A stretch of DNA of 64,000 nt from Candidatus Woesearchaeota archaeon (lineage in GTDB: Archaea > Nanobdellota > Nanobdellia > SCGC-AAA011-G17 > JACPNG01), in NCBI GenBank assembly GCA_964455655.1, contig CAYVWZ010000002.1:24502-88501 (forward strand), written 5' to 3'. The notes beneath the pieces were generated by a model. The model worked only from the letters and a program-made list of their open reading frames with translations, was not told the origin of the DNA and made no database searches. Each line of letters starts with the position of its first letter. Positions within the stretch are counted from its first letter, which is position 1. The position numbers and the translations under genes were made by a program. Positions 1 through 64,000 of this stretch are shown piece after piece.

Positions 1-1435
1 AATACTTATCACCCTTGTTGTAGTCATACTTGCTATCTTTCCAGGACTAAGAGATCCATTAGGCTCATTAGGAGTATTAATCAAAGGATATACTGATAGC
101 TTCAAAGAGTTTAGATCAAAACCTGATTCAGTTAAAACCCAAGAAGAAGCAACAGAATTCAATAATAGAATAACTAGAATACTTGAAGGATCAGGAACTT
201 GTGAAGGATATAAAGAAGTACAAATAATTTATAGTAAAGCAAAACGCATAGGAAAACAAGAACCACCAACATGGGAAGTATGCACTCAAAACAAACAAGG
301 AAATGTCTTAACCACTGATACCAACAAATATTGCGACAAAATCTCTGATGCACCAAAACAAGAAGTTTCATACTTTAAACAATACATACAGTGTCTAATA
401 AAAGGAAGAGATAGCACCTTAGAAACTTGTCAACAAGCAGATACTGAAGCAGATAAATTCTTACAAAATAATGGGCGATACAACCCTCAATCAGTATTCG
501 CAAAAGAAAATCCTCATGAAGTGTACGTTGCTGTTGGAGATTGTTATTTTAGAATAGGGACTCAACAAAGTCTGGTAAAAGCTAAAGCCACGTATGAAAA
601 GTATCAAACTTACGCAAAAAATAATGGGGCTGTATCTAATCCAGCAACACAAAGTCAAGTACAAACGAAAATACAAGAGTTAGAACAACAAACAAATCCG
701 AACTTATGGGAAACTGTTAAGAAAGAATATCAAGGAGATCCTGAAGCAGACTTTAATAAAGCACTAGGCGATTATCGCGCTAAGAATTATGTTTTTGCTG
801 AGCAGGAATTTAAAGATCTCGTTGTGCAGTCAGCAAGTGTCAGTACTGAATCAACAGCGTTGAAACAGATTGTAGCAAATTCTGTATACTTTATCGGAAC
901 TTCTCAACGCTTACAAAATGGCGTAGACTCTCAAGCAGTATGCGATAAACTAACAACTTCAACAGACATTATTACTTTAGATTATCCTGGATCTACATTC
1001 TTATCTCAAACAGAGATGGTTGGTCCTATAAAACCACAAGCCCTTTACGAGACTGCTCACTGTTTCAAAGAACTTCCAAGTTTAGACGCACAGGAAAAAT
1101 CACAAAAATACTACATATTGCTGTTAGAATCTTTAAACTTTAATAGAGATGATCCGCTCATACAAAATGCTATAAAAGACCTTGATCCTCACTGTAATAC
1201 CATAGAACAAAACTCTGCAATGTTTGAAGATGAAGGAAATTGCTTAGCTCAAAATGATTATCTTCGTAATAAGATTCCTGCAACATCTCCTCTAAGGAAA
1301 AATTTATTCTGCTATTGGGATACTAACACACCATTCTATACTGACGGTATTTGCCAAGCATGTTCTCATATCGGTGCACCTCAAGCAGATTCTAGCTCAA
1401 CTAATTCAGATTACACTTACAATAGCGCATGCTAA
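1..1435 (+). CDS. hypothetical secreted Cys-containing protein, 5' end outside window
   Basis: Frame 2 is open from base 2 to the stop at 1433-1435 (read directly: ILITLVVVILAIFPGLRD...). The track ORF 521..1435 starts at an internal GTG. No catalytic motif recognised. Confidence 0.45.
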   Translation, partial: ILITLVVVILAIFPGLRDPLGSLGVLIKGYTDSFKEFRSKPDSVKTQEEATEFNNRITRILEGSGTCEGYKEVQIIYSKAKRIGKQEPPTWEVCTQNKQGNVLTTDTNKYCDKISDAPKQEVSYFKQYIQCLIKGRDSTLETCQQADTEADKFLQNNGRYNPQSVFAKENPHEVYVAVGDCYFRIGTQQSLVKAKATYEKYQTYAKNNGAVSNPATQSQVQTKIQELEQQTNPNLWETVKKEYQGDPEADFNKALGDYRAKNYVFAEQEFKDLVVQSASVSTESTALKQIVANSVYFIGTSQRLQNGVDSQAVCDKLTTSTDIITLDYPGSTFLSQTEMVGPIKPQALYETAHCFKELPSLDAQEKSQKYYILLLESLNFNRDDPLIQNAIKDLDPHCNTIEQNSAMFEDEGNCLAQNDYLRNKIPATSPLRKNLFCYWDTNTPFYTDGICQACSHIGAPQADSSSTNSDYTYNSAC

Positions 1436-1553
1436 GACTCAGGCGCTGGTGCAATTCTTTAAACAGTGTTTAGAGAGGAAAGCAACCATCAACATTTTTC
1501 TTGGCATATAAAGTATTACAAACTTTAGAGGAATGTCCTTCGGCCTAAAACTC

Positions 1554-1567
1554 AAAACATTTATATA
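1554..1567 (+). promoter_or_regulatory. archaeal TATA-box-like element (tttatata) about 28 nt upstream of the ATG at 1592, leaderless-type promoter
   Basis: AT-rich TTTATATA motif at 1560-1567 in the intergenic region. Spacing to the start codon is typical of archaeal leaderless transcripts. Confidence 0.3.
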
Positions 1568-1591
1568 CCACAATAGAAATAACACAACGCA

Positions 1592-2041
1592 ATGGTAAAA
1601 AAAAGGCAGAGTAAGAAAGGCCTTGAGTTAAGTATCAATACAATCATTATTCTCGTTATTGTTGTCGTTGCACTCGTAGCAATTGCAGCATTTTTCTTCG
1701 GAGGATTCGGAAAACTCACTGATAGTATCAAAAATGTCTTCTTTGGAGCAAGTGGAGGATACGATAAAACCCTAGCAATTCAAAATTGTGAAACGTATTG
1801 CGATCAATTACAAAGTCTAGGCGATAGAATAGATAGTGATGCACCAGACTCTGCATATTGTACAAGATCTTTTGATGTAGACACCAATAATGATGGAAAA
1901 GCTGACAAACGATTCTATTGCTCAGATAGTGCATCCGCTGCAGTTATAGACCAAGAACTCCCTGATTATATTACCAGTAGAGATAGCCTCGATGTAAGCT
2001 GTGGAAAACCATCTGGTGGAATTATCACTTGTACTCAATAA
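1592..2041 (+). CDS. archaeal type IV pilin-like protein (class III signal peptide), Cys-containing C-terminal domain
   Basis: N-terminus MVKKRQSKKG-LELSINTIIILVIVVVALVA has a basic stretch, a KG cleavage motif and a hydrophobic helix, as in archaeal prepilins. Confidence 0.6.
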   Translation: MVKKRQSKKGLELSINTIIILVIVVVALVAIAAFFFGGFGKLTDSIKNVFFGASGGYDKTLAIQNCETYCDQLQSLGDRIDSDAPDSAYCTRSFDVDTNNDGKADKRFYCSDSASAAVIDQELPDYITSRDSLDVSCGKPSGGIITCTQ

Positions 2042-2074
2042 GTTTTTATTCTCTTTAAGTTTACACTTCTCTTC

Positions 2075-2650
2075 ATGACATCAAAAAAAGGATCAAGTAT
2101 CATTCTTACTTTTATTATAGGACTTGTTGTTGGACTTATGGTGGTAGCATTTCTTGCCAAATTTAATCCGCTTCTCTTTAGTTTATTCCCTGGAGGAGAA
2201 GATAGTAAAGAATCATTTCAAGAAATAACAGCTAAAATTATTTCTCTTCGTTCAGGGGAAGCAGCACAATACAATCTTAGAATTGCTAAAGGAGACGTAC
2301 TTATAGGATTTAGTAAAGCACAGACAGAAAATGTTGAAAGTAATAAATTCACCTCGACAGTAATAGGACCTATTGAACGCCCTGAAACTCTTTGTCCCAT
2401 AGATCTTACTTGTATCTGTTTATGTGACTCAAAAGTAAAAGCACCAGGAACGTGTAAAACTCTTGATACACAATGCTCAAAACTCGAAGGAATAGAACGC
2501 ATAGAAGGAATTATTGTTGATGACGAAGGAAAAGAAGTAAGAAAATCACAAGACGAACTCTTTATCAAAGGAAAAGCAAATATTCTTCTCTCATTACAAT
2601 TAGGAAAAGACAATATTCTTAGTGTGAAGGTCCCTGAAAACACTTCGTAA
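2075..2650 (+). CDS. archaeal type IV pilin-like protein (class III signal peptide)
   Basis: N-terminus MTSKKG-SSIILTFIIGLVVGLMVVAF. Same operon and strand as the neighbouring pilin-like genes. Confidence 0.55.
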   Translation: MTSKKGSSIILTFIIGLVVGLMVVAFLAKFNPLLFSLFPGGEDSKESFQEITAKIISLRSGEAAQYNLRIAKGDVLIGFSKAQTENVESNKFTSTVIGPIERPETLCPIDLTCICLCDSKVKAPGTCKTLDTQCSKLEGIERIEGIIVDDEGKEVRKSQDELFIKGKANILLSLQLGKDNILSVKVPENTS

Positions 2651-2681
2651 GGCTAATAAATTAAGAATTTAGTCCATTACC

Positions 2682-3734
2682 ATGTTTAAAAAAGGAGGAT
2701 TAGGTAGTGTACTCTTTCTCGTTCTCGAACTCACATTTCTCATTCTCCTTGTAGGAGGACTTGTAAGCAAAGTCCATGATCAAGCTGAAGGAAGAACTTA
2801 CGAAAAAAAATATTTTGCAAGAGACTTCGCACTGCTCTACGACACCTTACAATTAAGCAATTATCCATTAAGTGCTGATTATCAACTCCTCAAAGACAAG
2901 TACAAACTCAACATTACACAGAAAGGAGACTATTTCTATGTCGACATAACCACATTCGGAGAATCTTTTGCGAATAGATATCCCATTATTGTACATAAAG
3001 ACTTTGTCATACCCTCAACACAATTAGGAAAAGACGGAATACAAACATTGACCATTTCTGGAAATGGACAAGTTATTGGAGTAGGACAGAGCTATGACAC
3101 AGGAGAAATAAATCCCGCACTCTTTAGTAGACAAGAAGGAACTCTAGACTACCCTGTTAAAACAACAGACAGAACAGTAACTTCCTGCTTCGGATTACGA
3201 GGAGATGCACTCAATGAAGAAAACGAACCAGAATCCATAGACTGCCACAAGAAAGGAACACACTGTGGAGTAGACTTCAGAGCAAGAAACTCAGAAAAAG
3301 CAGTAGCAGTAACAGACGGAACTATTACCGCAGTACTCTTTGGAGAAAACAATTGGGGAACAATCATATTAAGACCTGATGGTATAGACAATGTTGAATT
3401 TGTCTACTTACATTTACGAAGTTTTTGCCCAACACCAGGGACATGTATCAAAGAACAACAGCATGTAAACAAAGGAGATGAAATAGGAATTACAGGAAAT
3501 ACCGTACCCTCATGGTATAAAGGAACAATCTATCCACACCTCCATTTTGAAATGATTTATGACGAAACAAGAAATCAAAATGGAGAAATAATCTCTGATA
3601 AGAAAAAAGTAGACCCCCTTGCATCAGGATTATTTAATCTCAAAGAAATAAACTTTAAACAAGGAATAAATTGCGATTTGAATAAAGAAGCATACTCCTA
3701 CAGAGAAGATATTGAACGGGGAATCGGGCCATGA
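2682..3734 (+). CDS. M23 (LytM/lysostaphin-like) metallopeptidase domain protein with pilin-like class III signal peptide
   Basis: N-terminus MFKKGG-LGSVLFLVLELTFLILLVGG. C-terminal region has the HxxxD motif (HCGVD) and HxH motif (HLHFE) with M23-type spacing (FGLRG...HCGVDF...DGTITAV...YLHL...GNTV...PHLHFE). Confidence 0.7.
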   Translation: MFKKGGLGSVLFLVLELTFLILLVGGLVSKVHDQAEGRTYEKKYFARDFALLYDTLQLSNYPLSADYQLLKDKYKLNITQKGDYFYVDITTFGESFANRYPIIVHKDFVIPSTQLGKDGIQTLTISGNGQVIGVGQSYDTGEINPALFSRQEGTLDYPVKTTDRTVTSCFGLRGDALNEENEPESIDCHKKGTHCGVDFRARNSEKAVAVTDGTITAVLFGENNWGTIILRPDGIDNVEFVYLHLRSFCPTPGTCIKEQQHVNKGDEIGITGNTVPSWYKGTIYPHLHFEMIYDETRNQNGEIISDKKKVDPLASGLFNLKEINFKQGINCDLNKEAYSYREDIERGIGP

Positions 3735-4282
3735 GCGAGTCAGACATTCCATTCAAAGAAGGAGGAGAATGGTATTTTATTCTTTACAGACTAGGACTAG
3801 CAATAATTGTCGTTGCAATAGTGTTAGTGATGACCAGCAAGTATGAGGGAAGAGACATTGACGTAACACCATTAGAATCAGAACTCCTCCTTGATAGAGT
3901 GTATTACTCAGCAACGTGCTTTGCTGCTAACGACAACATACGAGGATATGCAGGAGAACTTGATATGGACAAATTCACTCAAGAACAACTCACTACATGC
4001 CTTCATGGACCCTTCTATATTAAAGTTGAATTACTCAACCAGAAACAAATACTCTATAATGATGAAGATCTGTATATACGCAACGAACCCTACTGCAAAT
4101 TCTCAACATTTACTTGCACAACAAGATTAGTTCCCGTACTTATTAGAAACGGAAAAATTACAACAGACACCCTCAACATCACTGTTATTATCCCAAAACA
4201 AGATAGAGACCAAACTATTGATACAAGCATTACACCCATAGAACCATCAATACCTTCAGACAAAACAACGAGGGCTGGATGA
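3731..4282 (+). CDS. hypothetical membrane-anchored protein
   Basis: ORF overlaps the previous stop (ATGA-type coupling). One TM helix (FILYRLGLAIIVVAIVLVM). Confidence 0.45.
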   Translation: MSESDIPFKEGGEWYFILYRLGLAIIVVAIVLVMTSKYEGRDIDVTPLESELLLDRVYYSATCFAANDNIRGYAGELDMDKFTQEQLTTCLHGPFYIKVELLNQKQILYNDEDLYIRNEPYCKFSTFTCTTRLVPVLIRNGKITTDTLNITVIIPKQDRDQTIDTSITPIEPSIPSDKTTRAG

Positions 4283-4824
4283 AAAAACTCAACAAGAAAG
4301 GATTCCTTGAAGAATTCATGACCGAATTCCTAGCAGCAGTTGCAATAGTAATTATTGTGATAGTATTCGGACTCTTATTCAATTTCGCAGGAGCATTCAA
4401 AGTATTACCAGAAGTTACTCTTACTCTTGCAGAAACTGATGCAAAAATCATTCATCTTGTCTATCTCAAAACTCCCTATGAAGACGGAACCGTAAGCGAT
4501 GAACTCATTCGTATAAGCATGGAAGAAGATGAGAGAAAACAAGAAGAGAGAATAGCAAAACTCCAAGAATTCAATACAGAATTTATTAAACCCTATCCAG
4601 GAATGGTCATTAACGGACGTATTCAAACAAAAGAAGACAACATCCTTCTCAAACCAGTCTATTCTGAATCACGAGAAAAAGAACCAACACTCTTACAAAA
4701 ATCCTCTGAAAGCACTATTACTCTTCCCACACCAAAAGGAGATATTAATGTGAGTATTGGATTAGTCAATATTTACGATATCCAAATCTATAAGCCCTCA
4801 TCAGGTGAAATCAATGAACATTAA
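4279..4824 (+). CDS. archaeal type IV pilin-like protein (class III signal peptide)
   Basis: N-terminus MKKLNKKG-FLEEFMTEFLAAVAIVIIVIVFGLLF. Overlaps the neighbouring genes. Confidence 0.5.
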   Translation: MKKLNKKGFLEEFMTEFLAAVAIVIIVIVFGLLFNFAGAFKVLPEVTLTLAETDAKIIHLVYLKTPYEDGTVSDELIRISMEEDERKQEERIAKLQEFNTEFIKPYPGMVINGRIQTKEDNILLKPVYSESREKEPTLLQKSSESTITLPTPKGDINVSIGLVNIYDIQIYKPSSGEINEH

Positions 4825-6250
4825 GCGAGACAAGAGAGGATTAGTATTTGGACCCTATGCTGCTGCAGCACTCCTCGGATTACTTACCTATGCACTCATT
4901 GCCTTTGTAGGAAATCCCCTTCCAACACCTCAAGAAATTGGAAGCATTCAAGCAGAACTTATCAAAAATATTGGCACAGCAGAAGCACAACATTATTATC
5001 AAGAAAAACTTGCAGAACAAAGCACAACAGAAACTCTCTACTCCTTAAGCAAGACAAGCGGACTCTCACAAGAACAAATTAGACAGTGCGATAGAGGAGA
5101 TGGCATTTATGTATACAATGAACAATGCAATCCCACAAAAGCAATCCAGGAAAACTTCTTAAAAAATTTCAAACTCATCCATGATGAAAAACTAAAAAAA
5201 CAATCCATTAGCATTACCTCTTATTCTTTAGAACATAATACGCTCATAGGAACATATCGAATTATTGGAATTACAGGAGCACAACAATCTTACAACATCC
5301 AAAATAAACTTACTACAGAAAAAACACCTGGAAAAATACTTACAGCACCACCAACATATCCCGAATGTTCCCCTGGAACCTCAAGAGATCAATGCTATAA
5401 CAAACTCATTTCAGAAATAGCACAACGTTATGGAATGGATCCTCTTATGATCAAATCAATCATCAAAGTAGAATCAGCATTTAATTCAACAGCAAAATCT
5501 TCTGCAGGAGCACTAGGATTAATGCAGCTCGTTCCTTCATCAGCAATAGCAGATCTTAAAGACACAAGATACTCTGCAGGAAAGTATTGCAATGCACGAG
5601 GACTGAAAGAAGAAATTATTAATGATCCTAACCTCCTTAATGGAGACAATCCCTCTATATTCACTCCAGCAGTTAATATTGAACTAGGAACTTGCTACTA
5701 CGCATTCCTCTATGATCATTTTAATGGAGATCATCAATTAGCACTTATTGCATATAATCAAGGAGTTGGTGCAACAGAGAGAGCTCAAGGAAATCCAACC
5801 AATGCAGAAACAACAGATTACATTAACAAAGTCCTTACCGTCTATCATGCTTCTGAAAATAAAGACTTAACATTTATTACACTCACAAACCCTACACTTC
5901 CTTCTAAAATAACTGGAAGAGCTGTTGAAGAAGTAAAAGAGCAAGCCCCCTCAAAAATTATAGGAAATATCTATGTTGATTATAGTTTCAATGTAAGCGT
6001 TCGCGGAACACTCGATGACTACAAAAATATTTACGAAACTACGCAAGAAAAAGGAAACTGCCTCCTCGGAGATAATCCTCAATCATGCTACCATAATGAA
6101 CACGGTTATACATGGAAAGTTACGATGAGGGAGGGATATCCATTAATTACTGTTATAACCTCTACAAGAGATCCATTACACCCATCGCGAGAACCTGTAA
6201 CCATAACATTCTATGCAGATCCTCAATGGTTAAAAAATCCTAATCCTTAA
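4805..6250 (+). CDS. lytic transglycosylase (SLT/GH23 lysozyme-like domain) protein, N-terminal membrane anchor
   Basis: SLT signature YGMDPLMIKSIIKVESAFNSTAKSSAGALGLMQLVP...ALIAYNQGVGA with the catalytic ES. Confidence 0.7.
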   Translation: MKSMNIKRDKRGLVFGPYAAAALLGLLTYALIAFVGNPLPTPQEIGSIQAELIKNIGTAEAQHYYQEKLAEQSTTETLYSLSKTSGLSQEQIRQCDRGDGIYVYNEQCNPTKAIQENFLKNFKLIHDEKLKKQSISITSYSLEHNTLIGTYRIIGITGAQQSYNIQNKLTTEKTPGKILTAPPTYPECSPGTSRDQCYNKLISEIAQRYGMDPLMIKSIIKVESAFNSTAKSSAGALGLMQLVPSSAIADLKDTRYSAGKYCNARGLKEEIINDPNLLNGDNPSIFTPAVNIELGTCYYAFLYDHFNGDHQLALIAYNQGVGATERAQGNPTNAETTDYINKVLTVYHASENKDLTFITLTNPTLPSKITGRAVEEVKEQAPSKIIGNIYVDYSFNVSVRGTLDDYKNIYETTQEKGNCLLGDNPQSCYHNEHGYTWKVTMREGYPLITVITSTRDPLHPSREPVTITFYADPQWLKNPNP

Positions 6251-6277
6251 AAAGAAGTTTCATACTGAGAATAAACA

Positions 6278-7696
6278 ATGCCTAAGAAAAAAAGAGGAAT
6301 ACGAGGAAAGAGAGGAGAACAGAACTTAGGAACACCTCAACGAGTAGAAATAGACTGGAAAAATCCTTTCACTTCAGCACCATCAGAACGAGAACCTATT
6401 GTTGTTCAAAATACTATTCACGCAACACTCAAAAAAGATAAGGGAATATTCGGAGACTTTGCAAAAAAACTCATACTTACAGCAATCATTGTAGCAGTGT
6501 TATTTTTCTTCTTGTTCATTTTTACCGATTGGGGTCCCTTACTCGTAACCAATGGAGGAATATATTTTCAAAAAGCAATTGCAATAGTCTCCACAACAGC
6601 TGGAGGAATTAGAACCACATTAACAAACCCTGGAGAAACATTCGGGTCATGGGATAATCCAGAAGCAACGAGACTAGGCTCAGAAGAGAGAGGAGTATTC
6701 ATAAGTTCATTTAAAGCGCAGAGAGATTATGAACAAGGACAACAAGCAGACCTTCAAGGACAAGTACTTATTAAAAATCTAAAAGATACTCGTCCAATGA
6801 GTCTTAAAGTTTCATGCTATACAAAATATACTCCCCCTGGAACAATAGAACCAGAAATTACTCCAGGACTTGTAACGATACCCTTATTTCAAAAATCAGA
6901 ACCTCTAGAATTACAAGAAATACTTGTTGATCCTGAAGCACTTACTATTCTCAAAAACGGAGGAGAATTCCAATTCGGTGTTCATTGCATTATACCAAAA
7001 GAAGCATCAGATAGTGTTGTATACACTGGAGATAATACTCTCATTACAAGAGAAGCAATATTACGTATAGACTATAGAGCACAAACACAGTCCCTACTTA
7101 AAGTTGTAACATCTCCATCTCCCTATAGCAAAGACCAACTCGATAATCTCGCACTCTCTTTACGAAATCAAGGAATTGTTTCGAGAGAGGGAAAACTCGG
7201 AGCACAAACATCAGGAGGTCCTTTAGATCTCCAGGTAGACCTTGGAATCGCACAACCACTTACACCAGGTTCATTCCCTACTGAAGGAATACAAACCATT
7301 CCACTAACTATCGGACTCACTGATAGTCAAGGATGGGAAGGACAACTTACAAGCATTTACAACATTGAAATCTTAGGATTACCAAATTTGCTGAGGATTG
7401 ATCAGGGATGTAGAGACTTTGAACGAGGAAGCGGATTGCATGGCGAGCCTGCACTAAAACAAGAAATTATCCAAGAAGTAAATGATTGCATTAAAGAATT
7501 ACAAGATGATTCAAAAGCACAATGCGCATATAATCCTAGAAGATTGCGAGAAGCATTCTCATGCCAACTAAAACTCGAAACTCTTGGAGAAACTCCAAAC
7601 GTTCAAGATATTGTTGTTGAAGCAGACTATGATTACAGTATTAGCCAAAAAGGCGGAATTAATTATCAAAAACCACGAGAGAGTAGTACTCCTTAA
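6278..7696 (+). CDS. hypothetical membrane-anchored secreted protein
   Basis: Basic N-terminus followed by a TM helix (LILTAIIVAVLFFFLFIF). No recognised domain. Confidence 0.45.
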   Translation: MPKKKRGIRGKRGEQNLGTPQRVEIDWKNPFTSAPSEREPIVVQNTIHATLKKDKGIFGDFAKKLILTAIIVAVLFFFLFIFTDWGPLLVTNGGIYFQKAIAIVSTTAGGIRTTLTNPGETFGSWDNPEATRLGSEERGVFISSFKAQRDYEQGQQADLQGQVLIKNLKDTRPMSLKVSCYTKYTPPGTIEPEITPGLVTIPLFQKSEPLELQEILVDPEALTILKNGGEFQFGVHCIIPKEASDSVVYTGDNTLITREAILRIDYRAQTQSLLKVVTSPSPYSKDQLDNLALSLRNQGIVSREGKLGAQTSGGPLDLQVDLGIAQPLTPGSFPTEGIQTIPLTIGLTDSQGWEGQLTSIYNIEILGLPNLLRIDQGCRDFERGSGLHGEPALKQEIIQEVNDCIKELQDDSKAQCAYNPRRLREAFSCQLKLETLGETPNVQDIVVEADYDYSISQKGGINYQKPRESSTP

Positions 7697-7740
7697 GATC
7701 ATAGAAATACATATAAAACATCGTCCAGGAAAATTCCATA

Positions 7741-8658
7741 ATGAAAAAGAGTGTTATTGTTATTCTTCTCGTAGCAATTCTTCTCACAGGATGTACCTTT
7801 GTTAATAATTTAACACCAACAACAAGACAAGCAGCAACAGCAGAAACACCACATAAAGGAATATCTGTACAATCAATAGGATCAGTAACAAACCAAGATA
7901 CAAATCCTGTCCCCTTAACAGAAAATTTTCCTTACACCTACGGAGCAGTTATTAGAAATTATGACCTTAATCCATTACTCGTAACCGTAAGATTAAGCGA
8001 TGGTACTGATGATGCTTATGGTGGATTAGAAGAATATGGAGAAAGCACCTTGTTTTCAGACATGATGATTGACACAGGGGAAGAACTCACTGTTGGTCCT
8101 ACAAAATTTAGTTATCGTCAAAGATCACAAAGCATCACCACATTTCCTGTACCCGTATTTCAAACCTTTGCAACTTATGACTACAGCTTAAAAACTGGTG
8201 ATGCAGTAAAAATACCCACTATACCAGAACATTGCACAAGTGGAAGAGAAAATCCAGAACGAGAAAACATCTGCGATGTTAGGATACAACCCACAGCAGG
8301 AAATAATAATGTAGCACCCATTAGAGTTGAAGATATTTCAGCAAACTTCATTCCTGAAGACGGAGCAGTATCAGCAACAGTAAGTCTGAGACTACAAAAT
8401 GTTGGCGGAGGGTACATCCCCGATTACACATTAAATCCTATAGCTGTAAATGTAGCTATTGATGGCTTTGCGCCATTCACTTGCATACCAGAGGAAATCT
8501 ACTTAAAAGAACTCTCTGCAGATGTACAATGTACATCTTATGCTACTAACCTTAAAGCAGGAAGAGCTGAACCAAAAGTACTTACAATTGCAGCAGGCTA
8601 TCGCTATGAAATAGCTACAGGACAATTAACAGGAGAAATAATCAACACAGAGGAGTAA
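7741..8658 (+). CDS. hypothetical lipoprotein
   Basis: Signal peptide with lipobox-like LLTGC (MKKSVIVILLVAILLTGC). Confidence 0.5.
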   Translation: MKKSVIVILLVAILLTGCTFVNNLTPTTRQAATAETPHKGISVQSIGSVTNQDTNPVPLTENFPYTYGAVIRNYDLNPLLVTVRLSDGTDDAYGGLEEYGESTLFSDMMIDTGEELTVGPTKFSYRQRSQSITTFPVPVFQTFATYDYSLKTGDAVKIPTIPEHCTSGRENPERENICDVRIQPTAGNNNVAPIRVEDISANFIPEDGAVSATVSLRLQNVGGGYIPDYTLNPIAVNVAIDGFAPFTCIPEEIYLKELSADVQCTSYATNLKAGRAEPKVLTIAAGYRYEIATGQLTGEIINTEE

Positions 8659-8664
8659 AATAAC

Positions 8665-9642
8665 ATGCAAGACTACAACGCAATCATAGCAAAAATAATG
8701 GAAACAACAGGAAAATCACGAGAAGAAATAGAAGCAAAAGTACAACAAAAAGTATCACAATTATCAGATCTTGTAAGCAAAGAAGGAGCAGCGCACATTG
8801 TTGCAAATGAATTCGGTGTTAAAGTCTACACCCCTGAAGTAAAACAACGATATCGCATCAATGAATTAAAACCAGGACTACGAAGCGTTGAAGTCGTCAT
8901 GAAAATCGTACAAAAATACGAAGTACGAAGTTATTCACGAGATAATAGATCAGGAAAAGTAGCATCAATACTCGCTGGCGACGAAACAGGAATGATACGA
9001 CTCGCAGTATGGGACGAAACCCTCATTAACAAAATACAACAATCAAAAGAAAATGATATTATTCTTATCGAAAATGCTTACGTCAAAGAAAATAATGGTT
9101 TCAAAGAATTACACATAGGAAATAAAGGAAGCATAGAAGTTAATCCTAAAGGAGAAAATGTTGGAACTGTAAGCGCAGCAAAGAAAGAACAAGCATCTTA
9201 CGAACAAAAAAAACTCAACTCCCTACGCCCAGGAGATAGTGCAAGAATAACAGGAACTATCGTACAATTATACGAACCACGATTCTACCAAGCATGCCCT
9301 GATTGCAGTAAGAAAGTCGTCGATGGAAAATGCCCCTCACACGGAGCAATACAGCACGTCTTTGTACCTATCTTAAACTTTGTCTTAGATGATGGAAGCG
9401 ACAATTTACGCGTAGTATGCTTTAGAGATACTGTAGAACAAGTCCTAGGCGTAGGAAAAGAACAAGTAGAAAATATTAGAAAAAATCCAGCACTATTCCA
9501 AGAATATTTACGAACCATACCAGGAAAACAATATACCATCACAGGAAAAGCAACAAAGAATGAAATGTACGACAGAGTAGAAGTCACAGCAAATACTGTA
9601 GAAGCACTAAACGTTCACGCAGCATTACAAGAATTACTCTAA
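8665..9642 (+). CDS. replication protein A (RPA)-like ssDNA-binding protein with OB fold and C4 zinc ribbon
   Basis: N-terminal helical region (EEIEAKVQQ...LVSKEGAAHIVANEFGV), an OB-fold-like segment (ILAGDETGMIRLAVWDE) and the zinc ribbon CPDCSKKVVDGKCPSHG. GGAGG-like RBS upstream. Confidence 0.6.
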   Translation: MQDYNAIIAKIMETTGKSREEIEAKVQQKVSQLSDLVSKEGAAHIVANEFGVKVYTPEVKQRYRINELKPGLRSVEVVMKIVQKYEVRSYSRDNRSGKVASILAGDETGMIRLAVWDETLINKIQQSKENDIILIENAYVKENNGFKELHIGNKGSIEVNPKGENVGTVSAAKKEQASYEQKKLNSLRPGDSARITGTIVQLYEPRFYQACPDCSKKVVDGKCPSHGAIQHVFVPILNFVLDDGSDNLRVVCFRDTVEQVLGVGKEQVENIRKNPALFQEYLRTIPGKQYTITGKATKNEMYDRVEVTANTVEALNVHAALQELL

Positions 9643-10049
9643 ACATACCTTAAGAGTATTGCTACTATTCCTGAAGTTAAGCCACAAATAACTACACCCC
9701 AAACCGTGTCAACAATAACTATTTTTGAAGACCAATTATTCAACACTGCATAATTTGTTAATTCATACACACCATAGACTACTAAACCAAGAATAGCGCC
9801 ACGCAGCGCTGCTAAAGATACTCCGCTTGAAGAACTAAATACAAACACTACTAATCCTAATGCTAGAAGAATATATACTCCTATTGTTGCAGGAATATTT
9901 GCTTTCAATGAACCATTTTCTATTCTTCCAAGAGTTCCAAGCTCTTTCTTGTAGAACTTATTCATAATCAAACCAACCCACACTAAATCAAGAATAATAA
10001 TTATGATAAAACAAAACGCAAAAATTTTTGCTCCTTCTAATAACTCCAT
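9639..10049 (-). CDS. hypothetical integral membrane protein
   Basis: 136 aa with 3-4 predicted TM helices. Confidence 0.4.
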   Translation of the reverse strand: MELLEGAKIFAFCFIIIIILDLVWVGLIMNKFYKKELGTLGRIENGSLKANIPATIGVYILLALGLVVFVFSSSSGVSLAALRGAILGLVVYGVYELTNYAVLNNWSSKIVIVDTVWGVVICGLTSGIVAILLRYV

Positions 10050-10125
10050 ACATCTCTCTGATCTCTTTTATTTTATATAGTTTTGTGTAGGAACACTTTT
10101 AAAACAATGATCCCTAGAGATTACC

Positions 10126-10371
10126 ATGAAAAAAGAACTATGGTTTAAACGAAAACTCTATGGATGGGGATGGTATCCTTCAACATGGCAGGGATGGCTT
10201 TCTACACTAGCATTTATTCTCATTGCTGTAGCTATTAGTTTTATACCAAGAAAACCAACCTTACAAGATTATATTCTTACTTTTGTTCTTCCACTCATTG
10301 TTCTTATTGGAATTTACCTTTTCATTTGTTATAAGAAAGGCGAATCACCAAGATGGCAATGGGGTGCTTAA
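10126..10371 (+). CDS. small hypothetical membrane protein
   Basis: 81 aa with two hydrophobic helices. Confidence 0.35.
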   Translation: MKKELWFKRKLYGWGWYPSTWQGWLSTLAFILIAVAISFIPRKPTLQDYILTFVLPLIVLIGIYLFICYKKGESPRWQWGA

Positions 10372-10374
10372 TCA

Positions 10375-10830
10375 TTGATGTACTACACCCACCTCTTAGT
10401 GGGCATTTTTGTTAGCGTTCTCGCAATAAAACTCTTTGAACTAAGTCATCCTCTATGGTTTGTTATAGCAGTATTATTCGGGAGCATCTTTGTTGATATC
10501 GACGAAACACAGAGCTTCATTGGACGAAGAACAAAACCCTTATCATGGATCATCAAAGCATTGTTTGGACATAGAGGATTATTCCACAGCGTATTCATGG
10601 CAGCTGCAATAGCCTATGGATGGTATTATTTTATAGGAATAGAAGTAGCTCTAGGATTTTTAGCAGGATATGTAGGGCATTTACTCTCAGATGGGATTAC
10701 ACAGGGAGGAGTAAGAATATTTTATCCTTTAAGCACGTACGAAATAAGAGGATTTGTGCGTGTTGGAGGAATATTTGAAGCATTTCTCTTTATTGGCATT
10801 GCAATCGTTACTCTCATCTTGATTATTTAG
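10375..10830 (+). CDS. membrane-bound metal-dependent hydrolase family protein (YdjM/DUF457-like)
   Basis: His/Asp-containing TM segments (HLLVGIF...DIDE...FGHRGLFHS...HLLSDG). Confidence 0.45.
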   Translation: MMYYTHLLVGIFVSVLAIKLFELSHPLWFVIAVLFGSIFVDIDETQSFIGRRTKPLSWIIKALFGHRGLFHSVFMAAAIAYGWYYFIGIEVALGFLAGYVGHLLSDGITQGGVRIFYPLSTYEIRGFVRVGGIFEAFLFIGIAIVTLILII

Positions 10831-10870
10831 TACACGAATGTTTATATGAAAGTTATGCCCCCTATAATTT

Positions 10871-11173
10871 ATGAGAGGCTCTCGACTCGCCATACTTTCC
10901 TTTGGCTTGGCTAGTTTAGTAAACTGCACCGTTCATACAACTACTCAAGATTATCTGTATCAATATAATATGAAACTTCCTCCTACTACTTGTACAAGAT
11001 TAAGCCACAAAATATATACTCCTCTTGAGCCATCACCAGAACACGCGAGCAATCCTCAAAGAGAAACTGATACACAACCAAAGACTCGTGTTGATGAGTA
11101 TACTCTTGAATTTTGCGTGCCTGAACTAACAGATTATGAAACTTATGATTCTTCGAGAAAGCCAGAAATCTAG
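10871..11173 (+). CDS. hypothetical protein (weak)
   Basis: 100-aa ORF in a slightly GC-elevated stretch. No motif recognised. Confidence 0.15.
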   Translation: MRGSRLAILSFGLASLVNCTVHTTTQDYLYQYNMKLPPTTCTRLSHKIYTPLEPSPEHASNPQRETDTQPKTRVDEYTLEFCVPELTDYETYDSSRKPEI

Positions 11174-11225
11174 AATTATATTTTTTAGTAGATAGATTAA
11201 TGTCACATTGCCAAGTGCACACAGT

Positions 11226-11244
11226 GCTTATAAATCGTATAAGC
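11226..11244 (+). promoter_or_regulatory. perfect hairpin/palindrome GCTTATA-AATCG-TATAAGC containing a TATA-like TTATAAA
   Basis: Inverted repeat seen directly in the intergenic region upstream of the radA unit. Confidence 0.3.
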
Positions 11245-11281
11245 TGTATAGACACTAGTTAGCCAAAAACTAACACCTCAT

Positions 11282-11301
11282 TGAAACAAAAACCGAAAGG
11301 A
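11282..11301 (+). repeat. 20-nt direct repeat tgaaacaaaaaccgaaagga (copy 1), followed by a purine-rich RBS and a 14-codon mini-ORF
   Basis: Identical 20-mer seen again at 11371-11390. Confidence 0.6.
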
Positions 11302-11370
11302 AGAGGTAGGAATTCCAATGATAGTTGGAAAACCTTCAAGAATTCTTGCCATTCTTTCTTAAGGAACATA

Positions 11371-11390
11371 TGAAACAAAAACCGAAAGGA
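11371..11390 (+). repeat. 20-nt direct repeat tgaaacaaaaaccgaaagga (copy 2), followed by an RBS and the ATG at 11408
   Basis: Identical to 11282-11301. Confidence 0.6.
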
Positions 11391-11407
11391 CAAAGGAGCT
11401 GAATACC

Positions 11408-11680
11408 ATGCAAGGACAAAAACCTGTAAAAAAATATCGCTCAGGAAGTTTTGAATTAGCTTTCTGGGAAAATGAAAGAGCAGTCAATGACAGCTTAGTA
11501 ACATTCACTACCCTAAGCTTAAGCAAGAGCTTTAAGAAAAAGGGAGACGACACATGGAGATCAGAAGTCATGCACATTCGAAGAATGGACTTACCAAAAA
11601 TTTTAATCCTCCTCCAAAAAGGAATGGAAGACTTGTATCTCACCGACAACGACAGAGACGATATTGAAACGGAGGACTAA
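11408..11680 (+). CDS. small conserved protein immediately upstream of radA, possibly a PC4-like ssDNA-binding fold
   Basis: 90 aa with an AGGAG RBS. Its stop lies 3 nt before the radA ATG. The segment FELAFWENERAV...VTFTTLSLSKSFKKKGDDTWRSEVMHIRRMDLPKI loosely resembles the PC4/Sub1 C-terminal domain. Confidence 0.4.
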   Translation: MQGQKPVKKYRSGSFELAFWENERAVNDSLVTFTTLSLSKSFKKKGDDTWRSEVMHIRRMDLPKILILLQKGMEDLYLTDNDRDDIETED

Positions 11681-11683
11681 GCA

Positions 11684-12649
11684 ATGGCAAAAGAAAAAAT
11701 AGCTCTCGAAAGCGATGTTAGCGTTCAAGACTTACCAGGAGTAGGCGCAGCAACTGCAGAAAAATTAGCAGAAGCAGGATACGATAACCTCATGAGTATT
11801 GCCGTAGCAAGCCCAGGACAAATCGTAGAAGCATCAGGTGTTGGAGAAGCAGTAGCAAGAAAAATCATCAAAGCAGCACGTGATAAATTAGACATGGGAT
11901 TTGAGTCAGGAACAGCACTTCTTGAAAGAAGATTGAACATTGTTAAAATAAGCACTGGCCACAAAGATTTTGATAACTTACTTGGCGGAGGATTCGAATC
12001 AGGAAGTATTAGCGAATGCTTCGGAGAATTTGGATCAAGCAAGACACAAGTAGCACATGTCTTAGCAGTACAAGTACAAAAACCAAGAGATGGACTACCG
12101 CCCGGAAAAGCAATCTACATTGATAGCGAAGGAGCATTCAGACCAGAGAGAATAGTTCAACTCGCAAAAGGAGCAGGACTAGATCCTGAAGAAGCTCTAA
12201 AAAATATTCATGTTGCAAGAGCATTCAACAGCGACCATCAAATGCTCTTAGCAGAGAAAGCAGAAGACCTCTTGAAGAAAGATAAGACTATTAGATTGTT
12301 AGTTGTCGATAGTTTAACAAGCCACTTCAGAGCAGACTTTGTTGGACGAGGACAATTAGCAGATAGACAACAAAAACTCAACAAACACATGCACGTACTC
12401 ATGAGACTAGCAAATCAGTATAATGTATGTGTATATGTGACAAACCAAGTTATGGCAAAACCTGATATGTTCTTCGGAGATCCGACAGCAGCTATTGGTG
12501 GAAACATTGTTGGGCATAACTCTTCAACAAGAGTCTACCTCCGAAAAGGAAAGAAAGGAAGTAGAGTTGCAAGACTTATTGATAGTCCTCACCTCCAAGA
12601 TGGTGAGTGCGCATTTATGGTAACAGAAGAGGGATTAAAAGAAGTTTAA
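11684..12649 (+). CDS. radA: DNA repair and recombination protein RadA (archaeal Rad51/RecA homolog)
   Basis: N-terminal HhH region LPGVGAATAEKLAEAGY. Walker A-like GEFGSSKTQ, Walker B LLVVDS. About 320 aa. GGAGG RBS. Confidence 0.9.
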   Translation: MAKEKIALESDVSVQDLPGVGAATAEKLAEAGYDNLMSIAVASPGQIVEASGVGEAVARKIIKAARDKLDMGFESGTALLERRLNIVKISTGHKDFDNLLGGGFESGSISECFGEFGSSKTQVAHVLAVQVQKPRDGLPPGKAIYIDSEGAFRPERIVQLAKGAGLDPEEALKNIHVARAFNSDHQMLLAEKAEDLLKKDKTIRLLVVDSLTSHFRADFVGRGQLADRQQKLNKHMHVLMRLANQYNVCVYVTNQVMAKPDMFFGDPTAAIGGNIVGHNSSTRVYLRKGKKGSRVARLIDSPHLQDGECAFMVTEEGLKEV

Positions 12650-12663
12650 TCTCTTCTATTTTT

Positions 12664-13134
12664 TTATTTTATAATATACTCAATATGTTTTTCTAATTCT
12701 TTCGGTATTTCAAAACTATTTACACTATCCATTCGAGCAATTACAAAGGGAGCCCATGCTCTTTCTATAATCTTTGCAAACCAATGGTCAGGAATAGTAA
12801 TACCCGCCTTATTCTCTTGCAAGATCTCTTTTACAATCACATCCCTTTTTATTTCAAGAAGGATTACATCTTGGCTTGGAAGTTTTTTTAATGTTTTCCG
12901 AGATTCATCATTGACACGAAAGTTTGCATCAATCCACTCACGATTCGGAGCAATAATTGAGAGAGGAATGTTTGGCAGTACTTTACAAATAGTATGAACT
13001 GATTCTGCGTTACGTGCATCACACCCAAGAACATAGAACTCATTCATGCTATATGCAAAAATTTTCCCATCAATAATTTCTTCAACATAAAATTCACTCT
13101 TATCGAGAATTTCCTTTTTTGAAATAGGTTTCAT
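12664..13134 (-). CDS. YrdC/Sua5-domain protein (threonylcarbamoyl-AMP synthase family), short form
   Basis: IFAYSMNEFYVLGCDARNAESVHTICKV...LSIIAP matches the YrdC VIAYPTEAVFGVGCD...LILIAA region. Shorter than typical YrdC. Confidence 0.45.
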   Translation of the reverse strand: MKPISKKEILDKSEFYVEEIIDGKIFAYSMNEFYVLGCDARNAESVHTICKVLPNIPLSIIAPNREWIDANFRVNDESRKTLKKLPSQDVILLEIKRDVIVKEILQENKAGITIPDHWFAKIIERAWAPFVIARMDSVNSFEIPKELEKHIEYIIK

Positions 13135-13165
13135 TGTTACAACTTTTTATGTCGGGTTTAAGAAA

Positions 13166-13489
13166 TTAATGTAATGTTCTTGCTTCTGCAGGAGGCAATT
13201 TTGGGAATTGTGGAATTGCTGGCACTTTGCTATTACCCTCATCTGAATCATCTTCTGCTCCTTCATCACATGAAGGGATCTTATACAGTGGAGGGGGAAG
13301 TGGCGTTTCAGGAGGTCTTCTATTTCTAGGAATATCTGGATGTATAATCGCTTCTAAATTAGGGCTTTCTCCTAGAGGGTCCCATGGCCATGGTCTAGAA
13401 GGCTGCGCAGGCTCATTATTTGATATGATTGTGATATCGTATATAGGAGGATATCCTCTCTCATAGCCAAATGGGTTGTCAGGAATCAT
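13166..13489 (-). CDS. hypothetical proline-rich protein (uncertain)
   Basis: 107-aa Pro-rich ORF in a GC-elevated segment. A competing Ser/Gly-rich ORF sits on the opposite strand, so the coding strand is uncertain. Confidence 0.2.
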   Translation of the reverse strand: MIPDNPFGYERGYPPIYDITIISNNEPAQPSRPWPWDPLGESPNLEAIIHPDIPRNRRPPETPLPPPLYKIPSCDEGAEDDSDEGNSKVPAIPQFPKLPPAEARTLH

Positions 13490-13587
13490 GGTGCAGTTCT
13501 CAGCGGGAAGAGGAACTTCTATAAAAGAGTTATTGTCACTTTATGTAAGTAGTAACAAATGGAAAGGTTTAAAAGGCTACAAACTAC

Positions 13588-14367
13588 ATGCCAGACAAAG
13601 AGAGGAACACTATGTCAAGTAATGACCCTATAGGAATTGAACATCTTTTAGATGATAGCACAGATCCATTCATGACCGCTCATCAAACTGTCGATCGCGC
13701 TTTTGACAAACTTGCTACATTAATACCAAGAAATCTTAGAACTCAAGCATTCTCTATTTTAGCTCAAGCACGCGATGCACACGAAACACAAAGAAAAACA
13801 TATGGAGAACGACGTGTTGAAGCAATAGTTGATCCACTCACTAGAGTCTTTAACAAAAAAGGTTATCATGAAGTAGGCGATCTATGGTTAAGCGCTGCTC
13901 AAGATCTCTATAGAGAATCAGGACAACAACTTACTGGTGCTTTAAGTGTTCTAGATCTTAATTACTTTAAAAATATTAATGATAGATATGGTCACGCAGT
14001 AGGGGACGAATTACTTTCAAACGTAGGACAAGCACTTAATGAAGTTACACGATCTACAGATACACCTCTTCGAGTAAAAACACGAGAAGCAGCAGCACGC
14101 ACTGGAGGGGACGAGTTCGCAATCCTTCTTTTAGCAATACCTGTCCAAGGGCATGAAACAGTGCTCAGCAACGTACAAGACCGTATCAATAGAAGAACTG
14201 CACAATTATTTAGTCAGAGTCATCCTCAAATTTATGCTGATAACACCACTCACTTAAACGCTATTGCAAGTATGGGCAGCGCAGTCTACGGCCCTGATGG
14301 AGAAGACCTTTTTGATCTCTTTAAAGTAGCTGACAGAAATCTCTATAAAGTTAAAGCAAAGCGCTAA
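13588..14367 (+). CDS. GGDEF domain protein (putative diguanylate cyclase), no obvious sensor domain
   Basis: DPLTRVFN...LSVLDLNYFKNINDRYGHAVGDELL...RTGGDEFAILL...ADRNLYKVKA carries the GGDEF hallmarks with an intact GGDEF motif. No RxxD I-site. Confidence 0.75.
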   Translation: MPDKERNTMSSNDPIGIEHLLDDSTDPFMTAHQTVDRAFDKLATLIPRNLRTQAFSILAQARDAHETQRKTYGERRVEAIVDPLTRVFNKKGYHEVGDLWLSAAQDLYRESGQQLTGALSVLDLNYFKNINDRYGHAVGDELLSNVGQALNEVTRSTDTPLRVKTREAAARTGGDEFAILLLAIPVQGHETVLSNVQDRINRRTAQLFSQSHPQIYADNTTHLNAIASMGSAVYGPDGEDLFDLFKVADRNLYKVKAKR

Positions 14368-14403
14368 CATAACTCTTATAAAATCTCAACTCATAATAAT
14401 TTT

Positions 14404-15126
14404 GTGAACACACTGAAAGCGTTCTGGCAAGAACTCAAAGAAGACTTACGAAAGAATACTCTCGTAAAAACATTATTCTTTCTTGGGATTATCCTTATCG
14501 GACTAGCATTCTTAAACAGCTTTTTAACATTTATAACAACAGCACTAAACCTGCCCTTACGAATATTACTTCTTCTCTTCTCATTCTTCTTGGTTGTAAG
14601 TCTCATCAGAAAAAAAGGAAGAACAGTGCAGGATTATCTTATTACCATTTCAATTATTTTTATTTCACTTATTTATCCAACCATCGCACAGAACAATGAA
14701 CATCTCATAGGAAATGCAATACTCATTAGTATTACCATATTTTTAACACTAGCAATAATTATCCTATGGAACTTAGCAAAGAAAAGTACAAAAGTAAACA
14801 GAAAGAGAATATCATTTATTTCAATTATAATGTTAGTATTCTTTATTATAACACTCTACAGTTGGATATACACACTATTAATCGTAACAGGATCTGAAGG
14901 AGGACTGCGATTCGGAGGATGCGACGATTCTCTCACCATACCACCTCAGCTCAACGCAAATGAACATACTTTCTATTACAGCGCGATAACCTACACTACT
15001 GTAGGCTATGGAGACATTTGCCCACAAGGAAAGAGATTCAGAACTATTGCAGCACTAGAAGCAATAACAGGAATATTATCAATACCCACATTCTTCTATG
15101 TTATAACACGTGGAGATGAAGAATAA
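14404..15126 (+). CDS. potassium channel family protein (TVGYGD selectivity filter)
   Basis: Multiple TM helices and the pore signature TTVGYGDICP. GTG start in the track. Confidence 0.65.
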   Translation: MNTLKAFWQELKEDLRKNTLVKTLFFLGIILIGLAFLNSFLTFITTALNLPLRILLLLFSFFLVVSLIRKKGRTVQDYLITISIIFISLIYPTIAQNNEHLIGNAILISITIFLTLAIIILWNLAKKSTKVNRKRISFISIIMLVFFIITLYSWIYTLLIVTGSEGGLRFGGCDDSLTIPPQLNANEHTFYYSAITYTTVGYGDICPQGKRFRTIAALEAITGILSIPTFFYVITRGDEE

Positions 15127-15129
15127 AAA

Positions 15130-15202
15130 TGCCCCCGCTGGGATTCGAACCCAGGTCACAAGCTCCGCAAGCTCGTATTCTATCCAACTATACTACAGGG
15201 GC
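15130..15202 (-). tRNA. tRNA-Arg (anticodon GCG)
   Basis: Reverse complement GCCCCTG...GGGTTCGAATCCC...CGGGGGC-A. Acceptor stem is 7 bp and the T-arm is perfect. Anticodon loop UUGCGGA. The D-stem folds only with one mismatch. Confidence 0.75.
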
Positions 15203-15269
15203 GTCAAACTGCTTCATTTAGAGGCTTTATTAACATTATTACCCCCGCAAAACCTTTATAAAGAGCTCT

Positions 15270-15458
15270 TTGACAGGCATCCCTATGAAAACATCATACA
15301 AATCAACTGCATCCAAAATCGAAATCATCAACGATTCTGGAAGCACACGATTCAAGTGCCCAAGCTGTAAAGAAGGAGATATTGTTAGAACACTCCACGA
15401 AAGAAAGCTTGCAACAAAGTACACTTGCCCAAAATGCGGCTTTGAAGGACCAAACTAA
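15270..15458 (+). CDS. C4 zinc-ribbon protein (conserved neighbour of aEF-1beta)
   Basis: CPSC...CPKC pairs. Immediately upstream of ef1b, as in many archaea. Confidence 0.5.
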   Translation: MTGIPMKTSYKSTASKIEIINDSGSTRFKCPSCKEGDIVRTLHERKLATKYTCPKCGFEGPN

Positions 15459-15734
15459 ATGGCAGATGTCATTATCGTATTACAAGTTCGCCTTGAAAGC
15501 CCAGAAGTAGATCCTAACTCCGTAATCAAAAAAGCAAGCGAAATTCTTACCACTGGCGGAGCAAAAGTCCACGAAAGTAAAGTAGAACCACTCGCATTCG
15601 GCCTCAAACAAGTATTAATCACCTTCTCACGAGATGAAAACAAAGGATCAGTTGATGACCTTGAAGAAGAAATATCATCCCTAGACGAAGTCATGAGCAC
15701 AGAAGTTATTGGAATTAGCAGATCACTTAACTAA
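15459..15734 (+). CDS. ef1b: translation elongation factor aEF-1 beta
   Basis: About 90 aa: MADVIIVLQVRLESPEVD...LAFGLKQVLITF...SVDDLEEEISSLDEV matches the archaeal EF-1beta pattern. Confidence 0.75.
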   Translation: MADVIIVLQVRLESPEVDPNSVIKKASEILTTGGAKVHESKVEPLAFGLKQVLITFSRDENKGSVDDLEEEISSLDEVMSTEVIGISRSLN

Positions 15735-15776
15735 AACTGAGAAAAGCTTATAACTTTCTTAAAAAAATATAATTTT

Positions 15777-16235
15777 ATGATCCATAAGCACAATTTACTA
15801 GACTTTCTAAAATCACAGAAATTAATGGCCATAGCTTCAAGAGGGGATGATTTGTGGATAACTAATATATTTTATGGTGTTGATGATAACTTCAAAATAT
15901 ATTTTGTAAGCAACTCAGAAAGAAAACACAGTAAACAAATAAAAGAAAATCCAGAAGTTGCATTTTCTGTTGCGTGGTATAATCCAAAAGACCACAAAGA
16001 TAGGAAAGGAATACAGGGTCAAGGAACTTGCAGAGTGGCAACATCTGATGAAGAAATAACAAAAGGAATACAAATCCATAATGAACTATATCCGGAATTT
16101 GCAGAACGTATAGTTGTAGCTTGGATAAAAAGCAAACTAAACAATTCCCATGTATACATCATAGACCCAAAATACATCAAATACTGGGATGATAATCTAT
16201 ACGGCACTGATGGCACCGAAGAATTTAATTTTTAG
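15777..16235 (+). CDS. pyridoxamine 5'-phosphate oxidase-like FMN-binding family protein
   Basis: PNPOx/general-stress-26-like pattern (MAIASRGDDLW...YFVSNSERKHSKQIKENPEVAFSV). Confidence 0.45.
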   Translation: MIHKHNLLDFLKSQKLMAIASRGDDLWITNIFYGVDDNFKIYFVSNSERKHSKQIKENPEVAFSVAWYNPKDHKDRKGIQGQGTCRVATSDEEITKGIQIHNELYPEFAERIVVAWIKSKLNNSHVYIIDPKYIKYWDDNLYGTDGTEEFNF

Positions 16236-16944
16236 AGTATAAACACTTCTCTATAACTTTAAGATATTCTTTAGTTAATCCACCCAACCTAAAAATACCA
16301 ACCTCATTAATCCCCAGAGTTTTACACATTTCTAAATCATGACGCAATCCTTGAGGAGATAGAATAGGCTCTCTACCATTAATTCCTGGAGCAATACATC
16401 CTAAATAAATTACGAGACGATCACCATATGCATCATGCAATTGCTTAACTATATTCGTTGCATCAATAGGAATTGATTTTGTATAGACCATCTTACTCAC
16501 TTTATATCTCCCTTTAACAGAACTTACTAATCCAAGAACTTTCAACCATTTCGAAGTAGGATATTCAGCAGTATACACACCCCTATGAGCATTCAAAAAC
16601 TTTCTTAATAGTCTCTTATTATGAGAAAAATCAAATACATTCAACAACAACCACTTATTTCTTGGAAATTCAAGATCAATTAACACACGATCAGCTCTTG
16701 AAGAATCACGCAATACGCGTTTTAATATTTTAGAAGGAACAAATGGAGATAACCAATACCCCTGCTTCCTTGGAAGAATAGGCCAATACGCAAATTCAAT
16801 ATTCTTCTGAGAATATTTCTTTTCTAACATCCTAAACTGATCATAAGAATATGCAGCAACAAAGAGCATTGATTGAAATTTTATTAATCTTAATTTATTC
16901 ATATTCTCTTCTGTAGGAAACTCTTCGAAAAACATAATCTTCAT
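16225..16944 (-). CDS. hypothetical protein, co-oriented with and overlapping the GT2 gene
   Basis: 239 aa with no recognised motif. Its start overlaps the stop of the upstream glycosyltransferase by 4 nt. Confidence 0.4.
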   Translation of the reverse strand: MKIMFFEEFPTEENMNKLRLIKFQSMLFVAAYSYDQFRMLEKKYSQKNIEFAYWPILPRKQGYWLSPFVPSKILKRVLRDSSRADRVLIDLEFPRNKWLLLNVFDFSHNKRLLRKFLNAHRGVYTAEYPTSKWLKVLGLVSSVKGRYKVSKMVYTKSIPIDATNIVKQLHDAYGDRLVIYLGCIAPGINGREPILSPQGLRHDLEMCKTLGINEVGIFRLGGLTKEYLKVIEKCLYSKN

Positions 16945-17585
16945 CTAACAGCCTCATACTCTTCCTTTGAAGGAAAGAGATATTCACGAATCCAGAAAAA
17001 AATAGTTCCTATATACCCTTTTTTTTCATACCTTCTTGTCGAGGTAAACACCGGAGCGTGCACAACATAGAATTGACCAAACTTTCTCGCATTACGTAAG
17101 AACTTACCATCTTCAGCTTTTGAAATATGCTCATTAAACCCTCTTACTTTCTCAAAAATACCCTTTGAACAAAAAATAAGCCCAGCAGACGAATAACAAA
17201 ATTGAGTAACATACTTGAGAAAGAAATAAACCTCATCCTTTATTTTACCAGAATCAGAACCAGCGCGAGCAGTACCAAAACTACCACACTCTTTAATTTC
17301 TTTAAGAACATCCTTTGAAACTCTTGTATCCGCATCAAGAAATACTAACATATCATATTTTGCACTATGAGCACCAGCATTCCTCGCGCGAGAAACACCT
17401 CTCTCTTTTAACACAATAACCTTATCGGCTAATGCTCTTGCAATCTTTTCAGTCTTATCCGTACAACCATTACATACCACAATAATTTCATGAGCTACAG
17501 AAGAAGCCCTCACAGAACGAATAGTAGCATCTAAATATCCCTCTTCATTATAGGCAGGTATAATAACTGAAACCATATACCACAA
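16941..17585 (-). CDS. glycosyltransferase family 2
   Basis: VSVIIPAYNEEGYLDATIRS...VFLDADTRV is the GT2 N-terminal signature including the DxD. Confidence 0.8.
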   Translation of the reverse strand: MWYMVSVIIPAYNEEGYLDATIRSVRASSVAHEIIVVCNGCTDKTEKIARALADKVIVLKERGVSRARNAGAHSAKYDMLVFLDADTRVSKDVLKEIKECGSFGTARAGSDSGKIKDEVYFFLKYVTQFCYSSAGLIFCSKGIFEKVRGFNEHISKAEDGKFLRNARKFGQFYVVHAPVFTSTRRYEKKGYIGTIFFWIREYLFPSKEEYEAVR

Positions 17586-17617
17586 ATCTTAAAAAATCTT
17601 TATAAGGTTAATTACTC

Positions 17618-18253
17618 ATGAGCCTCCAGGACAAACTCAAAAATTTTGAAGCTATTCTTAAAGAAACTCCTCCAGAAAAACAACAAGAAAAACTCAACGA
17701 ACTCTTAGCAACATTAACACCTGAAGAACTAGAAGAACTACAAAAACAACAATGTGTAATATGCAACATTATTTCTGGAAAAACTCCTGCCCATATTATT
17801 TATCAAGATGAACACGTTATGGCAGCATTAGAAATAAACCCTGCAAGTGCTGGACATACCATTCTTTTCCCAAAGAAACACGCAAGCGTTTTTGCAACAC
17901 TACCAGAAGAAATTGTAGCACATGCATTCCTCGTAGCAAACAATATCGCAACAGCACAGTATGACATCCTAGAATCTGACGCAACAAATATCCATGTAGC
18001 AAATGGAGCAGCAGCAGGACAAAAACTACCACACGCAACCATCAACATAATCCCACGTTATGAAGGAGACGGAATAACATTCGAATGGACCTACGGAAAA
18101 CCAACACCTGATGAACTCAAGAAACTAAGCGAAAAACTCAAAGATAAAATCAAAACACCACAAAAACTTACCAAAGAAAAAGTTGTCGTACCACAAGAAC
18201 CAATAACTCCACCAGAGGACTTAGAACCAAGACCTCGAAGAAGAATTCCATAA
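17618..18253 (+). CDS. HIT-like protein with degenerate histidine triad, Pro/Glu-rich C-terminal tail
   Basis: CVICNIISGKTPAHIIYQDEHVMAALEINPASAGHTILFPKKH is the HIT fold N-terminal pattern. The triad region reads GQKLPHATINIIPR, with only one His. Confidence 0.5.
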   Translation: MSLQDKLKNFEAILKETPPEKQQEKLNELLATLTPEELEELQKQQCVICNIISGKTPAHIIYQDEHVMAALEINPASAGHTILFPKKHASVFATLPEEIVAHAFLVANNIATAQYDILESDATNIHVANGAAAGQKLPHATINIIPRYEGDGITFEWTYGKPTPDELKKLSEKLKDKIKTPQKLTKEKVVVPQEPITPPEDLEPRPRRRIP

Positions 18254-18285
18254 CACTTTAATACAAATCAAACACTCACATACTC

Positions 18286-19023
18286 ATGCAATCAAAGAGG
18301 AAGGGGCAAACAACCATATTTGTTACAGTAGGAATACTCATTCTTATTATCATTAGCATCGGAGTCTACTACAGAACAACACTCAAAGACGCAATCCTAC
18401 CACAAACAAATCCCACTACCTTTAGTGATGAAGAAGAAAACGTTAGAAACTATGTAGAAGAATGCTTCCAAGACGGATTACAAAATGCCGTATTCTTAAC
18501 ACAGAAACAATCAGGACATTTGTACATTTCAGGAGAGACCTTTAATCTACACGGCGCAGAAATACCCTACGCATACACCCAAAATGGAAGCCAAGTATTA
18601 AACTCTGAAAGTCTAGAATCACAGTTCCAACAATACCTCATACAACAACTCTTCCAATGCACCAAACCATTAAACGTTACCTTCGAACAACCTGCAACAA
18701 CCGTTACTATCGATACTGAAGGAGTAAACGCGCGACTCATTTACCCCTTTACCTTAAGCCTTGCACAATCAAACATACGAAATGATTACCCCTACACCTA
18801 CGCTATCAAAGTACCCCTCTATAGTTTTCTAAAAATAACTCAATCTGTAGCGGATGCACTCGTCAGTCAACCACAAGAATTTCCTCTAGGATTATTAGTT
18901 AGCCAAAATATCTTCAAAACAGAGACTGTCATACTTGACAACGCAACACTTATACAATTAACACCACTCAACGCAACAAATGAAACTTACATTATCGCTG
19001 TAGAAAATGGTGATACTCAATGA
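18286..19023 (+). CDS. archaeal type IV pilin-like protein (class III signal peptide RKGQ-TTIFV)
   Basis: [27 protein letters not shown]. Shares a conserved E-x-C-x-x region with the 45114 and 50411 proteins. Its stop overlaps the next start. Confidence 0.6.
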
Positions 19024-21284
19024 AAAAAACAATACTCATCGCATTACTCATTATCATCTTAAGCTCTAGCACTCTCGCTGTCGCAAACTTAGAAAACTTT
19101 GCAGCACTGACCTTTAATCAATACGGAGCAATGGGAATAGAAAAAGCAACAGGAAGTAGCGAATCAGCACAACTCATCGCAAGCTTTGTTGGAGGGGACC
19201 CAACAACAGCAGCATTAAACGCATTTCTCGCACAAGCAGGAAAGAAAGATCCCGATATAGGACAATTACAACAACTTGCAACATGCACTGTTAACCCCCT
19301 AGGATGTGCACAAAGCCAAGTATTAGAACAAACAATGAAATCATTAACACCAGAACAAGCAAAAGCAGTAAACCTCCTAAGTCAAGTCCAAGGAAATGCA
19401 CAATTAGTTGAAGCACTCTTTGAAAAAGGAGAAGAAGGAACCGCAAGTGTTACCGAAAAAGGAGATCTAATCCTTAAAGATGATAAAGGAAATATTCGTT
19501 TACGCCTACCACCAGATACAAAAATAGAACAGGATAAAGAAAATCCTAACAAATATACTTTAAATTCCATGCAAGGAAAAGAAGCGCACTTCTTAGATCA
19601 AACAATAAGTGGTGCTGAAAGCTTAACACTCACTAGAAATCCAGAATTAGGAATAGAAACCATCACCATAACAAAAGGAACCAGTATAACTTATTGTACT
19701 GAGACAGGAACAAATTGTTTAAGTAATCTTGGAGAAGGAACAATCATAACCTCTCACATTATCGATAGAGCTGATGGAAAAAAAGCTACACTTCTCGCTA
19801 GACTACAAACAAAACTTGAGAAAGATACTCCTCACATCACCATCGACGGATATACCTATGATGACCTCAAGAAAGGAGATGTCATTAACTTTGCACGCTC
19901 TGACAATGGACCTAACGAACTAAGAATGATCAGAGCAAATGACGCGTATTCTTTAATGCTCGATGACCAAAAAACAGTCTATGGAAGCTTCGCAATCACA
20001 CGAGAATCAGGAAGAGATCAATACATGACATTATTCACCGGAAGCAGACTTGATACCAACGCAGGAATACCCAATAATGATGTAAGCATTCAAACAAAAG
20101 AACCAATCTACATCAATCTCAATGCAAACAATCTCAATAACTGCGGAGAACGCTGTGCAATAAGCATTATTGGAAATAAATTAACATCAGAACAACTCTC
20201 ACCCTTAACCACTATAATAAAAAAAATTAATGGAGCAGAAGCATACAAACTGACCCAAGCATCAGGATTCACCGTATTTTTAGATAGCAATACTATAAAC
20301 TTCAAAGAGAACGCAGACGCAAGAATAGAAACACAGGGAATAGAATATCACTTCCATAACGGAATGCTCAATCCTGTAACTATAGGAGAAACAGCAATCA
20401 CAAAAAATCTCAAAAACCATCCGACCATCACCTATACTGATATGAACGGACATCAAATGTCAGCAGCACCAACTCAAAGAGGAAATGATATACTCATAGG
20501 ATTTGCTCTAGAAAATGGAGAACTACAAAACACCTTCGCAGTAGAAGAACCCCTACCTGTAGAAGAAAAAGCTATTGATGAACTCCTTGAAAGAGACCAA
20601 GTAACTGCAGAAGAAATGCCTTGGAGCCTCCCACTCGTTACAGAATATTCTTGTAAAGATGGAACAAGAGTTGTATCTAAATCTGTCCACCAACATGATT
20701 CTGTATTCACTGAAGTTGCACCACGTTATGGATACGACCCATCAATACCAAAAGTCGTAATGGATTTAGAATCAAGCGGAAGACCCACAGCATTATCCCC
20801 TCAAGGAGCATATGGACTTATGCAGATCCAAGACCCTACCATGAGAGGACTATTACGAAAACCAACAGGAGACATGTGTAACTCCCTAGGAAAAGTTCAA
20901 GACACAAAACCAGGAATTTACTGCGCATGTAAATTTGATCAATACCCACCAGTAGGAGACTCAAAAAAACTTAGAGAACAAGCAAAACCAGCAGTAGATA
21001 GAGCACTCTGCTATTTACGATACAATGAAGCTGTTTTCATAGAAAAAGGAATTCTAAAAGAAACCGATTCCCAAGAAAAGAAATTAGCATTCTCTCTTGC
21101 AGCATACAATGCAGGACCTGATAAAGTTGAAAAATATGGAGGAGTACCACCATTCAAAGAAACACAGAAATTTGTAGAATGTATAACAAACTATGCAAGT
21201 TCTGTTCAATTAGCACGCACAGACCTCTTAGCTGGACAACAAATAGCTAGTGCTAGACCACCACCAACATCATCAGGCGGTTAG
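19020..21284 (+). CDS. large secreted protein with C-terminal lytic transglycosylase (SLT) domain
   Basis: Signal peptide [25 protein letters not shown] motifs [34 protein letters not shown] and [12 protein letters not shown]. Confidence 0.7.
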
Positions 21285-22126
21285 CGTAGAATTAACAATA
21301 CAAGATTACCTAACCATAACGTTATGATCAATGCAATAAAGAACGAAGGAACAAACGGAATACCATCCTTTACAAGAACTCTTTTTACTTTTAATTTCTT
21401 TAATAAATTCATTTGCTGCTTAGAAACACCAGGTTCTTTCATTGAATAAATTAATTTACCTTTTACAATAACATCTTCAGCAATCCAATCACCCTCTGTA
21501 AGATTTTTTACTTTCAAACGCCTAAACATACACGTTGTTTCTACTGTTTTAACAAAGAGATAGAGAACAACATACCCCATAGATATTCCCCCAAGTATTA
21601 AGAATAATGTGCTATAAATAGTATTTCTCACTGCAAAACTTCCAAGAAGAAATAATACCCCTAAACCACTAAACACCTCACACTGAACTCTAACCTCTTT
21701 AAAGATTCTTTTCAGACCATTGAAGAAATGCCTATGATAACGAATAGCAAGATATATACTCCATACAATTCCATACCCTGCTCCAACAATAACTAGATTT
21801 ACTAAGAAATGAAATAAAAACCATGGTACTATAGAAATAGAACCAAACAATGCTCCAACACCCATCAATAATTTTGTGTCTCCACCACCCCATTGTCGAG
21901 AATAGTACAATCCTTCACCAATAATAGCCATTACTGCTAGACCAACTAAACCAGCAAAAAACATCATCACATCATGTTCAACAATAGCACCAATAGCTCT
22001 TATACCAAGCCCTGCAGCAATTAAACTAAAACTAATCCAATTAGGAATTTCACGACGCTCAATATCCGTTATAGAACCAGCAAATAATCCAACAAGGCCT
22101 ACAATAATAAGAATAAGCTCAATCAC
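21281..22126 (-). CDS. archaeal prepilin/preflagellin peptidase (A24 family, PibD/FlaK-like)
   Basis: Polytopic membrane protein with the two Asp motifs ([12 protein letters not shown] and GGGDTKLL, the GxGD type). Confidence 0.7.
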
Positions 22127-22431
22127 TTTCTCTTACGAGGCTTAGAACTCTTACGCTTTTTGGAAGAACGCTTTGGTTTGTCTTCAACAGCATGCTTAAT
22201 ATTTTCCGCAAACACCCTACTCTCCTGAGCAGCAGCTTTCTTTATTTTTGGCGCTTGCGTTTTTAGTTCTGCATTAATCTTATGGCCCACGCGACGTCCT
22301 TCTTGTAGAGATTCACGCGCAACATTTTTTGCAACACGACGAGCTCTCGGAGAAATTAAATGATGGATATTTCTTAATCCACGTTTTAACGTCGCGATAA
22401 CCATAAGTTCACCTCTTCTTCTCCCGCGCAA
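22123..22431 (-). CDS. hypothetical highly basic protein
   Basis: 102 aa, Lys/Arg-rich. Overlaps neighbouring genes on the same strand. Confidence 0.35.
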   Translation of the reverse strand: MRGRRRGELMVIATLKRGLRNIHHLISPRARRVAKNVARESLQEGRRVGHKINAELKTQAPKIKKAAAQESRVFAENIKHAVEDKPKRSSKKRKSSKPRKRK

Positions 22432-24070
22432 TTGAAATCATCAGGATAAACAACGTAATAATAGCCATTATTAATAAAACTATCGCTAAAATAGGAATGT
22501 TTTGATATAACGGAGGAAGCTTTGCAAGAATAACTAATGCTGCACCAACAACAAACGCCGCAATTAAAATACTGAACGTAATACGACTCGCAGAACGATC
22601 AATCTCAACACCTAACTCTTCAACTTCTGTATCATCAATTCTTATATTCACTCCCCTATTCCTAATCTGATCTAACGTTTTCTTCATATCTTGAGGAAGA
22701 TCAACTAATGCTTCAGTAACTTCCATAAATCTTTGTTGAACATTCTTTAACATTTTTCTTGATTTAATACGACGCATCATTAATTTTTCAACAAATGGTT
22801 TTGATTCTTTAACAAAATTAAATGTTGGATCAATTTCCTTACCCATACCCTCAATGGTAATAACAGCCTTCACTAACAACACAAATGAAGGTGGCAAGGT
22901 CATCTTGTACTTACGAGCTAATTCCAATAAATCATACATGACATCAGAAATAGGCATTTGTTGTAACGAAACATTATGATATTTTCCAAGTCTAAATGAC
23001 AAATCCTGATGGAATAATTCAAGATCAACATTCTGACCAACAAAACCCAAATCTTCTAAAGATGCAGCTAATAATTTGCGATCAGCATTAACCAACGCAA
23101 TAAACAATTTTTGCACACTCTTCTTCTCATCATCTTTTAATTCACCAACAATACCAAAATCTAAGTAAGCAATACGATTATCACCAATAACAAAAATATT
23201 ACCTGGATGAGGATCAGCATGGAAGAATCCTAACTCAGCAACTTGATACGTCATAGAACCAACAACATTTCTTAAAATTAATTGACGAGAAGAACGCCAC
23301 TCATTAAAATTTTTGACTTCATGTAATGATATACCATTAATGAACTCTAACACTAATACTCGCTTAGAACAATATTCAGGATAAATTCTAGGGATCTTAA
23401 CATGCTTATCACCATTATAATACTCTCCAAATCTCTGAGCATTCTTTGCTTCAACTAAGAAATTAAGCTCATTAGCAGTATAACGCTTAAACTCATCAAC
23501 AATAGCAATAGGATTAATCTGCTTACCAAACTCACTATGATTCTGAATTAATTCAGCTAAATGATGCAACAAATCAATATCAGCTTCGAAAATTTGATCA
23601 AGATTAGGACGCTGAATCTTGACAGCAACTAATTCACCCGTTACTAAACGTGCTTTGTATACCTGCGCAACAGAAGCAGAAGCAATAGGTTTCTCATCAA
23701 TAAAATCAAAAATTTTGTGAACAGGACGCTTCAGATCCTCTTCAATAATAACCTTCATTTCTTCAAAAGGAAGAGCAAGAACATTATCTTGTAATTTAGA
23801 TAACTCTTCAGAATATTCACGAGGCACTAAATCAGGACGAATAGACAATAATTGACCCAACTTTATGTACGCACCACCTAACTCCTCCATAGATAATCTT
23901 AATCGTTCAGGAAGATTCTGAGGTTTTGATGTAGAGTCAGATTTCGTCTTTGTACCAAGAGGAGAATAAAGCTTTAATTCATCAACAATCCATCCTAACT
24001 CATATTTTAAGAGAACACTAACAATCTCGCGAATACGACGAAAATCACGATATGTAGTAGTAATACTCAT
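22409..24070 (-). CDS. ABC1/UbiB-family atypical protein kinase (AarF domain)
   Basis: LGGAYIKLGQLLSIRPDLVP...ASASVAQVYKARL...VAVKIQRP...HADPHPGNI, with C-terminal TM helices. Confidence 0.85.
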   Translation of the reverse strand: MSITTTYRDFRRIREIVSVLLKYELGWIVDELKLYSPLGTKTKSDSTSKPQNLPERLRLSMEELGGAYIKLGQLLSIRPDLVPREYSEELSKLQDNVLALPFEEMKVIIEEDLKRPVHKIFDFIDEKPIASASVAQVYKARLVTGELVAVKIQRPNLDQIFEADIDLLHHLAELIQNHSEFGKQINPIAIVDEFKRYTANELNFLVEAKNAQRFGEYYNGDKHVKIPRIYPEYCSKRVLVLEFINGISLHEVKNFNEWRSSRQLILRNVVGSMTYQVAELGFFHADPHPGNIFVIGDNRIAYLDFGIVGELKDDEKKSVQKLFIALVNADRKLLAASLEDLGFVGQNVDLELFHQDLSFRLGKYHNVSLQQMPISDVMYDLLELARKYKMTLPPSFVLLVKAVITIEGMGKEIDPTFNFVKESKPFVEKLMMRRIKSRKMLKNVQQRFMEVTEALVDLPQDMKKTLDQIRNRGVNIRIDDTEVEELGVEIDRSASRITFSILIAAFVVGAALVILAKLPPLYQNIPILAIVLLIMAIITLFILMISIAREKKR

Positions 24071-24122
24071 TACTTGGGAACAGCGCAGAATCCCTTAAAA
24101 AGATTTCCACCTTCAAAACACT

Positions 24123-25190
24123 ATGATTAGTATCATTGGAGCAGGACCAGCCGGAGGATATTTAGCACAACTTCTCACACAGCAAGGAAGAGACGTAACC
24201 GTCTATGAAGAACATCAAACTATAGGAAAACCTATCCAATGCACAGGAATTATGAGTGGAATGCTTGAAGATATTATTCCTATCAAGAAAGAATATTTAG
24301 TCAACACTATTAGCAAAGTAAGAATACACTCTCCTAATGGAAAAACATTAACTTTAGATTTGAAAAGACCAAACTATATTGTAGATAGAACATTATTTGA
24401 TCAATACTTTCACAAACAAGCAAAGAAACAAGGAGCAACATACAAACTAGGATACCGATTAACAGAATTAGAACAAGGAAAAGAAATCAAATTAAAATTT
24501 AGTAACGGAACAGAAGAAAAAACAGACATCTTAGTCGGAGCTGACGGATTCAAGAGCACCGTAGCAAGACTCATTGGAGAAAAATACGAAACTATCGTAG
24601 GAATACAGGGAAGATACGAAGGAAACTTTGATCCAGATACTTTTGAAGTATATTTAGGCTATGGAACATTCGGATGGAGTGTACCAGAAAATAAGAACAT
24701 AAGCAGAATAGGACTAGGAAATTATGGACATTCTCTACCATTATTACAAGACATGACAAAAGATATGAATTTGAAGTTTATAGAATGGCAATCAGGACCA
24801 ATACCTGTCTATAATCCGTCCATGAACATACAACATGATAATATTTACTTGTTAGGAGACGCAGCAAGCCATGTTAAAGCAACTACCTTTGGCGGTATTG
24901 TATATGGATTAATGGGCGCACAAGAATTGAGTAACGTATTAGTTCAAGGTGGAAACTATCAACGACAATGCAAACAACGATTCGGAACGGACTTATTATT
25001 ATCATTATGGATGCATAGAATGATGAAGAAATTTAGCAAAGAAGACTACAATCACTTAGTAGAATTATTCTTGAAAGAAAAACCAAGAAAAATCATAGAA
25101 ACACACGAACGAGATACACCGAGCAAGTTTGTATTAAAATTAGCACTAGCAGAACCAAGATTATTATGGTATGCGAGGAAACTCTTCTAA
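24123..25190 (+). CDS. geranylgeranyl reductase family FAD-dependent oxidoreductase
   Basis: MISIIGAGPAGGYLA...VTVYEE is a Rossmann FAD motif. The CTG..GADG pattern is typical of archaeal lipid GGR. Confidence 0.7.
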   Translation: MISIIGAGPAGGYLAQLLTQQGRDVTVYEEHQTIGKPIQCTGIMSGMLEDIIPIKKEYLVNTISKVRIHSPNGKTLTLDLKRPNYIVDRTLFDQYFHKQAKKQGATYKLGYRLTELEQGKEIKLKFSNGTEEKTDILVGADGFKSTVARLIGEKYETIVGIQGRYEGNFDPDTFEVYLGYGTFGWSVPENKNISRIGLGNYGHSLPLLQDMTKDMNLKFIEWQSGPIPVYNPSMNIQHDNIYLLGDAASHVKATTFGGIVYGLMGAQELSNVLVQGGNYQRQCKQRFGTDLLLSLWMHRMMKKFSKEDYNHLVELFLKEKPRKIIETHERDTPSKFVLKLALAEPRLLWYARKLF

Positions 25191-26233
25191 AGCTTATACC
25201 TCAACAATGCAGCAATACCACCAAGACCAGATAATTGTTTACCTGCATCATGCTCTGAAGAAATAATCATTACAGAACCTTTTGTTTGCTCAACAGTTTT
25301 CATGATTAACTCCAACGGCTCAAATGTATTCTCTTCCCTCGACTTACGTAATAACTCTTCAGCAACAATTAGTTCTTTTACAGCACCTGCCATAGCAGCA
25401 CTTTCTACAGCTTTCATACCATACGCAACAGGTCCATCTTTTTGAATCTCTTTAAGAACTTCTTCCACAACTTTTGCTTCACGAATAACCCTCTCTTGTT
25501 GCAGTACTTTTCTTACCTCATCACGAGAAACGAGTTCTTGTAAACCAGATTTACCAACACTGCTTGTTGTTGCAAGAACCATCTTCTTAGAAACTTTAGG
25601 ATTTATTTTTTCAACACGTTTCAAAATTTCATCTTTCCAAAATGCTGGAGAACCAACAACAATATACTCAGGAGTTAAACGATTATCATAATCAACAATC
25701 TCTTTCGCAATCAATCCAAAAAAATCTTCGCGAATATCTTCAGACATTAATTTTTTAGCAACAGCACCAGAAATTTCTGATAACGTTTCAACTCCGAATT
25801 GTCTTAACACTCCGAATGCAGCTTCACCACGATCAGCAACAACTAATAACACTTTAGGAATATCACGAGTCGCTTCTTCAATGCGATCAACTTGGAATTG
25901 TAACCATTCTTTTTTTATGATCGTAATAATAGAACCAATCTCGATCGTAATAGACTGATACGAACCTTTAGGAATATCTTCAGTTTCTGAAACAACTTTT
26001 CCTAGAACACGTAAGCATTCCATACCAAACTCTAACTTTTCTGTTTCAATTTCTAGAGTATAAGTTTTTTTAACAACCTTTGAAGTGTCCTCACCTAATT
26101 TTACTTTACGAGAAGTTTTCCCTTTTACAACATCATGAGCATCAACAACCTGAGAAACATACCACAAATCATCAAGACTTACAATTTCTACAATGATCAC
26201 ACCATGCTTCAAATCCTTCTTAATGAGCTTCAT
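25187..26233 (-). CDS. pelA: mRNA surveillance protein Pelota (Dom34)
   Basis: MKLIKKDLKHGVIIVEIVSLDDLWYVSQVVDAHDVV matches the Pelota N-terminus. About 350 aa with eRF1-like domains. Confidence 0.8.
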   Translation of the reverse strand: MKLIKKDLKHGVIIVEIVSLDDLWYVSQVVDAHDVVKGKTSRKVKLGEDTSKVVKKTYTLEIETEKLEFGMECLRVLGKVVSETEDIPKGSYQSITIEIGSIITIIKKEWLQFQVDRIEEATRDIPKVLLVVADRGEAAFGVLRQFGVETLSEISGAVAKKLMSEDIREDFFGLIAKEIVDYDNRLTPEYIVVGSPAFWKDEILKRVEKINPKVSKKMVLATTSSVGKSGLQELVSRDEVRKVLQQERVIREAKVVEEVLKEIQKDGPVAYGMKAVESAAMAGAVKELIVAEELLRKSREENTFEPLELIMKTVEQTKGSVMIISSEHDAGKQLSGLGGIAALLRYKL

Positions 26234-26288
26234 AGACTAGGCAATCACAGCAAGGTTTATAAAGATCGGGGATGATTTTCAAGAAGTC

Positions 26289-27584
26289 ATGCTTCGTAAC
26301 AAAAAAGGTGTTGTAACTCCTACTGCTGGAACTGACATTGCAGCGCTTGTTCTTCTCATAGGACTTTTCATTGTAGCATATGTTCTTCTCCTTCCTCCCG
26401 CAGATCGTGATCAACTTCTTAAAGAAAATCCAAACTACAGAGATGGAAATGGAAGTTATGGTGATTATGGCCCCATTAACGGAATAAGTTTACTCAGCGC
26501 AATACCCGGAGAACTACATCCCTTTGAAAGAAACACTATCAAAAGAGATTTTCCACCAGCAATACTTTTCACAAGAGCAGAATCTAGCACTCTTAATTTA
26601 GCAACAGCATTAGAAGTAAAAAAATCACCCTTTAGCGAACAAACAAAGACCTACACCTTCTCAGCAGATAGACTAGAAGATATTACCGGAGCAAAACTCT
26701 ACTTCTTCATAGAAGAAGGAGACGGCACATTCTACATAGAACTTAATGGACAAACCATCTTTGAACAAGAAATAGGAAGCAACGATATCCCCATTGACAT
26801 CCCCGCAAACGCACTACGCGCAAACAATAACTTAAAGATGGGAGTGAGAGGAAGCTTATGGGAAGGATACAAACTCAAAAATGTCTACATCAAGTTTGAT
26901 AAAAACTACGCAAACACCATCGTACGAAGAAGCTTTGAACTAAGCCCAAATGAACGAAACGGCGTAGAAAGCGCAAAACTCAGTTATTATCTTAATTGTA
27001 TAAAAATAGCACAAAACGGCTACTTAACCATACTCCTCAATGATAGAATACTCAAATCAGACTTTGTTGTCTGCGATGTAGGAAAACAAACAATAGACCT
27101 ACCAAGAGAAAAACTACGAACAGGAACAAACAATCTCGAATTTAGAATAGATCAAGGAGACTATGAATTAAACGACCTTACTCTTGAAGTAAAGACAGGA
27201 CAAGCAAGCTATCCAACCTACAACTTTGAAGTTGATGATGACTACTACTTCGATATTAATACAGACTGCTTCGCAAGCTGTAGAGATAATTGTTATGATG
27301 ATTGTGGAAGCGACAACGACTGCTTCGATGTATGCCTCGATGACTGCGACGCAGAATGCTCAAGAGGAGAAGTAGTACTTGAAATACGATTCGTTAATGA
27401 TGAAGACAATAGAAGAAAGAAAGGATCAATAACTATCAATGATAATCAAATTAATTTCAATACAGACGATACACTCTACACAAGAGATATTACAGACACC
27501 ATACGAAGAGGAGATAACGTACTCAAAATAATACCCCAAAGTGATATGGAAATCGCAGATCTCAGAGTCGTGCTTATACGATAA
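26289..27584 (+). CDS. hypothetical membrane-anchored secreted protein with a compact acidic Cys-rich module
   Basis: N-terminus MLRNKKG-VVTPTAGTDIAALVLLIGLFIVAYVLLL is a possible class III signal. Internal module CFASCRDNCYDDCGSDNDCFDVCLDDCDAECS. Confidence 0.45.
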   Translation: MLRNKKGVVTPTAGTDIAALVLLIGLFIVAYVLLLPPADRDQLLKENPNYRDGNGSYGDYGPINGISLLSAIPGELHPFERNTIKRDFPPAILFTRAESSTLNLATALEVKKSPFSEQTKTYTFSADRLEDITGAKLYFFIEEGDGTFYIELNGQTIFEQEIGSNDIPIDIPANALRANNNLKMGVRGSLWEGYKLKNVYIKFDKNYANTIVRRSFELSPNERNGVESAKLSYYLNCIKIAQNGYLTILLNDRILKSDFVVCDVGKQTIDLPREKLRTGTNNLEFRIDQGDYELNDLTLEVKTGQASYPTYNFEVDDDYYFDINTDCFASCRDNCYDDCGSDNDCFDVCLDDCDAECSRGEVVLEIRFVNDEDNRRKKGSITINDNQINFNTDDTLYTRDITDTIRRGDNVLKIIPQSDMEIADLRVVLIR

Positions 27585-27638
27585 ACTTTATAAATTCCAA
27601 GACAACAAATAACATTCATTAAAAAGAGGCAAAAAACG

Positions 27639-28586
27639 GTGAAAAAAATACTCATTGCAATTTCAATAACATTACTTCTTATTCTTACTGCATGTACCAA
27701 CTCTGGAAATAGCTCATTACCAACAGGAAGATATGTTGGAGGAGATGAAGGATTAACAATCTCTTTCGTAGAAGGAGAACCACCAGAATCAGTACTCGAT
27801 GATGGACAAGAATCATTCGATATAACACTCCTTGCAGAAAATACAGGAGAAGAAGACATTGCACCAGGACAAATCATCGTCACACTCAACGGAATAGAAC
27901 AAAACGCATTCAAACTACGAAGCTTAACAGAAAGAAACGATATTGAAGTTCTCGGCGTAAAAAAACTTAGAGACAGAATACAAGACGGAGAAAGCACAGA
28001 AGTACGATTCAAAGATGCAAGCTATCAAGACCTACTACCATTTGACTTCCCCGTAGACCTACGCGCAGACGTATGCTATGAATACGGAACAACAGCAGTA
28101 GCAGACGTATGCCTCAAAAGCGAAGCAAGCGATAGAAAAGCAGATGACCAATGTGATATTGACAACGATGCTATCAATGTAGAAAACTCAGGAGCACCAG
28201 TTCATGTTGAACAATTCACTCAAAGAGCAAGAGGAAGCGAAGCAATACAATTCACCTTCGATGTTGTAAAAGTAGGAAGTGGAGACGTATTCCCCACAGG
28301 AACCTTTAGCGACTCATGCGGAATTAATTCTGATGTAGATGATCAAGTTAATGTTAATGTAGCATTCTTATCACGAAGTAATAATCCCACCATTGACTGT
28401 TCAACACTCAATGGAGACACAGGAGTTGTACGATTAATCTCAGGAAAGAAAACAGTACGCTGTACCGTAAGCACATCAGGATTACAAGACATTGCATTCG
28501 AAAGACCATTGAGAATCAAACTAGACTATGTCTACAAAGACAGCATTGAAGCAAACTTCTTAGTAGAAAGCACAGAAGACCAATAA
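27639..28586 (+). CDS. hypothetical lipoprotein
   Basis: MKKILIAISITLLLILTAC lipobox-like signal. Confidence 0.5.
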   Translation: MKKILIAISITLLLILTACTNSGNSSLPTGRYVGGDEGLTISFVEGEPPESVLDDGQESFDITLLAENTGEEDIAPGQIIVTLNGIEQNAFKLRSLTERNDIEVLGVKKLRDRIQDGESTEVRFKDASYQDLLPFDFPVDLRADVCYEYGTTAVADVCLKSEASDRKADDQCDIDNDAINVENSGAPVHVEQFTQRARGSEAIQFTFDVVKVGSGDVFPTGTFSDSCGINSDVDDQVNVNVAFLSRSNNPTIDCSTLNGDTGVVRLISGKKTVRCTVSTSGLQDIAFERPLRIKLDYVYKDSIEANFLVESTEDQ

Positions 28587-28596
28587 CTTTATTCTC

Positions 28597-29046
28597 ATGT
28601 CTCACATTAATTGGAAAAACAAGTGCTGGGTAACAACAATCTTCTTAGTACATAATAACAGAGTTCTTCTTACTTGGAATAAAAACGTTCAAACATGGAT
28701 ACCTGTAGGAGGTCACATCGATGAAGGAGAAACACCACAGGAAGCAATACGAAGAGAAGTAGCAGAAGAAACAGGATTCGAATTCGAATTTGTGTACAAC
28801 AAACCTTTGAAAGAAGGAGCAGTAGACATTGTACCCTTACATCGTGTTCATATAGACTATCCACCACATCACGGAGCACACATAAACTTCGTGTTTATAG
28901 GAAAATGCACTCAAGTTAATATGGAACAACAAGAAACTGATGAACAAGAAAAACTAAAATGGTTTACAGAAGAAGAAATACGTAATGATCCCATTATGCT
29001 CGAAAGTATACAAAATGTTGCACTCGAAGCATTAAAACAAGTTTAA
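28597..29046 (+). CDS. NUDIX hydrolase
   Basis: Nudix box GGHIDEGETPQEAIRREVAEETG. Confidence 0.85.
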   Translation: MSHINWKNKCWVTTIFLVHNNRVLLTWNKNVQTWIPVGGHIDEGETPQEAIRREVAEETGFEFEFVYNKPLKEGAVDIVPLHRVHIDYPPHHGAHINFVFIGKCTQVNMEQQETDEQEKLKWFTEEEIRNDPIMLESIQNVALEALKQV

Positions 29047-29825
29047 CCAATATATGTTGTTTCTTTCAAAGCACCACTTTCAAGCTTTGACTTTTGCTGA
29101 GACTTCAACTTTTCAAGCTTCGCAACTTTCTTACCAATCTCTTTCTCAATATCTTGGATTTCAGAATTTAGCTCTTTTAATTTCAATTTCATATTGAAAC
29201 GCGTATTTAAGATCTGAATAATAGCTCTTCCACCTTTAATACCTAAATATTGAGGATGACCAAGCGTTTCACCAAGCAACGCAACTGCTGGAAGATTCCA
29301 ACGTTCTGCAAGCCCTACGAGCAAACCCGTAACACCAACAATTGGTCCTACAACACCATAAATATCATATGCGAGCTTCTCACCCTTAAATGCTTTAATC
29401 ACTTTTTTATTATTTCCTGTAATATACACCTTAGGATCATTAGGAATCTCATTCAAACCAATACCACCTAATGTAATAATCTCCCTACACTTCATTTTTT
29501 TTAAGAAATCTAACAATACTTCACAAAATTCATAGCATGAACGCTCATCAATAGGTTGAATATCACCAATTAAGAACAAAAAATCTTGAGAACCAATCTT
29601 CTTATGATAAATCTCTATTAATGGAAGCTCAACAAGGTTGTCTTCATTTACAAATACAGCGTGAGGAAAATTATGAGACCATACTTGATAGACTTTTTCA
29701 GCACTAATATTATCAACAATAAAATCAGCAGCAATCTTTCCAACATTACCAATACCTGGTAATCCTTCAATAAGAATAGGGTTAGATATTTTCTTCTTCT
29801 TATATTCCTTAATAACAAAACTCAT
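29043..29825 (-). CDS. PAC2-family (proteasome assembly chaperone-like) protein
   Basis: LIEGLPGIGNVGKIAADFIV N-terminal signature. About 260 aa with a coiled-coil C-terminus. Confidence 0.45.
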   Translation of the reverse strand: MSFVIKEYKKKKISNPILIEGLPGIGNVGKIAADFIVDNISAEKVYQVWSHNFPHAVFVNEDNLVELPLIEIYHKKIGSQDFLFLIGDIQPIDERSCYEFCEVLLDFLKKMKCREIITLGGIGLNEIPNDPKVYITGNNKKVIKAFKGEKLAYDIYGVVGPIVGVTGLLVGLAERWNLPAVALLGETLGHPQYLGIKGGRAIIQILNTRFNMKLKLKELNSEIQDIEKEIGKKVAKLEKLKSQQKSKLESGALKETTYIG

Positions 29826-29856
29826 ATCGGTATCGAGAGAACACTCCTTATAAGTA

Positions 29857-30012
29857 TTATGCTTCTTTTAGCTTTGTAATACGTCTATATTTTCCTAAGC
29901 GATCTTCAGGAGAAAACTTAACAGGTTTGGTAGAAATAGTTATTTTTTTACAATTCGGACAGTTTTGTTTTAATGTAAATATATCACATAACTTACAATA
30001 GAGAATACTCAT
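29857..30012 (-). CDS. nop10: H/ACA ribonucleoprotein complex subunit Nop10 (51 aa; below the ORF-track cutoff)
   Basis: Own translation: MSILYCKLCDIFTLKQNCPNCKKITISTKPVKFSPEDRLGKYRRITKLKEA. It has the zinc ribbon plus the SPEDR..YRR motif, and lies directly downstream of aIF2-alpha as in the conserved archaeal cluster. Confidence 0.8.
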   Translation of the reverse strand: MSILYCKLCDIFTLKQNCPNCKKITISTKPVKFSPEDRLGKYRRITKLKEA

Positions 30013-30794
30013 CGTATAATTTCAGCAACGCCACCCTGCTTTTTCATTTCTTTAAGAATAAACTCTCCAATATCATCCATACATTTCTCAGCAGATTTAA
30101 AATCACGAGAATAAAGAACTAAACGATATTTTGGAGCACCAACATACATAATCTCCAAACGGAAATTCTTCTTCTTTGCTACTTCTTCAGCACCAATAAG
30201 AACTGACTTGATCACTTCAACACCATTACTCTTCATAGTGCTTAGTGTAACCGTACCAATAACACTGACTTCAGGAGGTTTTATTTTTTCTCTTACTGTA
30301 GAAATTAAATCAGTCTTTAATGTATCAGGAACTTGCAATTCTTTCCACTCAGTTCTTTGATCAACAAGCTCTTGGAACGCTTTTGACAATGAACCATATT
30401 TTTGAACAAGAGGAGTACCAATCTTTTTGTACATTTCTTCTATAGGGATTTTAAGTTTCTTACCTAAACCCTCAAGAATCTTTTCAGCCTTTTCTTCAAA
30501 TTGTAATTCTTCCAATTTGTCTTTGCGTTGTCCCAAATTAACACGCCTTAATGATAAGTCAATATGATTATTTTCCCTATTCACTTTGAGAACTTTACAC
30601 ACCAATTTTTTGTTTTCTTTAACAAAATCGCGAATATTCTTTACACGACCAGGAGTAACTTCAGAAATATGAATTAATCCCTCCATACCATCATATTCAT
30701 CAATAGTAACGAATACAGAATGGGGAAGAATTTTTGTAACGGTACATAAGACAAGCTCTTCTTCTTCAGGAAAACCTTTCTTTTTATACCACAT
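30009..30794 (-). CDS. eif2a: translation initiation factor aIF-2 alpha subunit
   Basis: S1 domain LVLCTVTKILPHSVFVTIDEYDGMEGLIHISEV. About 260 aa. Confidence 0.85.
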   Translation of the reverse strand: MWYKKKGFPEEEELVLCTVTKILPHSVFVTIDEYDGMEGLIHISEVTPGRVKNIRDFVKENKKLVCKVLKVNRENNHIDLSLRRVNLGQRKDKLEELQFEEKAEKILEGLGKKLKIPIEEMYKKIGTPLVQKYGSLSKAFQELVDQRTEWKELQVPDTLKTDLISTVREKIKPPEVSVIGTVTLSTMKSNGVEVIKSVLIGAEEVAKKKNFRLEIMYVGAPKYRLVLYSRDFKSAEKCMDDIGEFILKEMKKQGGVAEIIR

Positions 30795-30974
30795 TTATTC
30801 TAAGACCTCTAAAATACGCGCTTTGATTCTCGACTTACCACCAGAAGGCTCAGCAAGAACATCATTACACACGAGGCAAGGAATATTTACAGCAGTCTTT
30901 CCAAAGATAACTTGTTCGTTCTTACATTTAGCGCAACGTACACGGATGAACTTGCTCTTAGATTCAGTTGTCAT
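30795..30974 (-). CDS. rps27e: 30S ribosomal protein S27e (59 aa; below the ORF-track cutoff)
   Basis: Own translation: MTTESKSKFIRVRCAKCKNEQVIFGKTAVNIPCLVCNDVLAEPSGGKSRIKARILEVLE, with a C4 zinc ribbon. Sits upstream of eif2a as in the conserved cluster. Confidence 0.8.
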   Translation of the reverse strand: MTTESKSKFIRVRCAKCKNEQVIFGKTAVNIPCLVCNDVLAEPSGGKSRIKARILEVLE

Positions 30975-30994
30975 AGCTTCAAATCGATAAATCC

Positions 30995-31005
30995 CCTTTA
31001 AAAAG
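30995..31005 (-). promoter_or_regulatory. TATA-box-like TTTTTAAAGG about 25 nt upstream of the S27e start
   Basis: Minus strand reads ccttttTAAAgggga, followed by a short spacer and then the ATG. Confidence 0.3.
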
Positions 31006-31010
31006 GTTGC

Positions 31011-31019
31011 TCTTGAGGG
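31011..31019. repeat. 9-bp target-site duplication TCTTGAGGG (left copy)
   Basis: The identical 9-mer sits immediately outside both inverted-repeat ends (see 32306-32314). Confidence 0.6.
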
Positions 31020-31163
31020 AACCTAGTCCGGTAATATAAGGATTTGTCCGGATATAGCGCGGCCCTGTCCGGTAATTATTTTATTTTTTGTTCTTTGTCT
31101 ATTTTTTCACGTATTGCTTCAAGAACAAACTCGGCTCTACTACGATAAGCTTTCTTACTCGTT

Positions 31164-31610
31164 TTGTATGCCTTGTCAATAAGATCTATGAGTTCTGCTG
31201 GTACTTTTCATGATAGTCCTATGTTTGAAACTCTTGTTGGAACGGTTATCAATAACGGTTTTACACTAACTACCTTATTGGCTGATGCTGGTTATTCTAG
31301 TAAGAATAATTACCTTTTTTGTAATGATAATGGTATTCGTGATGTGTATATTGATTTTCCTAAACATGTTACTGGTAAAAAACCTAAGAGTGATCTTTGG
31401 AGGAAGAAGTTTGAACAGTTTAAGAATAATCATGCTTCTTGGAAAGAAATATACAGATACCGTAGTATTGTTGAAAATGTCTTCTCGAGCATTAAGATGA
31501 AGAATCTTAATTATTTACGATCAAGGAATATTATAGCACAAGATAATGAATTATTACTAAAAGCGCTCAATCATAATCTTACGATTCTTGGAAGATATTT
31601 TCATGCTTAG
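31164..31610 (+). pseudogene. IS4/IS5-superfamily (DDE, YREK) transposase, C-terminal fragment
   Basis: LLADAGY (second Asp region) and YRYRSIVENVFSSIK (Y-2-R-3-E-6-K). Only 148 aa from a TTG. In-frame stop 18 nt upstream. No N-terminal domain found in any frame. Confidence 0.55.
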
Positions 31611-32021
31611 CTTATACTTTAGTCATGATTGTATAATGATCAGATCATGATATCTGTATTTCGTGTCTAGAACGGCTGTATTATATAATTTGGGAAAAAC
31701 CTTATAAACAGGTGAAACATGGGTGCGAGTAAGAAGAGCTGATCTGCTCTTCTTCTGCAAAAAATTGAGAGTGATAAAAAATAACCTCATCTAGGGTGAT
31801 TTAGAGGTTGTTATTCTTTATCATATTTAAATCTTTTGCGGGTAAAATAGCGTGAGCTGTATTATCCTGAATAAAATGTTATTGTCACTATTTTTGACCT
31901 CATGGTATTAAGGTTAAGAGTGCTGACTCCAATCGTCAGCTCCTCCTAACACAATGTGATATCTAAAGAGTATCTAATGTTTGCCTTAACTCCTTGAGAA
32001 AAAGATTGGAGGGGGTGTAAC

Positions 32022-32165
32022 ATGACTATACCAATATTCCATAAGATAGCGATAGCAGTCTTACTTGGGGTGCTTGTTGCTTTTGGAACTTTTATGTTTT
32101 CAAAGCATAAGTGGTTGTCCCAGTTTTGTGGTATTGGAATATTCCTAGTAATACTTTTGTGGTAA
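32022..32165 (+). CDS. small hydrophobic peptide (47 aa, two TM segments), uncertain
   Basis: Strong RBS GGAGGGGGTG 5 nt before the ATG. MTIPIFHKIAIAVLLGVLVAFGTFMFSKHKWLSQFCGIGIFLVILLW. Lies inside the IS-like element. Confidence 0.25.
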   Translation: MTIPIFHKIAIAVLLGVLVAFGTFMFSKHKWLSQFCGIGIFLVILLW

Positions 32166-32305
32166 CTAGGGATATCTGAACTATGAATTAAGCACCTTTT
32201 TTTATTTGTGGTGAGACACCGCATTAGGTATCTACTGTGGTACTCATCACTTTTATACTTTTCTGAAAATATTATTCGGACGTTATGTTATTTTCGGACT
32301 AGGTT

Positions 32306-32314
32306 TCTTGAGGG
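32306..32314. repeat. 9-bp target-site duplication TCTTGAGGG (right copy)
   Basis: Identical to 31011-31019. Confidence 0.6.
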
Positions 32315-32399
32315 TTTCCACCTTTCTAAAGGACATGTTAGAATAAAGGCAATCTATAGTCTAAATCTATAAAAGGAATATGCCTTATGGGAGTGCCCA

Positions 32400-33140
32400 A
32401 TGCAAAAATCGGTGATACTGGTGATGATATTCTTAGGCACTCTTCTTATGAGCAGCATCGCTCTTGCCGCAGATCCACAATCCTTGAAATTTAACGGAAT
32501 AAATAGTTCTGTCATCATACCAGACCATAGCAGTCTAGACGTGTACCAAAATCAATTTAGTATTAGTCTATGGATTTATCCAAGAGCATTCGATAATAAT
32601 GTCTTACCAAGAATCATTGAGAAAAAAAGCGAATACATCGCAATCATGGGAGACCCAACAAATTCACGCTACAAAAAACTTGCAATGGAATTGCAAAGCC
32701 CAACAGGAAACACTGTAGAATTCTGGAGCAATAGCACCTTAAAATTAGAAACATGGCAACATGCCACCTTCGTCTATGATGGAATTAAAGGAACATGGTA
32801 CATTAATGGAATACCAACAGGAACTAAAATGCTCACGATCAAAGGAGAATGGACTGGAGAAGAACAATCCACCAAAGGATCAAAAATATATCTAGGAAGG
32901 AGAACATCAGACGTATCAAGAAACTTCTACGGAAATCTAGATGAATTACGAATTTACAATAGAATGCTCACACAAGAAGAAATAACCTCTATTTACAAAT
33001 CAGGAAGAATCAATAATCCAAGCTTAACCACTAATGGACTAGTTGTTTGGTACCCGTTTAATGAAAGCAAAGGAACAATACTCCACGACCAAGTACAGAA
33101 TTTGAACGGAAATATATCTGACGGAAAGTGGACGTACTAA
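32400..33140 (+). CDS. secreted concanavalin A-like lectin/LamG-domain protein
   Basis: Signal peptide ending ALA-ADP. LamG_3-type motifs FSISLWIYP...GNLDELRIYNRMLTQEEI. Confidence 0.6.
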   Translation: MQKSVILVMIFLGTLLMSSIALAADPQSLKFNGINSSVIIPDHSSLDVYQNQFSISLWIYPRAFDNNVLPRIIEKKSEYIAIMGDPTNSRYKKLAMELQSPTGNTVEFWSNSTLKLETWQHATFVYDGIKGTWYINGIPTGTKMLTIKGEWTGEEQSTKGSKIYLGRRTSDVSRNFYGNLDELRIYNRMLTQEEITSIYKSGRINNPSLTTNGLVVWYPFNESKGTILHDQVQNLNGNISDGKWTY

Positions 33141-33142
33141 TC

Positions 33143-33454
33143 TTATTCAAACACAGGTTTTTTCATACGGACACCGCCGTTTTGAACCATTGTTTTATTA
33201 CATTCTTTACATTTAAAACGAAGATCAACCTTCTTAGAAGACTTCGCTCCCGTACGCTTGAATTGAGAAATTGCTTTACGAGAATAACGACCCTTATTAC
33301 CAAAACCAGCCTTTCCAGAACTTCTTGCTGCAAGTCTTACTAATGATCCTTTTTTGAGAGATGAACGCTCACGTTTCTTCGCTTGAGCAACTGCCATTTC
33401 AGTATACTTTTTACAATGCTTACAATATTTTTTTGTAGTTTTTGGGATTTTCAT
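33143..33454 (-). CDS. rpl44e: 50S ribosomal protein L44e
   Basis: YCKHCKKYTEM...KGRYS...RFKCKECNKTMV carries C4 zinc-binding pairs plus a basic region. About 100 aa. Confidence 0.75.
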   Translation of the reverse strand: MKIPKTTKKYCKHCKKYTEMAVAQAKKRERSSLKKGSLVRLAARSSGKAGFGNKGRYSRKAISQFKRTGAKSSKKVDLRFKCKECNKTMVQNGGVRMKKPVFE

Positions 33455-34062
33455 ATGATTTTTGCCTTTTCCTTCTTTATTAATACATCAGCTACGGCTT
33501 TTGGAAGGGAAGCAACATCTTCTTCTTCAAAGGGACCATAGACATTGAGGTCTGTACCTACGAATTTCGGTACGGCCTGGACAAATCTCACCGTTTTTAA
33601 CTCTTTTGGTGTAACATCAGAATTAGGTTTTAAGGCCTCTCGAGAGGGTATTTTAGGCGTTTTAGCCTCTAATAAACTCATCAAAATCTCTCTTCTGAAG
33701 AGATTAAGGCTTTCTAAAACAGCAAAATAGAACTCTTTTTCGATCTCTAACATGATAGAGAGATCAACAACTTCACTCGTTCTTGACTGAAATAATGCCA
33801 AATCAATAATCTTGAACTCTCTCCTCTCATAAAATTCCCTTAGAATCCTTTGAATATTATCCAACTGTTTCTTCGTCTTAAGAGTCTCTGATGCAGTAAA
33901 CACACTAGCCTTCTTTTCTTGAGATTCCAGAATTGCCTTTTTTTCTGCTAAATACTTCGCAACTTTATCATAGAAATCTTTGTCTAATTTCACTAAACTA
34001 TTCGTTCCCTTTTCTTCACGAAGCAAATCAAATAATATTTCGTAGGTAATAACTTCACTCAT
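33451..34062 (-). CDS. GINS complex subunit Gins51-like (DNA replication)
   Basis: N-terminus YEILFDLLREEKGTNSLVKLDKDFYDKVAKYL resembles the archaeal Gins51 N-terminal helical domain. About 200 aa. Confidence 0.4.
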   Translation of the reverse strand: MSEVITYEILFDLLREEKGTNSLVKLDKDFYDKVAKYLAEKKAILESQEKKASVFTASETLKTKKQLDNIQRILREFYERREFKIIDLALFQSRTSEVVDLSIMLEIEKEFYFAVLESLNLFRREILMSLLEAKTPKIPSREALKPNSDVTPKELKTVRFVQAVPKFVGTDLNVYGPFEEEDVASLPKAVADVLIKKEKAKII

Positions 34063-34488
34063 AGGAATTTAGAAGTTCATGAACCCTATATAACCTTTCT
34101 TTCACTTGATTAGTTATATTCTCCAACAAGCCACTCCTTTCTTGAACTCTAATATATTAGCTATAAATTTAAATAGTTTTAGAATATTCTAAACACATGC
34201 CTCAAGCATTATATCGGTGGCGCTAGAACACAGCTTAATTCTTTTAGCTTGAGTAGTATTAACAACATTACCAAACATACTTTGCCAAAAAGGCAGGAGG
34301 AACTACAATGAACTTAAGAACAAAAAACCCTCTTACTTCGGAGGGAATTACAGAAAAACGATTAGCTTATTCTCGTTGGCGTTTCAATTAGAAGAGTTGA
34401 AAACCCAAAATCTTACTTCAACAATGAAGGCTCACAAAAACTTGAAGAAATTGTTGCTGTTGTAAGATCTGCTTTTGGAAAAGAACAG

Positions 34489-35001
34489 ATGGACTATCAG
34501 GACATTTATCTCCATGCAACAGTGCCCGAAATAGTTTTTCTTGCAGAAGAGCAAAACAGAGTCTTGGCTATGGCTAGCTATACATCTACAATACTATCAG
34601 GGATTCCCTCTCTTATTGTAGAAGGAGTAGCGATTACTCCTTATGCACAGGGAAAAGGAATTTTTGCTCAATTAACAGATACAGCAAGAAAAGGAGAGTC
34701 TGCAGTCTGTCTCAGAACACAAAATCCAAGAATGTATAAAGCACTGCAAAATTATTGCATTGTGACATACCCTGAAAAATCTGAAGTACCTTCTGCAATA
34801 GCAAATTTGAGATCGGCACTTGCCCAACATCTTGGATGCACCAGCGATGAGCGAGGAATAATACGCAAGTATTATGGAAGTCTTTTCTATGGGGAAGAAC
34901 CAACACATCCTCACGCAACATCCTTCTTCAAAAAAGAGTTAGGACTACATATTGAAGAAGGTGATGCACTACTCTGCGTTGGATTCGGGAGATCGCAATG
35001 A
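34489..35001 (+). CDS. GNAT family N-acetyltransferase (possibly N-terminally truncated or frameshifted)
   Basis: Motif A-like VEGVAITPYAQGKGIFAQL. Frame is open upstream to 34366 with no start codon. A separate frame carries an SD+ATG at 34308. Confidence 0.5.
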   Translation: MDYQDIYLHATVPEIVFLAEEQNRVLAMASYTSTILSGIPSLIVEGVAITPYAQGKGIFAQLTDTARKGESAVCLRTQNPRMYKALQNYCIVTYPEKSEVPSAIANLRSALAQHLGCTSDERGIIRKYYGSLFYGEEPTHPHATSFFKKELGLHIEEGDALLCVGFGRSQ

Positions 35002-35705
35002 ACCTTGCTATAGTTTATTGCATACATGGCAATGAACCCTACGGTCTGGAAGTTGTTAAAAAACTTCCAGGCATCCCTTCTTTTATAGGAAACGAACACG
35101 CACTAAAACAACATAAGAGATTTATTGACACCGATCTCAACAGATCATTTCCCGGTGATCCTTTAGGAAATCATGAAGAAAAGCTTGCACACACCTTACG
35201 TTCCCAACTAACAACATTTGAGTACGTGCTTGATTTACATTCGTCTTCAAATGAATGTCCTCTCTTCGGAATTATTACTTCCCCCTCAAAGAAAAAGATA
35301 TCCTTTGCAAAAAGATTAGGTCTTCAGCGATTAATAATTATGACCACTTCTGTTGCTAGCGGGAAGGCACTTATTGACCATGTGGACTGTGGGATTAGTC
35401 TTGAGATCGGGCCTCATACTAGAGAAGAAAACATCGACGAAGTTGTAACACATATACGCAGACTTGCCTCATCAGAACATTTTGACATTCCCCTAGAGAT
35501 ATATGAAGTATTTAAAATTATAAAGAAAGAACGATGCAACATACTTATAAAAAACTTTGAAAGAGTACATAAGGGACAACTTATTGCAAAAGATCATCTT
35601 GGAGAACAATATGCTGAGAGTGATTTCATAGCAATACTTGTTAATGAATCCGCCTATAAAGACATACTCTGTTTTGCAGCAAAGTCAACAATCTCTTATG
35701 AATGA
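34998..35705 (+). CDS. succinylglutamate desuccinylase/aspartoacylase (AstE/AspA) family zinc hydrolase
   Basis: IVYCIHGNEPYG...DLNRSFPG...DLHS match the AstE_AspA zinc-ligand pattern. Overlaps the GNAT stop. Confidence 0.6.
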   Translation: MNLAIVYCIHGNEPYGLEVVKKLPGIPSFIGNEHALKQHKRFIDTDLNRSFPGDPLGNHEEKLAHTLRSQLTTFEYVLDLHSSSNECPLFGIITSPSKKKISFAKRLGLQRLIIMTTSVASGKALIDHVDCGISLEIGPHTREENIDEVVTHIRRLASSEHFDIPLEIYEVFKIIKKERCNILIKNFERVHKGQLIAKDHLGEQYAESDFIAILVNESAYKDILCFAAKSTISYE

Positions 35706-35754
35706 ACATCAGAACAACATATTTATAAGAGAATAAGAATATCTTCCAAGAATA

Positions 35755-36336
35755 ATGGCTGCAACCATATATATTTTTCGTCATGGACAGACAACGTATA
35801 ATCGTGATGGAATTTTTACAGGCCATGTCGATGCTAAATTGACTAAGAAAGGACAAGAAGACGCAAAAATTCTTGCTGAACGCCTCAAACATAAGAAGAT
35901 CCATGTTGCATTCTGCACTAGTTTATCACGCTCACGAGATACTTTGAAAGAAATCTTGAAGTATCACCCTGAATGCAAACTTATTCTCACTGATGATCGC
36001 ATGATAGAAAGGGATTATGGAAAATTAGCTACTCAAACACACTGGGAAGTTGTTAAACATTATGGAACAGAACATTATGATTCATGGCATAGAGACTTCA
36101 AGAAACGCCCACCAAAGGGAGAATCATTCGCAGATGTTGAAAAAAGAGTACAAAACTTCTTGAAAGACCTCAAAAAATTAGCAATCAAAGAAGAATTGAA
36201 CATTGCAATCTCCGCACATGGAAATTCAATACGATTATTTAGAAAAATTATGGAAAAATTAAACGTTCATCAAACAACACAACTCGAAATTCCTTACGAT
36301 AATTTTTACGAATATCAACTTTCATCACGACGATAA
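35755..36336 (+). CDS. histidine phosphatase (phosphoglycerate mutase-like) family protein
   Basis: IYIFRHGQTTYNRDGIFTGHVDAKLTKKG is the RHG catalytic motif. Confidence 0.75.
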   Translation: MAATIYIFRHGQTTYNRDGIFTGHVDAKLTKKGQEDAKILAERLKHKKIHVAFCTSLSRSRDTLKEILKYHPECKLILTDDRMIERDYGKLATQTHWEVVKHYGTEHYDSWHRDFKKRPPKGESFADVEKRVQNFLKDLKKLAIKEELNIAISAHGNSIRLFRKIMEKLNVHQTTQLEIPYDNFYEYQLSSRR

Positions 36337-36554
36337 GAAATTTTTTCAAAAAGAATAACTTAATAAAGCATTGATACATAGAAAATCATATCATATAAAG
36401 AGGTGGAACTCATGGCTGCAAAGAAAAAGAAAGCTGCTAAGAAAAAATAATTTAGTGGCATGATTTATCTCATCCTCTTATCACAAACTCAACTCGTTTA
36501 TTTTTAATTTTTTTTAAGAAAACCATAAAAAACCATTGTTCTTTCAATTTCTTC

Positions 36555-37538
36555 ATGTACATCCTTAAAGAAAGACCAGAAGATTTCATTGTAGAAGAAG
36601 AACTAACATTAGATCTTGATCCTAAAGGAGAATATACTTACTTTATTCTTAAGAAAACGAACTGGACAACACTAGACGCGTTAGATGCTATTTCGCAGCG
36701 TTTACACGTTCCTATAAAGAGATTCAATTATTGCGGCATTAAAGATAGAAACGCAATAACCACACAGTACATCTCCGCACACCGTGTTGCAAGAGATAAA
36801 CTAGAATCCATACGCATCAAAGATATAGAAATAATTTATGTAGGAAAAGGGAACGAACGATTAAAACTAGGCCAATTAACAGGGAACAAATTCACTATTA
36901 TTGCTAGAAATCTAGATAAAATCTATAATCCTATAACCTTTGTAGAGAATTATTACGACGATCAACGATTCGCAGGAACTAACCATCTTATCGGAAGAGC
37001 ATTTGCCAAAAGAGACTGGAATGAAGCATGTGACATTCTCAAACTCAGAGTAGATAATAACGACCCTATGGGAACCCTTCGAAGAAACGTTACAAGAAAA
37101 ATGTTACAATTCTACCTTAATGCATATCAAAGCTACTTATGGAACGAAGTTGTACGAAGATATTTAGAAACACAATACCATGAAAACTGGACAGCTGATT
37201 ATCATGGAGGAATACTCGTATTTAGCAATGAACGAGTAGAAAATAAGATTGTGCCCCTACTAGGATACTTAATACAACTACGAGACGAAGACCTTAAACC
37301 CTATTATGAGACTATCATGGACGAAGAAGGAATCAAACAAGAAGTATTCTTATTCCCAGAAATGCCAGAATTACGATCTGAAGGAAATGAACGAGACATG
37401 TTCTTAGAATTAAAAGACTTCAAAATAAAATACGAAAATGATCGAGAACATAAAGGGAAAAAATTAGCAACCATGCAGTTTACCTTACCAGCTGGAAGTT
37501 ATGCAACAATGGTGCTAAAAAAATTATTTAGCCAATAA
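36555..37538 (+). CDS. truD: tRNA pseudouridine synthase TruD/Pus7
   Basis: MYILKERPEDFIVEE...YFILKKTNWTTLDALDAISQRL...FNYCGIKDRNAITTQYIS matches the TruD N-terminal and catalytic-Asp region. Confidence 0.7.
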   Translation: MYILKERPEDFIVEEELTLDLDPKGEYTYFILKKTNWTTLDALDAISQRLHVPIKRFNYCGIKDRNAITTQYISAHRVARDKLESIRIKDIEIIYVGKGNERLKLGQLTGNKFTIIARNLDKIYNPITFVENYYDDQRFAGTNHLIGRAFAKRDWNEACDILKLRVDNNDPMGTLRRNVTRKMLQFYLNAYQSYLWNEVVRRYLETQYHENWTADYHGGILVFSNERVENKIVPLLGYLIQLRDEDLKPYYETIMDEEGIKQEVFLFPEMPELRSEGNERDMFLELKDFKIKYENDREHKGKKLATMQFTLPAGSYATMVLKKLFSQ

Positions 37539-37539
37539 C

Positions 37540-37956
37540 ATGAAAACTGATGATTTTTTTGAAGCACTTAAAAGAGAACTTCCTTCATGCTCTGTAGGAA
37601 TTCAAGTACCCGCAGAATTCTATGAAGCTTGGAAACCTGACTCTAATGAACACTGCACTGAAGAGCGTATGAGGCGATTAGTTAGAGAACACTTTACAGG
37701 CCTTGATATTGTAACTGAAGGTATAGCCTCCATGAGCGGAACTGGAGTTTCTCCTGGAAGCTTTGTAGTAGGATTTCGTTCTCAGCATTTTATTTCTGTT
37801 ACAACAAATCAAAGCGATCGCGCTGTTTTAGATAATTTATCCGCTGTTGTTGCTATTTGTTATAGGGGGCATGCGGCAACACCAGAAGAGGCAACAAAAT
37901 ATGTTAGTTTCTTAAAAGCATATTTTTCAGAACCAAATGACATAACCTTTAAATAA
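37540..37956 (+). CDS. hypothetical protein
   Basis: 138 aa. Its start is adjacent to the truD stop. No motif recognised. Confidence 0.4.
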   Translation: MKTDDFFEALKRELPSCSVGIQVPAEFYEAWKPDSNEHCTEERMRRLVREHFTGLDIVTEGIASMSGTGVSPGSFVVGFRSQHFISVTTNQSDRAVLDNLSAVVAICYRGHAATPEEATKYVSFLKAYFSEPNDITFK

Positions 37957-37977
37957 CGATTTTCTAAAAAAATAGCT

Positions 37978-38547
37978 ATGAAAAAAATATTGTTAGTACT
38001 ATGCTTAGGACTATTCTTAGTAGCATGCACACCACAACCAACAACTGAAAATAATCTACTCCAAAGTTGCACTCATAAAACCCCTAATATTGTAAGCAAT
38101 GGTTTAGGAAATGATACTGAATTATTGCAACAAAGTATTATAGAAAATTTTGGACTAACACCTGAACAATATACTCTAACCTGCTTAGACGCAGACTTTA
38201 CTCGAGGAGGATATATCAAAGCTCAAGGAATTTATAACAATTCAACATTCACCCTCTCCTATGATCCAGGATTCTGTAGCTCAGGAGGATCAGACTGCGG
38301 ATGGAGCATTTCATTACAATCAGACCAAGAAGAACTCTTGAATAAAGTTCGACTACTCACCTGCCAAAAAATCTTTGATGTCCATTATCAAGATGCTGTC
38401 AACTGTGAAGGAACCATCTTTGATGCAACAAACGACACAAGAACAGCATGCATCAACGGACTGTTTGAAAGCGAAGAAAACGGAAAGAAAACCTTTAGTG
38501 TTATCCAACAATCAAACCGCTGCGATTCCTTTGCAATTCGAGGATAA
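37978..38547 (+). CDS. hypothetical lipoprotein (Cys-containing)
   Basis: MKKILLVLCLGLFLVAC lipobox. Confidence 0.5.
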   Translation: MKKILLVLCLGLFLVACTPQPTTENNLLQSCTHKTPNIVSNGLGNDTELLQQSIIENFGLTPEQYTLTCLDADFTRGGYIKAQGIYNNSTFTLSYDPGFCSSGGSDCGWSISLQSDQEELLNKVRLLTCQKIFDVHYQDAVNCEGTIFDATNDTRTACINGLFESEENGKKTFSVIQQSNRCDSFAIRG

Positions 38548-38581
38548 CAACCTTTAAAAGAATTTAGTTCTGAATAATAGA

Positions 38582-39883
38582 ATGTTTAATTTCCTCAAAG
38601 AAAAGCTCAAGAAGGCAGTAGAAAACTTCCAAGATAAAGTAGAAGAAGAAGTACCAGAGCAAGAAAGCCAAGAAGCAATAGAAGTAAAACCAGAAATTAA
38701 AGAAGAATTAAAAGAACAGAAAGAACCTCAGAAAGAAGAAACTCCTACTCTTGAAGAACCGCACGAAAAAGGATTCTTTACAAAACTTAAAGAAAAAATA
38801 ACTAAGAAACAAGAAGTAACAGAAGAAGCAAAAGAACCTATTAAAGAACTAGAAAAACCAGAACATGTTGAAGTCAAAGAAGTACAAGATACCAAAGAGA
38901 CCATCCCACCAGTAGAAGAAGTTGTAGAAGAACCCGCAAAAGAATTCGTTGAACCAGAACCAGCAAAGATCGAAGAACCCGTTCAAGAAGAAATACAAGA
39001 GAAAAAAGGATTCTTCCAATTCGTAAAAGAAAAAGTAACCACCAAAAAAATAGGAGAAGACAAATTTGAAGAATTATTCTGGGACATTGAATTAGCACTC
39101 CTTGAAAACAACGTAGCAGTAGAAGTTATAGAAAAAATCAAGAAAGACTTGAAAACAGTACTCGTAGACAAACCCATTAAGAAAAGCGACTATGACGATA
39201 TTATTTTACTTAGCTTAAAACAAAGCATCAAAGAAGTTCTTAGTATCAAACCAATAGACATCTTACAAAAAATCAAAGAGAAAAAAGAAAGACCATTTGT
39301 CATTGCCTTCATCGGAGTAAACGGAGTTGGAAAAACAACAAGCATAGCAAAAGTAGCACATTACTTAAAAAAACATAATCTCAACGTAATCATTGCAGCA
39401 GGAGACACATGGAGAGCGGGAAGCGTAGAACAACTAGAAACCTGGGCAACACGACTAAACGTCCCATTAGTCAAAGCAGCATACGGAGCAGACCCTGCAA
39501 GCATAGCATACGACGCAATAGCAATGGCAAAATCAAAACACTTAGATGTCGTATTAATAGATACTGCAGGAAGACAGCACAAAAATATCAATTTAATGAG
39601 AGAATTACAAAAAATATTGAATGTAAGTAAAGCAGACTTAACACTCTTAACCGTAGAAAGTATAGTAGGAAACGACGCAGTAGAACAAGCAGCAAACTTT
39701 GGAACAACCATCAATTTAGACGGAAGCATTTTAACAAAATCAGACATTGATGAAAAAGGCGGAGCAATATTATCCATAGCATACATCACTAAGAAACCAA
39801 TAGTCTTCTTAGGAACCGGACAAGAACTAGACAACCTAGAAATATTTGATTCAGAAAAAATCCTAGCACGATTAGGGCTATAA
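38582..39883 (+). CDS. ftsY: signal recognition particle receptor FtsY
   Basis: Acidic EK-rich N-terminal region, then an NG domain with IAFIGVNGVGKTTSIAK, DTAGR, TKSD and GTGQ. Confidence 0.9.
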   Translation: MFNFLKEKLKKAVENFQDKVEEEVPEQESQEAIEVKPEIKEELKEQKEPQKEETPTLEEPHEKGFFTKLKEKITKKQEVTEEAKEPIKELEKPEHVEVKEVQDTKETIPPVEEVVEEPAKEFVEPEPAKIEEPVQEEIQEKKGFFQFVKEKVTTKKIGEDKFEELFWDIELALLENNVAVEVIEKIKKDLKTVLVDKPIKKSDYDDIILLSLKQSIKEVLSIKPIDILQKIKEKKERPFVIAFIGVNGVGKTTSIAKVAHYLKKHNLNVIIAAGDTWRAGSVEQLETWATRLNVPLVKAAYGADPASIAYDAIAMAKSKHLDVVLIDTAGRQHKNINLMRELQKILNVSKADLTLLTVESIVGNDAVEQAANFGTTINLDGSILTKSDIDEKGGAILSIAYITKKPIVFLGTGQELDNLEIFDSEKILARLGL

Positions 39884-39913
39884 TTTTTATACTAGTACCT
39901 TTTTTATTCTTGA

Positions 39914-41200
39914 ATGCAAAAGAGGGAAAATCAAAATACGTTATTCATTCTTGTAGGAATCTTTATTGGAATCGTAATTTTAGGAGCGCTCCTCTATATT
40001 CAACCACACATCACAGGAAATGCTATTTCCGGAATAACATGTAATGATACTGATGGTGGCATAAAGCGTATCAATCTTGGAACAATCACATGGACAAATG
40101 CAGAGTATCAAACGTATACGAACACTGATTACTGTAGAAACTCTCAAACACTCTTAGAATATTACTGCTCTGGTGACAAACCTGCATCTAAAGATATCAC
40201 TTGTAACCCTAACAACAAAGCAATATGCGAACAAGGGAGATGTGTTTCTCCTCGTTACGCTTCAGGCTTTGATCCAGGGATGAAAACAGCACTCGCAGCA
40301 ACAACAGATCCTCAAAGCTCTTACTATTTTGAAAGTTGTCCTAGCAGTGCAGACAATAAATGTTATGGAACAATCCCTAATAAAGGAGGATTTTATACCA
40401 TTGGATGGGATGAACCTCTACATAATTGCACCATTAACACAGGAATGATGTACTATGAAGATCCTGGAAATCCTAATGTTTCATGCCCATTTTACTTTGA
40501 ATGGAAAAACACTACAGACAAATTAAGTGCGCACTTAACCGTAGACACTTTAAATTTTAGCAGTGGTAATACAAGAAATATCTATATAGGGCTCCAAGAA
40601 AACACTAACACTCCAAGAAACAAAAATAGCACTAAATATTTTGGTGTTAATGGAAGTAATTTTTCAAACACTCCCTACCTTTCTAACATTACAACCATCT
40701 CGTTTGATATGAGAGCAAAACTCTGCCCTGGTCCGCAAGAAGAAAATAGATTCGGAAGAATACTCTACTATGCAGGTTTAGGTGGAACAGGAAATGGTAT
40801 AACTCTTTCCTTAGACCTTCTTCAATATACTGCACCAAACCAACCTGCTGGAGCATTAGTAAAAACTGTTAACACAGAATTAGAACTCTGCAATTGCACA
40901 GACCAAAGAGCAGCAAACGTTATCCATGTAAACGGATACTATGCAGGAATACTCCCTCCTGAACAAACCATCTTTGTTGATAACACACCAACATGCTCAA
41001 CACCATTAGAAGAAGTACCATGGATCCATGTACAAATACCCATGCAACAAATGGTTCAAATCCTCATAGATCATGGCTATACTAATACCACTGCACTTGA
41101 AGGAGCAAGATACACAAGCGGAATTATTGGCGGTATAGAAACATGGGGAAGAAGTAGAGTAGAACTAGAAATTAAAGACCATACTATTTATACAAAATAA
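39914..41200 (+). CDS. hypothetical secreted/membrane-anchored protein, Cys- and Asn-rich
   Basis: N-terminal TM helix (LFILVGIFIGIVILGALLY) and many N-x-S/T sites. Confidence 0.45.
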   Translation: MQKRENQNTLFILVGIFIGIVILGALLYIQPHITGNAISGITCNDTDGGIKRINLGTITWTNAEYQTYTNTDYCRNSQTLLEYYCSGDKPASKDITCNPNNKAICEQGRCVSPRYASGFDPGMKTALAATTDPQSSYYFESCPSSADNKCYGTIPNKGGFYTIGWDEPLHNCTINTGMMYYEDPGNPNVSCPFYFEWKNTTDKLSAHLTVDTLNFSSGNTRNIYIGLQENTNTPRNKNSTKYFGVNGSNFSNTPYLSNITTISFDMRAKLCPGPQEENRFGRILYYAGLGGTGNGITLSLDLLQYTAPNQPAGALVKTVNTELELCNCTDQRAANVIHVNGYYAGILPPEQTIFVDNTPTCSTPLEEVPWIHVQIPMQQMVQILIDHGYTNTTALEGARYTSGIIGGIETWGRSRVELEIKDHTIYTK

Positions 41201-41689
41201 TTATCCTAAACTTTTAGGAAATGGACGACACTCACAATTTTTTACATGTTCTCTATGCCAAGCAATGCGCTCATCTTTTGAAGGATTCTTTTTCATAAGA
41301 TTTTTTCTATGCCAAGAATAATTTATTTTTTTTGAAAAAGTAGGACCATCAACCTTTACTGCAAACGCTTTCTTTCCTTCATCAGAAACTAAACCAAGCT
41401 TTTCTAACTCTTTGTAATATTTTACGTTTAATGAAGACCATTTACTCCCCTTTCTTCGAGGAGTAAATCTCTGAGCATACTTCTCTTCATCAATACTCTT
41501 AGCAGTGCTATCAATCCACCCAAAACATAATGCCTCTTTAACCGCATCGCTATACTCAACGCGAGACTTATTAGAATTTTTCTTGTAATACACCAACCAA
41601 ATTTCTTTTTTTGATTTATGATTTTTTTCTAACCACTTTCTCCAAGAATTACGGTCTTTTGCATAATACGTTTTTGTAATTTCCATCAA
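41201..41689 (-). CDS. YdeI/OmpD-associated family protein
   Basis: WRKWLEKNH...EALCFGWIDS...FTPRRKGS.WS is the pattern of that family. Confidence 0.45.
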   Translation of the reverse strand: MMEITKTYYAKDRNSWRKWLEKNHKSKKEIWLVYYKKNSNKSRVEYSDAVKEALCFGWIDSTAKSIDEEKYAQRFTPRRKGSKWSSLNVKYYKELEKLGLVSDEGKKAFAVKVDGPTFSKKINYSWHRKNLMKKNPSKDERIAWHREHVKNCECRPFPKSLG

Positions 41690-42213
41690 ATTTTCCTCGG
41701 ATCATAAGCCCAATGTAATAATGTTTGACGTTGCTTAGGTCTACATAGGGGCTTATTCTTACAATGTTTCTTTAATGCCGCAACATGACGGACAATTGCT
41801 TTCCATCTCTTAATTTGTCTTTCATCATCAACATGACGACGACCCATATAATATCGACAATACCATTGAAACCATCCACGAGGATCATCCTTATGTATCC
41901 AACCTTTTTCTTCCCACACTGAGCGAGAAAGACTTGCTTTTACTTTATAATAATTTAATGAAGGATCTTCATGCCACTTTGAAATTTTTGCATGCGTAAA
42001 CCATGATTTCGGAAATTCTTTAGGGATCTCATCAAAATACGCACCTCCAAACACTCCTAACTCTAACATTTGTTTCGGTGTTACTTCAGGTTTAAAATCA
42101 GGATGAAATTTTTTACCCCTAGGGGCCGTTAAAACATATGTATACTTCTTTTGAAGATAATCATTCACCACAACTTTTTTCATTTTAGTTTTCTTCCCAC
42201 TCATATTGGTCAT
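41686..42213 (-). CDS. conserved hypothetical protein
   Basis: 175 aa, Trp/Arg-rich (GWFQWYCRYYMGRRHVDDERQIKRWKA). No confident family. Confidence 0.4.
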   Translation of the reverse strand: MTNMSGKKTKMKKVVVNDYLQKKYTYVLTAPRGKKFHPDFKPEVTPKQMLELGVFGGAYFDEIPKEFPKSWFTHAKISKWHEDPSLNYYKVKASLSRSVWEEKGWIHKDDPRGWFQWYCRYYMGRRHVDDERQIKRWKAIVRHVAALKKHCKNKPLCRPKQRQTLLHWAYDPRKI

Positions 42214-42685
42214 ATACTAAATCTATCTGAGGTATTTGTATTTGGCTTACATTACCTTTAAAACTTTTGACTATTGTTACGTGAGGCTGAAGAGGGTAGG
42301 GAAGAGTATTATCTCTCTTACTAAGATGCGCTGCAATTATACCTAAGCGTTTCGGATCTGGCTCTTCTTCGAAATACCCATGGACACATTGCCTTACAGC
42401 CTCTTGAATTAAATACTCACGAAGTGCTATGATCCTCCTATCATTATGCGCTAACACTAAATCTCCCTCTCCAAATATCTGCGCTGAACATACGGTAGAG
42501 TCAACAAGTATTGGTAACGATCTTCTTAATCCTTCTTCTAAAACAGGATTTTTAAATAATGGTGACTCTCTCGAGTAAAATATTGTAGAATGATACTCTG
42601 ACTTTCTAGAAAATCCCATAGCTTCTGCATATGCACCTAACGCACTACCACTTGCTTCTGAGAGAACTAATTTGACCATAGACAT
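42185..42685 (-). CDS. 2H phosphoesterase superfamily protein (LigT/ThpR-like)
   Basis: Two H-x-T-x motifs (YHSTIFY and PHVTIVK) with appropriate spacing. Confidence 0.5.
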   Translation of the reverse strand: MSMVKLVLSEASGSALGAYAEAMGFSRKSEYHSTIFYSRESPLFKNPVLEEGLRRSLPILVDSTVCSAQIFGEGDLVLAHNDRRIIALREYLIQEAVRQCVHGYFEEEPDPKRLGIIAAHLSKRDNTLPYPLQPHVTIVKSFKGNVSQIQIPQIDLVYDQYEWEEN

Positions 42686-42737
42686 ACCAAAAAGAGCTTC
42701 CCAAGAACTTAAAAACCTTCAGTTCTGCCTAATAAAC

Positions 42738-44084
42738 ATGGTTTTAGAAAAACTTGGAGAAGGGCTCAGAAGTACCTTAAAGAAGATAGCAAGCAGTATA
42801 TTCATAGACGAAAGACTCGTAAATGAACTCATCAAAGACATCCAAAAAGCACTCTTACAAGCTGACGTTAATGTCAAATTAGTATTTGAATTAACTAACA
42901 AAATCAAAGAACGAGCGCTCCATGAAGAAGCACCACCCACATTAGATAAGAAAGAACACTTAATCAATATTGTATACGAAGAACTTGTAATATTCTTAGG
43001 TGAAGAAAAAGCAGAAATCGTTCCTGAAGGAAAGAAACCCTATATTATCATGATGGTAGGACTCTTCGGATCAGGAAAAACAACCACTACAGGAAAATTA
43101 GCAAAATATTACGCACAACGAGGTCATAAAGTAGCAACGATGGGATTAGACGTTCATCGCCCAGCAGCAATAGACCAATTAGAACAAGTAAGTAAACAAG
43201 TTGGAGTAAAATGTTTTAGTAAGAGAGGAGAAAAAGACGTAACAAAAATTTACAAGAGTTTTGAATCAGAAATAAAAAATTATGATTTATTACTTATTGA
43301 CACAGCAGGAAGAGATGCATTAAGCCAAGATTTGATTAAGGAAATTGAAACACTCAACAAAATCGCACAACCAGAACAACGATTACTCGTAATTAATGCA
43401 GACATAGGACAAGCAGCACAAGCACAAGCACAAGCATTCCACGACGCAGTGCACGTTACGGGAGTTATTATTACAAAACTAGATGGAACAGCAAAAGGAG
43501 GGGGGGCACTCACTGCATGCGCAGTAAGCGGAGCAAAAATAAGATTCATCGGAACAGGAGAAAAAGCAGAAGATCTCGAAGTATTCAACCCAAAAGGATT
43601 TGTAGGAAGACTCTTAGGAATGGGAGATCTAGAAGCACTACTAGAAAAAGCAAAACATGCAATCAGCGAAGAACAAGCAGAAGATCTAGGAAAGAAATTC
43701 TTGAAAGGAGATTACAACTTCTTAGACTTATACGAACAAACACAAGCAATGAAAAAAATGGGACCACTAACAAAAGTTCTCGACATGATACCCGGAATGG
43801 GAAATATGAATATACCGAAAGACATGCTTGAAGTACAACAAGAAAAATTAGAAAAATGGAAATATTTAATGCAATCAATGACAAAAGAAGAATTAGAAGA
43901 TCCAGAAATTATCACAACAGCAAGAATAGAGAGAATCGCAAAAGGATCAGGAAATAGTGTTGGAGAAGTAAGAGATTTATTAAAACAATATCGACAGAGC
44001 AAGAAAATGATGAAAATGATGAAAGGGAAAAATCCAGAAAAAATGTTAAAAAAATTTGGAAATATGAAAGGAATGAAATTCTAA
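42738..44084 (+). CDS. srp54: signal recognition particle protein SRP54
   Basis: MVLEKLGEGL start (the track ORF begins 22 codons earlier). NG domain MMVGLFGSGKTTTTGKLA, DTAGR. Met-rich M domain at the C-terminus. Confidence 0.9.
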   Translation: MVLEKLGEGLRSTLKKIASSIFIDERLVNELIKDIQKALLQADVNVKLVFELTNKIKERALHEEAPPTLDKKEHLINIVYEELVIFLGEEKAEIVPEGKKPYIIMMVGLFGSGKTTTTGKLAKYYAQRGHKVATMGLDVHRPAAIDQLEQVSKQVGVKCFSKRGEKDVTKIYKSFESEIKNYDLLLIDTAGRDALSQDLIKEIETLNKIAQPEQRLLVINADIGQAAQAQAQAFHDAVHVTGVIITKLDGTAKGGGALTACAVSGAKIRFIGTGEKAEDLEVFNPKGFVGRLLGMGDLEALLEKAKHAISEEQAEDLGKKFLKGDYNFLDLYEQTQAMKKMGPLTKVLDMIPGMGNMNIPKDMLEVQQEKLEKWKYLMQSMTKEELEDPEIITTARIERIAKGSGNSVGEVRDLLKQYRQSKKMMKMMKGKNPEKMLKKFGNMKGMKF

Positions 44085-44117
44085 AGTTTTATTAGTTACC
44101 TCTTACGTTGAACATAC

Positions 44118-45074
44118 ATGCGATATCGTTATGCATTATTATTTTTATTAGTATTAATTCTTATTACTGCATGTACTCGAACACCTGAACCCGGTACAAA
44201 CACAAAAGAATACACTCTCGAACACGACGGAATAACAAGAACATACCAAGTACACACTCCACCGAGTTATGATGGAACAAAAGCACTACCCGTTGTTATT
44301 TACTTACACGGTGGTGGAGGAAGCATTAAAGCAGCATATGCTGACAATAAAGATAGAGATGCTGACAAACTAGGATTTATACTTGTAGTACCAGAAGGAA
44401 CAGGATGGTTAGAACATAGAGCATTAACATGGAACTCAGGAAAATGGGCAACAGGAGATTGTTGTGGACCTGCATACAAAAACAATGTAGACGATGTCGG
44501 ATACATTTCAGCATTAATAGACGCAGTTGGAGAAAAATATACTATTGATACTAAACGCGTTTATGCCACTGGAATTTCAAATGGTGGAATGATGAGCTAT
44601 CGCTTAGCTTGCGAATTGCCAAATAAGATAGCTGCGGTTGCACCCGTTGCAGCACCAGCAATACCTGATGATTGTAACCCTTCAAGACCAATAGCCGTTA
44701 TGGATGTTCAAGGAGCATTAGATCCTTGTGTTCCTATTGATGGAGGGCCTGGTGGTGGATGCTTACCTGGAGCTAAAGAATTTACTGTACCCTCTCAAGA
44801 AGAAAGAGTTGCATTCTGGACTAAAAATAATCATTGTTCTAATCAAACAACTACAACTTACAACAAAGGAGAAGCTACCTGTGTACGTTATGAGTCATGC
44901 GATTCTAATTCAGAAGTAGATTATTGTATTATAGGAAATGGTGGACATACATGGCCAAGCGGTAATCAATACTTATCAGCAGAAAAAGTTGGCCCTGTAT
45001 CTTACGATATGAACTTCGAACAAATGTATGAATTCTTAAAAGTTCATTCAACAACACAACTTCTTATTGAGTAA
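44118..45074 (+). CDS. lipoprotein esterase, poly(3-hydroxybutyrate) depolymerase/LpqC-like alpha/beta hydrolase
   Basis: Lipobox LITAC. VVIYLHGGGGS...GFILVVPEG...YATGISNGGMMSYRLAC, with a GxSxG nucleophile elbow. Confidence 0.6.
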   Translation: MRYRYALLFLLVLILITACTRTPEPGTNTKEYTLEHDGITRTYQVHTPPSYDGTKALPVVIYLHGGGGSIKAAYADNKDRDADKLGFILVVPEGTGWLEHRALTWNSGKWATGDCCGPAYKNNVDDVGYISALIDAVGEKYTIDTKRVYATGISNGGMMSYRLACELPNKIAAVAPVAAPAIPDDCNPSRPIAVMDVQGALDPCVPIDGGPGGGCLPGAKEFTVPSQEERVAFWTKNNHCSNQTTTTYNKGEATCVRYESCDSNSEVDYCIIGNGGHTWPSGNQYLSAEKVGPVSYDMNFEQMYEFLKVHSTTQLLIE

Positions 45075-45113
45075 ACTAACAACAAACTATATAAATTACA
45101 GGCCATCAAGAAT

Positions 45114-45860
45114 TTGATCATGCATAAAAGAGGGCAAGTAACCATATTCGTTATACTAGGAATAGTAATCGTTGTTCTTGTTGCTCTTCTGTTCTTATTC
45201 CGAAGTAATCTCAATATTTCAGGCGGAGGAAAAACTCCTACCAATATCAAAGAATTCACAGAGAGTTGTGTAGACCAAGTAGGAAGAGAAGCACTCATCA
45301 AAGTAGGAATACAAGGAGGATACTATAATGTTCCAGCATCTACAACATCAGTACATAGAGAAGAACCAGCATATGGATCAATTACTATCCCCGTATGGAA
45401 TTTTGGAGCTGAATCAGAAATACCCTCACTCATCACTATTAATCAAGAAATAAATTCTTACTTCAAAGACCACTTTAACGACTGTATCAATGACTATTCC
45501 TCATACTCAAATGAAGGATGGACTGTAGAATCAGGAGAAATTAATGTAAACACCGACTTCCAAAGCGGACAAACCGTACTAGCCGCAAACTACCCTGTGA
45601 CTGCAACAAAACAAGAAGAAACAGTGACCTTCGATGCATTAACACCAATAACCATACCATGGGATTTCCTTAATACCTATGAAACAGGATCAGAAGCAGC
45701 AGCACTCTTCGGAAGACAACGAGCAATACCCGCAAATTATGTTATCTCACAGGGATATGGATTCTTAACCTTTAATCAAAATGGAACAATAATATTTAGA
45801 ATTACATCACAAAAAGACGATGAGGAGAAGAAATACGTTCTAGCCTATGCGGTTTATTAA
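45114..45860 (+). CDS. archaeal type IV pilin-like protein (class III signal peptide KRGQ-VTIFV), partner of giant surface protein
   Basis: MIMHKRGQVTIFVILGIVIVVLVALLF. Conserved TESCVDQ region. Its stop overlaps the start of 45847. Confidence 0.6.
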   Translation: MIMHKRGQVTIFVILGIVIVVLVALLFLFRSNLNISGGGKTPTNIKEFTESCVDQVGREALIKVGIQGGYYNVPASTTSVHREEPAYGSITIPVWNFGAESEIPSLITINQEINSYFKDHFNDCINDYSSYSNEGWTVESGEINVNTDFQSGQTVLAANYPVTATKQEETVTFDALTPITIPWDFLNTYETGSEAAALFGRQRAIPANYVISQGYGFLTFNQNGTIIFRITSQKDDEEKKYVLAYAVY

Positions 45861-48800
45861 ATATCTTTTATTTTTTGTACTCATTGCTCTTCTCATTCTA
45901 CCATTTGTTACCGCAGCAAGTTCATGTACTTACACCTGTGCATGCACACCTGGAGCATGTTCCTCCTATGATCCAGAAAAACAATTCAATTATGTATGTA
46001 GCGAAGACTTTTGGAGCAGCGACTGCGGAGGAGGAACCGGAACTATTGATTGGACAGAAGTAGGACCTGACCAAAACATCCCTGTAGAAGACTTAATCCT
46101 TATTCTTGAACTCCAACCAGAAGAACTCAATAATATACCAGGACCCTTAGATTCAACAACGGGAATAGACCAAAATATTGTGTTTGAAGCATTACAAGAA
46201 GCAAGCCTTATCACACCACCTATTAGAATATGGGGAACTGATGGAGTTGTTGCTGGAGATAACCTCGATGAACAACTAGACTGTACAACATTCGAAACAG
46301 GATGCTCGCTCACTTACATTAACGGAGCATACATCCTCGAAGCAGGAGGGGTAGCGTTCAATCTTAACAAACTAGGCGGAAGCACCATTAAAACACATAA
46401 TGAAGTTCCAACATTATCCATACCTGTACAACTTCTTGGAGACATTGCACCATCAGGAAGTGTTATGAGTTGTGGAGACGTACCCTTTGAAATTAATACG
46501 GGAATCCCTGAAGGATATACAAAAACAGAAGCATACGTAGCAGACATTGGTTGCGATACAAGAGAGGGACAACAAACACTCATCATTAGCGGAGGAGTTA
46601 CGATCAACGCAGCAGGATTCACCTTCGACAATAACGGAAATTCAACAGAAGGAACACTAAACCTCTTCTTAAATGGAGTAGGAGAAGGAGATGGAATATT
46701 CTTAGTTGATGGAAATATTGTCTTACAAGGAACTATTGATCAAGACTTTAGCTTAGTAAATAATTGTGTAGGATTCAAATGGGACTCACAAACACAGACA
46801 TTAAACCCATCAGCTGATCAAGCAGGAACTTGCGAAATAGATCCATTCGGAGCAGCATTTAATGTAACACTTCCTAACGGAGAAGTTGTAAGCATTATAG
46901 GAAATGCATGTGTTGTTTACGAAAACGGATATTGTCACAACTTTGCAAGCGATCAAGCATTAGACGATCCAACATGCTTATGTCAAACTGCAGCAGATCC
47001 CGGATTAGCAAATATTACAGAAGAAAATTGCGCGAAAGCAATAGGCCTTGATGAGAGTAAAGACCTTACTGAACAAGAAATGGAAGAATTATGCTCATCA
47101 AACGGCGGAATGTACTGTGCGAAACCAGAAACATATCCATCACTCTGCATGAGAAAAGTAAAAGGAAGACCAATACCAGAAGATACTTCTGCATGGGTAG
47201 CTGAAATAGAAGACAGAATTGCACAATGTGAATCAGGAAATGCATCAGTAGGATGCGAAGAAAATGGAACTATACCAACAGCAGAAAATTGTGCAGAACT
47301 TCTTGGATTACCTCCTGGATATGATAAAACCATGCAAGAAATGGTAGACTATTGTGCATCACATGGAGGGCAATACTGCCCTAATTACCAATACGATACC
47401 ATATGTTTACGAAAAGCAAAGGGAAGGCCAGTGCCAGAAGATCCATCAGCATGGAGAGCAGAAGTTGTAGGTAATGTTGACAAATGTACTGCAGGACAAA
47501 TAGTTGCATGCCCTGGCAATGAAACAATTCCACCAGGAGGTGGAGGCGGAGGACCTGGAGAAAAATCAGTAATACTCTGTAGCGAATTAGAACCAAAAGA
47601 TCAACCAGCAGCACCTAACCCTCAATATTGTTTAGCCACATTAGAATGTAAACCCGGAACTACTTGTGAAGACTCTAAAACATGTAATTGTACACAAAAA
47701 CAATGTAGAAGACTATCATCAGACGATGCACCATCACCTGACTGTTTACAATTCGCAAGAAATGCAGGAAATTCAGAAGAATACTGTGACGATGACGTAG
47801 ATTATGAAAACAAAATAAGCAGCGGAGGAAGATTCGAATTCGTACTCAAAAGCGACGGTGGAGGAACATTCTTCGTTGCAGAAGCAAGCGTAATGAAACC
47901 TGATAGCGATGGAGTTAAACGATGTCAACCATTCGGAAACTTTGGAAATAATCCACCATTCCCAACTATAGCAAAAATGACTGCAGCAGATGATGGAAAA
48001 ATAATCACTCTACCAAAATCAAGTGGCAAGTTTACCCTAGGAACTTACGGAGGAGCAATGAATGAAGGATGGCTCTGCCCAGAAGGATCCGCTAGCGGAG
48101 GAAATAATTCAAAATCATGTAACACTGACTCTGAATGTGGAAGTGGAGAAGTATGTGCATGTACAAGCGCAAGCTGTCTTGCAAATGGGACCTCACCAAC
48201 ATGTGGAAATGGAAAATGTGACAATGGAGAAACAGCAACAACATGCCCAGCAGACTGTGGAACACCACAAGTAACACCTCAATGTACACCTGGAAAGAAA
48301 GAACAATGCTTTACCAACCCAGAAGATAAGAGCTGCTTTATGCAGAGAACATGCACAAGCAATAGCACATGGGGAAGCTGTACACGAGCAGACGATGTAT
48401 GTAAATCAAGCTGCACTGATGGAATACAACTCAGTTGTCCAAGACAATATGGAGTATGCGCAGGAAGCAAACAAACATGCTCAAACTCAGCATGGCCTGG
48501 ATGTGATTATACAAAAGTTCAAGGATATGAACCATCAGAACAAAGTTGTGATAATTTAGACAATGACTGCGATGGAGTAACCGATGAAGGATGCTTATGT
48601 GGATTGGGATCTAACAGAGCATGCGGAACAGACACTGGAGCATGTCAAGCAGGAACTCAAGCATGTGTTAATGGAAAATACAATAACACCTGCGCAAGCG
48701 GAACACTACCCATACAAGAAGCATGCGGAGACGGAATTGATAATGATTGCGACGGAAGCATTGATGAAATGTGCCCATGCGGAACAACATACGGAGAAGG

Positions 48801-49794
48801 ATTCAATAGAACATGCGGACAAAACGCATGCGGAAGCGGAATACAATACTGCCAAAATAATGGAGGAGTATTACGATTTACTGAATGTGTAGGAGCACCA
48901 ATACCCACCTTTGAACGATGCGGAGATAGCATTGATAATGATTGTGACTTATCAGTTGATGAAGGATGCGGATGTGTAGAAGATCGAGCATGTGGAACAA
49001 ACCAAACAGGAGTATGTAAAGCAGGAATACAAAAATGTGGACCTAACAACCTCTATGGAACTTGCGAAGGAGCAGTATATCCTGTAACAGAAAAATGCGG
49101 AGATAAATTAGACAATGATTGCGACGGAAGCACTGATGAGAACTGTCCATGTACCACAGGAGATACAAGATCATGTAATGGCGTAGGAGTATGTAAAGGA
49201 ATTACTGTATCATGCGTCAATGGAACATTCCCCACATGTAATTATGCAAATGTAAGCAAGTACGAACGAGAAGAAGTATCATGTACTGATAAATTAGACA
49301 ATGATTGCGACAACAAAACTGACGCTGAAGACTTAAGCTGTGAAGACGATTCAAGCATTGATTGCAGCGACGGAACACCAAACAAACAATGCTCCGAAAC
49401 AAAACCAAACTACTGTGATGGAGGAAACTTAATACAGAAATGTAACACATGCCTCTGCTTATCAGGAGAACGATGCGACATTACAGGAAAATGCGTAGAA
49501 GACTACATACCACCTATCGATGAAGGAACAGATGACGGAACTACTGGCGGAACGGGAACAAGCAGATGTAATTATGATGATATTTGCGATCCAAATGAAT
49601 CATCAGTTACGTGCAGCGATTGCGAATTAACAGGTGGAACGGGAACAAGCACCGATGAAGGAACAGGAAGTACAAAACTCTTAGGAATAGCCTTACTCGT
49701 AGCAGGATTAGCCATACTTGCTGTAGCACTCATACAACGAAAGAAACCTCAAAAACCACAGGGAGGACAACAAGTTGCCAACCCCAAAAGATAA
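45847..49794 (+). CDS. giant surface protein (1315 aa) with Cys-rich DNDCDG (MopE-like putative metal-binding) repeats and C-terminal TM anchor
   Basis: Signal peptide. At least 6 repeats of CGD.(L/I)DNDCDG..DE.C. Thr/Gly linkers. C-terminal TM LLGIALLVAGLAILAVALI followed by a basic tail. Confidence 0.7.
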   Translation: MRFIKYLLFFVLIALLILPFVTAASSCTYTCACTPGACSSYDPEKQFNYVCSEDFWSSDCGGGTGTIDWTEVGPDQNIPVEDLILILELQPEELNNIPGPLDSTTGIDQNIVFEALQEASLITPPIRIWGTDGVVAGDNLDEQLDCTTFETGCSLTYINGAYILEAGGVAFNLNKLGGSTIKTHNEVPTLSIPVQLLGDIAPSGSVMSCGDVPFEINTGIPEGYTKTEAYVADIGCDTREGQQTLIISGGVTINAAGFTFDNNGNSTEGTLNLFLNGVGEGDGIFLVDGNIVLQGTIDQDFSLVNNCVGFKWDSQTQTLNPSADQAGTCEIDPFGAAFNVTLPNGEVVSIIGNACVVYENGYCHNFASDQALDDPTCLCQTAADPGLANITEENCAKAIGLDESKDLTEQEMEELCSSNGGMYCAKPETYPSLCMRKVKGRPIPEDTSAWVAEIEDRIAQCESGNASVGCEENGTIPTAENCAELLGLPPGYDKTMQEMVDYCASHGGQYCPNYQYDTICLRKAKGRPVPEDPSAWRAEVVGNVDKCTAGQIVACPGNETIPPGGGGGGPGEKSVILCSELEPKDQPAAPNPQYCLATLECKPGTTCEDSKTCNCTQKQCRRLSSDDAPSPDCLQFARNAGNSEEYCDDDVDYENKISSGGRFEFVLKSDGGGTFFVAEASVMKPDSDGVKRCQPFGNFGNNPPFPTIAKMTAADDGKIITLPKSSGKFTLGTYGGAMNEGWLCPEGSASGGNNSKSCNTDSECGSGEVCACTSASCLANGTSPTCGNGKCDNGETATTCPADCGTPQVTPQCTPGKKEQCFTNPEDKSCFMQRTCTSNSTWGSCTRADDVCKSSCTDGIQLSCPRQYGVCAGSKQTCSNSAWPGCDYTKVQGYEPSEQSCDNLDNDCDGVTDEGCLCGLGSNRACGTDTGACQAGTQACVNGKYNNTCASGTLPIQEACGDGIDNDCDGSIDEMCPCGTTYGEGFNRTCGQNACGSGIQYCQNNGGVLRFTECVGAPIPTFERCGDSIDNDCDLSVDEGCGCVEDRACGTNQTGVCKAGIQKCGPNNLYGTCEGAVYPVTEKCGDKLDNDCDGSTDENCPCTTGDTRSCNGVGVCKGITVSCVNGTFPTCNYANVSKYEREEVSCTDKLDNDCDNKTDAEDLSCEDDSSIDCSDGTPNKQCSETKPNYCDGGNLIQKCNTCLCLSGERCDITGKCVEDYIPPIDEGTDDGTTGGTGTSRCNYDDICDPNESSVTCSDCELTGGTGTSTDEGTGSTKLLGIALLVAGLAILAVALIQRKKPQKPQGGQQVANPKR

Positions 49795-50377
49795 TCCTCA
49801 AGAGAAAAAAACAGAGAAAACATCAATACTTAAAGACCCTAGCATGAAAGACATAATCCTTGGAGGAGCTCTTCTTGTATTAGGAATATTCATTCTTATT
49901 TTAGGACTAGCAGGAACATCACTTTTCCCAAAAACACTAGAAATCATATTAGCAGTACTTATCCTTGGAGGAGGAATAGGATATTCACTCTATAGATATA
50001 AACATCCTCCATTAACAGAAGAACACCAACTCGTAACATCACCAATCTCAACAATACAACAACAACTATCAGAACACAAAAATGTTTACCAACTCAATCA
50101 ATACGTATCAACATTACTCCAACGTGGAAAGAAAGAACAAGAAATAAAGAATTTATGTAAAACAGCTGGATGGAGCGAGAAAGAAGTTAGTGATGCACTT
50201 GATCGTGCAAGAAAAACAACTAAAGCAGATCCTTACAAACAAATAGAAGACTATATTACACTACAACTTGCAAAAGGAACCTCACCAGAAAATATCCAAG
50301 TAACCTTACAAAAAGCAGGCTGGAAAAAAGAAGTTATAGACACACTCATTAAAAAGAATTCTCAAAAGAAAAAGTAA
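49775..50377 (+). CDS. membrane protein with two cytoplasmic KAGW repeats (tail-domain paralog of the 50869 protein C-terminus)
   Basis: TTG start with a GGGAGG RBS; alternatively the ATG at 49844. Two TM helices. Repeats KKEQEIKNLCKTAGWSEKEVSDAL and SPENIQVTLQKAGWKKEVIDTL. Confidence 0.5.
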   Translation: MPTPKDNPQEKKTEKTSILKDPSMKDIILGGALLVLGIFILILGLAGTSLFPKTLEIILAVLILGGGIGYSLYRYKHPPLTEEHQLVTSPISTIQQQLSEHKNVYQLNQYVSTLLQRGKKEQEIKNLCKTAGWSEKEVSDALDRARKTTKADPYKQIEDYITLQLAKGTSPENIQVTLQKAGWKKEVIDTLIKKNSQKKK

Positions 50378-50410
50378 ACTTTAATAAGCATCATAGCGCC
50401 ATCACAACAT

Positions 50411-50872
50411 ATGAATAAGAGAGGTCAGGTGACTGTATTTGTTATTATCGGTATAGTCCTCATTATTATTCTTGCAATTGTTTTTGTTATACTAAGAACT
50501 CCTGCAGGAGTAAAAGCACCACAAGATACTGATGAACTTACTGAAGCATTACAAATTTGTTTAGAAGAACAACTTAGCACAGGAGTCGCACATCCCTTAT
50601 TCGCATCATTCCCCACTATAGACTTATCAAAACAATGGTTAGAAAATAATACAAAAACAAATTTCATTCAAAATTGTGCACCTATAGCAGAAAATTATCC
50701 TGGAGCAACAACAAAAGAAGAACTTATTACATCACAAGTCTTAATCCAAGGACCAGATCTTAATACTTTTGAAATTATTAGAGTAACTATTAATTTCCCC
50801 GTAACTATAACACAGGGCACTTCAACAGAACAATTGCCCGTAATCATTGCAGAGGTCTATGAACACCAATGA
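50411..50872 (+). CDS. archaeal type IV pilin-like protein (class III signal peptide KRGQ-VTVFV), partner of giant surface protein
   Basis: MNKRGQVTVFVIIGIVLIIILAIVFVIL. Conserved LQICLEEQ region. Its stop overlaps the start of 50869. Confidence 0.6.
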   Translation: MNKRGQVTVFVIIGIVLIIILAIVFVILRTPAGVKAPQDTDELTEALQICLEEQLSTGVAHPLFASFPTIDLSKQWLENNTKTNFIQNCAPIAENYPGATTKEELITSQVLIQGPDLNTFEIIRVTINFPVTITQGTSTEQLPVIIAEVYEHQ

Positions 50873-53800
50873 AAAAATTGTTTGTTTTATTCTTAATTCT
50901 TATTTTACTTTGTACTGTTATTGTTGTTGCTGAAGAATATACACCAGATGGATGCTTAAAATCTGGAGGGAACGGAGCAGAATTTTGTGATGATGAGAAA
51001 GATTATCATAAATTTATCAGTGGAGGAGGTCCTGTAACATTCCACGTCCATAGTGATGGAGGGGGAACATTCTTTATCGCAGAAGCAAGCGCAATGGAAC
51101 ACTGCCAAGACTTCGGAACATTTGACACTCCGCCATTTAAAACTGTAGCAACATTTAGCCCCTCTGAAGACGGGAAATCTATCACATTACCACCTGCAGC
51201 ATCAGGAATGTACACTCTAGGAACATACGGTGGAAATAAAAACGAGGGATATGTTTGCCCCGGTGGAAGCGGAGGCGGAGATCTTAACGGACAAGAAGGA
51301 TCTGGAAGTTCTGGAGGAAGCACTAGTGGTTCAGGCAAAAGCTCCGGAGGAACATCTGGAGGAAATGCGCCAGGCCCCGTATCAGAAGGAGTATGTTCAA
51401 AAGATGTTGATCTCGATTGTAGAAGATCAGACAAAGTAACAAGTGAAGCATGTAAATCTGCTGTAAGCCCACTCTATACATACACTGCATGTCCAAATCA
51501 AAAAGTATCAATCACCTATAACATTCAAACACTCGAATGCGGAGACGAATTAGGATTACGCATTGCAAAATATGATGGAGCAGGAGGATGGACTCCATTA
51601 GAAGATAGTAATGTTGTAAGTAATGGAGACGGAACAGGAACCGTAACCGCAACAACAAACTCCGATGCAACATTCGCAGTCATTGCAACAGGAGAATGTG
51701 TACCTCAATGTTATCAAAATGTCTATGATTATCCAGATCCTGTGCTTGGAGGAAGCAGCATCACTCTTGGAGCATGTGGCTCCGCAATACCAGCAACTGA
51801 AGAAGCAGCACAAGAAGAAACTCAAGATACAACAACAGAAACATTACCAGAAGAAACATGCTTTGAAAAATTAACACGACTCAAATCAACAGGAACTATT
51901 GGAAGCGAATTATTCTGGGAACGATGCGAAGAAAGTTGTAATGGAGAAGACTATGGTCCAACAGCAGACGCAGAACATTGCTGCGCAACAGGATGCCAAG
52001 CAGGAACTAATGAAAATCCCTACACTACACCAAGCGAAAGCTTCGCATTACCTGATTTAGATACTATTGCACCAGCACTCTTCATTATTCGAAGAGATGA
52101 GTGTAATGCAAACCAAGGAATTGTATCATCAGATCAAAAAGGGGCAGTCTGTCCAAAAGGATATCAATTTGGCGGAAGCTTCAAAATAGGAAATGAAGAA
52201 GATGGATGTAATGGAGATCAACAATACACCGGAATTGCAAAAACAAGCAATGGATACACAACAGCAACGATCACGAAAGGATGGGTAGACCTCTGCACGA
52301 AAAATCAAATAGCATACTTAACAAAAGCACGAGATGAATGTTTAGTAAAACCATTAGATGATTCAGTATCTCTTGGCGAATATGCTAAGAGCGCTCCTGA
52401 TTCAGCAGCATCACTCTATTGCCCTAAAGGAAGCGTTGTTTGCGGAGGCTCAGATTATCAAACCGTTGGTAGGGAATATTCAAGACGAGAATCATTTACT
52501 ACATTCTACTGTTGTGAAACAACATTACAACTCCAAGAATCAGAAGAAAATCTTGCAGCACCATCAGGACAACTTGCATCAGCATATTGTTCAGAAGAAA
52601 ACTCACTTGCTACAGGAGCACGATTCGGACCAAGTTATGAAGATGAAAATGAAATCGATCAACTCTTCTGCTCAAAAACACCTAAAGCACAAGTCCTCAA
52701 ATCACAAAGAACTATTTTACAATCAGAGACAGACCCTCTTGATAGGGCATCATCACTATTCTGTGAGCGTTATGGACCTGACTATGCAGTATGCGGAGGA
52801 ATTAATAATGACCAAACTGGAAGTGCACTAGACATTGGTTCGCTCTACTGTTGTCAAATTAAAGAAACTCTTACTCCTTGTAAACCTGGATATGTATTAA
52901 CAGGAACTATCAAAGTAAATAATGAAGCTAATGATCGTTGTAATGTTGATCCAACACAAGCACAAACTGAATATGGATGGACTGCTGAAGGAGCAAAAAT
53001 AATTTCAGGACATGTAGGAATATGCGTCAAGAGCAGCGAAATAGAACAACTCGATCAACCCCTTCTCGAAGTTCCTGAAAGCGTCACAACAGGAACTGTT
53101 GGCACTTTTACCCCACCAGAACATGCAATCCCTCTAGGAAGACTTACTACAACAGCAAACTATGAACAAGCAATATTCCCAACACTCTCATCAACAGAGG
53201 GAGAAGAAAACCAAGAAGCAACACTTGAATCAGGAACTATAGGATTCTATGTAAAACTAAATCATCCTCTCGTAAACTTCTGCGGATCAGCATCATTCGA
53301 TAATGGAACATGCACTGAAGAATTATGCGTCTCAACAGACGGAACATTTGCATGTAAAGCAACAACAGAAATAGAAGATGCAGTACAAGACTATTATGCA
53401 TACGTCTGTGACTTTACAGGATGCCCAAGCTCTAACTTTACAAGCGGAAATAACAAATATTATGGAACAGGAAATTATCAAATATGTTCAAGCTCAGAAG
53501 CATGCGGACTAGTAGGACCAAGCAGTGAATGTGTAGATGTAGATACTGATGGATATTGTAGTGATGTAGACTGTGATGATAATTTAATAGAAGTAAACCC
53601 TGACGCAGCAGAAATATGCGATGGAATAGACAATGATTGCGACTTAAGCATTGATGAAGACTTTGACTTAGACAATGACACCGTATCAACATGCGCAACC
53701 GTTCCAGACTGTGACGATACCAACGGAACAATATCTCCTCTTGCAGGAGAAACATGCGGAAACAGTATCGATGAAAACTGTGATGGAAACGCAACCGTAT

Positions 53801-56076
53801 GCCCAACATGCGAAAATGATGGAACAGACGAAGACTTAGACGGAGTATGTAGTAATGCAGGAGACTGCGATGATGGAAATAATACTATTTATGCAAACGC
53901 AACAGAATTCTGCGATGATGGAATAGACCAAGACTGTGATGGAAGCGACAATGCATGCCCACCAGAACCACAATGTACACCTGGAGTTTACAGAGTATGC
54001 TATCCAACACCAGAAAATAAAACTTATACGTATCACCAACAATGCGGAGAAGATCAACTATGGGGCGTATGCGAACCAGACTATCTCTTAGGAGTCCCAC
54101 CAAATGTTCCAACACCCGCATGTACTGACGGATTCCAATTAACATGCCCAAGACAACAAGGAGTATGCGCTGGAAGCGCACAAACATGCACCGGAAGCTC
54201 TTGGCCTGGATGTAGTTATGCAAATATTCCAGGATATAGCACAACAGACCTCTGCGGAGACTATCTCGATAATAATTGCGACGGAAGCGTAGACGAAAAT
54301 TGTCCATGTATTGAAGGACAAAACATTACTTGTGGAAGTAGTGTAGGCATATGCGAAGCAGGAACACAACTCTGTAAAAACGCAAAATGGCAAACATGCA
54401 CACCAAAAGTAGAAGGAACACCAGAAATATTCTTCGATCAAAAAGACAATGATTGCGATGGAGCAGTAGATGAAGGATTTGATTGCTCACAAACATTCGG
54501 AATAGGATTCAATAGAAGTTGTGGAGAAGCAAGCGGAGGAGTTTGTAAATTCGGAATACAACAATGTACTGATAAATTATTCTTAAACATGACCGTCATG
54601 GGAATATGCCAAGGAAGCGTCAACCCAGGACAAGAAATATGCGATGCTGTAGACAATGATTGTGACGGAAGCGGAGACGAAGGATGTGCATGCACCACAG
54701 GACAAAAACAATCATGCGGACTAGGAGTAGGAATATGCGGAACAGGACACCAAGACTGTATCAATAGCACATGGAGCGTATGCTTAAACGTAACACAACC
54801 ACAGACAGAGAAATGTGGAGACTTACTTGATAACGATTGCGACGGAAGCGTAGACGAAAACTGTCCATGCGCAGGAAACCAAACCAGTATCCTTTGCAGC
54901 AAACAATTAGGAGTATGCAACGGAACAAAAGCAATGTGTGTTAATGGTAAATTTGAAGATTGTAATGCAATATACGATGACCTTGATGATTACGAAGTCA
55001 TAGAACAAACTTGTAATGATAAACTCGACAACGACTGTGATAACTCAACAGATGATAATGATCCAGGACAATGTGGAGAACTAACAGGAAGCGACAAATG
55101 CAGTGACGGAACACTCGTAGGACAATGTGTCAACAGAGGAAAAGAATCAACATTCTGTAACAGCCTAGGAAACTTAGTAGAATTATGTAGTACTTGTGAT
55201 GCAGACTGTGAACCAGGAATAAGCGTTTGTAATATTAACGGAGAATGTAAAGACTTACCAACAAGAGGAACTGGAGGAACCGGAGGAACAGAAGAAGATT
55301 GTAATTATGATGGAGTCTGCGACTCATTAGAAACAACTGCATGTAGCGATTGCAGTGATACAAGTGGAGGAAGAGACACAACATCAGATAGCGGAATACC
55401 ATGGTTATGGATCATCCTAGGAATCATACTCTTAGGAATCATTGTAGGTGGTGCATACTACCTCATGAAGAGAAAAAAGAAACCAGACGACAAAAAACCA
55501 TTAACACCAACACAAATACGAACCATAGAACAACCAGCAGTAACACAACAACAACTCAAACAAACAAGACAAGAAAACGATATCAAACAATTACAAGACT
55601 ATATCACAAGAAGTTTGAAACAAGGCAAAAAACTACAAGACATCAAAGACTTATGCAAAAAAGCAGGATGGAACGATCAAGAAATTAATCAATGCCTAGG
55701 AAGCGCACAACAAGTAGTAAAGAAAAATCCAGAACAATCATTACAAGACCTAGAAAATTATGCAATAGTCTCCTTCAAAAAAGGATTACAAGACAGAGAC
55801 ATACGAAAAAAACTATTAGGAGCAGGATGGAAATCACAACTTGTTGACAAAGCAATACTTAATGCAAAAATAGACCTTGCAAGACAAACAAGCCAACAAC
55901 GACCACAACCTGTAGCTCGAAACTCCGATGAAGAAGCATATGCTGATAAGAAACTAAATGAAATGCTTGATAAAAAACCAGAAAATAAGAACTCTGGACT
56001 CAAAACAACCACCGTAGAAGGTAATCAAGAATACATACTAGATTCTAAGAAAGGCCGAAAAGCTAAAAAGAAGTAA
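50869..56076 (+). CDS. giant surface protein (1735 aa) with Cys-rich DNDCDG repeats, C-terminal TM anchor and cytoplasmic KAGW-repeat tail
   Basis: Signal peptide. N-terminal GGGTFFIAEASAME domain shared with the 45847 protein. About 9 DNDCDG-type repeats. TM WLWIILGIILLGIIVGGAYYL. Tail with KKLQDIKDLCKKAGWNDQEINQCL. Confidence 0.7.
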   Translation: MKKLFVLFLILILLCTVIVVAEEYTPDGCLKSGGNGAEFCDDEKDYHKFISGGGPVTFHVHSDGGGTFFIAEASAMEHCQDFGTFDTPPFKTVATFSPSEDGKSITLPPAASGMYTLGTYGGNKNEGYVCPGGSGGGDLNGQEGSGSSGGSTSGSGKSSGGTSGGNAPGPVSEGVCSKDVDLDCRRSDKVTSEACKSAVSPLYTYTACPNQKVSITYNIQTLECGDELGLRIAKYDGAGGWTPLEDSNVVSNGDGTGTVTATTNSDATFAVIATGECVPQCYQNVYDYPDPVLGGSSITLGACGSAIPATEEAAQEETQDTTTETLPEETCFEKLTRLKSTGTIGSELFWERCEESCNGEDYGPTADAEHCCATGCQAGTNENPYTTPSESFALPDLDTIAPALFIIRRDECNANQGIVSSDQKGAVCPKGYQFGGSFKIGNEEDGCNGDQQYTGIAKTSNGYTTATITKGWVDLCTKNQIAYLTKARDECLVKPLDDSVSLGEYAKSAPDSAASLYCPKGSVVCGGSDYQTVGREYSRRESFTTFYCCETTLQLQESEENLAAPSGQLASAYCSEENSLATGARFGPSYEDENEIDQLFCSKTPKAQVLKSQRTILQSETDPLDRASSLFCERYGPDYAVCGGINNDQTGSALDIGSLYCCQIKETLTPCKPGYVLTGTIKVNNEANDRCNVDPTQAQTEYGWTAEGAKIISGHVGICVKSSEIEQLDQPLLEVPESVTTGTVGTFTPPEHAIPLGRLTTTANYEQAIFPTLSSTEGEENQEATLESGTIGFYVKLNHPLVNFCGSASFDNGTCTEELCVSTDGTFACKATTEIEDAVQDYYAYVCDFTGCPSSNFTSGNNKYYGTGNYQICSSSEACGLVGPSSECVDVDTDGYCSDVDCDDNLIEVNPDAAEICDGIDNDCDLSIDEDFDLDNDTVSTCATVPDCDDTNGTISPLAGETCGNSIDENCDGNATVCPTCENDGTDEDLDGVCSNAGDCDDGNNTIYANATEFCDDGIDQDCDGSDNACPPEPQCTPGVYRVCYPTPENKTYTYHQQCGEDQLWGVCEPDYLLGVPPNVPTPACTDGFQLTCPRQQGVCAGSAQTCTGSSWPGCSYANIPGYSTTDLCGDYLDNNCDGSVDENCPCIEGQNITCGSSVGICEAGTQLCKNAKWQTCTPKVEGTPEIFFDQKDNDCDGAVDEGFDCSQTFGIGFNRSCGEASGGVCKFGIQQCTDKLFLNMTVMGICQGSVNPGQEICDAVDNDCDGSGDEGCACTTGQKQSCGLGVGICGTGHQDCINSTWSVCLNVTQPQTEKCGDLLDNDCDGSVDENCPCAGNQTSILCSKQLGVCNGTKAMCVNGKFEDCNAIYDDLDDYEVIEQTCNDKLDNDCDNSTDDNDPGQCGELTGSDKCSDGTLVGQCVNRGKESTFCNSLGNLVELCSTCDADCEPGISVCNINGECKDLPTRGTGGTGGTEEDCNYDGVCDSLETTACSDCSDTSGGRDTTSDSGIPWLWIILGIILLGIIVGGAYYLMKRKKKPDDKKPLTPTQIRTIEQPAVTQQQLKQTRQENDIKQLQDYITRSLKQGKKLQDIKDLCKKAGWNDQEINQCLGSAQQVVKKNPEQSLQDLENYAIVSFKKGLQDRDIRKKLLGAGWKSQLVDKAILNAKIDLARQTSQQRPQPVARNSDEEAYADKKLNEMLDKKPENKNSGLKTTTVEGNQEYILDSKKGRKAKKK

Positions 56077-56093
56077 CTTAAGCTTTCAAAGCC

Positions 56094-56687
56094 ATGATAA
56101 TCGCCCAAGGAGCAGAAGCAGTACTCAAGAAAGAAGGGAATTTACTCATAAAAGAAAGAATATCGAAATCCTACAGAATTTCTCATATTGATAATGACCT
56201 ACGAAAATCAAGAACACGAAGAGAAGCAAAAATACTAGAAAAAGTACAAGAACTCATACCCTCACCAAAAGTTCACAAAATTGATGATAAACTCATGACT
56301 ATCACTATGGACTTTATTGAAGGACAAGTTTTACGAGACTGTGTAACAAGCATTGATAAGAAGAAAATGTTCAAACTTATCGGAAAACATATCAAAAAAT
56401 TACATGATTCAAACATTATTCATGGAGACTTAACAACCTCCAACATCATTGTTAAAGATCATATCCCCTACTTTATCGATTTTGGGCTTTCTGTTGTTTC
56501 TACAAAAATAGAAGATAGAGCTGTAGACCTACACTTATTACGACAAGCACTAGAGAGCAAGCACTATGCAGTCTGGGAAGAATGCTTCGAGGCTGTTATG
56601 CAAGGATATAACCCTGATAAAGAATTTATTGAACGCTTCGAAAAAGTAGAAGGAAGAGGAAGATACAAACACAAGCAGAAGGCTTAA
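56094..56687 (+). CDS. bud32: KEOPS complex kinase Bud32 (Kae1-associated Ser/Thr kinase)
   Basis: IAQGAEAVL...LIKERISKSYR...RTRREAKIL...IIHGDLTTSNIIV...YFIDFGLS. Confidence 0.85.
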   Translation: MIIAQGAEAVLKKEGNLLIKERISKSYRISHIDNDLRKSRTRREAKILEKVQELIPSPKVHKIDDKLMTITMDFIEGQVLRDCVTSIDKKKMFKLIGKHIKKLHDSNIIHGDLTTSNIIVKDHIPYFIDFGLSVVSTKIEDRAVDLHLLRQALESKHYAVWEECFEAVMQGYNPDKEFIERFEKVEGRGRYKHKQKA

Positions 56688-56717
56688 AAAAGAAATTTTG
56701 TCCAAAACACTCATAAC

Positions 56718-56790
56718 AGCCCCGTCGTCTAGCGGCCAAGGACATCGGACTTTGGATCCGGTAACGGAGGTTCAAATCCTCCCGGGGCTA
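56718..56790 (+). tRNA. tRNA-Gln (anticodon TTG)
   Basis: AGCCCCG acceptor, D-arm GTCT/GGAC, anticodon loop CUUUGGA, T-arm GGAGGTTCAAATCCTCC, discriminator A. 73 nt cloverleaf checked by hand. Confidence 0.85.
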
Positions 56791-56800
56791 TTCATATTTC

Positions 56801-57586
56801 TTACTTTCTTGAAACTTTTAATGTATTCTTCACAATTCTTAGGACTTCGCTATGTACAATCCCATTCGTTGCAACATGCCCCCGCACAGGCTTACGATAA
56901 TCAATAATCTCTCCATAGAGATCCGTAAACTTCCCACCAGCTTCGCCTACAAGTAAATCAGGGGCAGCAGAGTCCCATACCGTTTCTCCTGCAAAGACTA
57001 TAACTTCTAATTCTCCGCAAGCCACTAACATATCAACATAGCCAATACTTCCAACGCTACCTTCAACACCACAACACTTTAAGCATTCAAGATATGTTTT
57101 TCCAAGATCATACTTTGAACCTCTCCAAAATAACACTCCAAATGGAGCCTTCTTTAAATTAGAATTTTTTGAAACATGTATTCTTTTCCCGTTAAGATAT
57201 GCTCCTTTATTTTTCTCTGCAGTAAACATACGATCTTCAAAAGGATCATAAATAACACTCATGATAGGTCTTCCCCTCTGTACTAACGCAAGCATAAACA
57301 CACATGTAGGAATGCCATGAGAAAAAGGAATCGTTCCATCAACAGGATCACAAACCCACATAAACTCTTTCTCAACAGTTTTACCATTTTCTTCACCCAC
57401 AAAACCATGATCAGGAAATCTCTTCTTAACAGCTGCACGTACCATTAACTCAATCTCTAGATCCGTTGCAGTTACTGGAGAAGTATCACCCTTCCACTCT
57501 TTTTTCATTCCTAATGAAAAATTCTCCTTCATAATCTTTCCAGCTCTACGAGCTAAAGGAATAGCAAATGTGAGATATTCTTTCAT
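56801..57586 (-). CDS. inositol monophosphatase/fructose-1,6-bisphosphatase family (SuhB-like)
   Basis: FVGEENG...WVCDPVDGT...WDSAAPDLLVGEAGG metal-binding motifs. Confidence 0.85.
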   Translation of the reverse strand: MKEYLTFAIPLARRAGKIMKENFSLGMKKEWKGDTSPVTATDLEIELMVRAAVKKRFPDHGFVGEENGKTVEKEFMWVCDPVDGTIPFSHGIPTCVFMLALVQRGRPIMSVIYDPFEDRMFTAEKNKGAYLNGKRIHVSKNSNLKKAPFGVLFWRGSKYDLGKTYLECLKCCGVEGSVGSIGYVDMLVACGELEVIVFAGETVWDSAAPDLLVGEAGGKFTDLYGEIIDYRKPVRGHVATNGIVHSEVLRIVKNTLKVSRK

Positions 57587-57626
57587 GGAAACATTACACT
57601 ATTAGAACTTTAAAAATGTTTCATGA

Positions 57627-58103
57627 TCAAACTGCAATGAAAGCATCTCTTATTGGAGAATATCTTTTTCCTCTTGGATTTGGAGAAACCAGAACTTTAA
57701 ACTCATCTCCGCCTACAATATGTCTTGCGTATGCGAATGCAAGGTTGCGCAAGAGCTCATCAACAGCTCTTCCTTCAGGAGTTTCTAATAATAGAGGCTT
57801 GTCTCGACAGCGAATTCCCAGATCCCTACCTATAAGAGTTGGATTCATAGGATCTCTCACACTAAACGTTGCACCCCACCACTCACCCCCTGGTAAAAAT
57901 GCATTAGGAGTAGACTCCGGTACTGTGTGAAATGAAACCGTATATGAACCAGGACGCGTTAATTGATCATAACTAAAAAATGGCTGATGAATACTCACCG
58001 TTCCTGGCGTAAGATTTGGGACTACTGGCCAGAAACCAAACCTTGTAACATATGCTATAGGGTCTTCTCTTGTGACTTCTTCAAGACGATTTGTGTCTAA
58101 CAT
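57627..58103 (-). CDS. hypothetical protein (GC-elevated)
   Basis: 158 aa with no recognised motif. Codon composition is less AT-rich than the neighbours. Confidence 0.35.
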   Translation of the reverse strand: MLDTNRLEEVTREDPIAYVTRFGFWPVVPNLTPGTVSIHQPFFSYDQLTRPGSYTVSFHTVPESTPNAFLPGGEWWGATFSVRDPMNPTLIGRDLGIRCRDKPLLLETPEGRAVDELLRNLAFAYARHIVGGDEFKVLVSPNPRGKRYSPIRDAFIAV

Positions 58104-58186
58104 GCGCTTTTACTAAGATTAGTTTTATTTAAGTTTTATGTTGATTTATCAGCATATTTTATAATCTCATTTATTCGTACAAACTT

Positions 58187-58540
58187 ATGACAGCAATCAA
58201 ATTCCCCTTCAATGTAAAAGAACTCTTTCAAAAGTGCTCAAAAGCTGATAAGTTTCCTCGAAATGACTTAGAAAAACAAGCAATACTCATTCTTATTCTT
58301 GAAGATTTTAAGGATAAGCACATCTATACTGAAGAAGAAGTTGGAAAAATTATAGAAAAACATTTTTCAGACTCAACAACTCTTAGAAGAGAACTTATCA
58401 ATTATGGCTACATGAAAAGAAATCCAGAAAAAGGAACATACTGGGTTGTGAAAAGAATATTAACAGAAGACGATATAAGAAATAGTACCATGCTCCGCCA
58501 ACACGCAAGACCCTACAAAGTATTATCAGAGGACAAATGA
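58187..58540 (+). CDS. DUF2087-like protein
   Basis: C-terminal LRRELINYGYMKRNPEKGTYWVV resembles the DUF2087 core. Confidence 0.4.
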   Translation: MTAIKFPFNVKELFQKCSKADKFPRNDLEKQAILILILEDFKDKHIYTEEEVGKIIEKHFSDSTTLRRELINYGYMKRNPEKGTYWVVKRILTEDDIRNSTMLRQHARPYKVLSEDK

Positions 58541-59379
58541 AATTTACTTACATGTTAGCACCATTAGAACAAACAAGCGATAATGCATTGAGAACACTCT
58601 GCTATAAGTATGGAGCTGATTTAACCTTTACAGAAATGACCAGATATGACAGCTTAGCAAAGAAAAACAAGAGCAGTTTAAGAAAAATAGAACTACACGA
58701 TCAAACACCAACACAAATACAACTCGTTGGAGGAAAAGAAGAAGCACTAAAGAAATTCTTAGCAGACTTTACACCATCAAAAGGATTCAAAGGATTCAAC
58801 CTTAATCTAGGATGCCCAAGCCCCTACGTGATTAAACAAGGAATTGGAAGCGCAATGATCAAACGCATAACAAAAGTAAACAAAATCTTAGAAATCATTC
58901 AAGAAAAATATCCATGCTCCATAAAAATGAGATTAGGAATGAATGGATATGAAAAATTTCACAAAGTATATTTGAATTTAATCAAGAGCACAAACGCAGA
59001 ATTCTATATTGTACATGCAAGACACGGAAACGAACACTACGACTCACCAGCAGATAATTCAGTCTATAAAGAATGCTTAGAAACAGGAAAAACTATTATT
59101 GCAAATGGAGATATTCTAGACAGAGACGATGTAAAAAGATTACAAAACATAGGAGTACACGGAGTAATGCTCGGAAGAGCCGCAGTATATAATCCAGGAA
59201 TCTTTCAGGTGTTAAAAGGAAAAGAGCAAATAGACTTTAAAACACTGCGAGAAGAATATTTAGCGCTTGTAGAAAAATTTCAAACACCCTATGCCTACCA
59301 ACATAATGTGTTAAGCAGACTAGGAAATATAGAAAACTTACAAAAAAAGAAATACCAACTAGACCACGTCCAAGGATAG
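58537..59379 (+). CDS. tRNA-dihydrouridine synthase (Dus) family
   Basis: MLAPLEQTSDNALRTLCYKYGADLTFTEM...NLNLGCPS...MLGRAAVYNPGIF matches the Dus TIM-barrel motifs. Confidence 0.75.
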   Translation: MKFTYMLAPLEQTSDNALRTLCYKYGADLTFTEMTRYDSLAKKNKSSLRKIELHDQTPTQIQLVGGKEEALKKFLADFTPSKGFKGFNLNLGCPSPYVIKQGIGSAMIKRITKVNKILEIIQEKYPCSIKMRLGMNGYEKFHKVYLNLIKSTNAEFYIVHARHGNEHYDSPADNSVYKECLETGKTIIANGDILDRDDVKRLQNIGVHGVMLGRAAVYNPGIFQVLKGKEQIDFKTLREEYLALVEKFQTPYAYQHNVLSRLGNIENLQKKKYQLDHVQG

Positions 59380-59528
59380 CATTGCTACACGCCTTGAAAT
59401 AGGCACAAACGAGCACTTTAGAGCCCACCACAACTCTTAAAAACCATAATTCTCAGCTGAATTCTTAGAGGATAGACCTTGCTTAGGCAAACTATACCTG
59501 GCACACAAAGCTATCTTCTCCTCACACC

Positions 59529-59984
59529 ATGGCACGAATGTATTCACGAAAGAAAGGGCAAGCAGGAAGCACCAAAGTATACAGAGCTAAAGCTCCAACA
59601 TGGTCTCAACATAATGCAAAAGAAGTAGAACAACTCATTCTCAAACTCTCCAAAAACGGATTAAGCGCAAGCCAAATAGGCGCACAACTAAGAGATATTT
59701 ACGGAGTACCTGATGTACGCTTAGTAACAGGAAAGAAAATTAGCGCAACACTAGCAGAAAACAAAGCAGCACCAGATGTTCCAGAAGACTTAATCGCACT
59801 CGTAAGAACAGAAGTAAATATTCTCAAACACAACGGAACTCACAAACACGACATGGTTGGAAATAGAGGACAACAACTCACTGAAGCAAAAATCCAACGC
59901 TTAGCATACTACTACAAAAAGAAAGGAAAATTACCAGCAGACTGGAAATTCGATCTTGAAAAAGCTAAGCTCCTCATCGGTTAA
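59529..59984 (+). CDS. rps15: 30S ribosomal protein S15 (S13e)
   Basis: MARMYSRKKGQAGS...AYYYKKKGKLPADW matches archaeal S15. Confidence 0.85.
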   Translation: MARMYSRKKGQAGSTKVYRAKAPTWSQHNAKEVEQLILKLSKNGLSASQIGAQLRDIYGVPDVRLVTGKKISATLAENKAAPDVPEDLIALVRTEVNILKHNGTHKHDMVGNRGQQLTEAKIQRLAYYYKKKGKLPADWKFDLEKAKLLIG

Positions 59985-59998
59985 GCACATTTCTTCTT

Positions 59999-61357
59999 AT
60001 GCACTCAACCGCTCAACCTATTCAAGAGGCTGTAAGCATTATTCGGAACCTGGGAACACAGAAACCATTACGAATAATCTTACCCTTATCTGTTGAGGGA
60101 TTAATCACTGCAACATTTCTTACAAAAACACTAACAGAAATCAACACCAAATTTGCATTAAGCTTTTTATCAAACATCACAGAAGACTCTTTAAAAAATT
60201 TAAGCAGAGAACATTATTATGGCGCATACTTATTTGTAGGAATAGAACCAGAACATCTTAAACACGTAGAAAAACTCGGAAAAGAAAAACCATTCATTAG
60301 CATTCATCCAACAATATCAAAAATATCAGGAGTACACATTTACGCAGAAGATGTATTCCAAGACAGCATCATTCTTACCTATTCTTTATGCAGAGAACTC
60401 TATTCAGAGATTAAGAACTTATCATACCTCCTCTTAATCTCAAGAGAGAACGCCCCCGAAGCAATATTTAACGAAGCACAAGACCACATTACTATCAAAG
60501 AAGGATTAACACTCTTTAATTCACCAACAAGACCGTTACATAAAGCACTAGAATATTCCTACAAACCCTACATTCAAGGAATAACAGGAAATGAACAAGC
60601 AGCAATAAACTTACTCGCAGAATTAAACATCCCCCTAAAACGAGCAGATGGCCTATACAAACGATTAATTGATCTAACTCATGAAGAACTAAAAATGCTT
60701 GTCACCCCAATACTCATTAATAGACTAGGAAATGAAGAAACATCAGAAAAATTATATGGAAAAATCTTATTATTAACACACGAAGAAGAAGACTCACCAT
60801 TCAAAGCATTACGAGAATATGAATCATTACTCCAATGCTGCGTTGTCTTAAATAAACCAACATTAGCAATCAGCACTTGCTTAGGAAATCCCTCATCAAA
60901 ACGAGAAGCACTACAAGTACTTACAAGTTACCATAGAGATATTATCAATGCATTAACATGGTTTGTTACAAACAGAAAAACACACCTTGTACAAGAACAT
61001 AGAGGTTACGTTATTATTACCACAGAAGAACAAGTATCCCCAACATTACTCCCCACACTTACTACCCTAATCAAAAAAACAAATCTTTATCCAGAGACAT
61101 TAATTATGATGATTGGACACGCTCTTGAAGAGCTCAACGTTATCCTTACAAGCACGCATCATCATACCCTAGAAGAACTCGAAAATATTCTTAAGACCAT
61201 AACCAAGAAAATAGGGGACTACTACCATAGCACAAACCACACCAGCTGCTCCGTGCTTATACCCCTAGAAAAAGAGGGAGAACTCCTCAAAAGCGCCCAC
61301 GAAATCCTAGCGCATTATGCCTTAGAAGAGGCTGTAGCCGTAAAGAAACCTTTATAA
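59999..61357 (+). CDS. RecJ/Cdc45-like DHH-superfamily protein with degenerate catalytic motifs (GAN/Cdc45-type)
   Basis: Position between S15 and S3Ae matches the conserved archaeal S15-RecJ-like-S3Ae synteny. Where DHH motif I/III would be expected, the sequence reads ILPLSVEGLITATFL and ISIHPT. Confidence 0.35.
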   Translation: MHSTAQPIQEAVSIIRNLGTQKPLRIILPLSVEGLITATFLTKTLTEINTKFALSFLSNITEDSLKNLSREHYYGAYLFVGIEPEHLKHVEKLGKEKPFISIHPTISKISGVHIYAEDVFQDSIILTYSLCRELYSEIKNLSYLLLISRENAPEAIFNEAQDHITIKEGLTLFNSPTRPLHKALEYSYKPYIQGITGNEQAAINLLAELNIPLKRADGLYKRLIDLTHEELKMLVTPILINRLGNEETSEKLYGKILLLTHEEEDSPFKALREYESLLQCCVVLNKPTLAISTCLGNPSSKREALQVLTSYHRDIINALTWFVTNRKTHLVQEHRGYVIITTEEQVSPTLLPTLTTLIKKTNLYPETLIMMIGHALEELNVILTSTHHHTLEELENILKTITKKIGDYYHSTNHTSCSVLIPLEKEGELLKSAHEILAHYALEEAVAVKKPL

Positions 61358-61381
61358 ACAGACCTTTGGGAAACCAATACC

Positions 61382-61936
61382 ATGGCAGTCGCTAAGAAAA
61401 AACGATGGTTTAAGATCATCGCACCACAATCATTCAGGAACAGCCTCATAGGAGAAACACCTAGCGGAGAAGCTGAAAGCCTAGTAGGAAAGAATGCATC
61501 AGTAAATGCAATGAGCCTCCTCAGCGACCCAAGAAAACAAAACTTACGACTAACATTCAAAATCAAAGAAGTACGATCAGACCAAGCACAAACAGAACTC
61601 TTACGCTACGAAATGCTCGGATCACACGTTAAAAGATTCTCAAGAAAAGGAGCAGAAAAAATAGAAGACTCCTTTGTTGCAAAAACAAAAACAGGAGAAG
61701 CAATTAGAATCAAACCAGTACTCACCACAAAATCAAAGATTGCTAATTCACTTAAGACAGCATTAAGAAAATCATTACAAGAGTTCGTAACCGCTGACCT
61801 TAAAGAAAAAAATTATGATGAATTCGTATTAGATGTTCTCAGCGCAAAAACACAGAGAGCAGCAAAAGATAACCTCAAAAAACTCTACCCTGTAGGTATT
61901 TGCGAATTCAGAAAAATAGAAAAAGTAAGCGCTTAG
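61382..61936 (+). CDS. rps3ae: 30S ribosomal protein S3Ae (S1e)
   Basis: MAVAKKKRWFKIIAPQSFRN...GKNASVNAMSLLSD, about 185 aa. GGAAAC-type RBS. Confidence 0.75.
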   Translation: MAVAKKKRWFKIIAPQSFRNSLIGETPSGEAESLVGKNASVNAMSLLSDPRKQNLRLTFKIKEVRSDQAQTELLRYEMLGSHVKRFSRKGAEKIEDSFVAKTKTGEAIRIKPVLTTKSKIANSLKTALRKSLQEFVTADLKEKNYDEFVLDVLSAKTQRAAKDNLKKLYPVGICEFRKIEKVSA

Positions 61937-61980
61937 AAATTCTTAAATATGCTTAACCTCTGAACAAACACCAAATAGAT

Positions 61981-62052
61981 GCCTCTGTAGCACAACGGTG
62001 GTGCGCCAGTTTTGTAAACTGGAGGTTGGGGGTTCAAATCCCTCCAGAGGCT
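61981..62052 (+). tRNA. tRNA-Thr (anticodon TGT)
   Basis: Acceptor GCCTCTG/CAGAGGC, D-arm GCAC/GTGC, anticodon loop UUUGUAA, T-arm GGGGGTTCAAATCCCTC. 72 nt. Confidence 0.85.
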
Positions 62053-62085
62053 TACTTTTTTATAGTTTACACTTATTACTACGAT

Positions 62086-62817
62086 ATGTTTTGGAAAAAT
62101 TGGAAAAATATTTCGGCTCAAGAGAAAGATGCTATTCTTGTTATACAGCGCGGATTTAATATTGTTAAGAAATCAATCCCTGCAAAAGAAATTGTATCAA
62201 TATATGCTAAAGGAAGCTTCCCTCGAAGACAAATGGTTAAAGGAAGCGACATTGATATTGTCGTTATCCTTAAAACTTCAAAATATATACCCTCTCTAAA
62301 TATTGTAGGGAATAGAACCTATAAAGAAAGCGATAAGATACCAATAGAGATTCGAGGATATACACTTTCTGAACTTAAGACTGGGAAACGTCTAAAAACT
62401 ATATCTAGCAGAACACCGCCAGAACTATTTGTAAAAACACTACCCTTTCATCAACTCTTATTCGGAAAAGACCTCAAAACTGAGAAACTTGTTACTTCGT
62501 CAAACCGTCAAGATCTTAAAGGAATGATCCATATTGTAGAAAAAGGATTTCTTCCTCGATATAAACAAGGAACATTCCCCTTCCACGAACTCGCAAAACA
62601 GGTTTTTTGGCTCGCAGATAACGAACTTCGTCTCAAAGGAATAACCCCACCAATTCAATGGAGAGACCTTTCTAAATTTTATGATAAAAATCATATTGTT
62701 CAAGATGCTTTGCGCTACAGAGAACAATCACAAAAGAACATTGACAAAAAAAGATTTGTTAAAAGAATAGAACTCTATTGCAAAAGCTTAAAGAATGAAT
62801 TAAATAAACTCCAATAA
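62086..62817 (+). CDS. nucleotidyltransferase (Pol-beta superfamily) domain protein
   Basis: GSFPRRQMVKGSDIDIVVIL is the NTase GS...D.D motif. The track ORF start at 62026 runs through the tRNA; the likely true start is the ATG at 62086. Confidence 0.5.
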   Translation: MFWKNWKNISAQEKDAILVIQRGFNIVKKSIPAKEIVSIYAKGSFPRRQMVKGSDIDIVVILKTSKYIPSLNIVGNRTYKESDKIPIEIRGYTLSELKTGKRLKTISSRTPPELFVKTLPFHQLLFGKDLKTEKLVTSSNRQDLKGMIHIVEKGFLPRYKQGTFPFHELAKQVFWLADNELRLKGITPPIQWRDLSKFYDKNHIVQDALRYREQSQKNIDKKRFVKRIELYCKSLKNELNKLQ

Positions 62818-63996
62818 AATAAACACGATCATTCCTAAAGAAGTTAATACACCAAACAATGCAGTAATAGAGAATTTTCCAATATTAAACGGAGCCCTAA
62901 ACTCGCCATGATTATTATTGAACTTATACCTCACTAAAATCAAACTTAAATTAACAAACGCAAACACAACAAACAATAACAAATTCGCAATCGTAGCAAC
63001 AATAGACAAATTACCAATAGTCATAAACGCAATACTCACTAACAAAACAATACCTATTGCTAAGTGAGGCGTTTTTCTTTTCTTATGAACCTTACTAAAT
63101 GCTAAAGGAAGAGAATTTCTCTTTGCCATACCATAAATCATACGAGAAGTAGTAACCATTGTCATCAGAACAGTATTTGATGTTGAGAACAGCGCAATAA
63201 TACCAATCATAACAAACATCCACGCACCAACATGGAACGCAGCAGCACTCGCTAGAGGAGCATGAGAACTTGCTAGCCCATTCCATGAAAGTAAATTAAC
63301 CGCAGCAATAGCAACCGTAACATAGAGAAGTGTTGTAATTAAAATTGCATACATCATACCTCTTGGAATAGTACGCTGAGGATTCTTTGCTTCTTCTCTT
63401 AATTTGATCATACTTTCAAAACCCATAAACGCAAAAAACACTAATGCCGCACCCTGAAGAACACCATTAAAACCAAACGGCATATCTAACAAGTTCACTT
63501 TACCAACATTTGGAATCGCAATAATAATGATAATAACTAACCCAATAAATTCAATAATCGTGCTTACAAGATTAAACCAACTTGATTCACGAATACCAAT
63601 AAAATTGATCAAACTCATAATAGCGAGCAATAGAGCAGCACCAATCCAAATAGGAACAGGAATTAATTCAGAAACATAACCACCAAAACCTAATGCAACA
63701 GTAGCAGCACTCACAATACCTGCAAGAATCATTGTAACACCAACAAAAATAGCTAGAGGTTTATTCATTGTTGAAGCAATGTAAGAATATTCGCCAGAAT
63801 CACCTTTAAACTTAGAAGATAACTCTGCATAAGATATACCTGTGAGCAGTGCAATAATTGCTGCAATCAAGAAACTTAACCATGTTGCATTACCAGCCTT
63901 ACCAGCAGCAATACCTATGAGTGCATAAATACCAGCACCTAAAATCATACCCACACCAGCAGCAACAATTTGGAATAGGCCTAATTCACGACGCAA
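62800..63996 (-). CDS. amino acid permease (APC superfamily transporter)
   Basis: At least 12 TM helices. GLFQIVAAGVGMILGAGIYALIG and FAFMGFE motifs. Its N-terminus is at the window edge and may extend beyond it. Confidence 0.75.
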   Translation of the reverse strand: MRRELGLFQIVAAGVGMILGAGIYALIGIAAGKAGNATWLSFLIAAIIALLTGISYAELSSKFKGDSGEYSYIASTMNKPLAIFVGVTMILAGIVSAATVALGFGGYVSELIPVPIWIGAALLLAIMSLINFIGIRESSWFNLVSTIIEFIGLVIIIIIAIPNVGKVNLLDMPFGFNGVLQGAALVFFAFMGFESMIKLREEAKNPQRTIPRGMMYAILITTLLYVTVAIAAVNLLSWNGLASSHAPLASAAAFHVGAWMFVMIGIIALFSTSNTVLMTMVTTSRMIYGMAKRNSLPLAFSKVHKKRKTPHLAIGIVLLVSIAFMTIGNLSIVATIANLLLFVVFAFVNLSLILVRYKFNNNHGEFRAPFNIGKFSITALFGVLTSLGMIVFILLEFI

Positions 63997-64000
63997 TGAC

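Follow-up and report, generated by a model that had tools for sequence, protein, structure and literature searches.

Large extracellular SLT proteins of Woesearchaeota and Pacearchaeota were proposed in 2021 to bind or degrade bacterial walls (passages of PMC8204110 and PMC9723730; see also passages of PMC10936187), and the hosts of these archaea are treated as unidentified in the relevant parts of PMC8204110 and PMC10936187. Killing of bacteria by archaeal peptidoglycan hydrolases has been demonstrated (PMC12352652). In ultrasmall CPR bacteria, episymbiosis is driven by type IV pili (PMC9894109, PMC11623550), and PilY-like adhesins have been predicted in archaeal pilus loci (PMC4858521; bioRxiv 10.64898/2026.04.22.720090). 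In PilY1 systems, a non-pilin protein of about 1000 aa is presented at the filament tip for adhesion. Woesearchaeota and Pacearchaeota themselves are, to our knowledge, abundant and still uncultivated.

The locus described here lies in the window, by which we mean the whole stretch of 64,000 nucleotides that was analysed. Its 754-aa secreted protein appears to come from the same lineage as the published SLT proteins (fam00969, as described in passages of PMC8204110), with which it shares Sec secretion, large size, a GH23/SLT domain and the proposed role. It is, however, much shorter than these, and its N-terminal region is not homologous to the 1.5-2.1 kaa SLT partners found in related loci. 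The published papers, in the passages concerned, describe the large proteins alone, whereas here the large gene is coupled to a small gene with a class III signal; no mention of an upstream, translationally coupled partner of this kind was found in passages of PMC8204110 and PMC9723730 or by searches of full-text literature. The small protein and its family are the new part of the result. Features of the window are collected in Table 1.

Table 1. [quoted passage not shown]
Feature	Position	Strand	Basis
HIT-family hydrolase gene, 32 nt upstream of small gene	17618..18253	+	Pfam HIT E=1.3e-16
Small class-III-signal (prepilin-type) protein, 245 aa	18286..19023	+	ORF; family HMM; AF2
Large secreted partner, 754 aa	19020..21284	+	ORF; 4-nt ATGA overlap; Pfam SLT
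Sharply bounded divergent block, first ~134 codons of 754-aa gene	19022..19421	+	Pairwise DNA alignment, 100-nt bins; L002 translation
SLT / GH23 lytic transglycosylase domain, aa ~553-735	20676..21224	+	Pfam PF01464; PDB phmmer; motifs
A24 aspartic prepilin/preflagellin peptidase (PibD/FlaK/EppA-like), 281 aa	21281..22126	-	Pfam Peptidase_A24; Asp positions
Paralogous small class-III-signal protein, 248 aa, MIMHKRG/QVTIF	45114..45860	+	Core-domain HMM
Large partner of 45114, 1315 aa	45847..49794	+	14-nt overlap with small gene
Short divergent relative, 153 aa, MNKRG/QVTVF	50411..50872	+	Family HMM; BLASTP
Large partner of 50411, 1735 aa	50869..56076	+	4-nt overlap with small gene

The gene pair and its flanks

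The small protein opens with the leader MQSKRKG, and KRKG/QTTIF is a canonical class III (prepilin) signal with a predicted cleavage site at G7/Q8. The layout that follows is a hydrophobic helix (about aa 8-30), a flexible linker and an extracellular alpha/beta domain of about 200 aa. In the AF2 model (pLDDT 93.4, pTM 0.81) the linker, at aa 38-47, separates the TM helix from the globular domain; classical pilins, in contrast, have a continuous alpha-1 helix. No close relative was found when solved structures were searched with the model of the ~200-aa domain, and Pfam and NCBIfam scans of the protein matched no model. The TGA stop of the small gene overlaps the ATG of the large gene by 4 nt (ATGA), in the string actcaATGAaaaaa.

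As read from the sequence, aa 1-22 of the 754-aa protein form a Sec-type signal peptide, which NLE follows. An orphan N-terminal and central region (aa ~23-550) leads to the C-terminal GH23/SLT domain, and the protein has no C-terminal membrane anchor. Among the matches listed, the only relatives of the N-terminal region were the partners in two related loci, L002 and L005, both partial. A full-length AF2 model from the single sequence was unusable (pLDDT 34.9). The SLT model PF01464 was matched at aa 563-614 (E=1.8e-11, 44 bits against a gathering cut-off of 21.3). Only the N-terminal half of the model was aligned, because the domain is split by a Cys-containing insertion that lengthens the spacing between SLT motifs II and III; we take this insertion, between GLMQ and AYNAG, to be about 35-40 aa, an estimate based on the motif spacing of Slt70. 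The predicted catalytic Glu is E584 (nt 20769-20771) in the motif E584-S585, and the further motifs GLMQI (aa 599-603) and AYNAGP (aa 695-700) are present. The window also encodes a 481-aa SLT protein, and residues 693-722 can be aligned with the latter half of its SLT domain. For the ES...GLMQ region, the best PDB sequence matches by phmmer were MltC (9vi7, 4c5f) and EmtA (2y8p), and the catalytic motifs are those of the murein-specific family 1 enzymes. On its sequence, the domain would be expected to cleave peptidoglycan. MAFFT did not bring the SLT domains of proteins from different cassettes into register, and its alignment was set aside.

Both the partner and the overlap are retained in L005 (35% identity) and in the strain variant L002. 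Against L002, the block at the start of the large gene has 62-71% nucleotide identity, with flanks that are 96-100% identical; GC content is uniform across the region. Despite the divergent partner N-terminus, the L002 small protein is identical to the 245-aa protein, contrary to what one would expect if this end of the partner formed a tightly co-evolving interface.

The original prediction had called each main element of this stretch from the letters alone, and these calls stand: the class III signal of the small protein, which proved to belong to a real family, the stop of the small gene overlapping the start of its partner, the SLT/GH23 C-terminus, which is genuine, and a PibD/FlaK-like peptidase, with D...GGGD, directly downstream and convergent. 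The peptidase matched Peptidase_A24 (E=1.3e-12, 48.5 bits against a cut-off of 26.5), with predicted catalytic aspartates D21 in SITDIE and D83 in GGGD (GxGD motif); its match to the NCBIfam FlaK_Arch equivalog was weak (E=1.6e-11, 44 bits against a cut-off of 330). Its stop codon overlaps that of the large gene by 3 nt. The prediction had gone further and taken this position as a link between the pilin-like family and its processing enzyme, which did not hold up. An A24 peptidase was found within 6-8 kb of 0 of 157 related cassette loci, so the convergent overlap is probably a coincidence of dense gene packing in a compact genome, and functional linkage by position was rejected. The 281-aa peptidase is likely to be the processing enzyme of the small protein acting in trans. 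The HIT-family gene is probably only a neighbour; it is kept in the closest syntenic relative, L005, where an upstream ORF matched it at E=6.3e-36.

The small-protein family and its cassettes

Clustered at 50% identity, the family has 4,295 representatives when matches up to E<=1e-3 are counted and 1,314 with the stricter limit of E<=1e-10, and is without any Pfam or NCBIfam model. It is essentially confined to Woesearchaeota/Nanoarchaeota MAGs; 60 of the 77 reference-genome loci are labelled Woese-, Nano- or Pacearchaeota, and the other 17 carry the labels unclassified archaeon (8), Methanosarcinales (8) or bacterium (1). Members combine a near-invariant N-terminus, K-[KR]-[GAS]/Q-[VI]-T-x-F, with a two-cysteine domain of about 200 aa. 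The N-terminal consensus, in which a short basic leader ends in G (position -1) and is followed by Q+1 within some 22 hydrophobic residues, is kept position by position in 144 of 150 representatives, among which conservation reaches 93% for Q+1, 90% for T/S+3 and 85% for F+5; G+9 is also strongly conserved, and the median position of the leader G is 5. Since this exceeds what a plain membrane anchor needs, it was counted in favour of class III signal function, as was the A24 peptidase of the window with its two aspartates. Residues C60, G77 and C125 of the 245-aa protein are invariant in the family, and its core domain was matched at E=1.4e-39 by a family HMM built without the window sequences. 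With lengths from 245 to more than 1000 aa, the small proteins far exceed the usual size of major pilins, and about half of the family, long forms included, carry C-terminal Ig-like, He_PIG or PKD modules. Such modules are typical of surface-exposed adhesive proteins.

Two further small-large gene pairs are present in the window. The 45114 protein is a full family member (core-domain HMM, likewise built without window sequences, E=7.5e-44; BLASTP against the 18286 protein, 7e-9), and its partner combines a signal peptide with Cys-rich repeats of the MopE type and is anchored by a C-terminal TM segment. The 50411 protein resembles the family no further than the first Cys, over some 70 N-terminal residues that include the signal and the TM helix; the full-model HMM matched at E=4.6e-13 over model positions 2-68 only, there was no core-domain match, and full membership was rejected. 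In its partner, a signal peptide and 7 Cys-rich repeats of the MopE type precede a C-terminal TM segment, after which comes a cytoplasmic tail. Elsewhere in the window, a second cluster encodes an M23 peptidase and a further SLT protein together with pilin-like genes. The Pfam scan of window ORFs detected neither a pilus ATPase nor a platform gene.

Related loci were collected by a genome scan with a search pattern from a 5-sequence subfamily alignment, an alignment of 42 sequences being too diverse to yield a pattern. The small gene is followed by an ORF of >=300 aa in 61 of 70 reference-genome loci and of >=900 aa in 44, and an exact 4-nt overlap of small and large gene occurs in 26 of the 70. 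By a strict rule, 54 of the 61 partners have a signal-peptide-like N-terminus, the remainder being similar by eye. This layout persists where the small proteins are no more than ~20% identical and the partners belong to unrelated families. Partner families vary extremely; 39 of the partner clusters occur a single time. A second family gene is present in 25 related loci and in this window, and tandem small-large-small-large arrays occur. The nearest-neighbour small protein has a partner of the same family in 91 of 137 cases, compared with a mean of 12.8 and a maximum of 25 upon shuffling. A jackhmmer search seeded from the three window partners found no shared docking motif at 116 partner N-termini. 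The annotated recurrent neighbours of related cassettes are housekeeping genes (PCNA, primase, S3Ae, TFIIB, ScpA), and no pilus ATPase or platform occurs among the annotated recurrent neighbour families of the 157 related loci.

Elsewhere in this genome, and in relatives, cassettes bear other cargo, such as Cys-rich repeat proteins and Ig/fn3-rich giants. At least five other loci have a large SLT protein in or beside a cassette: it is encoded immediately behind the small gene in L039, L056 and L101, and two genes downstream of it in L034 and L045. In L045 and L101, an SLT protein is also encoded just upstream of the small gene. The L034, L039 and L056 partners (1.5-2.1 kaa, C-terminal SLT) look like the published fam00969 family. 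Within one partner family, SLT is present in these three loci and absent in L050, L058, L069 and L078; the domain is modular among cassettes. With regard to what had been claimed for the family as a whole, the cassette in which a small pilin-like gene precedes one for a large secreted protein proved conserved and widespread, and SLT proteins were found to accompany cassettes in the five other loci. Of the three small proteins of the window, 18286 and 45114 are robust members of one family by the HMM matches of their core domains, and 50411 can be aligned only at its N-terminus.

Proposed function and alternative explanations

We propose that the small protein serves as adaptor or anchor, pilin-like in kind, for interchangeable giant secreted cargo that it presents, here a murein-cleaving enzyme directed at bacterial walls, a reading that we consider about evenly poised between right and wrong. 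The small protein would enter the membrane and, going by its motif, be cleaved at G7/Q8 by an A24 peptidase, for example the one encoded here acting in trans. The mature protein would retain its hydrophobic N-terminal helix, either as a membrane anchor or as a minor or tip subunit of a type IV filament, and its disulfide-bonded domain would face outward. This domain may then hold or present the large protein encoded immediately downstream and exported separately by Sec, as suggested by translational coupling, cassette conservation and the co-segregation of partner families. The GH23 domain of the cargo, whose identity is clear, would cleave MurNAc-GlcNAc bonds of bacterial peptidoglycan. Because archaea have no murein, the substrate would be the wall of another organism, which might be breached or gripped as that of a bacterial host or prey, or scavenged for its murein. 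Other cassettes bear different cargo, so the small protein may serve as a generic adaptor and SLT as one interchangeable effector module. As the unit recurs across the archaeal group, it is probably part of a toolkit for attaching to or attacking other cells. We infer processing of the small protein, its physical association with the 754-aa protein and the enzyme activity; a role as filament-forming pilin is conjectural. The wider proposal, that an undescribed DPANN presentation system uses one class-III adaptor family to load interchangeable giant effectors, murein-cleaving enzymes included, onto type IV filaments or the cell surface, is tentative and more doubtful than not.

Counted against the adaptor reading were the failure to find a shared docking motif or nearby pilus machinery in the searches above, the linker behind the TM helix, the C-terminal anchors of two window partners and the divergent partner N-terminus in L002. 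Several of these observations could be read differently. The small protein, processed or unprocessed, might be a membrane stalk or anchor without a filament that tethers or organises large envelope proteins, like SlaB/SlaA or the Sulfolobus bindosome. Its flexible linker, a globular domain that in the model does not appear to have the classical pilin fold, the lack of pilus machinery found near cassettes and a 754-aa partner with no anchor of its own all fit this reading, and class III signals are known on non-filament archaeal surface proteins such as the sugar-binding proteins and bindosome of Sulfolobus (PMC4858521 and general knowledge). A pure anchor, on the other hand, would not need the very strong conservation of Q+1, T+3, F+5 and G+9, and two of the three large partners in the window already bear a C-terminal TM anchor and would need no anchor protein. 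We regard a simple stalk as rather unlikely. That the two genes are adjacent but independent, a stand-alone pilin and an unrelated envelope protein sharing a transcription unit in a compact genome, is less plausible and seems to us distinctly improbable. Stand-alone pilin genes outside pilus operons are indeed common in archaea (PMC4858521), the partners have no docking motif in common and their families are extremely diverse. Against independence stand the persistence of the layout in 61 of 70 loci, at ~20% identity of the small proteins and with unrelated partners, the 4-nt overlaps, the tandem arrays and the size of the small proteins, which exceeds that of typical major pilins. Partner family also tracks small-protein subfamily far beyond the roughly 13 cases expected, although this co-segregation could be mere vertical inheritance of adjacent genes.

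A different question is whether the enzyme acts on the archaeon itself, the SLT domain serving assembly of its own envelope or appendages in the manner of the specialised enzymes of bacterial T4P, T2SS and T4SS such as VirB1, or acting on a non-murein glycan. Bacterial SLT proteins are, as is generally known, often dedicated to pili or secretion machines that cross the wall, and the second cluster of the window has pilin-like genes beside its M23 peptidase and SLT protein. Yet archaea, DPANN among them, have no murein and hence no such wall to open (general knowledge, and passages of PMC8204110), the motifs are those of murein-specific enzymes, and, judged by their sequences, an M23 endopeptidase and two SLT proteins within one 64-kb window look like a murein-degrading arsenal; we consider this reading very unlikely. 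The idea that a virus or mobile element carries the cassette, which would then not be a chromosomal host-interaction system, has in its favour the recombination-like divergent block between two otherwise near-identical strains, the frequency of SLT/lysozyme-like domains in phage tails and a weak Phage_lysozyme2 match in L034. It was rejected as scarcely credible: a search of 2.9 million viral contigs found no family member, the annotated recurrent neighbours are core housekeeping genes in conserved synteny, and GC content is uniform.

If the presentation of effectors by an adaptor is true, a major uncultivated archaeal clade would use the cassettes to recognise hosts and breach their walls, and they would be direct genomic evidence of bacterial hosts or prey for some of these archaea. 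Even if the two genes prove to be mere neighbours, a large family without a curated model has been usefully annotated.

Comparison with described systems

In its arrangement the cassette resembles the minor-pilin/PilY1 (PilC) tip complexes and the GspK-I-J pseudopilus tip, in which small prepilin-peptidase substrates are found beside a large Sec-exported non-pilin protein. The likeness is functional only, the cassette proteins having no sequence homology to these systems; Pfam detected no PilY1 or DUF2341 domain in the three window partners or in 16 large cassette-associated proteins elsewhere. Unlike PilY1 systems, the cassettes stand apart from pilus machinery, in several copies per genome and with housekeeping flanks, and the modeled globular domain of the small protein has a fold that appears to be different and unsolved. 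The long family forms, with their Ig-like, PKD and He_PIG modules, recall Streptococcus sanguinis PilB (PMC8179133), which joins a class III signal/pilin moiety to adhesion modules. In the cassettes, however, the main functional module, enzyme included, is a separate polypeptide encoded downstream and not a pilin fusion.

Like the substrates of the Sulfolobus bindosome, the small proteins have class III signals and would be surface proteins of an archaeon other than classical pilus subunits, and like SlaB/SlaA the pair would consist of a small membrane-anchored protein encoded beside a large secreted protein held on the surface. The cassette is homologous to neither. SlaB is anchored at its C-terminus and has no class III signal, and the bindosome substrates bind solutes and do not act as adaptors of giant partners. 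The enzyme has the E-S, GLMQ and AYNxG motifs of family 1 lytic transglycosylases (Slt70, MltC, MltE/EmtA; VirB1-type), but differs from them in its archaeal host without murein, in its place at the end of a 550-aa orphan region and in the extra Cys-containing insertion.

The published large SLT proteins hinted at bacterial hosts without, in the passages concerned, giving a context for their deployment. The cassette supplies concrete handles: the small-protein family as a marker, protein pairs that can be tested for binding and a short, expressible SLT domain. The arrangement parallels the pilus-driven episymbiosis of CPR bacteria, and would extend to DPANN the use of archaeal peptidoglycan hydrolases against bacteria.

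The two-gene unit, its SLT domain and the convergent peptidase

The three genes of the original prediction, encoding a small protein with a class III (prepilin-type) signal, a 754-aa secreted protein and an A24 peptidase, were all recovered by an ORF check, and the annotations of the genes between 18286 and 22126 are solid. The TGA stop of the small gene overlaps the ATG of its large partner, as had been claimed, in the string ATGA. The 754-aa protein begins with a typical Sec signal, and it lacks a hydrophobic segment at its C-terminus. The SLT domain proposed for this protein was borne out by a Pfam match over threshold (E=1.8e-11, aa 563-614). The catalytic E584-S585 and the sequence GLMQI (599-603) align with the structures of MltC and EmtA, and AYNAGP is found at aa 695-700. 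About 92 residues separate SLT motifs II and III, an estimated 35-40 more than in Slt70, which points to an insertion in the domain; this insertion would account for the Pfam match spanning only half of the model. For the distal half, an alignment was obtained with the other SLT protein of the window. Coordinates are collected in the table.

Features of the window and of related loci (a slash marks the predicted signal cleavage site)
Feature	Coordinates	Size	Particulars
Small class III-signal protein	18286-19023 (+)	245 aa	
Large partner	19020-21284 (+)	754 aa	C-terminal SLT (GH23) domain
Block divergent from L002	19022-19421	~400 nt	first ~134 codons of the 754-aa gene
A24 peptidase	21281-22126 (-)		
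Small-large-small-large array	45114-56076		
Giant partners in the array	45847-49794; 50869-56076		
Protein between cassettes	49775-50377	200 aa	TM segment plus tail
Same-strand gene run	1-7700		continues upstream; 1-13854 in L163
Class-III-like small protein	1592		KKG/LELSINTIIILV
Class-III-like small protein	2075		KKG/SSIILTF
M23 peptidase	2682-3734		in the 1-7700 run
Class-III-like small protein	4279		KKG/FLEEF
Second SLT protein	4805-6250	481 aa	full SLT domain, E=2.9e-22; KRG/LVFGP, then TM helix
GGDEF diguanylate cyclase domain protein	13588-14367		E=8.7e-28
Class-III-like N-terminus	26289-27584	431 aa	MLRNKKG/VVTPTAGTDIAALVLLIGLF
Laminin_G_3 / concanavalin-like lectin domain	32400-33140	246 aa	E=3.3e-24
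SLT proteins on both sides of small family gene	L045 1730-8099; L101 3746-10043		

The convergent gene does encode an A24 peptidase: the profile match has E=1.3e-12, D21 and GGGD83 are both present, and the stop codon overlaps that of the 754-aa gene by 3 nt. The positional link that had been drawn between peptidase and cassette was not upheld: a phmmer search of 157 related loci, taken with 6-8 kb of flanking sequence, found no homolog of the window peptidase. The peptidase heads a separate gene string on its own strand, with a 102-aa ORF and a kinase gene, presumably ABC1/UbiB-like from its sequence. In view of both observations, the convergence appears to be incidental. The peptidase remains the obvious choice of enzyme to process every class III substrate that the cell makes.

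The window has a low GC content (~34-42%) and carries archaeal housekeeping genes, among them EF-1beta, Pelota, SRP54, FtsY, RadA, TruD and Bud32. Cyclic-di-GMP signalling is unusual in archaea, and the GGDEF protein may be another bacterial-type acquisition. The lectin-domain protein may, judging by its domain, be a candidate surface or glycan-binding protein. The 431-aa protein had no Pfam or NCBIfam match and lies outside the small-protein family studied here. The run at 1-7700 comprises ~17 genes, nearly all without a Pfam match; L163 continues upstream of it with unassigned ORFs, one of 499 aa and another of at least 726 aa. With its M23 peptidase, 481-aa SLT protein and three class-III-like small proteins, the run forms a second cluster of peptidoglycan hydrolases, which could itself be the locus for a pilus or secretion system or could be an integrated element.

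The small-protein family

A word-based search with the small protein returned two relatives only. An exhaustive profile search, using the mature parts of four sequences as query, returned 4,295 cluster representatives at a threshold of E<=1e-3, of which 1,314 also passed E<=1e-10; the family domain always started about 30-55 residues from the N-terminus. A common N-terminus was present in 144 of 150 retrieved members: K at -3, K or R at -2 and G, A or S at -1, with the cleavage-site glycine at a median position of 5. The consensus after this site is Q (+1, 93%), V/I, T/S, a hydrophobic residue, F (+5, 85%) and G/A (+9). This N-terminus is a predicted class III (prepilin) signal of textbook form, and the Q at +1 resembles that of Methanococcus EppA-type pilins. 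C60, G77 and C125 are invariant in the core domain, which also has a QGG(Y) motif and for which Pfam and NCBIfam hold no model. About half of the members have C-terminal Ig-like, He_PIG or PKD domains added.

The original prediction grouped three small proteins of the window, at 18286, 45114 and 50411, by a shared post-TM E-x-C region. A family HMM built without window sequences matched the core domains of the first two (E=1.4e-39 and 7.5e-44); the 153-aa protein at 50411 matched only through its first ~70 residues and is a truncated or divergent relative. In an AF2 model of the 18286 protein, made with a 42-sequence alignment (pLDDT 93.4, pTM 0.81), the TM helix is joined by a short flexible linker to a domain of repeated helix-plus-sheet units, and a Foldseek search of the PDB with this model found nothing significant. 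The signal is thus pilin-type, but a pilin fold could not be demonstrated for the domain.

Nearly all relatives are from MAGs of Woesearchaeota, Nanoarchaeota and Pacearchaeota, and the source of the window is therefore treated as a probable Woesearchaeota-like DPANN archaeon. Cassettes of typical form were also seen in nine other MAGs, eight with the label 'uncultured Methanosarcinales archaeon' and one with the label 'bacterium' (L019, L029, L049, L053, L060, L061, L075, L079, L046); wrong taxonomic labels or contaminated bins are the probable explanation, not true non-DPANN occurrences.

Conservation and cargo of the cassette

Downstream genes were counted in 77 loci of species-representative genomes, 70 of which had an evaluable same-strand gene. 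This gene encoded at least 300 aa in 61 of the 70 loci, with 44 of them reaching 900 aa or more, its product had a signal-peptide-like start in essentially all cases, and the exact 4-nt overlap with the small gene was found in 26. Among all 157 loci, from genomes and metagenomes, 25 had two or more family genes, as does the window, often in small-large-small-large arrays. Clustering of neighbouring ORFs placed the recurrent large families almost exclusively directly downstream of the small gene (45/68, 19/21, 12/17 and 9/9 members); the remaining recurrent neighbours were housekeeping genes (PCNA, primase, S3Ae, TFIIB, ScpA). For 91 of 137 small proteins, the nearest neighbour among the small proteins had a partner belonging to the same partner family, against a shuffled expectation of about 13.

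The specific partner of the 18286 cassette is kept in its closest relatives, L005 and the strain variant L002. In L005 the small protein is 35% identical, the upstream HIT gene is retained, and the downstream gene has the same overlap and 40% identity to the 754-aa N-terminus. In L002 the small protein is identical, and the block at 19022-19421 is 62-71% identical with sharp edges, its flanks being 96-100% identical. From this pattern, the helical N-terminal module of the partner looks to have undergone allelic replacement by recombination.

Among the cassettes, SLT recurs as a modular cargo. It occurs in the direct partner in L039 (2068 aa), L056 and L101 (1093 aa), and two genes downstream of the small gene in L034 and L045. 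In L045 and L101 the gene directly before the small gene also encodes an SLT protein, of about 750 aa. Among complete members of one homologous partner family, the SLT end is present in L034, L039 and L056 and absent in L050, L058, L069 and L078. L045 and L101, from two distant MAGs, have a murein-hydrolase array denser than that of the window, with the ~750 aa SLT protein upstream and one of 846 or 1093 aa downstream. The giant partners of the window array have in common MopE-type Cys-rich repeats and a 'DGGGTFF(V/I)AEAS' module. The 200-aa protein between them and the 1735-aa protein have similar tails (QGKK.Q[DE]IK.LCK.AGW), in the latter case C-terminal and cytoplasmic, a likeness that suggests a shared intracellular docking motif.

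Models for the cassette and comparison with known systems

In the best-supported model, to which we give about an even chance, the small protein would be cleaved at its signal and would associate, as a pilin-like adaptor or anchor, with a cognate Sec-exported giant partner, displaying it at the surface of the cell or as part of a type IV filament. The partner in the 18286 cassette would be a murein-cleaving enzyme directed at bacterial walls. The analysis shows the motifs, the family, the conservation of the cassette and the identity of the SLT domain, whereas signal cleavage, association of the two proteins and the enzyme's target are inferred. Against this adaptor model, no docking motif common to the partners was detectable, pilus machinery was not found near the cassette among the window ORFs scanned with Pfam, AF2 places a linker where a pilin would have a continuous helix, two window partners have C-terminal anchors of their own, and the first 134 codons of the L002 partner are a 62-71%-identical allele beside an unchanged small protein.

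That the small protein is a filament-independent anchor is a tentative alternative, about which we are doubtful. Mere co-location of the small and large genes is less likely again. We consider it improbable that the SLT domain serves the archaeon's own envelope. No family member was found on viral contigs, and a mobile element is the least credible reading of the cassette, with very little probability. Overall, the earlier observation is confirmed and its interpretation partly supported.

Published work describes large extracellular SLT proteins of Woese- and Pacearchaeota, read as attaching to or degrading bacterial walls (PMC8204110, PMC9723730, PMC10936187), and bacteria-killing peptidoglycan hydrolases demonstrated in other archaea (PMC12352652). 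Surveys of archaeal type IV filaments report numerous pilins that stand alone and, within pilus loci, adhesins that are PilY-like or rich in Ig domains (PMC4858521; bioRxiv 10.64898/2026.04.22.720090). In the open-access literature searched, no description was found of the small-protein family or of its systematic coupling to giant secreted proteins. On this basis the SLT proteins count as known and the peptidase link as incidental, and what appears new is the coupling of a putative adaptor to its cargo. The result is of value because a large family without a model and a conserved cassette together open the interactions of a major uncultivated archaeal clade with its hosts to experiment. Compared with minor-pilin/tip-adhesin systems, the putative adaptor-cargo cassette would be a new version of that theme.

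What the first reader, a model, noticed from the sequence alone, without database searches (positions are those of the whole stretch)
45114..56076. Two tandem paralogous cassettes: class-III-signal pilin-like protein translationally coupled to a giant Cys-repeat surface protein
At 45114-49794 and 50411-56076 the same two-gene unit recurs. First comes a 248-aa or 153-aa protein with an archaeal prepilin signal (KRGQ-VT(I/V)FVI.GIV) and a conserved E-x-C region. Its stop overlaps the start of a 1315-aa or 1735-aa secreted protein. Both giants carry about 6-9 copies of a C..G.Q.C...W..C....P..E.CGD.(L/I)DNDCDG..DE.C module, which resembles the MopE-type putative metal-binding motif. They share a roughly 100-aa GGGTFF(V/I)AEAS...TLGTYGG domain and a CNYD..CD...CSDC module just before a single C-terminal TM helix. 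This fixed pilin-like + giant pairing looks like an uncharacterised archaeal surface-adhesion or host-interaction module, not a simple paralog duplication. A prepilin peptidase gene is present at 21281-22126.
Basis: partly seen in the sequence, partly recalled or inferred. Interest (0 to 1): 0.85.

Follow-up and report, generated by a model that had tools for sequence, protein, structure and literature searches.

The report
Pilin-like partner genes for giant surface proteins
In this small symbiotic-type (DPANN) archaeon, and in hundreds of its relatives, a short unannotated protein with a pilin-type leader is encoded directly in front of a very large secreted protein, which suggests a general and so far undescribed way of mounting adhesins and cell-wall-cutting enzymes on the cell surface.

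Summary
The window has three cassettes, not two. A profile built without window sequences finds exactly three family members: 45120-45860, 50411-50872 and 18286-19023. Each overlaps the start of a large signal-peptide protein. Two partners are Cys-rich MopE-motif giants. The third is a 754-aa lytic transglycosylase lying next to the A24 prepilin peptidase gene.

The small protein belongs to a large unannotated family: 8,703 clusters at 50% identity, with no Pfam or NCBIfam model. Its N-terminus, K-[RK]-[GA]|Q-V-T-[IV]-F-[IV]-I, fits an archaeal class III signal. The confident AF2 model has no solved-structure match.

In 160 loci from Woese-, Pace- and Nanoarchaeota, about 93% of informative cases have a downstream ORF starting within about 180 nt of the stop, most often overlapping it. 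In both sets at least 92% of complete ones are 500 aa or longer (medians 1239 and 1114). Partner families vary and track the small-protein subfamilies.

Best reading: a prepilin-type anchor or adaptor subunit paired one-to-one with a surface effector. Processing and complex formation are inferred. I rate it a new variant of a known kind, interest 0.72.

The parts
45120..45860 (+). small1: 246-aa member of the class-III-signal-like partner family (MHKRG|QVTIFVILGIV...). It has conserved Cys50 and Cys122.
   Evidence: ORF. Family HMM E 1.8e-63. AF2 pLDDT 91.9. No Pfam or NCBIfam hit.
45847..49794 (+). giant1 (1315 aa). Sec-type signal peptide, then a variable N-terminal ~260 aa. Two ~90-aa repeats follow, then the GGGTFF domain (nt 47758-48081). 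Five 8-Cys/MopE modules lie at nt 48412-49332 and the TM helix at nt 49678-49734.
   Evidence: It overlaps the small1 stop by 14 nt.
49775..50377 (+). Detached tail of giant1: 2 TM helices plus two RecX-like helical 'GW' repeats (first ATG at 49844). It is fused to the giant in orthologues, so this is a frameshift or a recent gene split within 49775-49794.
   Evidence: Homology to the giant2 tail, E 3e-21. Aligns to residues 1293-1462 of the L093 giant, E 1e-38. Weak NCBIfam RecX hit, 3e-5.
50411..50872 (+). small2: a shortened 153-aa family member (MNKRG|QVTVFVIIGIV...).
   Evidence: Family HMM E 1.6e-16. The 152-aa orthologue in L093 is 30% identical, E 7e-13.
50869..56076 (+). giant2 (1735 aa). 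Signal peptide, then the GGGTFF domain (nt 50959-51261). MopE-only motifs lie at nt 53563-53958 and five 8-Cys/MopE modules at nt 54121-55062. The TM is at nt 55393-55449 and the helical repeats (nt 55525-55857) lie within the 208-aa cytoplasmic tail.
   Evidence: ATGA overlap with small2.
   Evidence: BLASTP against small1 gives 1e-8. Family HMM E 6.7e-34.
19020..21284 (+). Partner of small3: a 754-aa secreted protein with a C-terminal SLT lytic transglycosylase domain and no C-terminal TM.
   Evidence: ATGA overlap. PF01464 at 1.8e-11, 44 bits against a cutoff of 21.3. No TM.
21281..22126 (-). A24-family prepilin (class III signal) peptidase, convergent with cassette 3.
   Evidence: PF01478 at 1.3e-12, 48.5 bits against a cutoff of 26.5.

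Best explanation
Each cassette encodes a two-subunit cell-surface complex.

**Shown**
- The small gene belongs to one very large protein family specific to the Woese-, Pace- and Nanoarchaeota group of DPANN archaea.
- Its N-terminus has the form of an archaeal class III (prepilin-type) signal: a short basic leader ending in K/R-G/A, then Q and about 22 hydrophobic residues.
- A variable linker and a compact alpha/beta ectodomain with one conserved Cys pair follow.
- The small gene's stop usually overlaps or lies within a few tens of bases of the start of a large protein that has an ordinary Sec-type signal peptide.
- The partner families differ widely and co-vary with the small-protein subfamily.
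- Almost all partners lack a membrane anchor of their own.

**Inferred**
- The overlap gives translational coupling and about 1:1 production of the two proteins.
- The A24 peptidase (21281-22126) removes the leader.
- The processed hydrophobic helix keeps the small subunit in the membrane, or in a short pilus-like stub.
- The ectodomain of the small subunit binds its cognate large protein and so holds it at the surface.

**In this locus**
- The large subunits are rod-like Cys-rich proteins. They have five 8-Cys modules with the D-N-D-C-D-G-x-x-D-E (MopE, probably metal/Ca-binding) motif and variable distal domains. They also carry their own TM segments and a cytoplasmic helical-repeat tail.
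- They probably act as membrane-spanning adhesins or receptors for host or prey contact, with the small subunit as a membrane-proximal co-subunit.
- In the third cassette the cargo is a murein lytic transglycosylase. It would be tethered only through the small subunit and directed at bacterial cell walls.
For: - **Family size and anonymity.** 8,703 clusters at 50% identity score E<=1e-3, and 6,196 score E<=1e-10. The 54 listed homologues have no precomputed Pfam. No Pfam or NCBIfam hit was found for any form.
- **Leader motif.** Over 139 distinct members, position -3 is K in 120, -2 is K/R in 133, -1 is G in 124, A in 14 and S in 1. Position +5 is F in 138 and +9 is G/A in 138.
- **Peptidase present.** An A24 peptidase gene lies next to cassette 3.
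- **Company of other class III proteins.** A family member closes an operon of about 14 other class-III-like small proteins in L007.
- **Pairing in genomes.** In 76 informative genome loci the next ORF starts between -71 and +181 nt of the stop, and 25 have the exact ATGA overlap. Of the 64 complete partners, 92% are >=500 aa, with median 1239 aa against a background median of 231 aa.
- **Replication in metagenomes.** 54 of 57 informative loci are paired. The 40 complete partners have median 1114 aa and 97.5% are >=500 aa.
- **Partner diversity.** There are at least 4 multi-member families plus about 17 singletons.
- **Co-variation.** Small-ectodomain clusters against partner clusters give an adjusted Rand index of about 0.8.
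- **Anchoring.** 65 of 67 complete partners have an N-terminal signal-like segment but no C-terminal TM.
- **Retention of both cassettes.** The double cassette is kept in a 42%-identical relative.
- **Stalk versus tip.** Between orthologues the giants' stalk is 56% identical and the tail 42%. The N-terminal 260 aa and the GGGTFF domain have no counterpart.
Against: - No cleavage, complex or localisation data exist.
- The AF2 model puts a low-confidence linker (residues 30-36, within a non-helical stretch 31-39) between the TM helix and the ectodomain. A classical pilin has one continuous alpha-1 helix.
- No TFF ATPase or platform gene was found in the window ORFs scanned. No ATPase or platform family recurs among the neighbours of the 160 loci.
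- The A24 gene is not detectably adjacent to the pair in other loci.
- The two giants in this finding already have their own TM anchors. The anchoring role that fits most family members is therefore redundant here, and the small subunit's role in these two cassettes is the least certain part.
Confidence: 0.55

Rival explanations
1. Pilus-tip display. The small protein is a minor pilin that primes or caps a type IV filament and carries the large protein at its tip, as bacterial minor pilins carry PilY1.
For: - The leader is of class III type and an A24 peptidase gene is present.
- Most partners are TM-less and have Sec signals, like PilY1.
- The general idea of adhesins attached to archaeal type IV filaments is established in the literature (PMC4858521; bioRxiv 10.64898/2026.04.22.720090).
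Against: - giant1 and giant2 are anchored by their own TM segments and have cytoplasmic tails, so they cannot ride a filament tip.
- The pairs stand alone, several per genome, and are not embedded in ATPase/platform operons.
- The variable, low-confidence linker after the TM helix is unlike a pilin alpha-1 helix.
- The window partners and the 41 related partners scanned show no PilY1 or DUF2341 domain.
Confidence: 0.2
2. Unprocessed signal-anchor protein. The small protein is a plain N-terminally anchored membrane protein that serves as a dedicated chaperone or assembly factor for folding the large, disulfide-rich partner after Sec export. It would have no link to prepilin processing.
For: - The model shows a TM helix, a flexible linker and a globular domain.
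- The fold is not clearly pilin-like.
- No TFF machinery lies nearby.
- The gene overlap fits co-production of the two proteins.
Against: - A simple anchor would not need the near-invariant K-[RK]-[GA] before the helix, nor F at +5 and G/A at +9, across members whose ectodomains are about 25% identical.
- Long-form members carry 20-30-residue basic leaders that still end in K-G|Q.
- A family member sits in an operon of other class-III-like proteins.
Confidence: 0.15
3. Two-component S-layer. The pair is a large lattice protein plus a small membrane stalk, analogous to SlaA/SlaB of Sulfolobales.
For: - A large TM-less secreted protein is encoded next to a smaller membrane-anchored one.
- The most common partner family (34 of 76 genome loci, about 1350-2200 aa) could be such a protein.
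- A DPANN-specific 'secreted protein next to S-layer-like proteins' cluster is noted in PMC6393860.
Against: - Several different pairs occur per genome, three in this window alone.
- The partners here are TM-anchored Cys-rich rods and a murein hydrolase, not lattice formers.
- The anchor is N-terminal rather than C-terminal as in SlaB (from my own knowledge of SlaB).
Confidence: 0.08
4. Chance adjacency or a simple local duplication with no functional coupling between the small and large genes.
For: The two cassettes are tandem paralogues.
Against: - The pairing recurs in about 93% of 133 informative loci across distant lineages, with unrelated partners.
- Both cassettes are retained in a relative with a 42%-identical small protein.
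- Small-protein subfamilies co-vary with partner families.
Confidence: 0.02

Closest known systems
Bacterial minor pilin plus PilY1/PilC tip-adhesin sets (e.g. Pseudomonas fimU-pilVWXY1E)
   Same: A pilin-type small protein is encoded directly upstream of a large non-pilin adhesin with a Sec signal. The adhesin depends on the small protein for surface presentation.
   Different: - Here the pair stands alone and repeats several times per genome.
- The coupling is one-to-one by overlapping genes.
- The partner is not PilY1-like: the window partners and the 41 related partners scanned show no such Pfam hit.
- The small protein's fold has no clear pilin match.
- The giants of this locus are themselves TM-anchored.
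Sulfolobus bindosome (sugar-binding proteins with class III signal peptides processed by PibD)
   Same: A class III signal is used to position a functional protein at the cell surface, not to build a motility or adhesion filament. This comparison rests on my own knowledge and on PMC6098224.
   Different: In the bindosome the class III signal is on the functional protein itself. Here it is on a separate dedicated subunit, and the cargo uses a Sec signal.
SlaA/SlaB two-component S-layer of Sulfolobales
   Same: Adjacent genes encode a large outer protein and a smaller membrane-anchoring protein.
   Different: - SlaB is anchored by a C-terminal TM and is not pilin-like.
- Here the anchor is N-terminal and of class III type.
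- The partners are diverse and present in multiple copies.
Large extracellular murein lytic-transglycosylase proteins of Woese- and Pacearchaeota (fam00969 in PMC8204110; also PMC9723730)
   Same: The cassette-3 partner (19020-21284) is a secreted DPANN protein with an SLT domain. It is the kind already reported.
   Different: A word search of PMC8204110 and PMC9723730 found no occurrence of 'pilin' or 'pili', so neither appears to mention an upstream pilin-like partner gene.
PF11617 MopE-type putative metal-binding motif proteins (Methylococcus MopE, Myxococcus Cys-rich surface proteins)
   Same: The D-N-D-C-D-G-x-x-D-E motif is present in tandem, above the Pfam threshold.
   Different: Here the motif is the C-terminal half of a larger ~60-aa 8-Cys module. 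That module has no relative among solved structures by sequence or by fold. The proteins are archaeal type I membrane proteins with a cytoplasmic tail.

Membership tests
Archaeal class III signal peptide (type IV pilin-like) proteins | A short basic leader ending in [KR]-[GA], followed directly by a hydrophobic stretch of about 20 residues (FlaFind-type pattern). | tested here: met
   All three window members fit, as do 139 distinct relatives. Position -2 is K/R in 133 of 139 and -1 is G, A or S in all 139. The hydrophobic run covers +2 to about +22.
Archaeal class III signal peptide (type IV pilin-like) proteins | Leader removed by an A24-family prepilin peptidase (PibD, FlaK or EppA). | not testable with these tools
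   Only the presence of the peptidase gene at 21281-22126 is shown. Cleavage needs experiment.
Archaeal class III signal peptide (type IV pilin-like) proteins | Pilin fold: a long N-terminal alpha-1 helix packed on an antiparallel beta-sheet. | tested here: inconclusive
Type IV filament (TFF) system component | Encoded with, or dependent on, a secretion ATPase and a TadC/FlaJ platform protein. | tested here: not met
   Neither was found among the 26 window ORFs scanned with Pfam. No recurrent ATPase or platform family appears among the neighbours of the 160 loci. Presence elsewhere in the genome was not testable.
PF11617 Cu-binding_MopE putative metal-binding motif | Score above the Pfam gathering threshold (27 bits). 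| tested here: met
   giant1 scores 49.4 bits over 4 stretches and giant2 scores 110.1 bits over 7 stretches. Metal binding itself was not tested.
PilY1-like tip adhesin | PilY1 C-terminal propeller or DUF2341 domain. | tested here: not met
   No such Pfam hit in the window giants or the SLT partner (at E<=0.1; at E<=0.001). None in the 41 representative partners scanned at E<=1e-4.
SLT lytic transglycosylase (PF01464) | Score above the Pfam gathering threshold (21.3 bits). This applies to the cassette-3 partner only. | tested here: met
   19020-21284 scores 44 bits, E 1.8e-11, over aa 563-614.
DPANN dark-matter clusters cls.004306 (NEQ255) and cls.004634 (double PepSY-like) of PMC6393860 | Sequence membership in those clusters. 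| not tested
No PepSY hit appeared in Pfam or in the PDB profile search.

The most novel reading that the evidence does not exclude
The small proteins may be the universal 'handle' of a display system found across the Woese-, Pace- and Nanoarchaeota group of DPANN archaea and dependent on the prepilin peptidase. Each genome would carry several dedicated pilin-like adaptors. Each adaptor would be co-translated with, and specific for, one large host-interaction protein: an adhesin, a murein hydrolase or an S-layer-like protein. The adaptor would load that protein onto a membrane stub or a short type-IV-like filament. This would be a new functional class of type IV filament substrate, and the main way these ultra-small archaea arm their surface for contact with hosts or prey.
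Probability: 0.35. Interest if true: 0.85.

Novelty: new variant of a known kind. Interest (0 to 1): 0.72.

Why it matters
How DPANN archaea attach to and exploit their hosts is largely unknown, because most of their surface proteins are unannotated.

This work identifies one very large, unnamed protein family with at least 6,000 clusters at 50% identity. The family flags the adjacent gene as a large secreted surface protein. That gives a simple genomic rule for finding candidate host-interaction proteins in Woese-, Pace- and Nanoarchaeota.

It also places the published 'large lytic transglycosylase' proteins in an operon with a pilin-like partner gene. The resulting hypothesis can be tested directly: prepilin-peptidase-dependent anchoring through a dedicated subunit.

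Tried and rejected
- **Homologue search with the SLT partner (P0012).** Conservation of the small-plus-SLT pairing elsewhere is therefore untested.
- **Metagenome scan with small3 alone.** It found nothing.
- **Local tblastn into the 95 related loci held at that point (L001-L095).** Queries were the window's SLT, M23 and A24 proteins. No hits were found, so A24 adjacency is not a conserved feature at BLAST sensitivity.
- **Structure library.** The afdb50 library was unavailable.
- **Two-module Cys repeat.** The AF2 model reached only pLDDT 71.6 and matched nothing.
- **Pfam on other forms and partners.** Ten long or intermediate small-family members gave nothing. Of 41 partners, only a few showed sporadic Ig, fn3 or glucodextranase-B-type domains.
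- **Mobile or viral origin: rejected.** The locus sits between SRP54 and a RIO kinase plus tRNA-Gln, with conserved synteny in relatives.
- **Toxin/immunity reading: rejected.** Both proteins are extracytoplasmic, and archaea lack murein, so an SLT would need no immunity protein.
- **Literature.** Searches found no paper describing the pairing.
Full report

The four ORFs are present as described.
- small1 most likely starts at the ATG at 45120, giving MHKRGQVT.... Its stop at 45858-45860 lies 14 nt inside giant1 (45847-49794).
- small2 (50411-50872) and giant2 (50869-56076) share an ATGA overlap.

The two small proteins are only weakly alike pairwise (E 5e-4). A profile built from 43 homologues, none from this window, settles the matter. 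It scores small1 at 1.8e-63 and small2 at 1.6e-16. It also scores a third ORF, 18286-19023, at 6.7e-34. Nothing else among the 248 ORF segments of the window scores.

The giants share 43% identity over about 490 aa and 52% over a 109-aa 'GGGTFF' domain. Both exceed the Pfam threshold for PF11617, the MopE motif. The gene at 21281-22126(-) is a Peptidase_A24.

**2.

*A third cassette.* ORF 18286-19023 begins [13 protein letters not shown]... It overlaps (ATGA) a 754-aa secreted protein whose C-terminal part is an SLT lytic transglycosylase domain. This cassette abuts the A24 peptidase gene.

*A detached tail.* ORF 49775-50377 has 2 TM helices plus two helical 'GW' repeats. It is homologous to the cytoplasmic tail of giant2 (E 3e-21). 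In two independent assemblies of a related genome (L093, L094) the same region is part of the giant1 orthologue: TM, loop, two further TMs, then the tail. Both giants therefore share one plan: signal peptide, ectodomain, TM segment(s) and a cytoplasmic helical-repeat tail. The window copy carries a frameshift or a recent split within 49775-49794.

*Module count.* Each giant has five full ~60-aa modules with eight Cys. The second half of each module is the D-N-D-C-D-G-x-x-D-E motif. giant2 has 3-4 further MopE-only motifs.

**3. The small protein is a large unannotated family**

- An exhaustive profile search finds 8,703 clusters (50% identity) at E<=1e-3 and 6,196 at E<=1e-10.
- None of the 54 listed homologues has a precomputed Pfam domain.
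- Short, intermediate and long forms hit no Pfam or NCBIfam model.
- The record titles name Woesearchaeota, Pacearchaeota, Nanoarchaeota/Nanoarchaeia or unclassified 'archaeon'. Some MAGs are labelled 'uncultured Methanosarcinales', and I did not verify that label.
- The window itself is archaeal. It encodes eRF1, RadA, RPA, TruD and SRP54.

**4. The N-terminus fits a class III signal**

Counts over 139 distinct members:

| Position | Residue | Count of 139 |
|---|---|---|
| -3 | K | 120 |
| -2 | K/R | 133 |
| -1 | G / A / S | 124 / 14 / 1 |
| +5 | F | 138 |
| +9 | G/A | 138 |

- Q at +1 and T at +3 are invariant in the alignments. In the count they were partly imposed by the search pattern.
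- Short forms have 5-residue leaders. Long forms have 20-30-residue basic leaders that still end in K-G|Q.
- This is the pattern of archaeal class III signals. From my own knowledge, Gln at +1 is typical of the EppA-processed pilins of Methanococcus.
- Such conservation of a membrane helix, when the ectodomains are about 25% identical, argues for interaction with shared machinery and against a plain anchor.
- A family member is the last gene of an operon of about 14 other class-III-like small proteins in a Woesearchaeote (L007).

**5. Structure**

With a 47-sequence alignment AF2 gives pLDDT 91.9 and pTM 0.81. The model has a TM helix (4-30), a low-confidence linker (30-36) and then three helix-plus-sheet units. 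The two invariant Cys (50 and 122) lie in the first two of the ectodomain helices.

**6. The pairing is conserved and the partner is not**

*Genome set (80 loci).*
- 76 loci are informative, and 4 of those have a short or unrelated next gene.
- The next ORF starts between -71 and +181 nt of the stop, and 25 loci have the exact ATGA overlap.
- Of the 64 complete downstream ORFs, 92% are >=500 aa. Their median is 1239 aa, against 231 aa for all ORFs in the same loci.

*Metagenome set (80 loci).*
- 54 of 57 informative loci are paired.
- The 40 complete partners have a median of 1114 aa, and 97.5% are >=500 aa.

*Partners.*
- They fall into at least four multi-member families plus about 17 singletons.
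- Only sporadic Ig, fn3 or glucodextranase-B-type domains are recognised.
- 65 of 67 complete partners have an N-terminal signal-like segment but no C-terminal TM.
- Small-protein ectodomain subfamilies track partner families, with an adjusted Rand index of about 0.8. Mature lengths of about 640, 240-255 and 370-440 aa go with distinct partner families.

*This lineage.*
- The order SRP54, small, giant recurs in relatives whose small protein is 42-47% identical.
- The whole double cassette (246, 1464, 152 and 1427 aa) lies between SRP54 and the RIO kinase in L093/L094.

**7. The giants**

Between orthologues the Cys-module stalk is 56% identical and the tail 42%. The N-terminal ~260 aa of giant1 and the GGGTFF domain of both giants have no counterpart. 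A conserved stalk with variable distal domains is the usual pattern for adhesins and receptor-binding proteins.

The two-module AF2 model is of moderate quality (pLDDT 71.6). It shows short beta-hairpins and has no PDB match. The tail is weakly RecX-like.

**8. Most likely mechanism**

*Shown:* the gene pairing, the gene overlap, the class-III-type leader, the presence of the peptidase gene, the lack of a partner anchor in most pairs, and the co-variation of subfamilies.

*Inferred:* translational coupling from the overlap, A24 cleavage, retention of the small subunit's helix in the membrane or a short filament stub, and specific 1:1 binding of the Sec-exported partner.

For giant1 and giant2, their own TM segments and tails exclude transport on a pilus tip. 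They make the small subunit a membrane-proximal co-subunit of a transmembrane adhesin or receptor. For the SLT partner, and for most family partners, the small subunit may be the only tether.

The rivals are pilus-tip display, an unprocessed chaperone or anchor, and an S-layer pair. They are weighed in the rival-explanations section.

**9. Relation to the literature**

- Large SLT proteins of Woese- and Pacearchaeota are known (PMC8204110, PMC9723730).
- Archaeal type IV filament loci often include adhesin- or S-layer-like proteins (PMC4858521; bioRxiv 10.64898/2026.04.22.720090).
- DPANN 'dark-matter' pilins and a 'secreted protein next to S-layer-like proteins' cluster (cls.004306) are mentioned in PMC6393860.
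- None of the searched papers describes this family or its one-to-one pairing. Identity with cls.004306 or cls.004634 could not be tested.

**10. Verdict**

- It is best classed as a new variant of a known kind: a pilin-type subunit plus a surface effector. The family behind it is very large and uncharacterised.

Noticed in passing
window 1592-8658 (+): A second cluster of class-III-signal-like small proteins is mixed with murein hydrolases. The small proteins include 1592-2041 (KKG|LELSINTIII), 2075-2650 and 4279-4824. The hydrolases are an M23 peptidase (2682-3734) and an SLT protein (4805-6250), which itself begins ...KRG|LVFGPYAAAALL. The cluster ends just before an RPA gene (8665-9642). 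The L007 operon of about 14 class-III-like proteins also ends just before an RPA gene. This may be a pilus-like apparatus armed against bacterial cell walls.
   Followed up: partly
window 49775-49794: giant1 and its 2-TM-plus-tail region are in different frames here but form one ORF in L093 and L094. This is a frameshift near a CCCCAAAA run. It could be an assembly error, a recent gene split or a pseudogenising event.
   Followed up: partly
window 47758-48081 and 50959-51261: The ~105-aa 'GGGTFF' domain shared by both giants (52% identity) is absent from both orthologous giants in L093/L094. It sits at different positions in the two paralogues. This points to recent domain acquisition and shuffling between the two cassettes.
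   Followed up: partly
window 38582-44084: The SRP54 gene (42672-44084) lies just upstream of cassette 1, separated only by an esterase gene, and FtsY (38582-39883) lies about 5 kb upstream. The order SRP54 then small then giant is kept in L005, L006 and L093. It is unclear whether this is more than synteny.
   Followed up: no
window 44118-45074: A 318-aa secreted, lipoprotein-like esterase or PHB-depolymerase-type hydrolase (several alpha/beta-hydrolase Pfam models match; Esterase PF00756 31 bits against a cutoff of 22, Esterase_PHB PF10503 28.7 against 23) lies directly upstream of small1. It is present only in the closest relatives (L001-L003). At the same position L005 has a different 485-aa gene and L093 has an 87-aa gene.
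   Followed up: no
L007/L008 (Woesearchaeota CG10_36_11), 1-10408: A 2090-aa giant with CarboxypepD_reg repeats is followed by about 14 small proteins, nearly all with K/R-G/A-Q-type leaders. The operon ends with a truncated 135-aa family member (P0006). It looks like a large pilus or pseudopilus operon.
   Followed up: partly
L097 10320-11060 and 19 other loci: In 20 of the 160 related loci a conserved ~190-aa ORF recurs (representative L097 10320-11060; MNNKGKVIVEILVMLVVIV...). In L097 it lies downstream of a ~1970-aa 'ALEISNV' partner gene paired with a long-form (~670-aa) small protein. It may be a third component of that pair type.
   Followed up: no
L032, L034, L038, L041, L049, L083 partners: One partner family is Cys-rich (4-6% Cys, starting with a CC-E-K motif). 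It has strong TM segments in the middle of the protein at about aa 570-760, followed by roughly 500 aa; the two sequences inspected (L032, L034) look repetitive there. Its topology differs from that of all the other partners.
   Followed up: no
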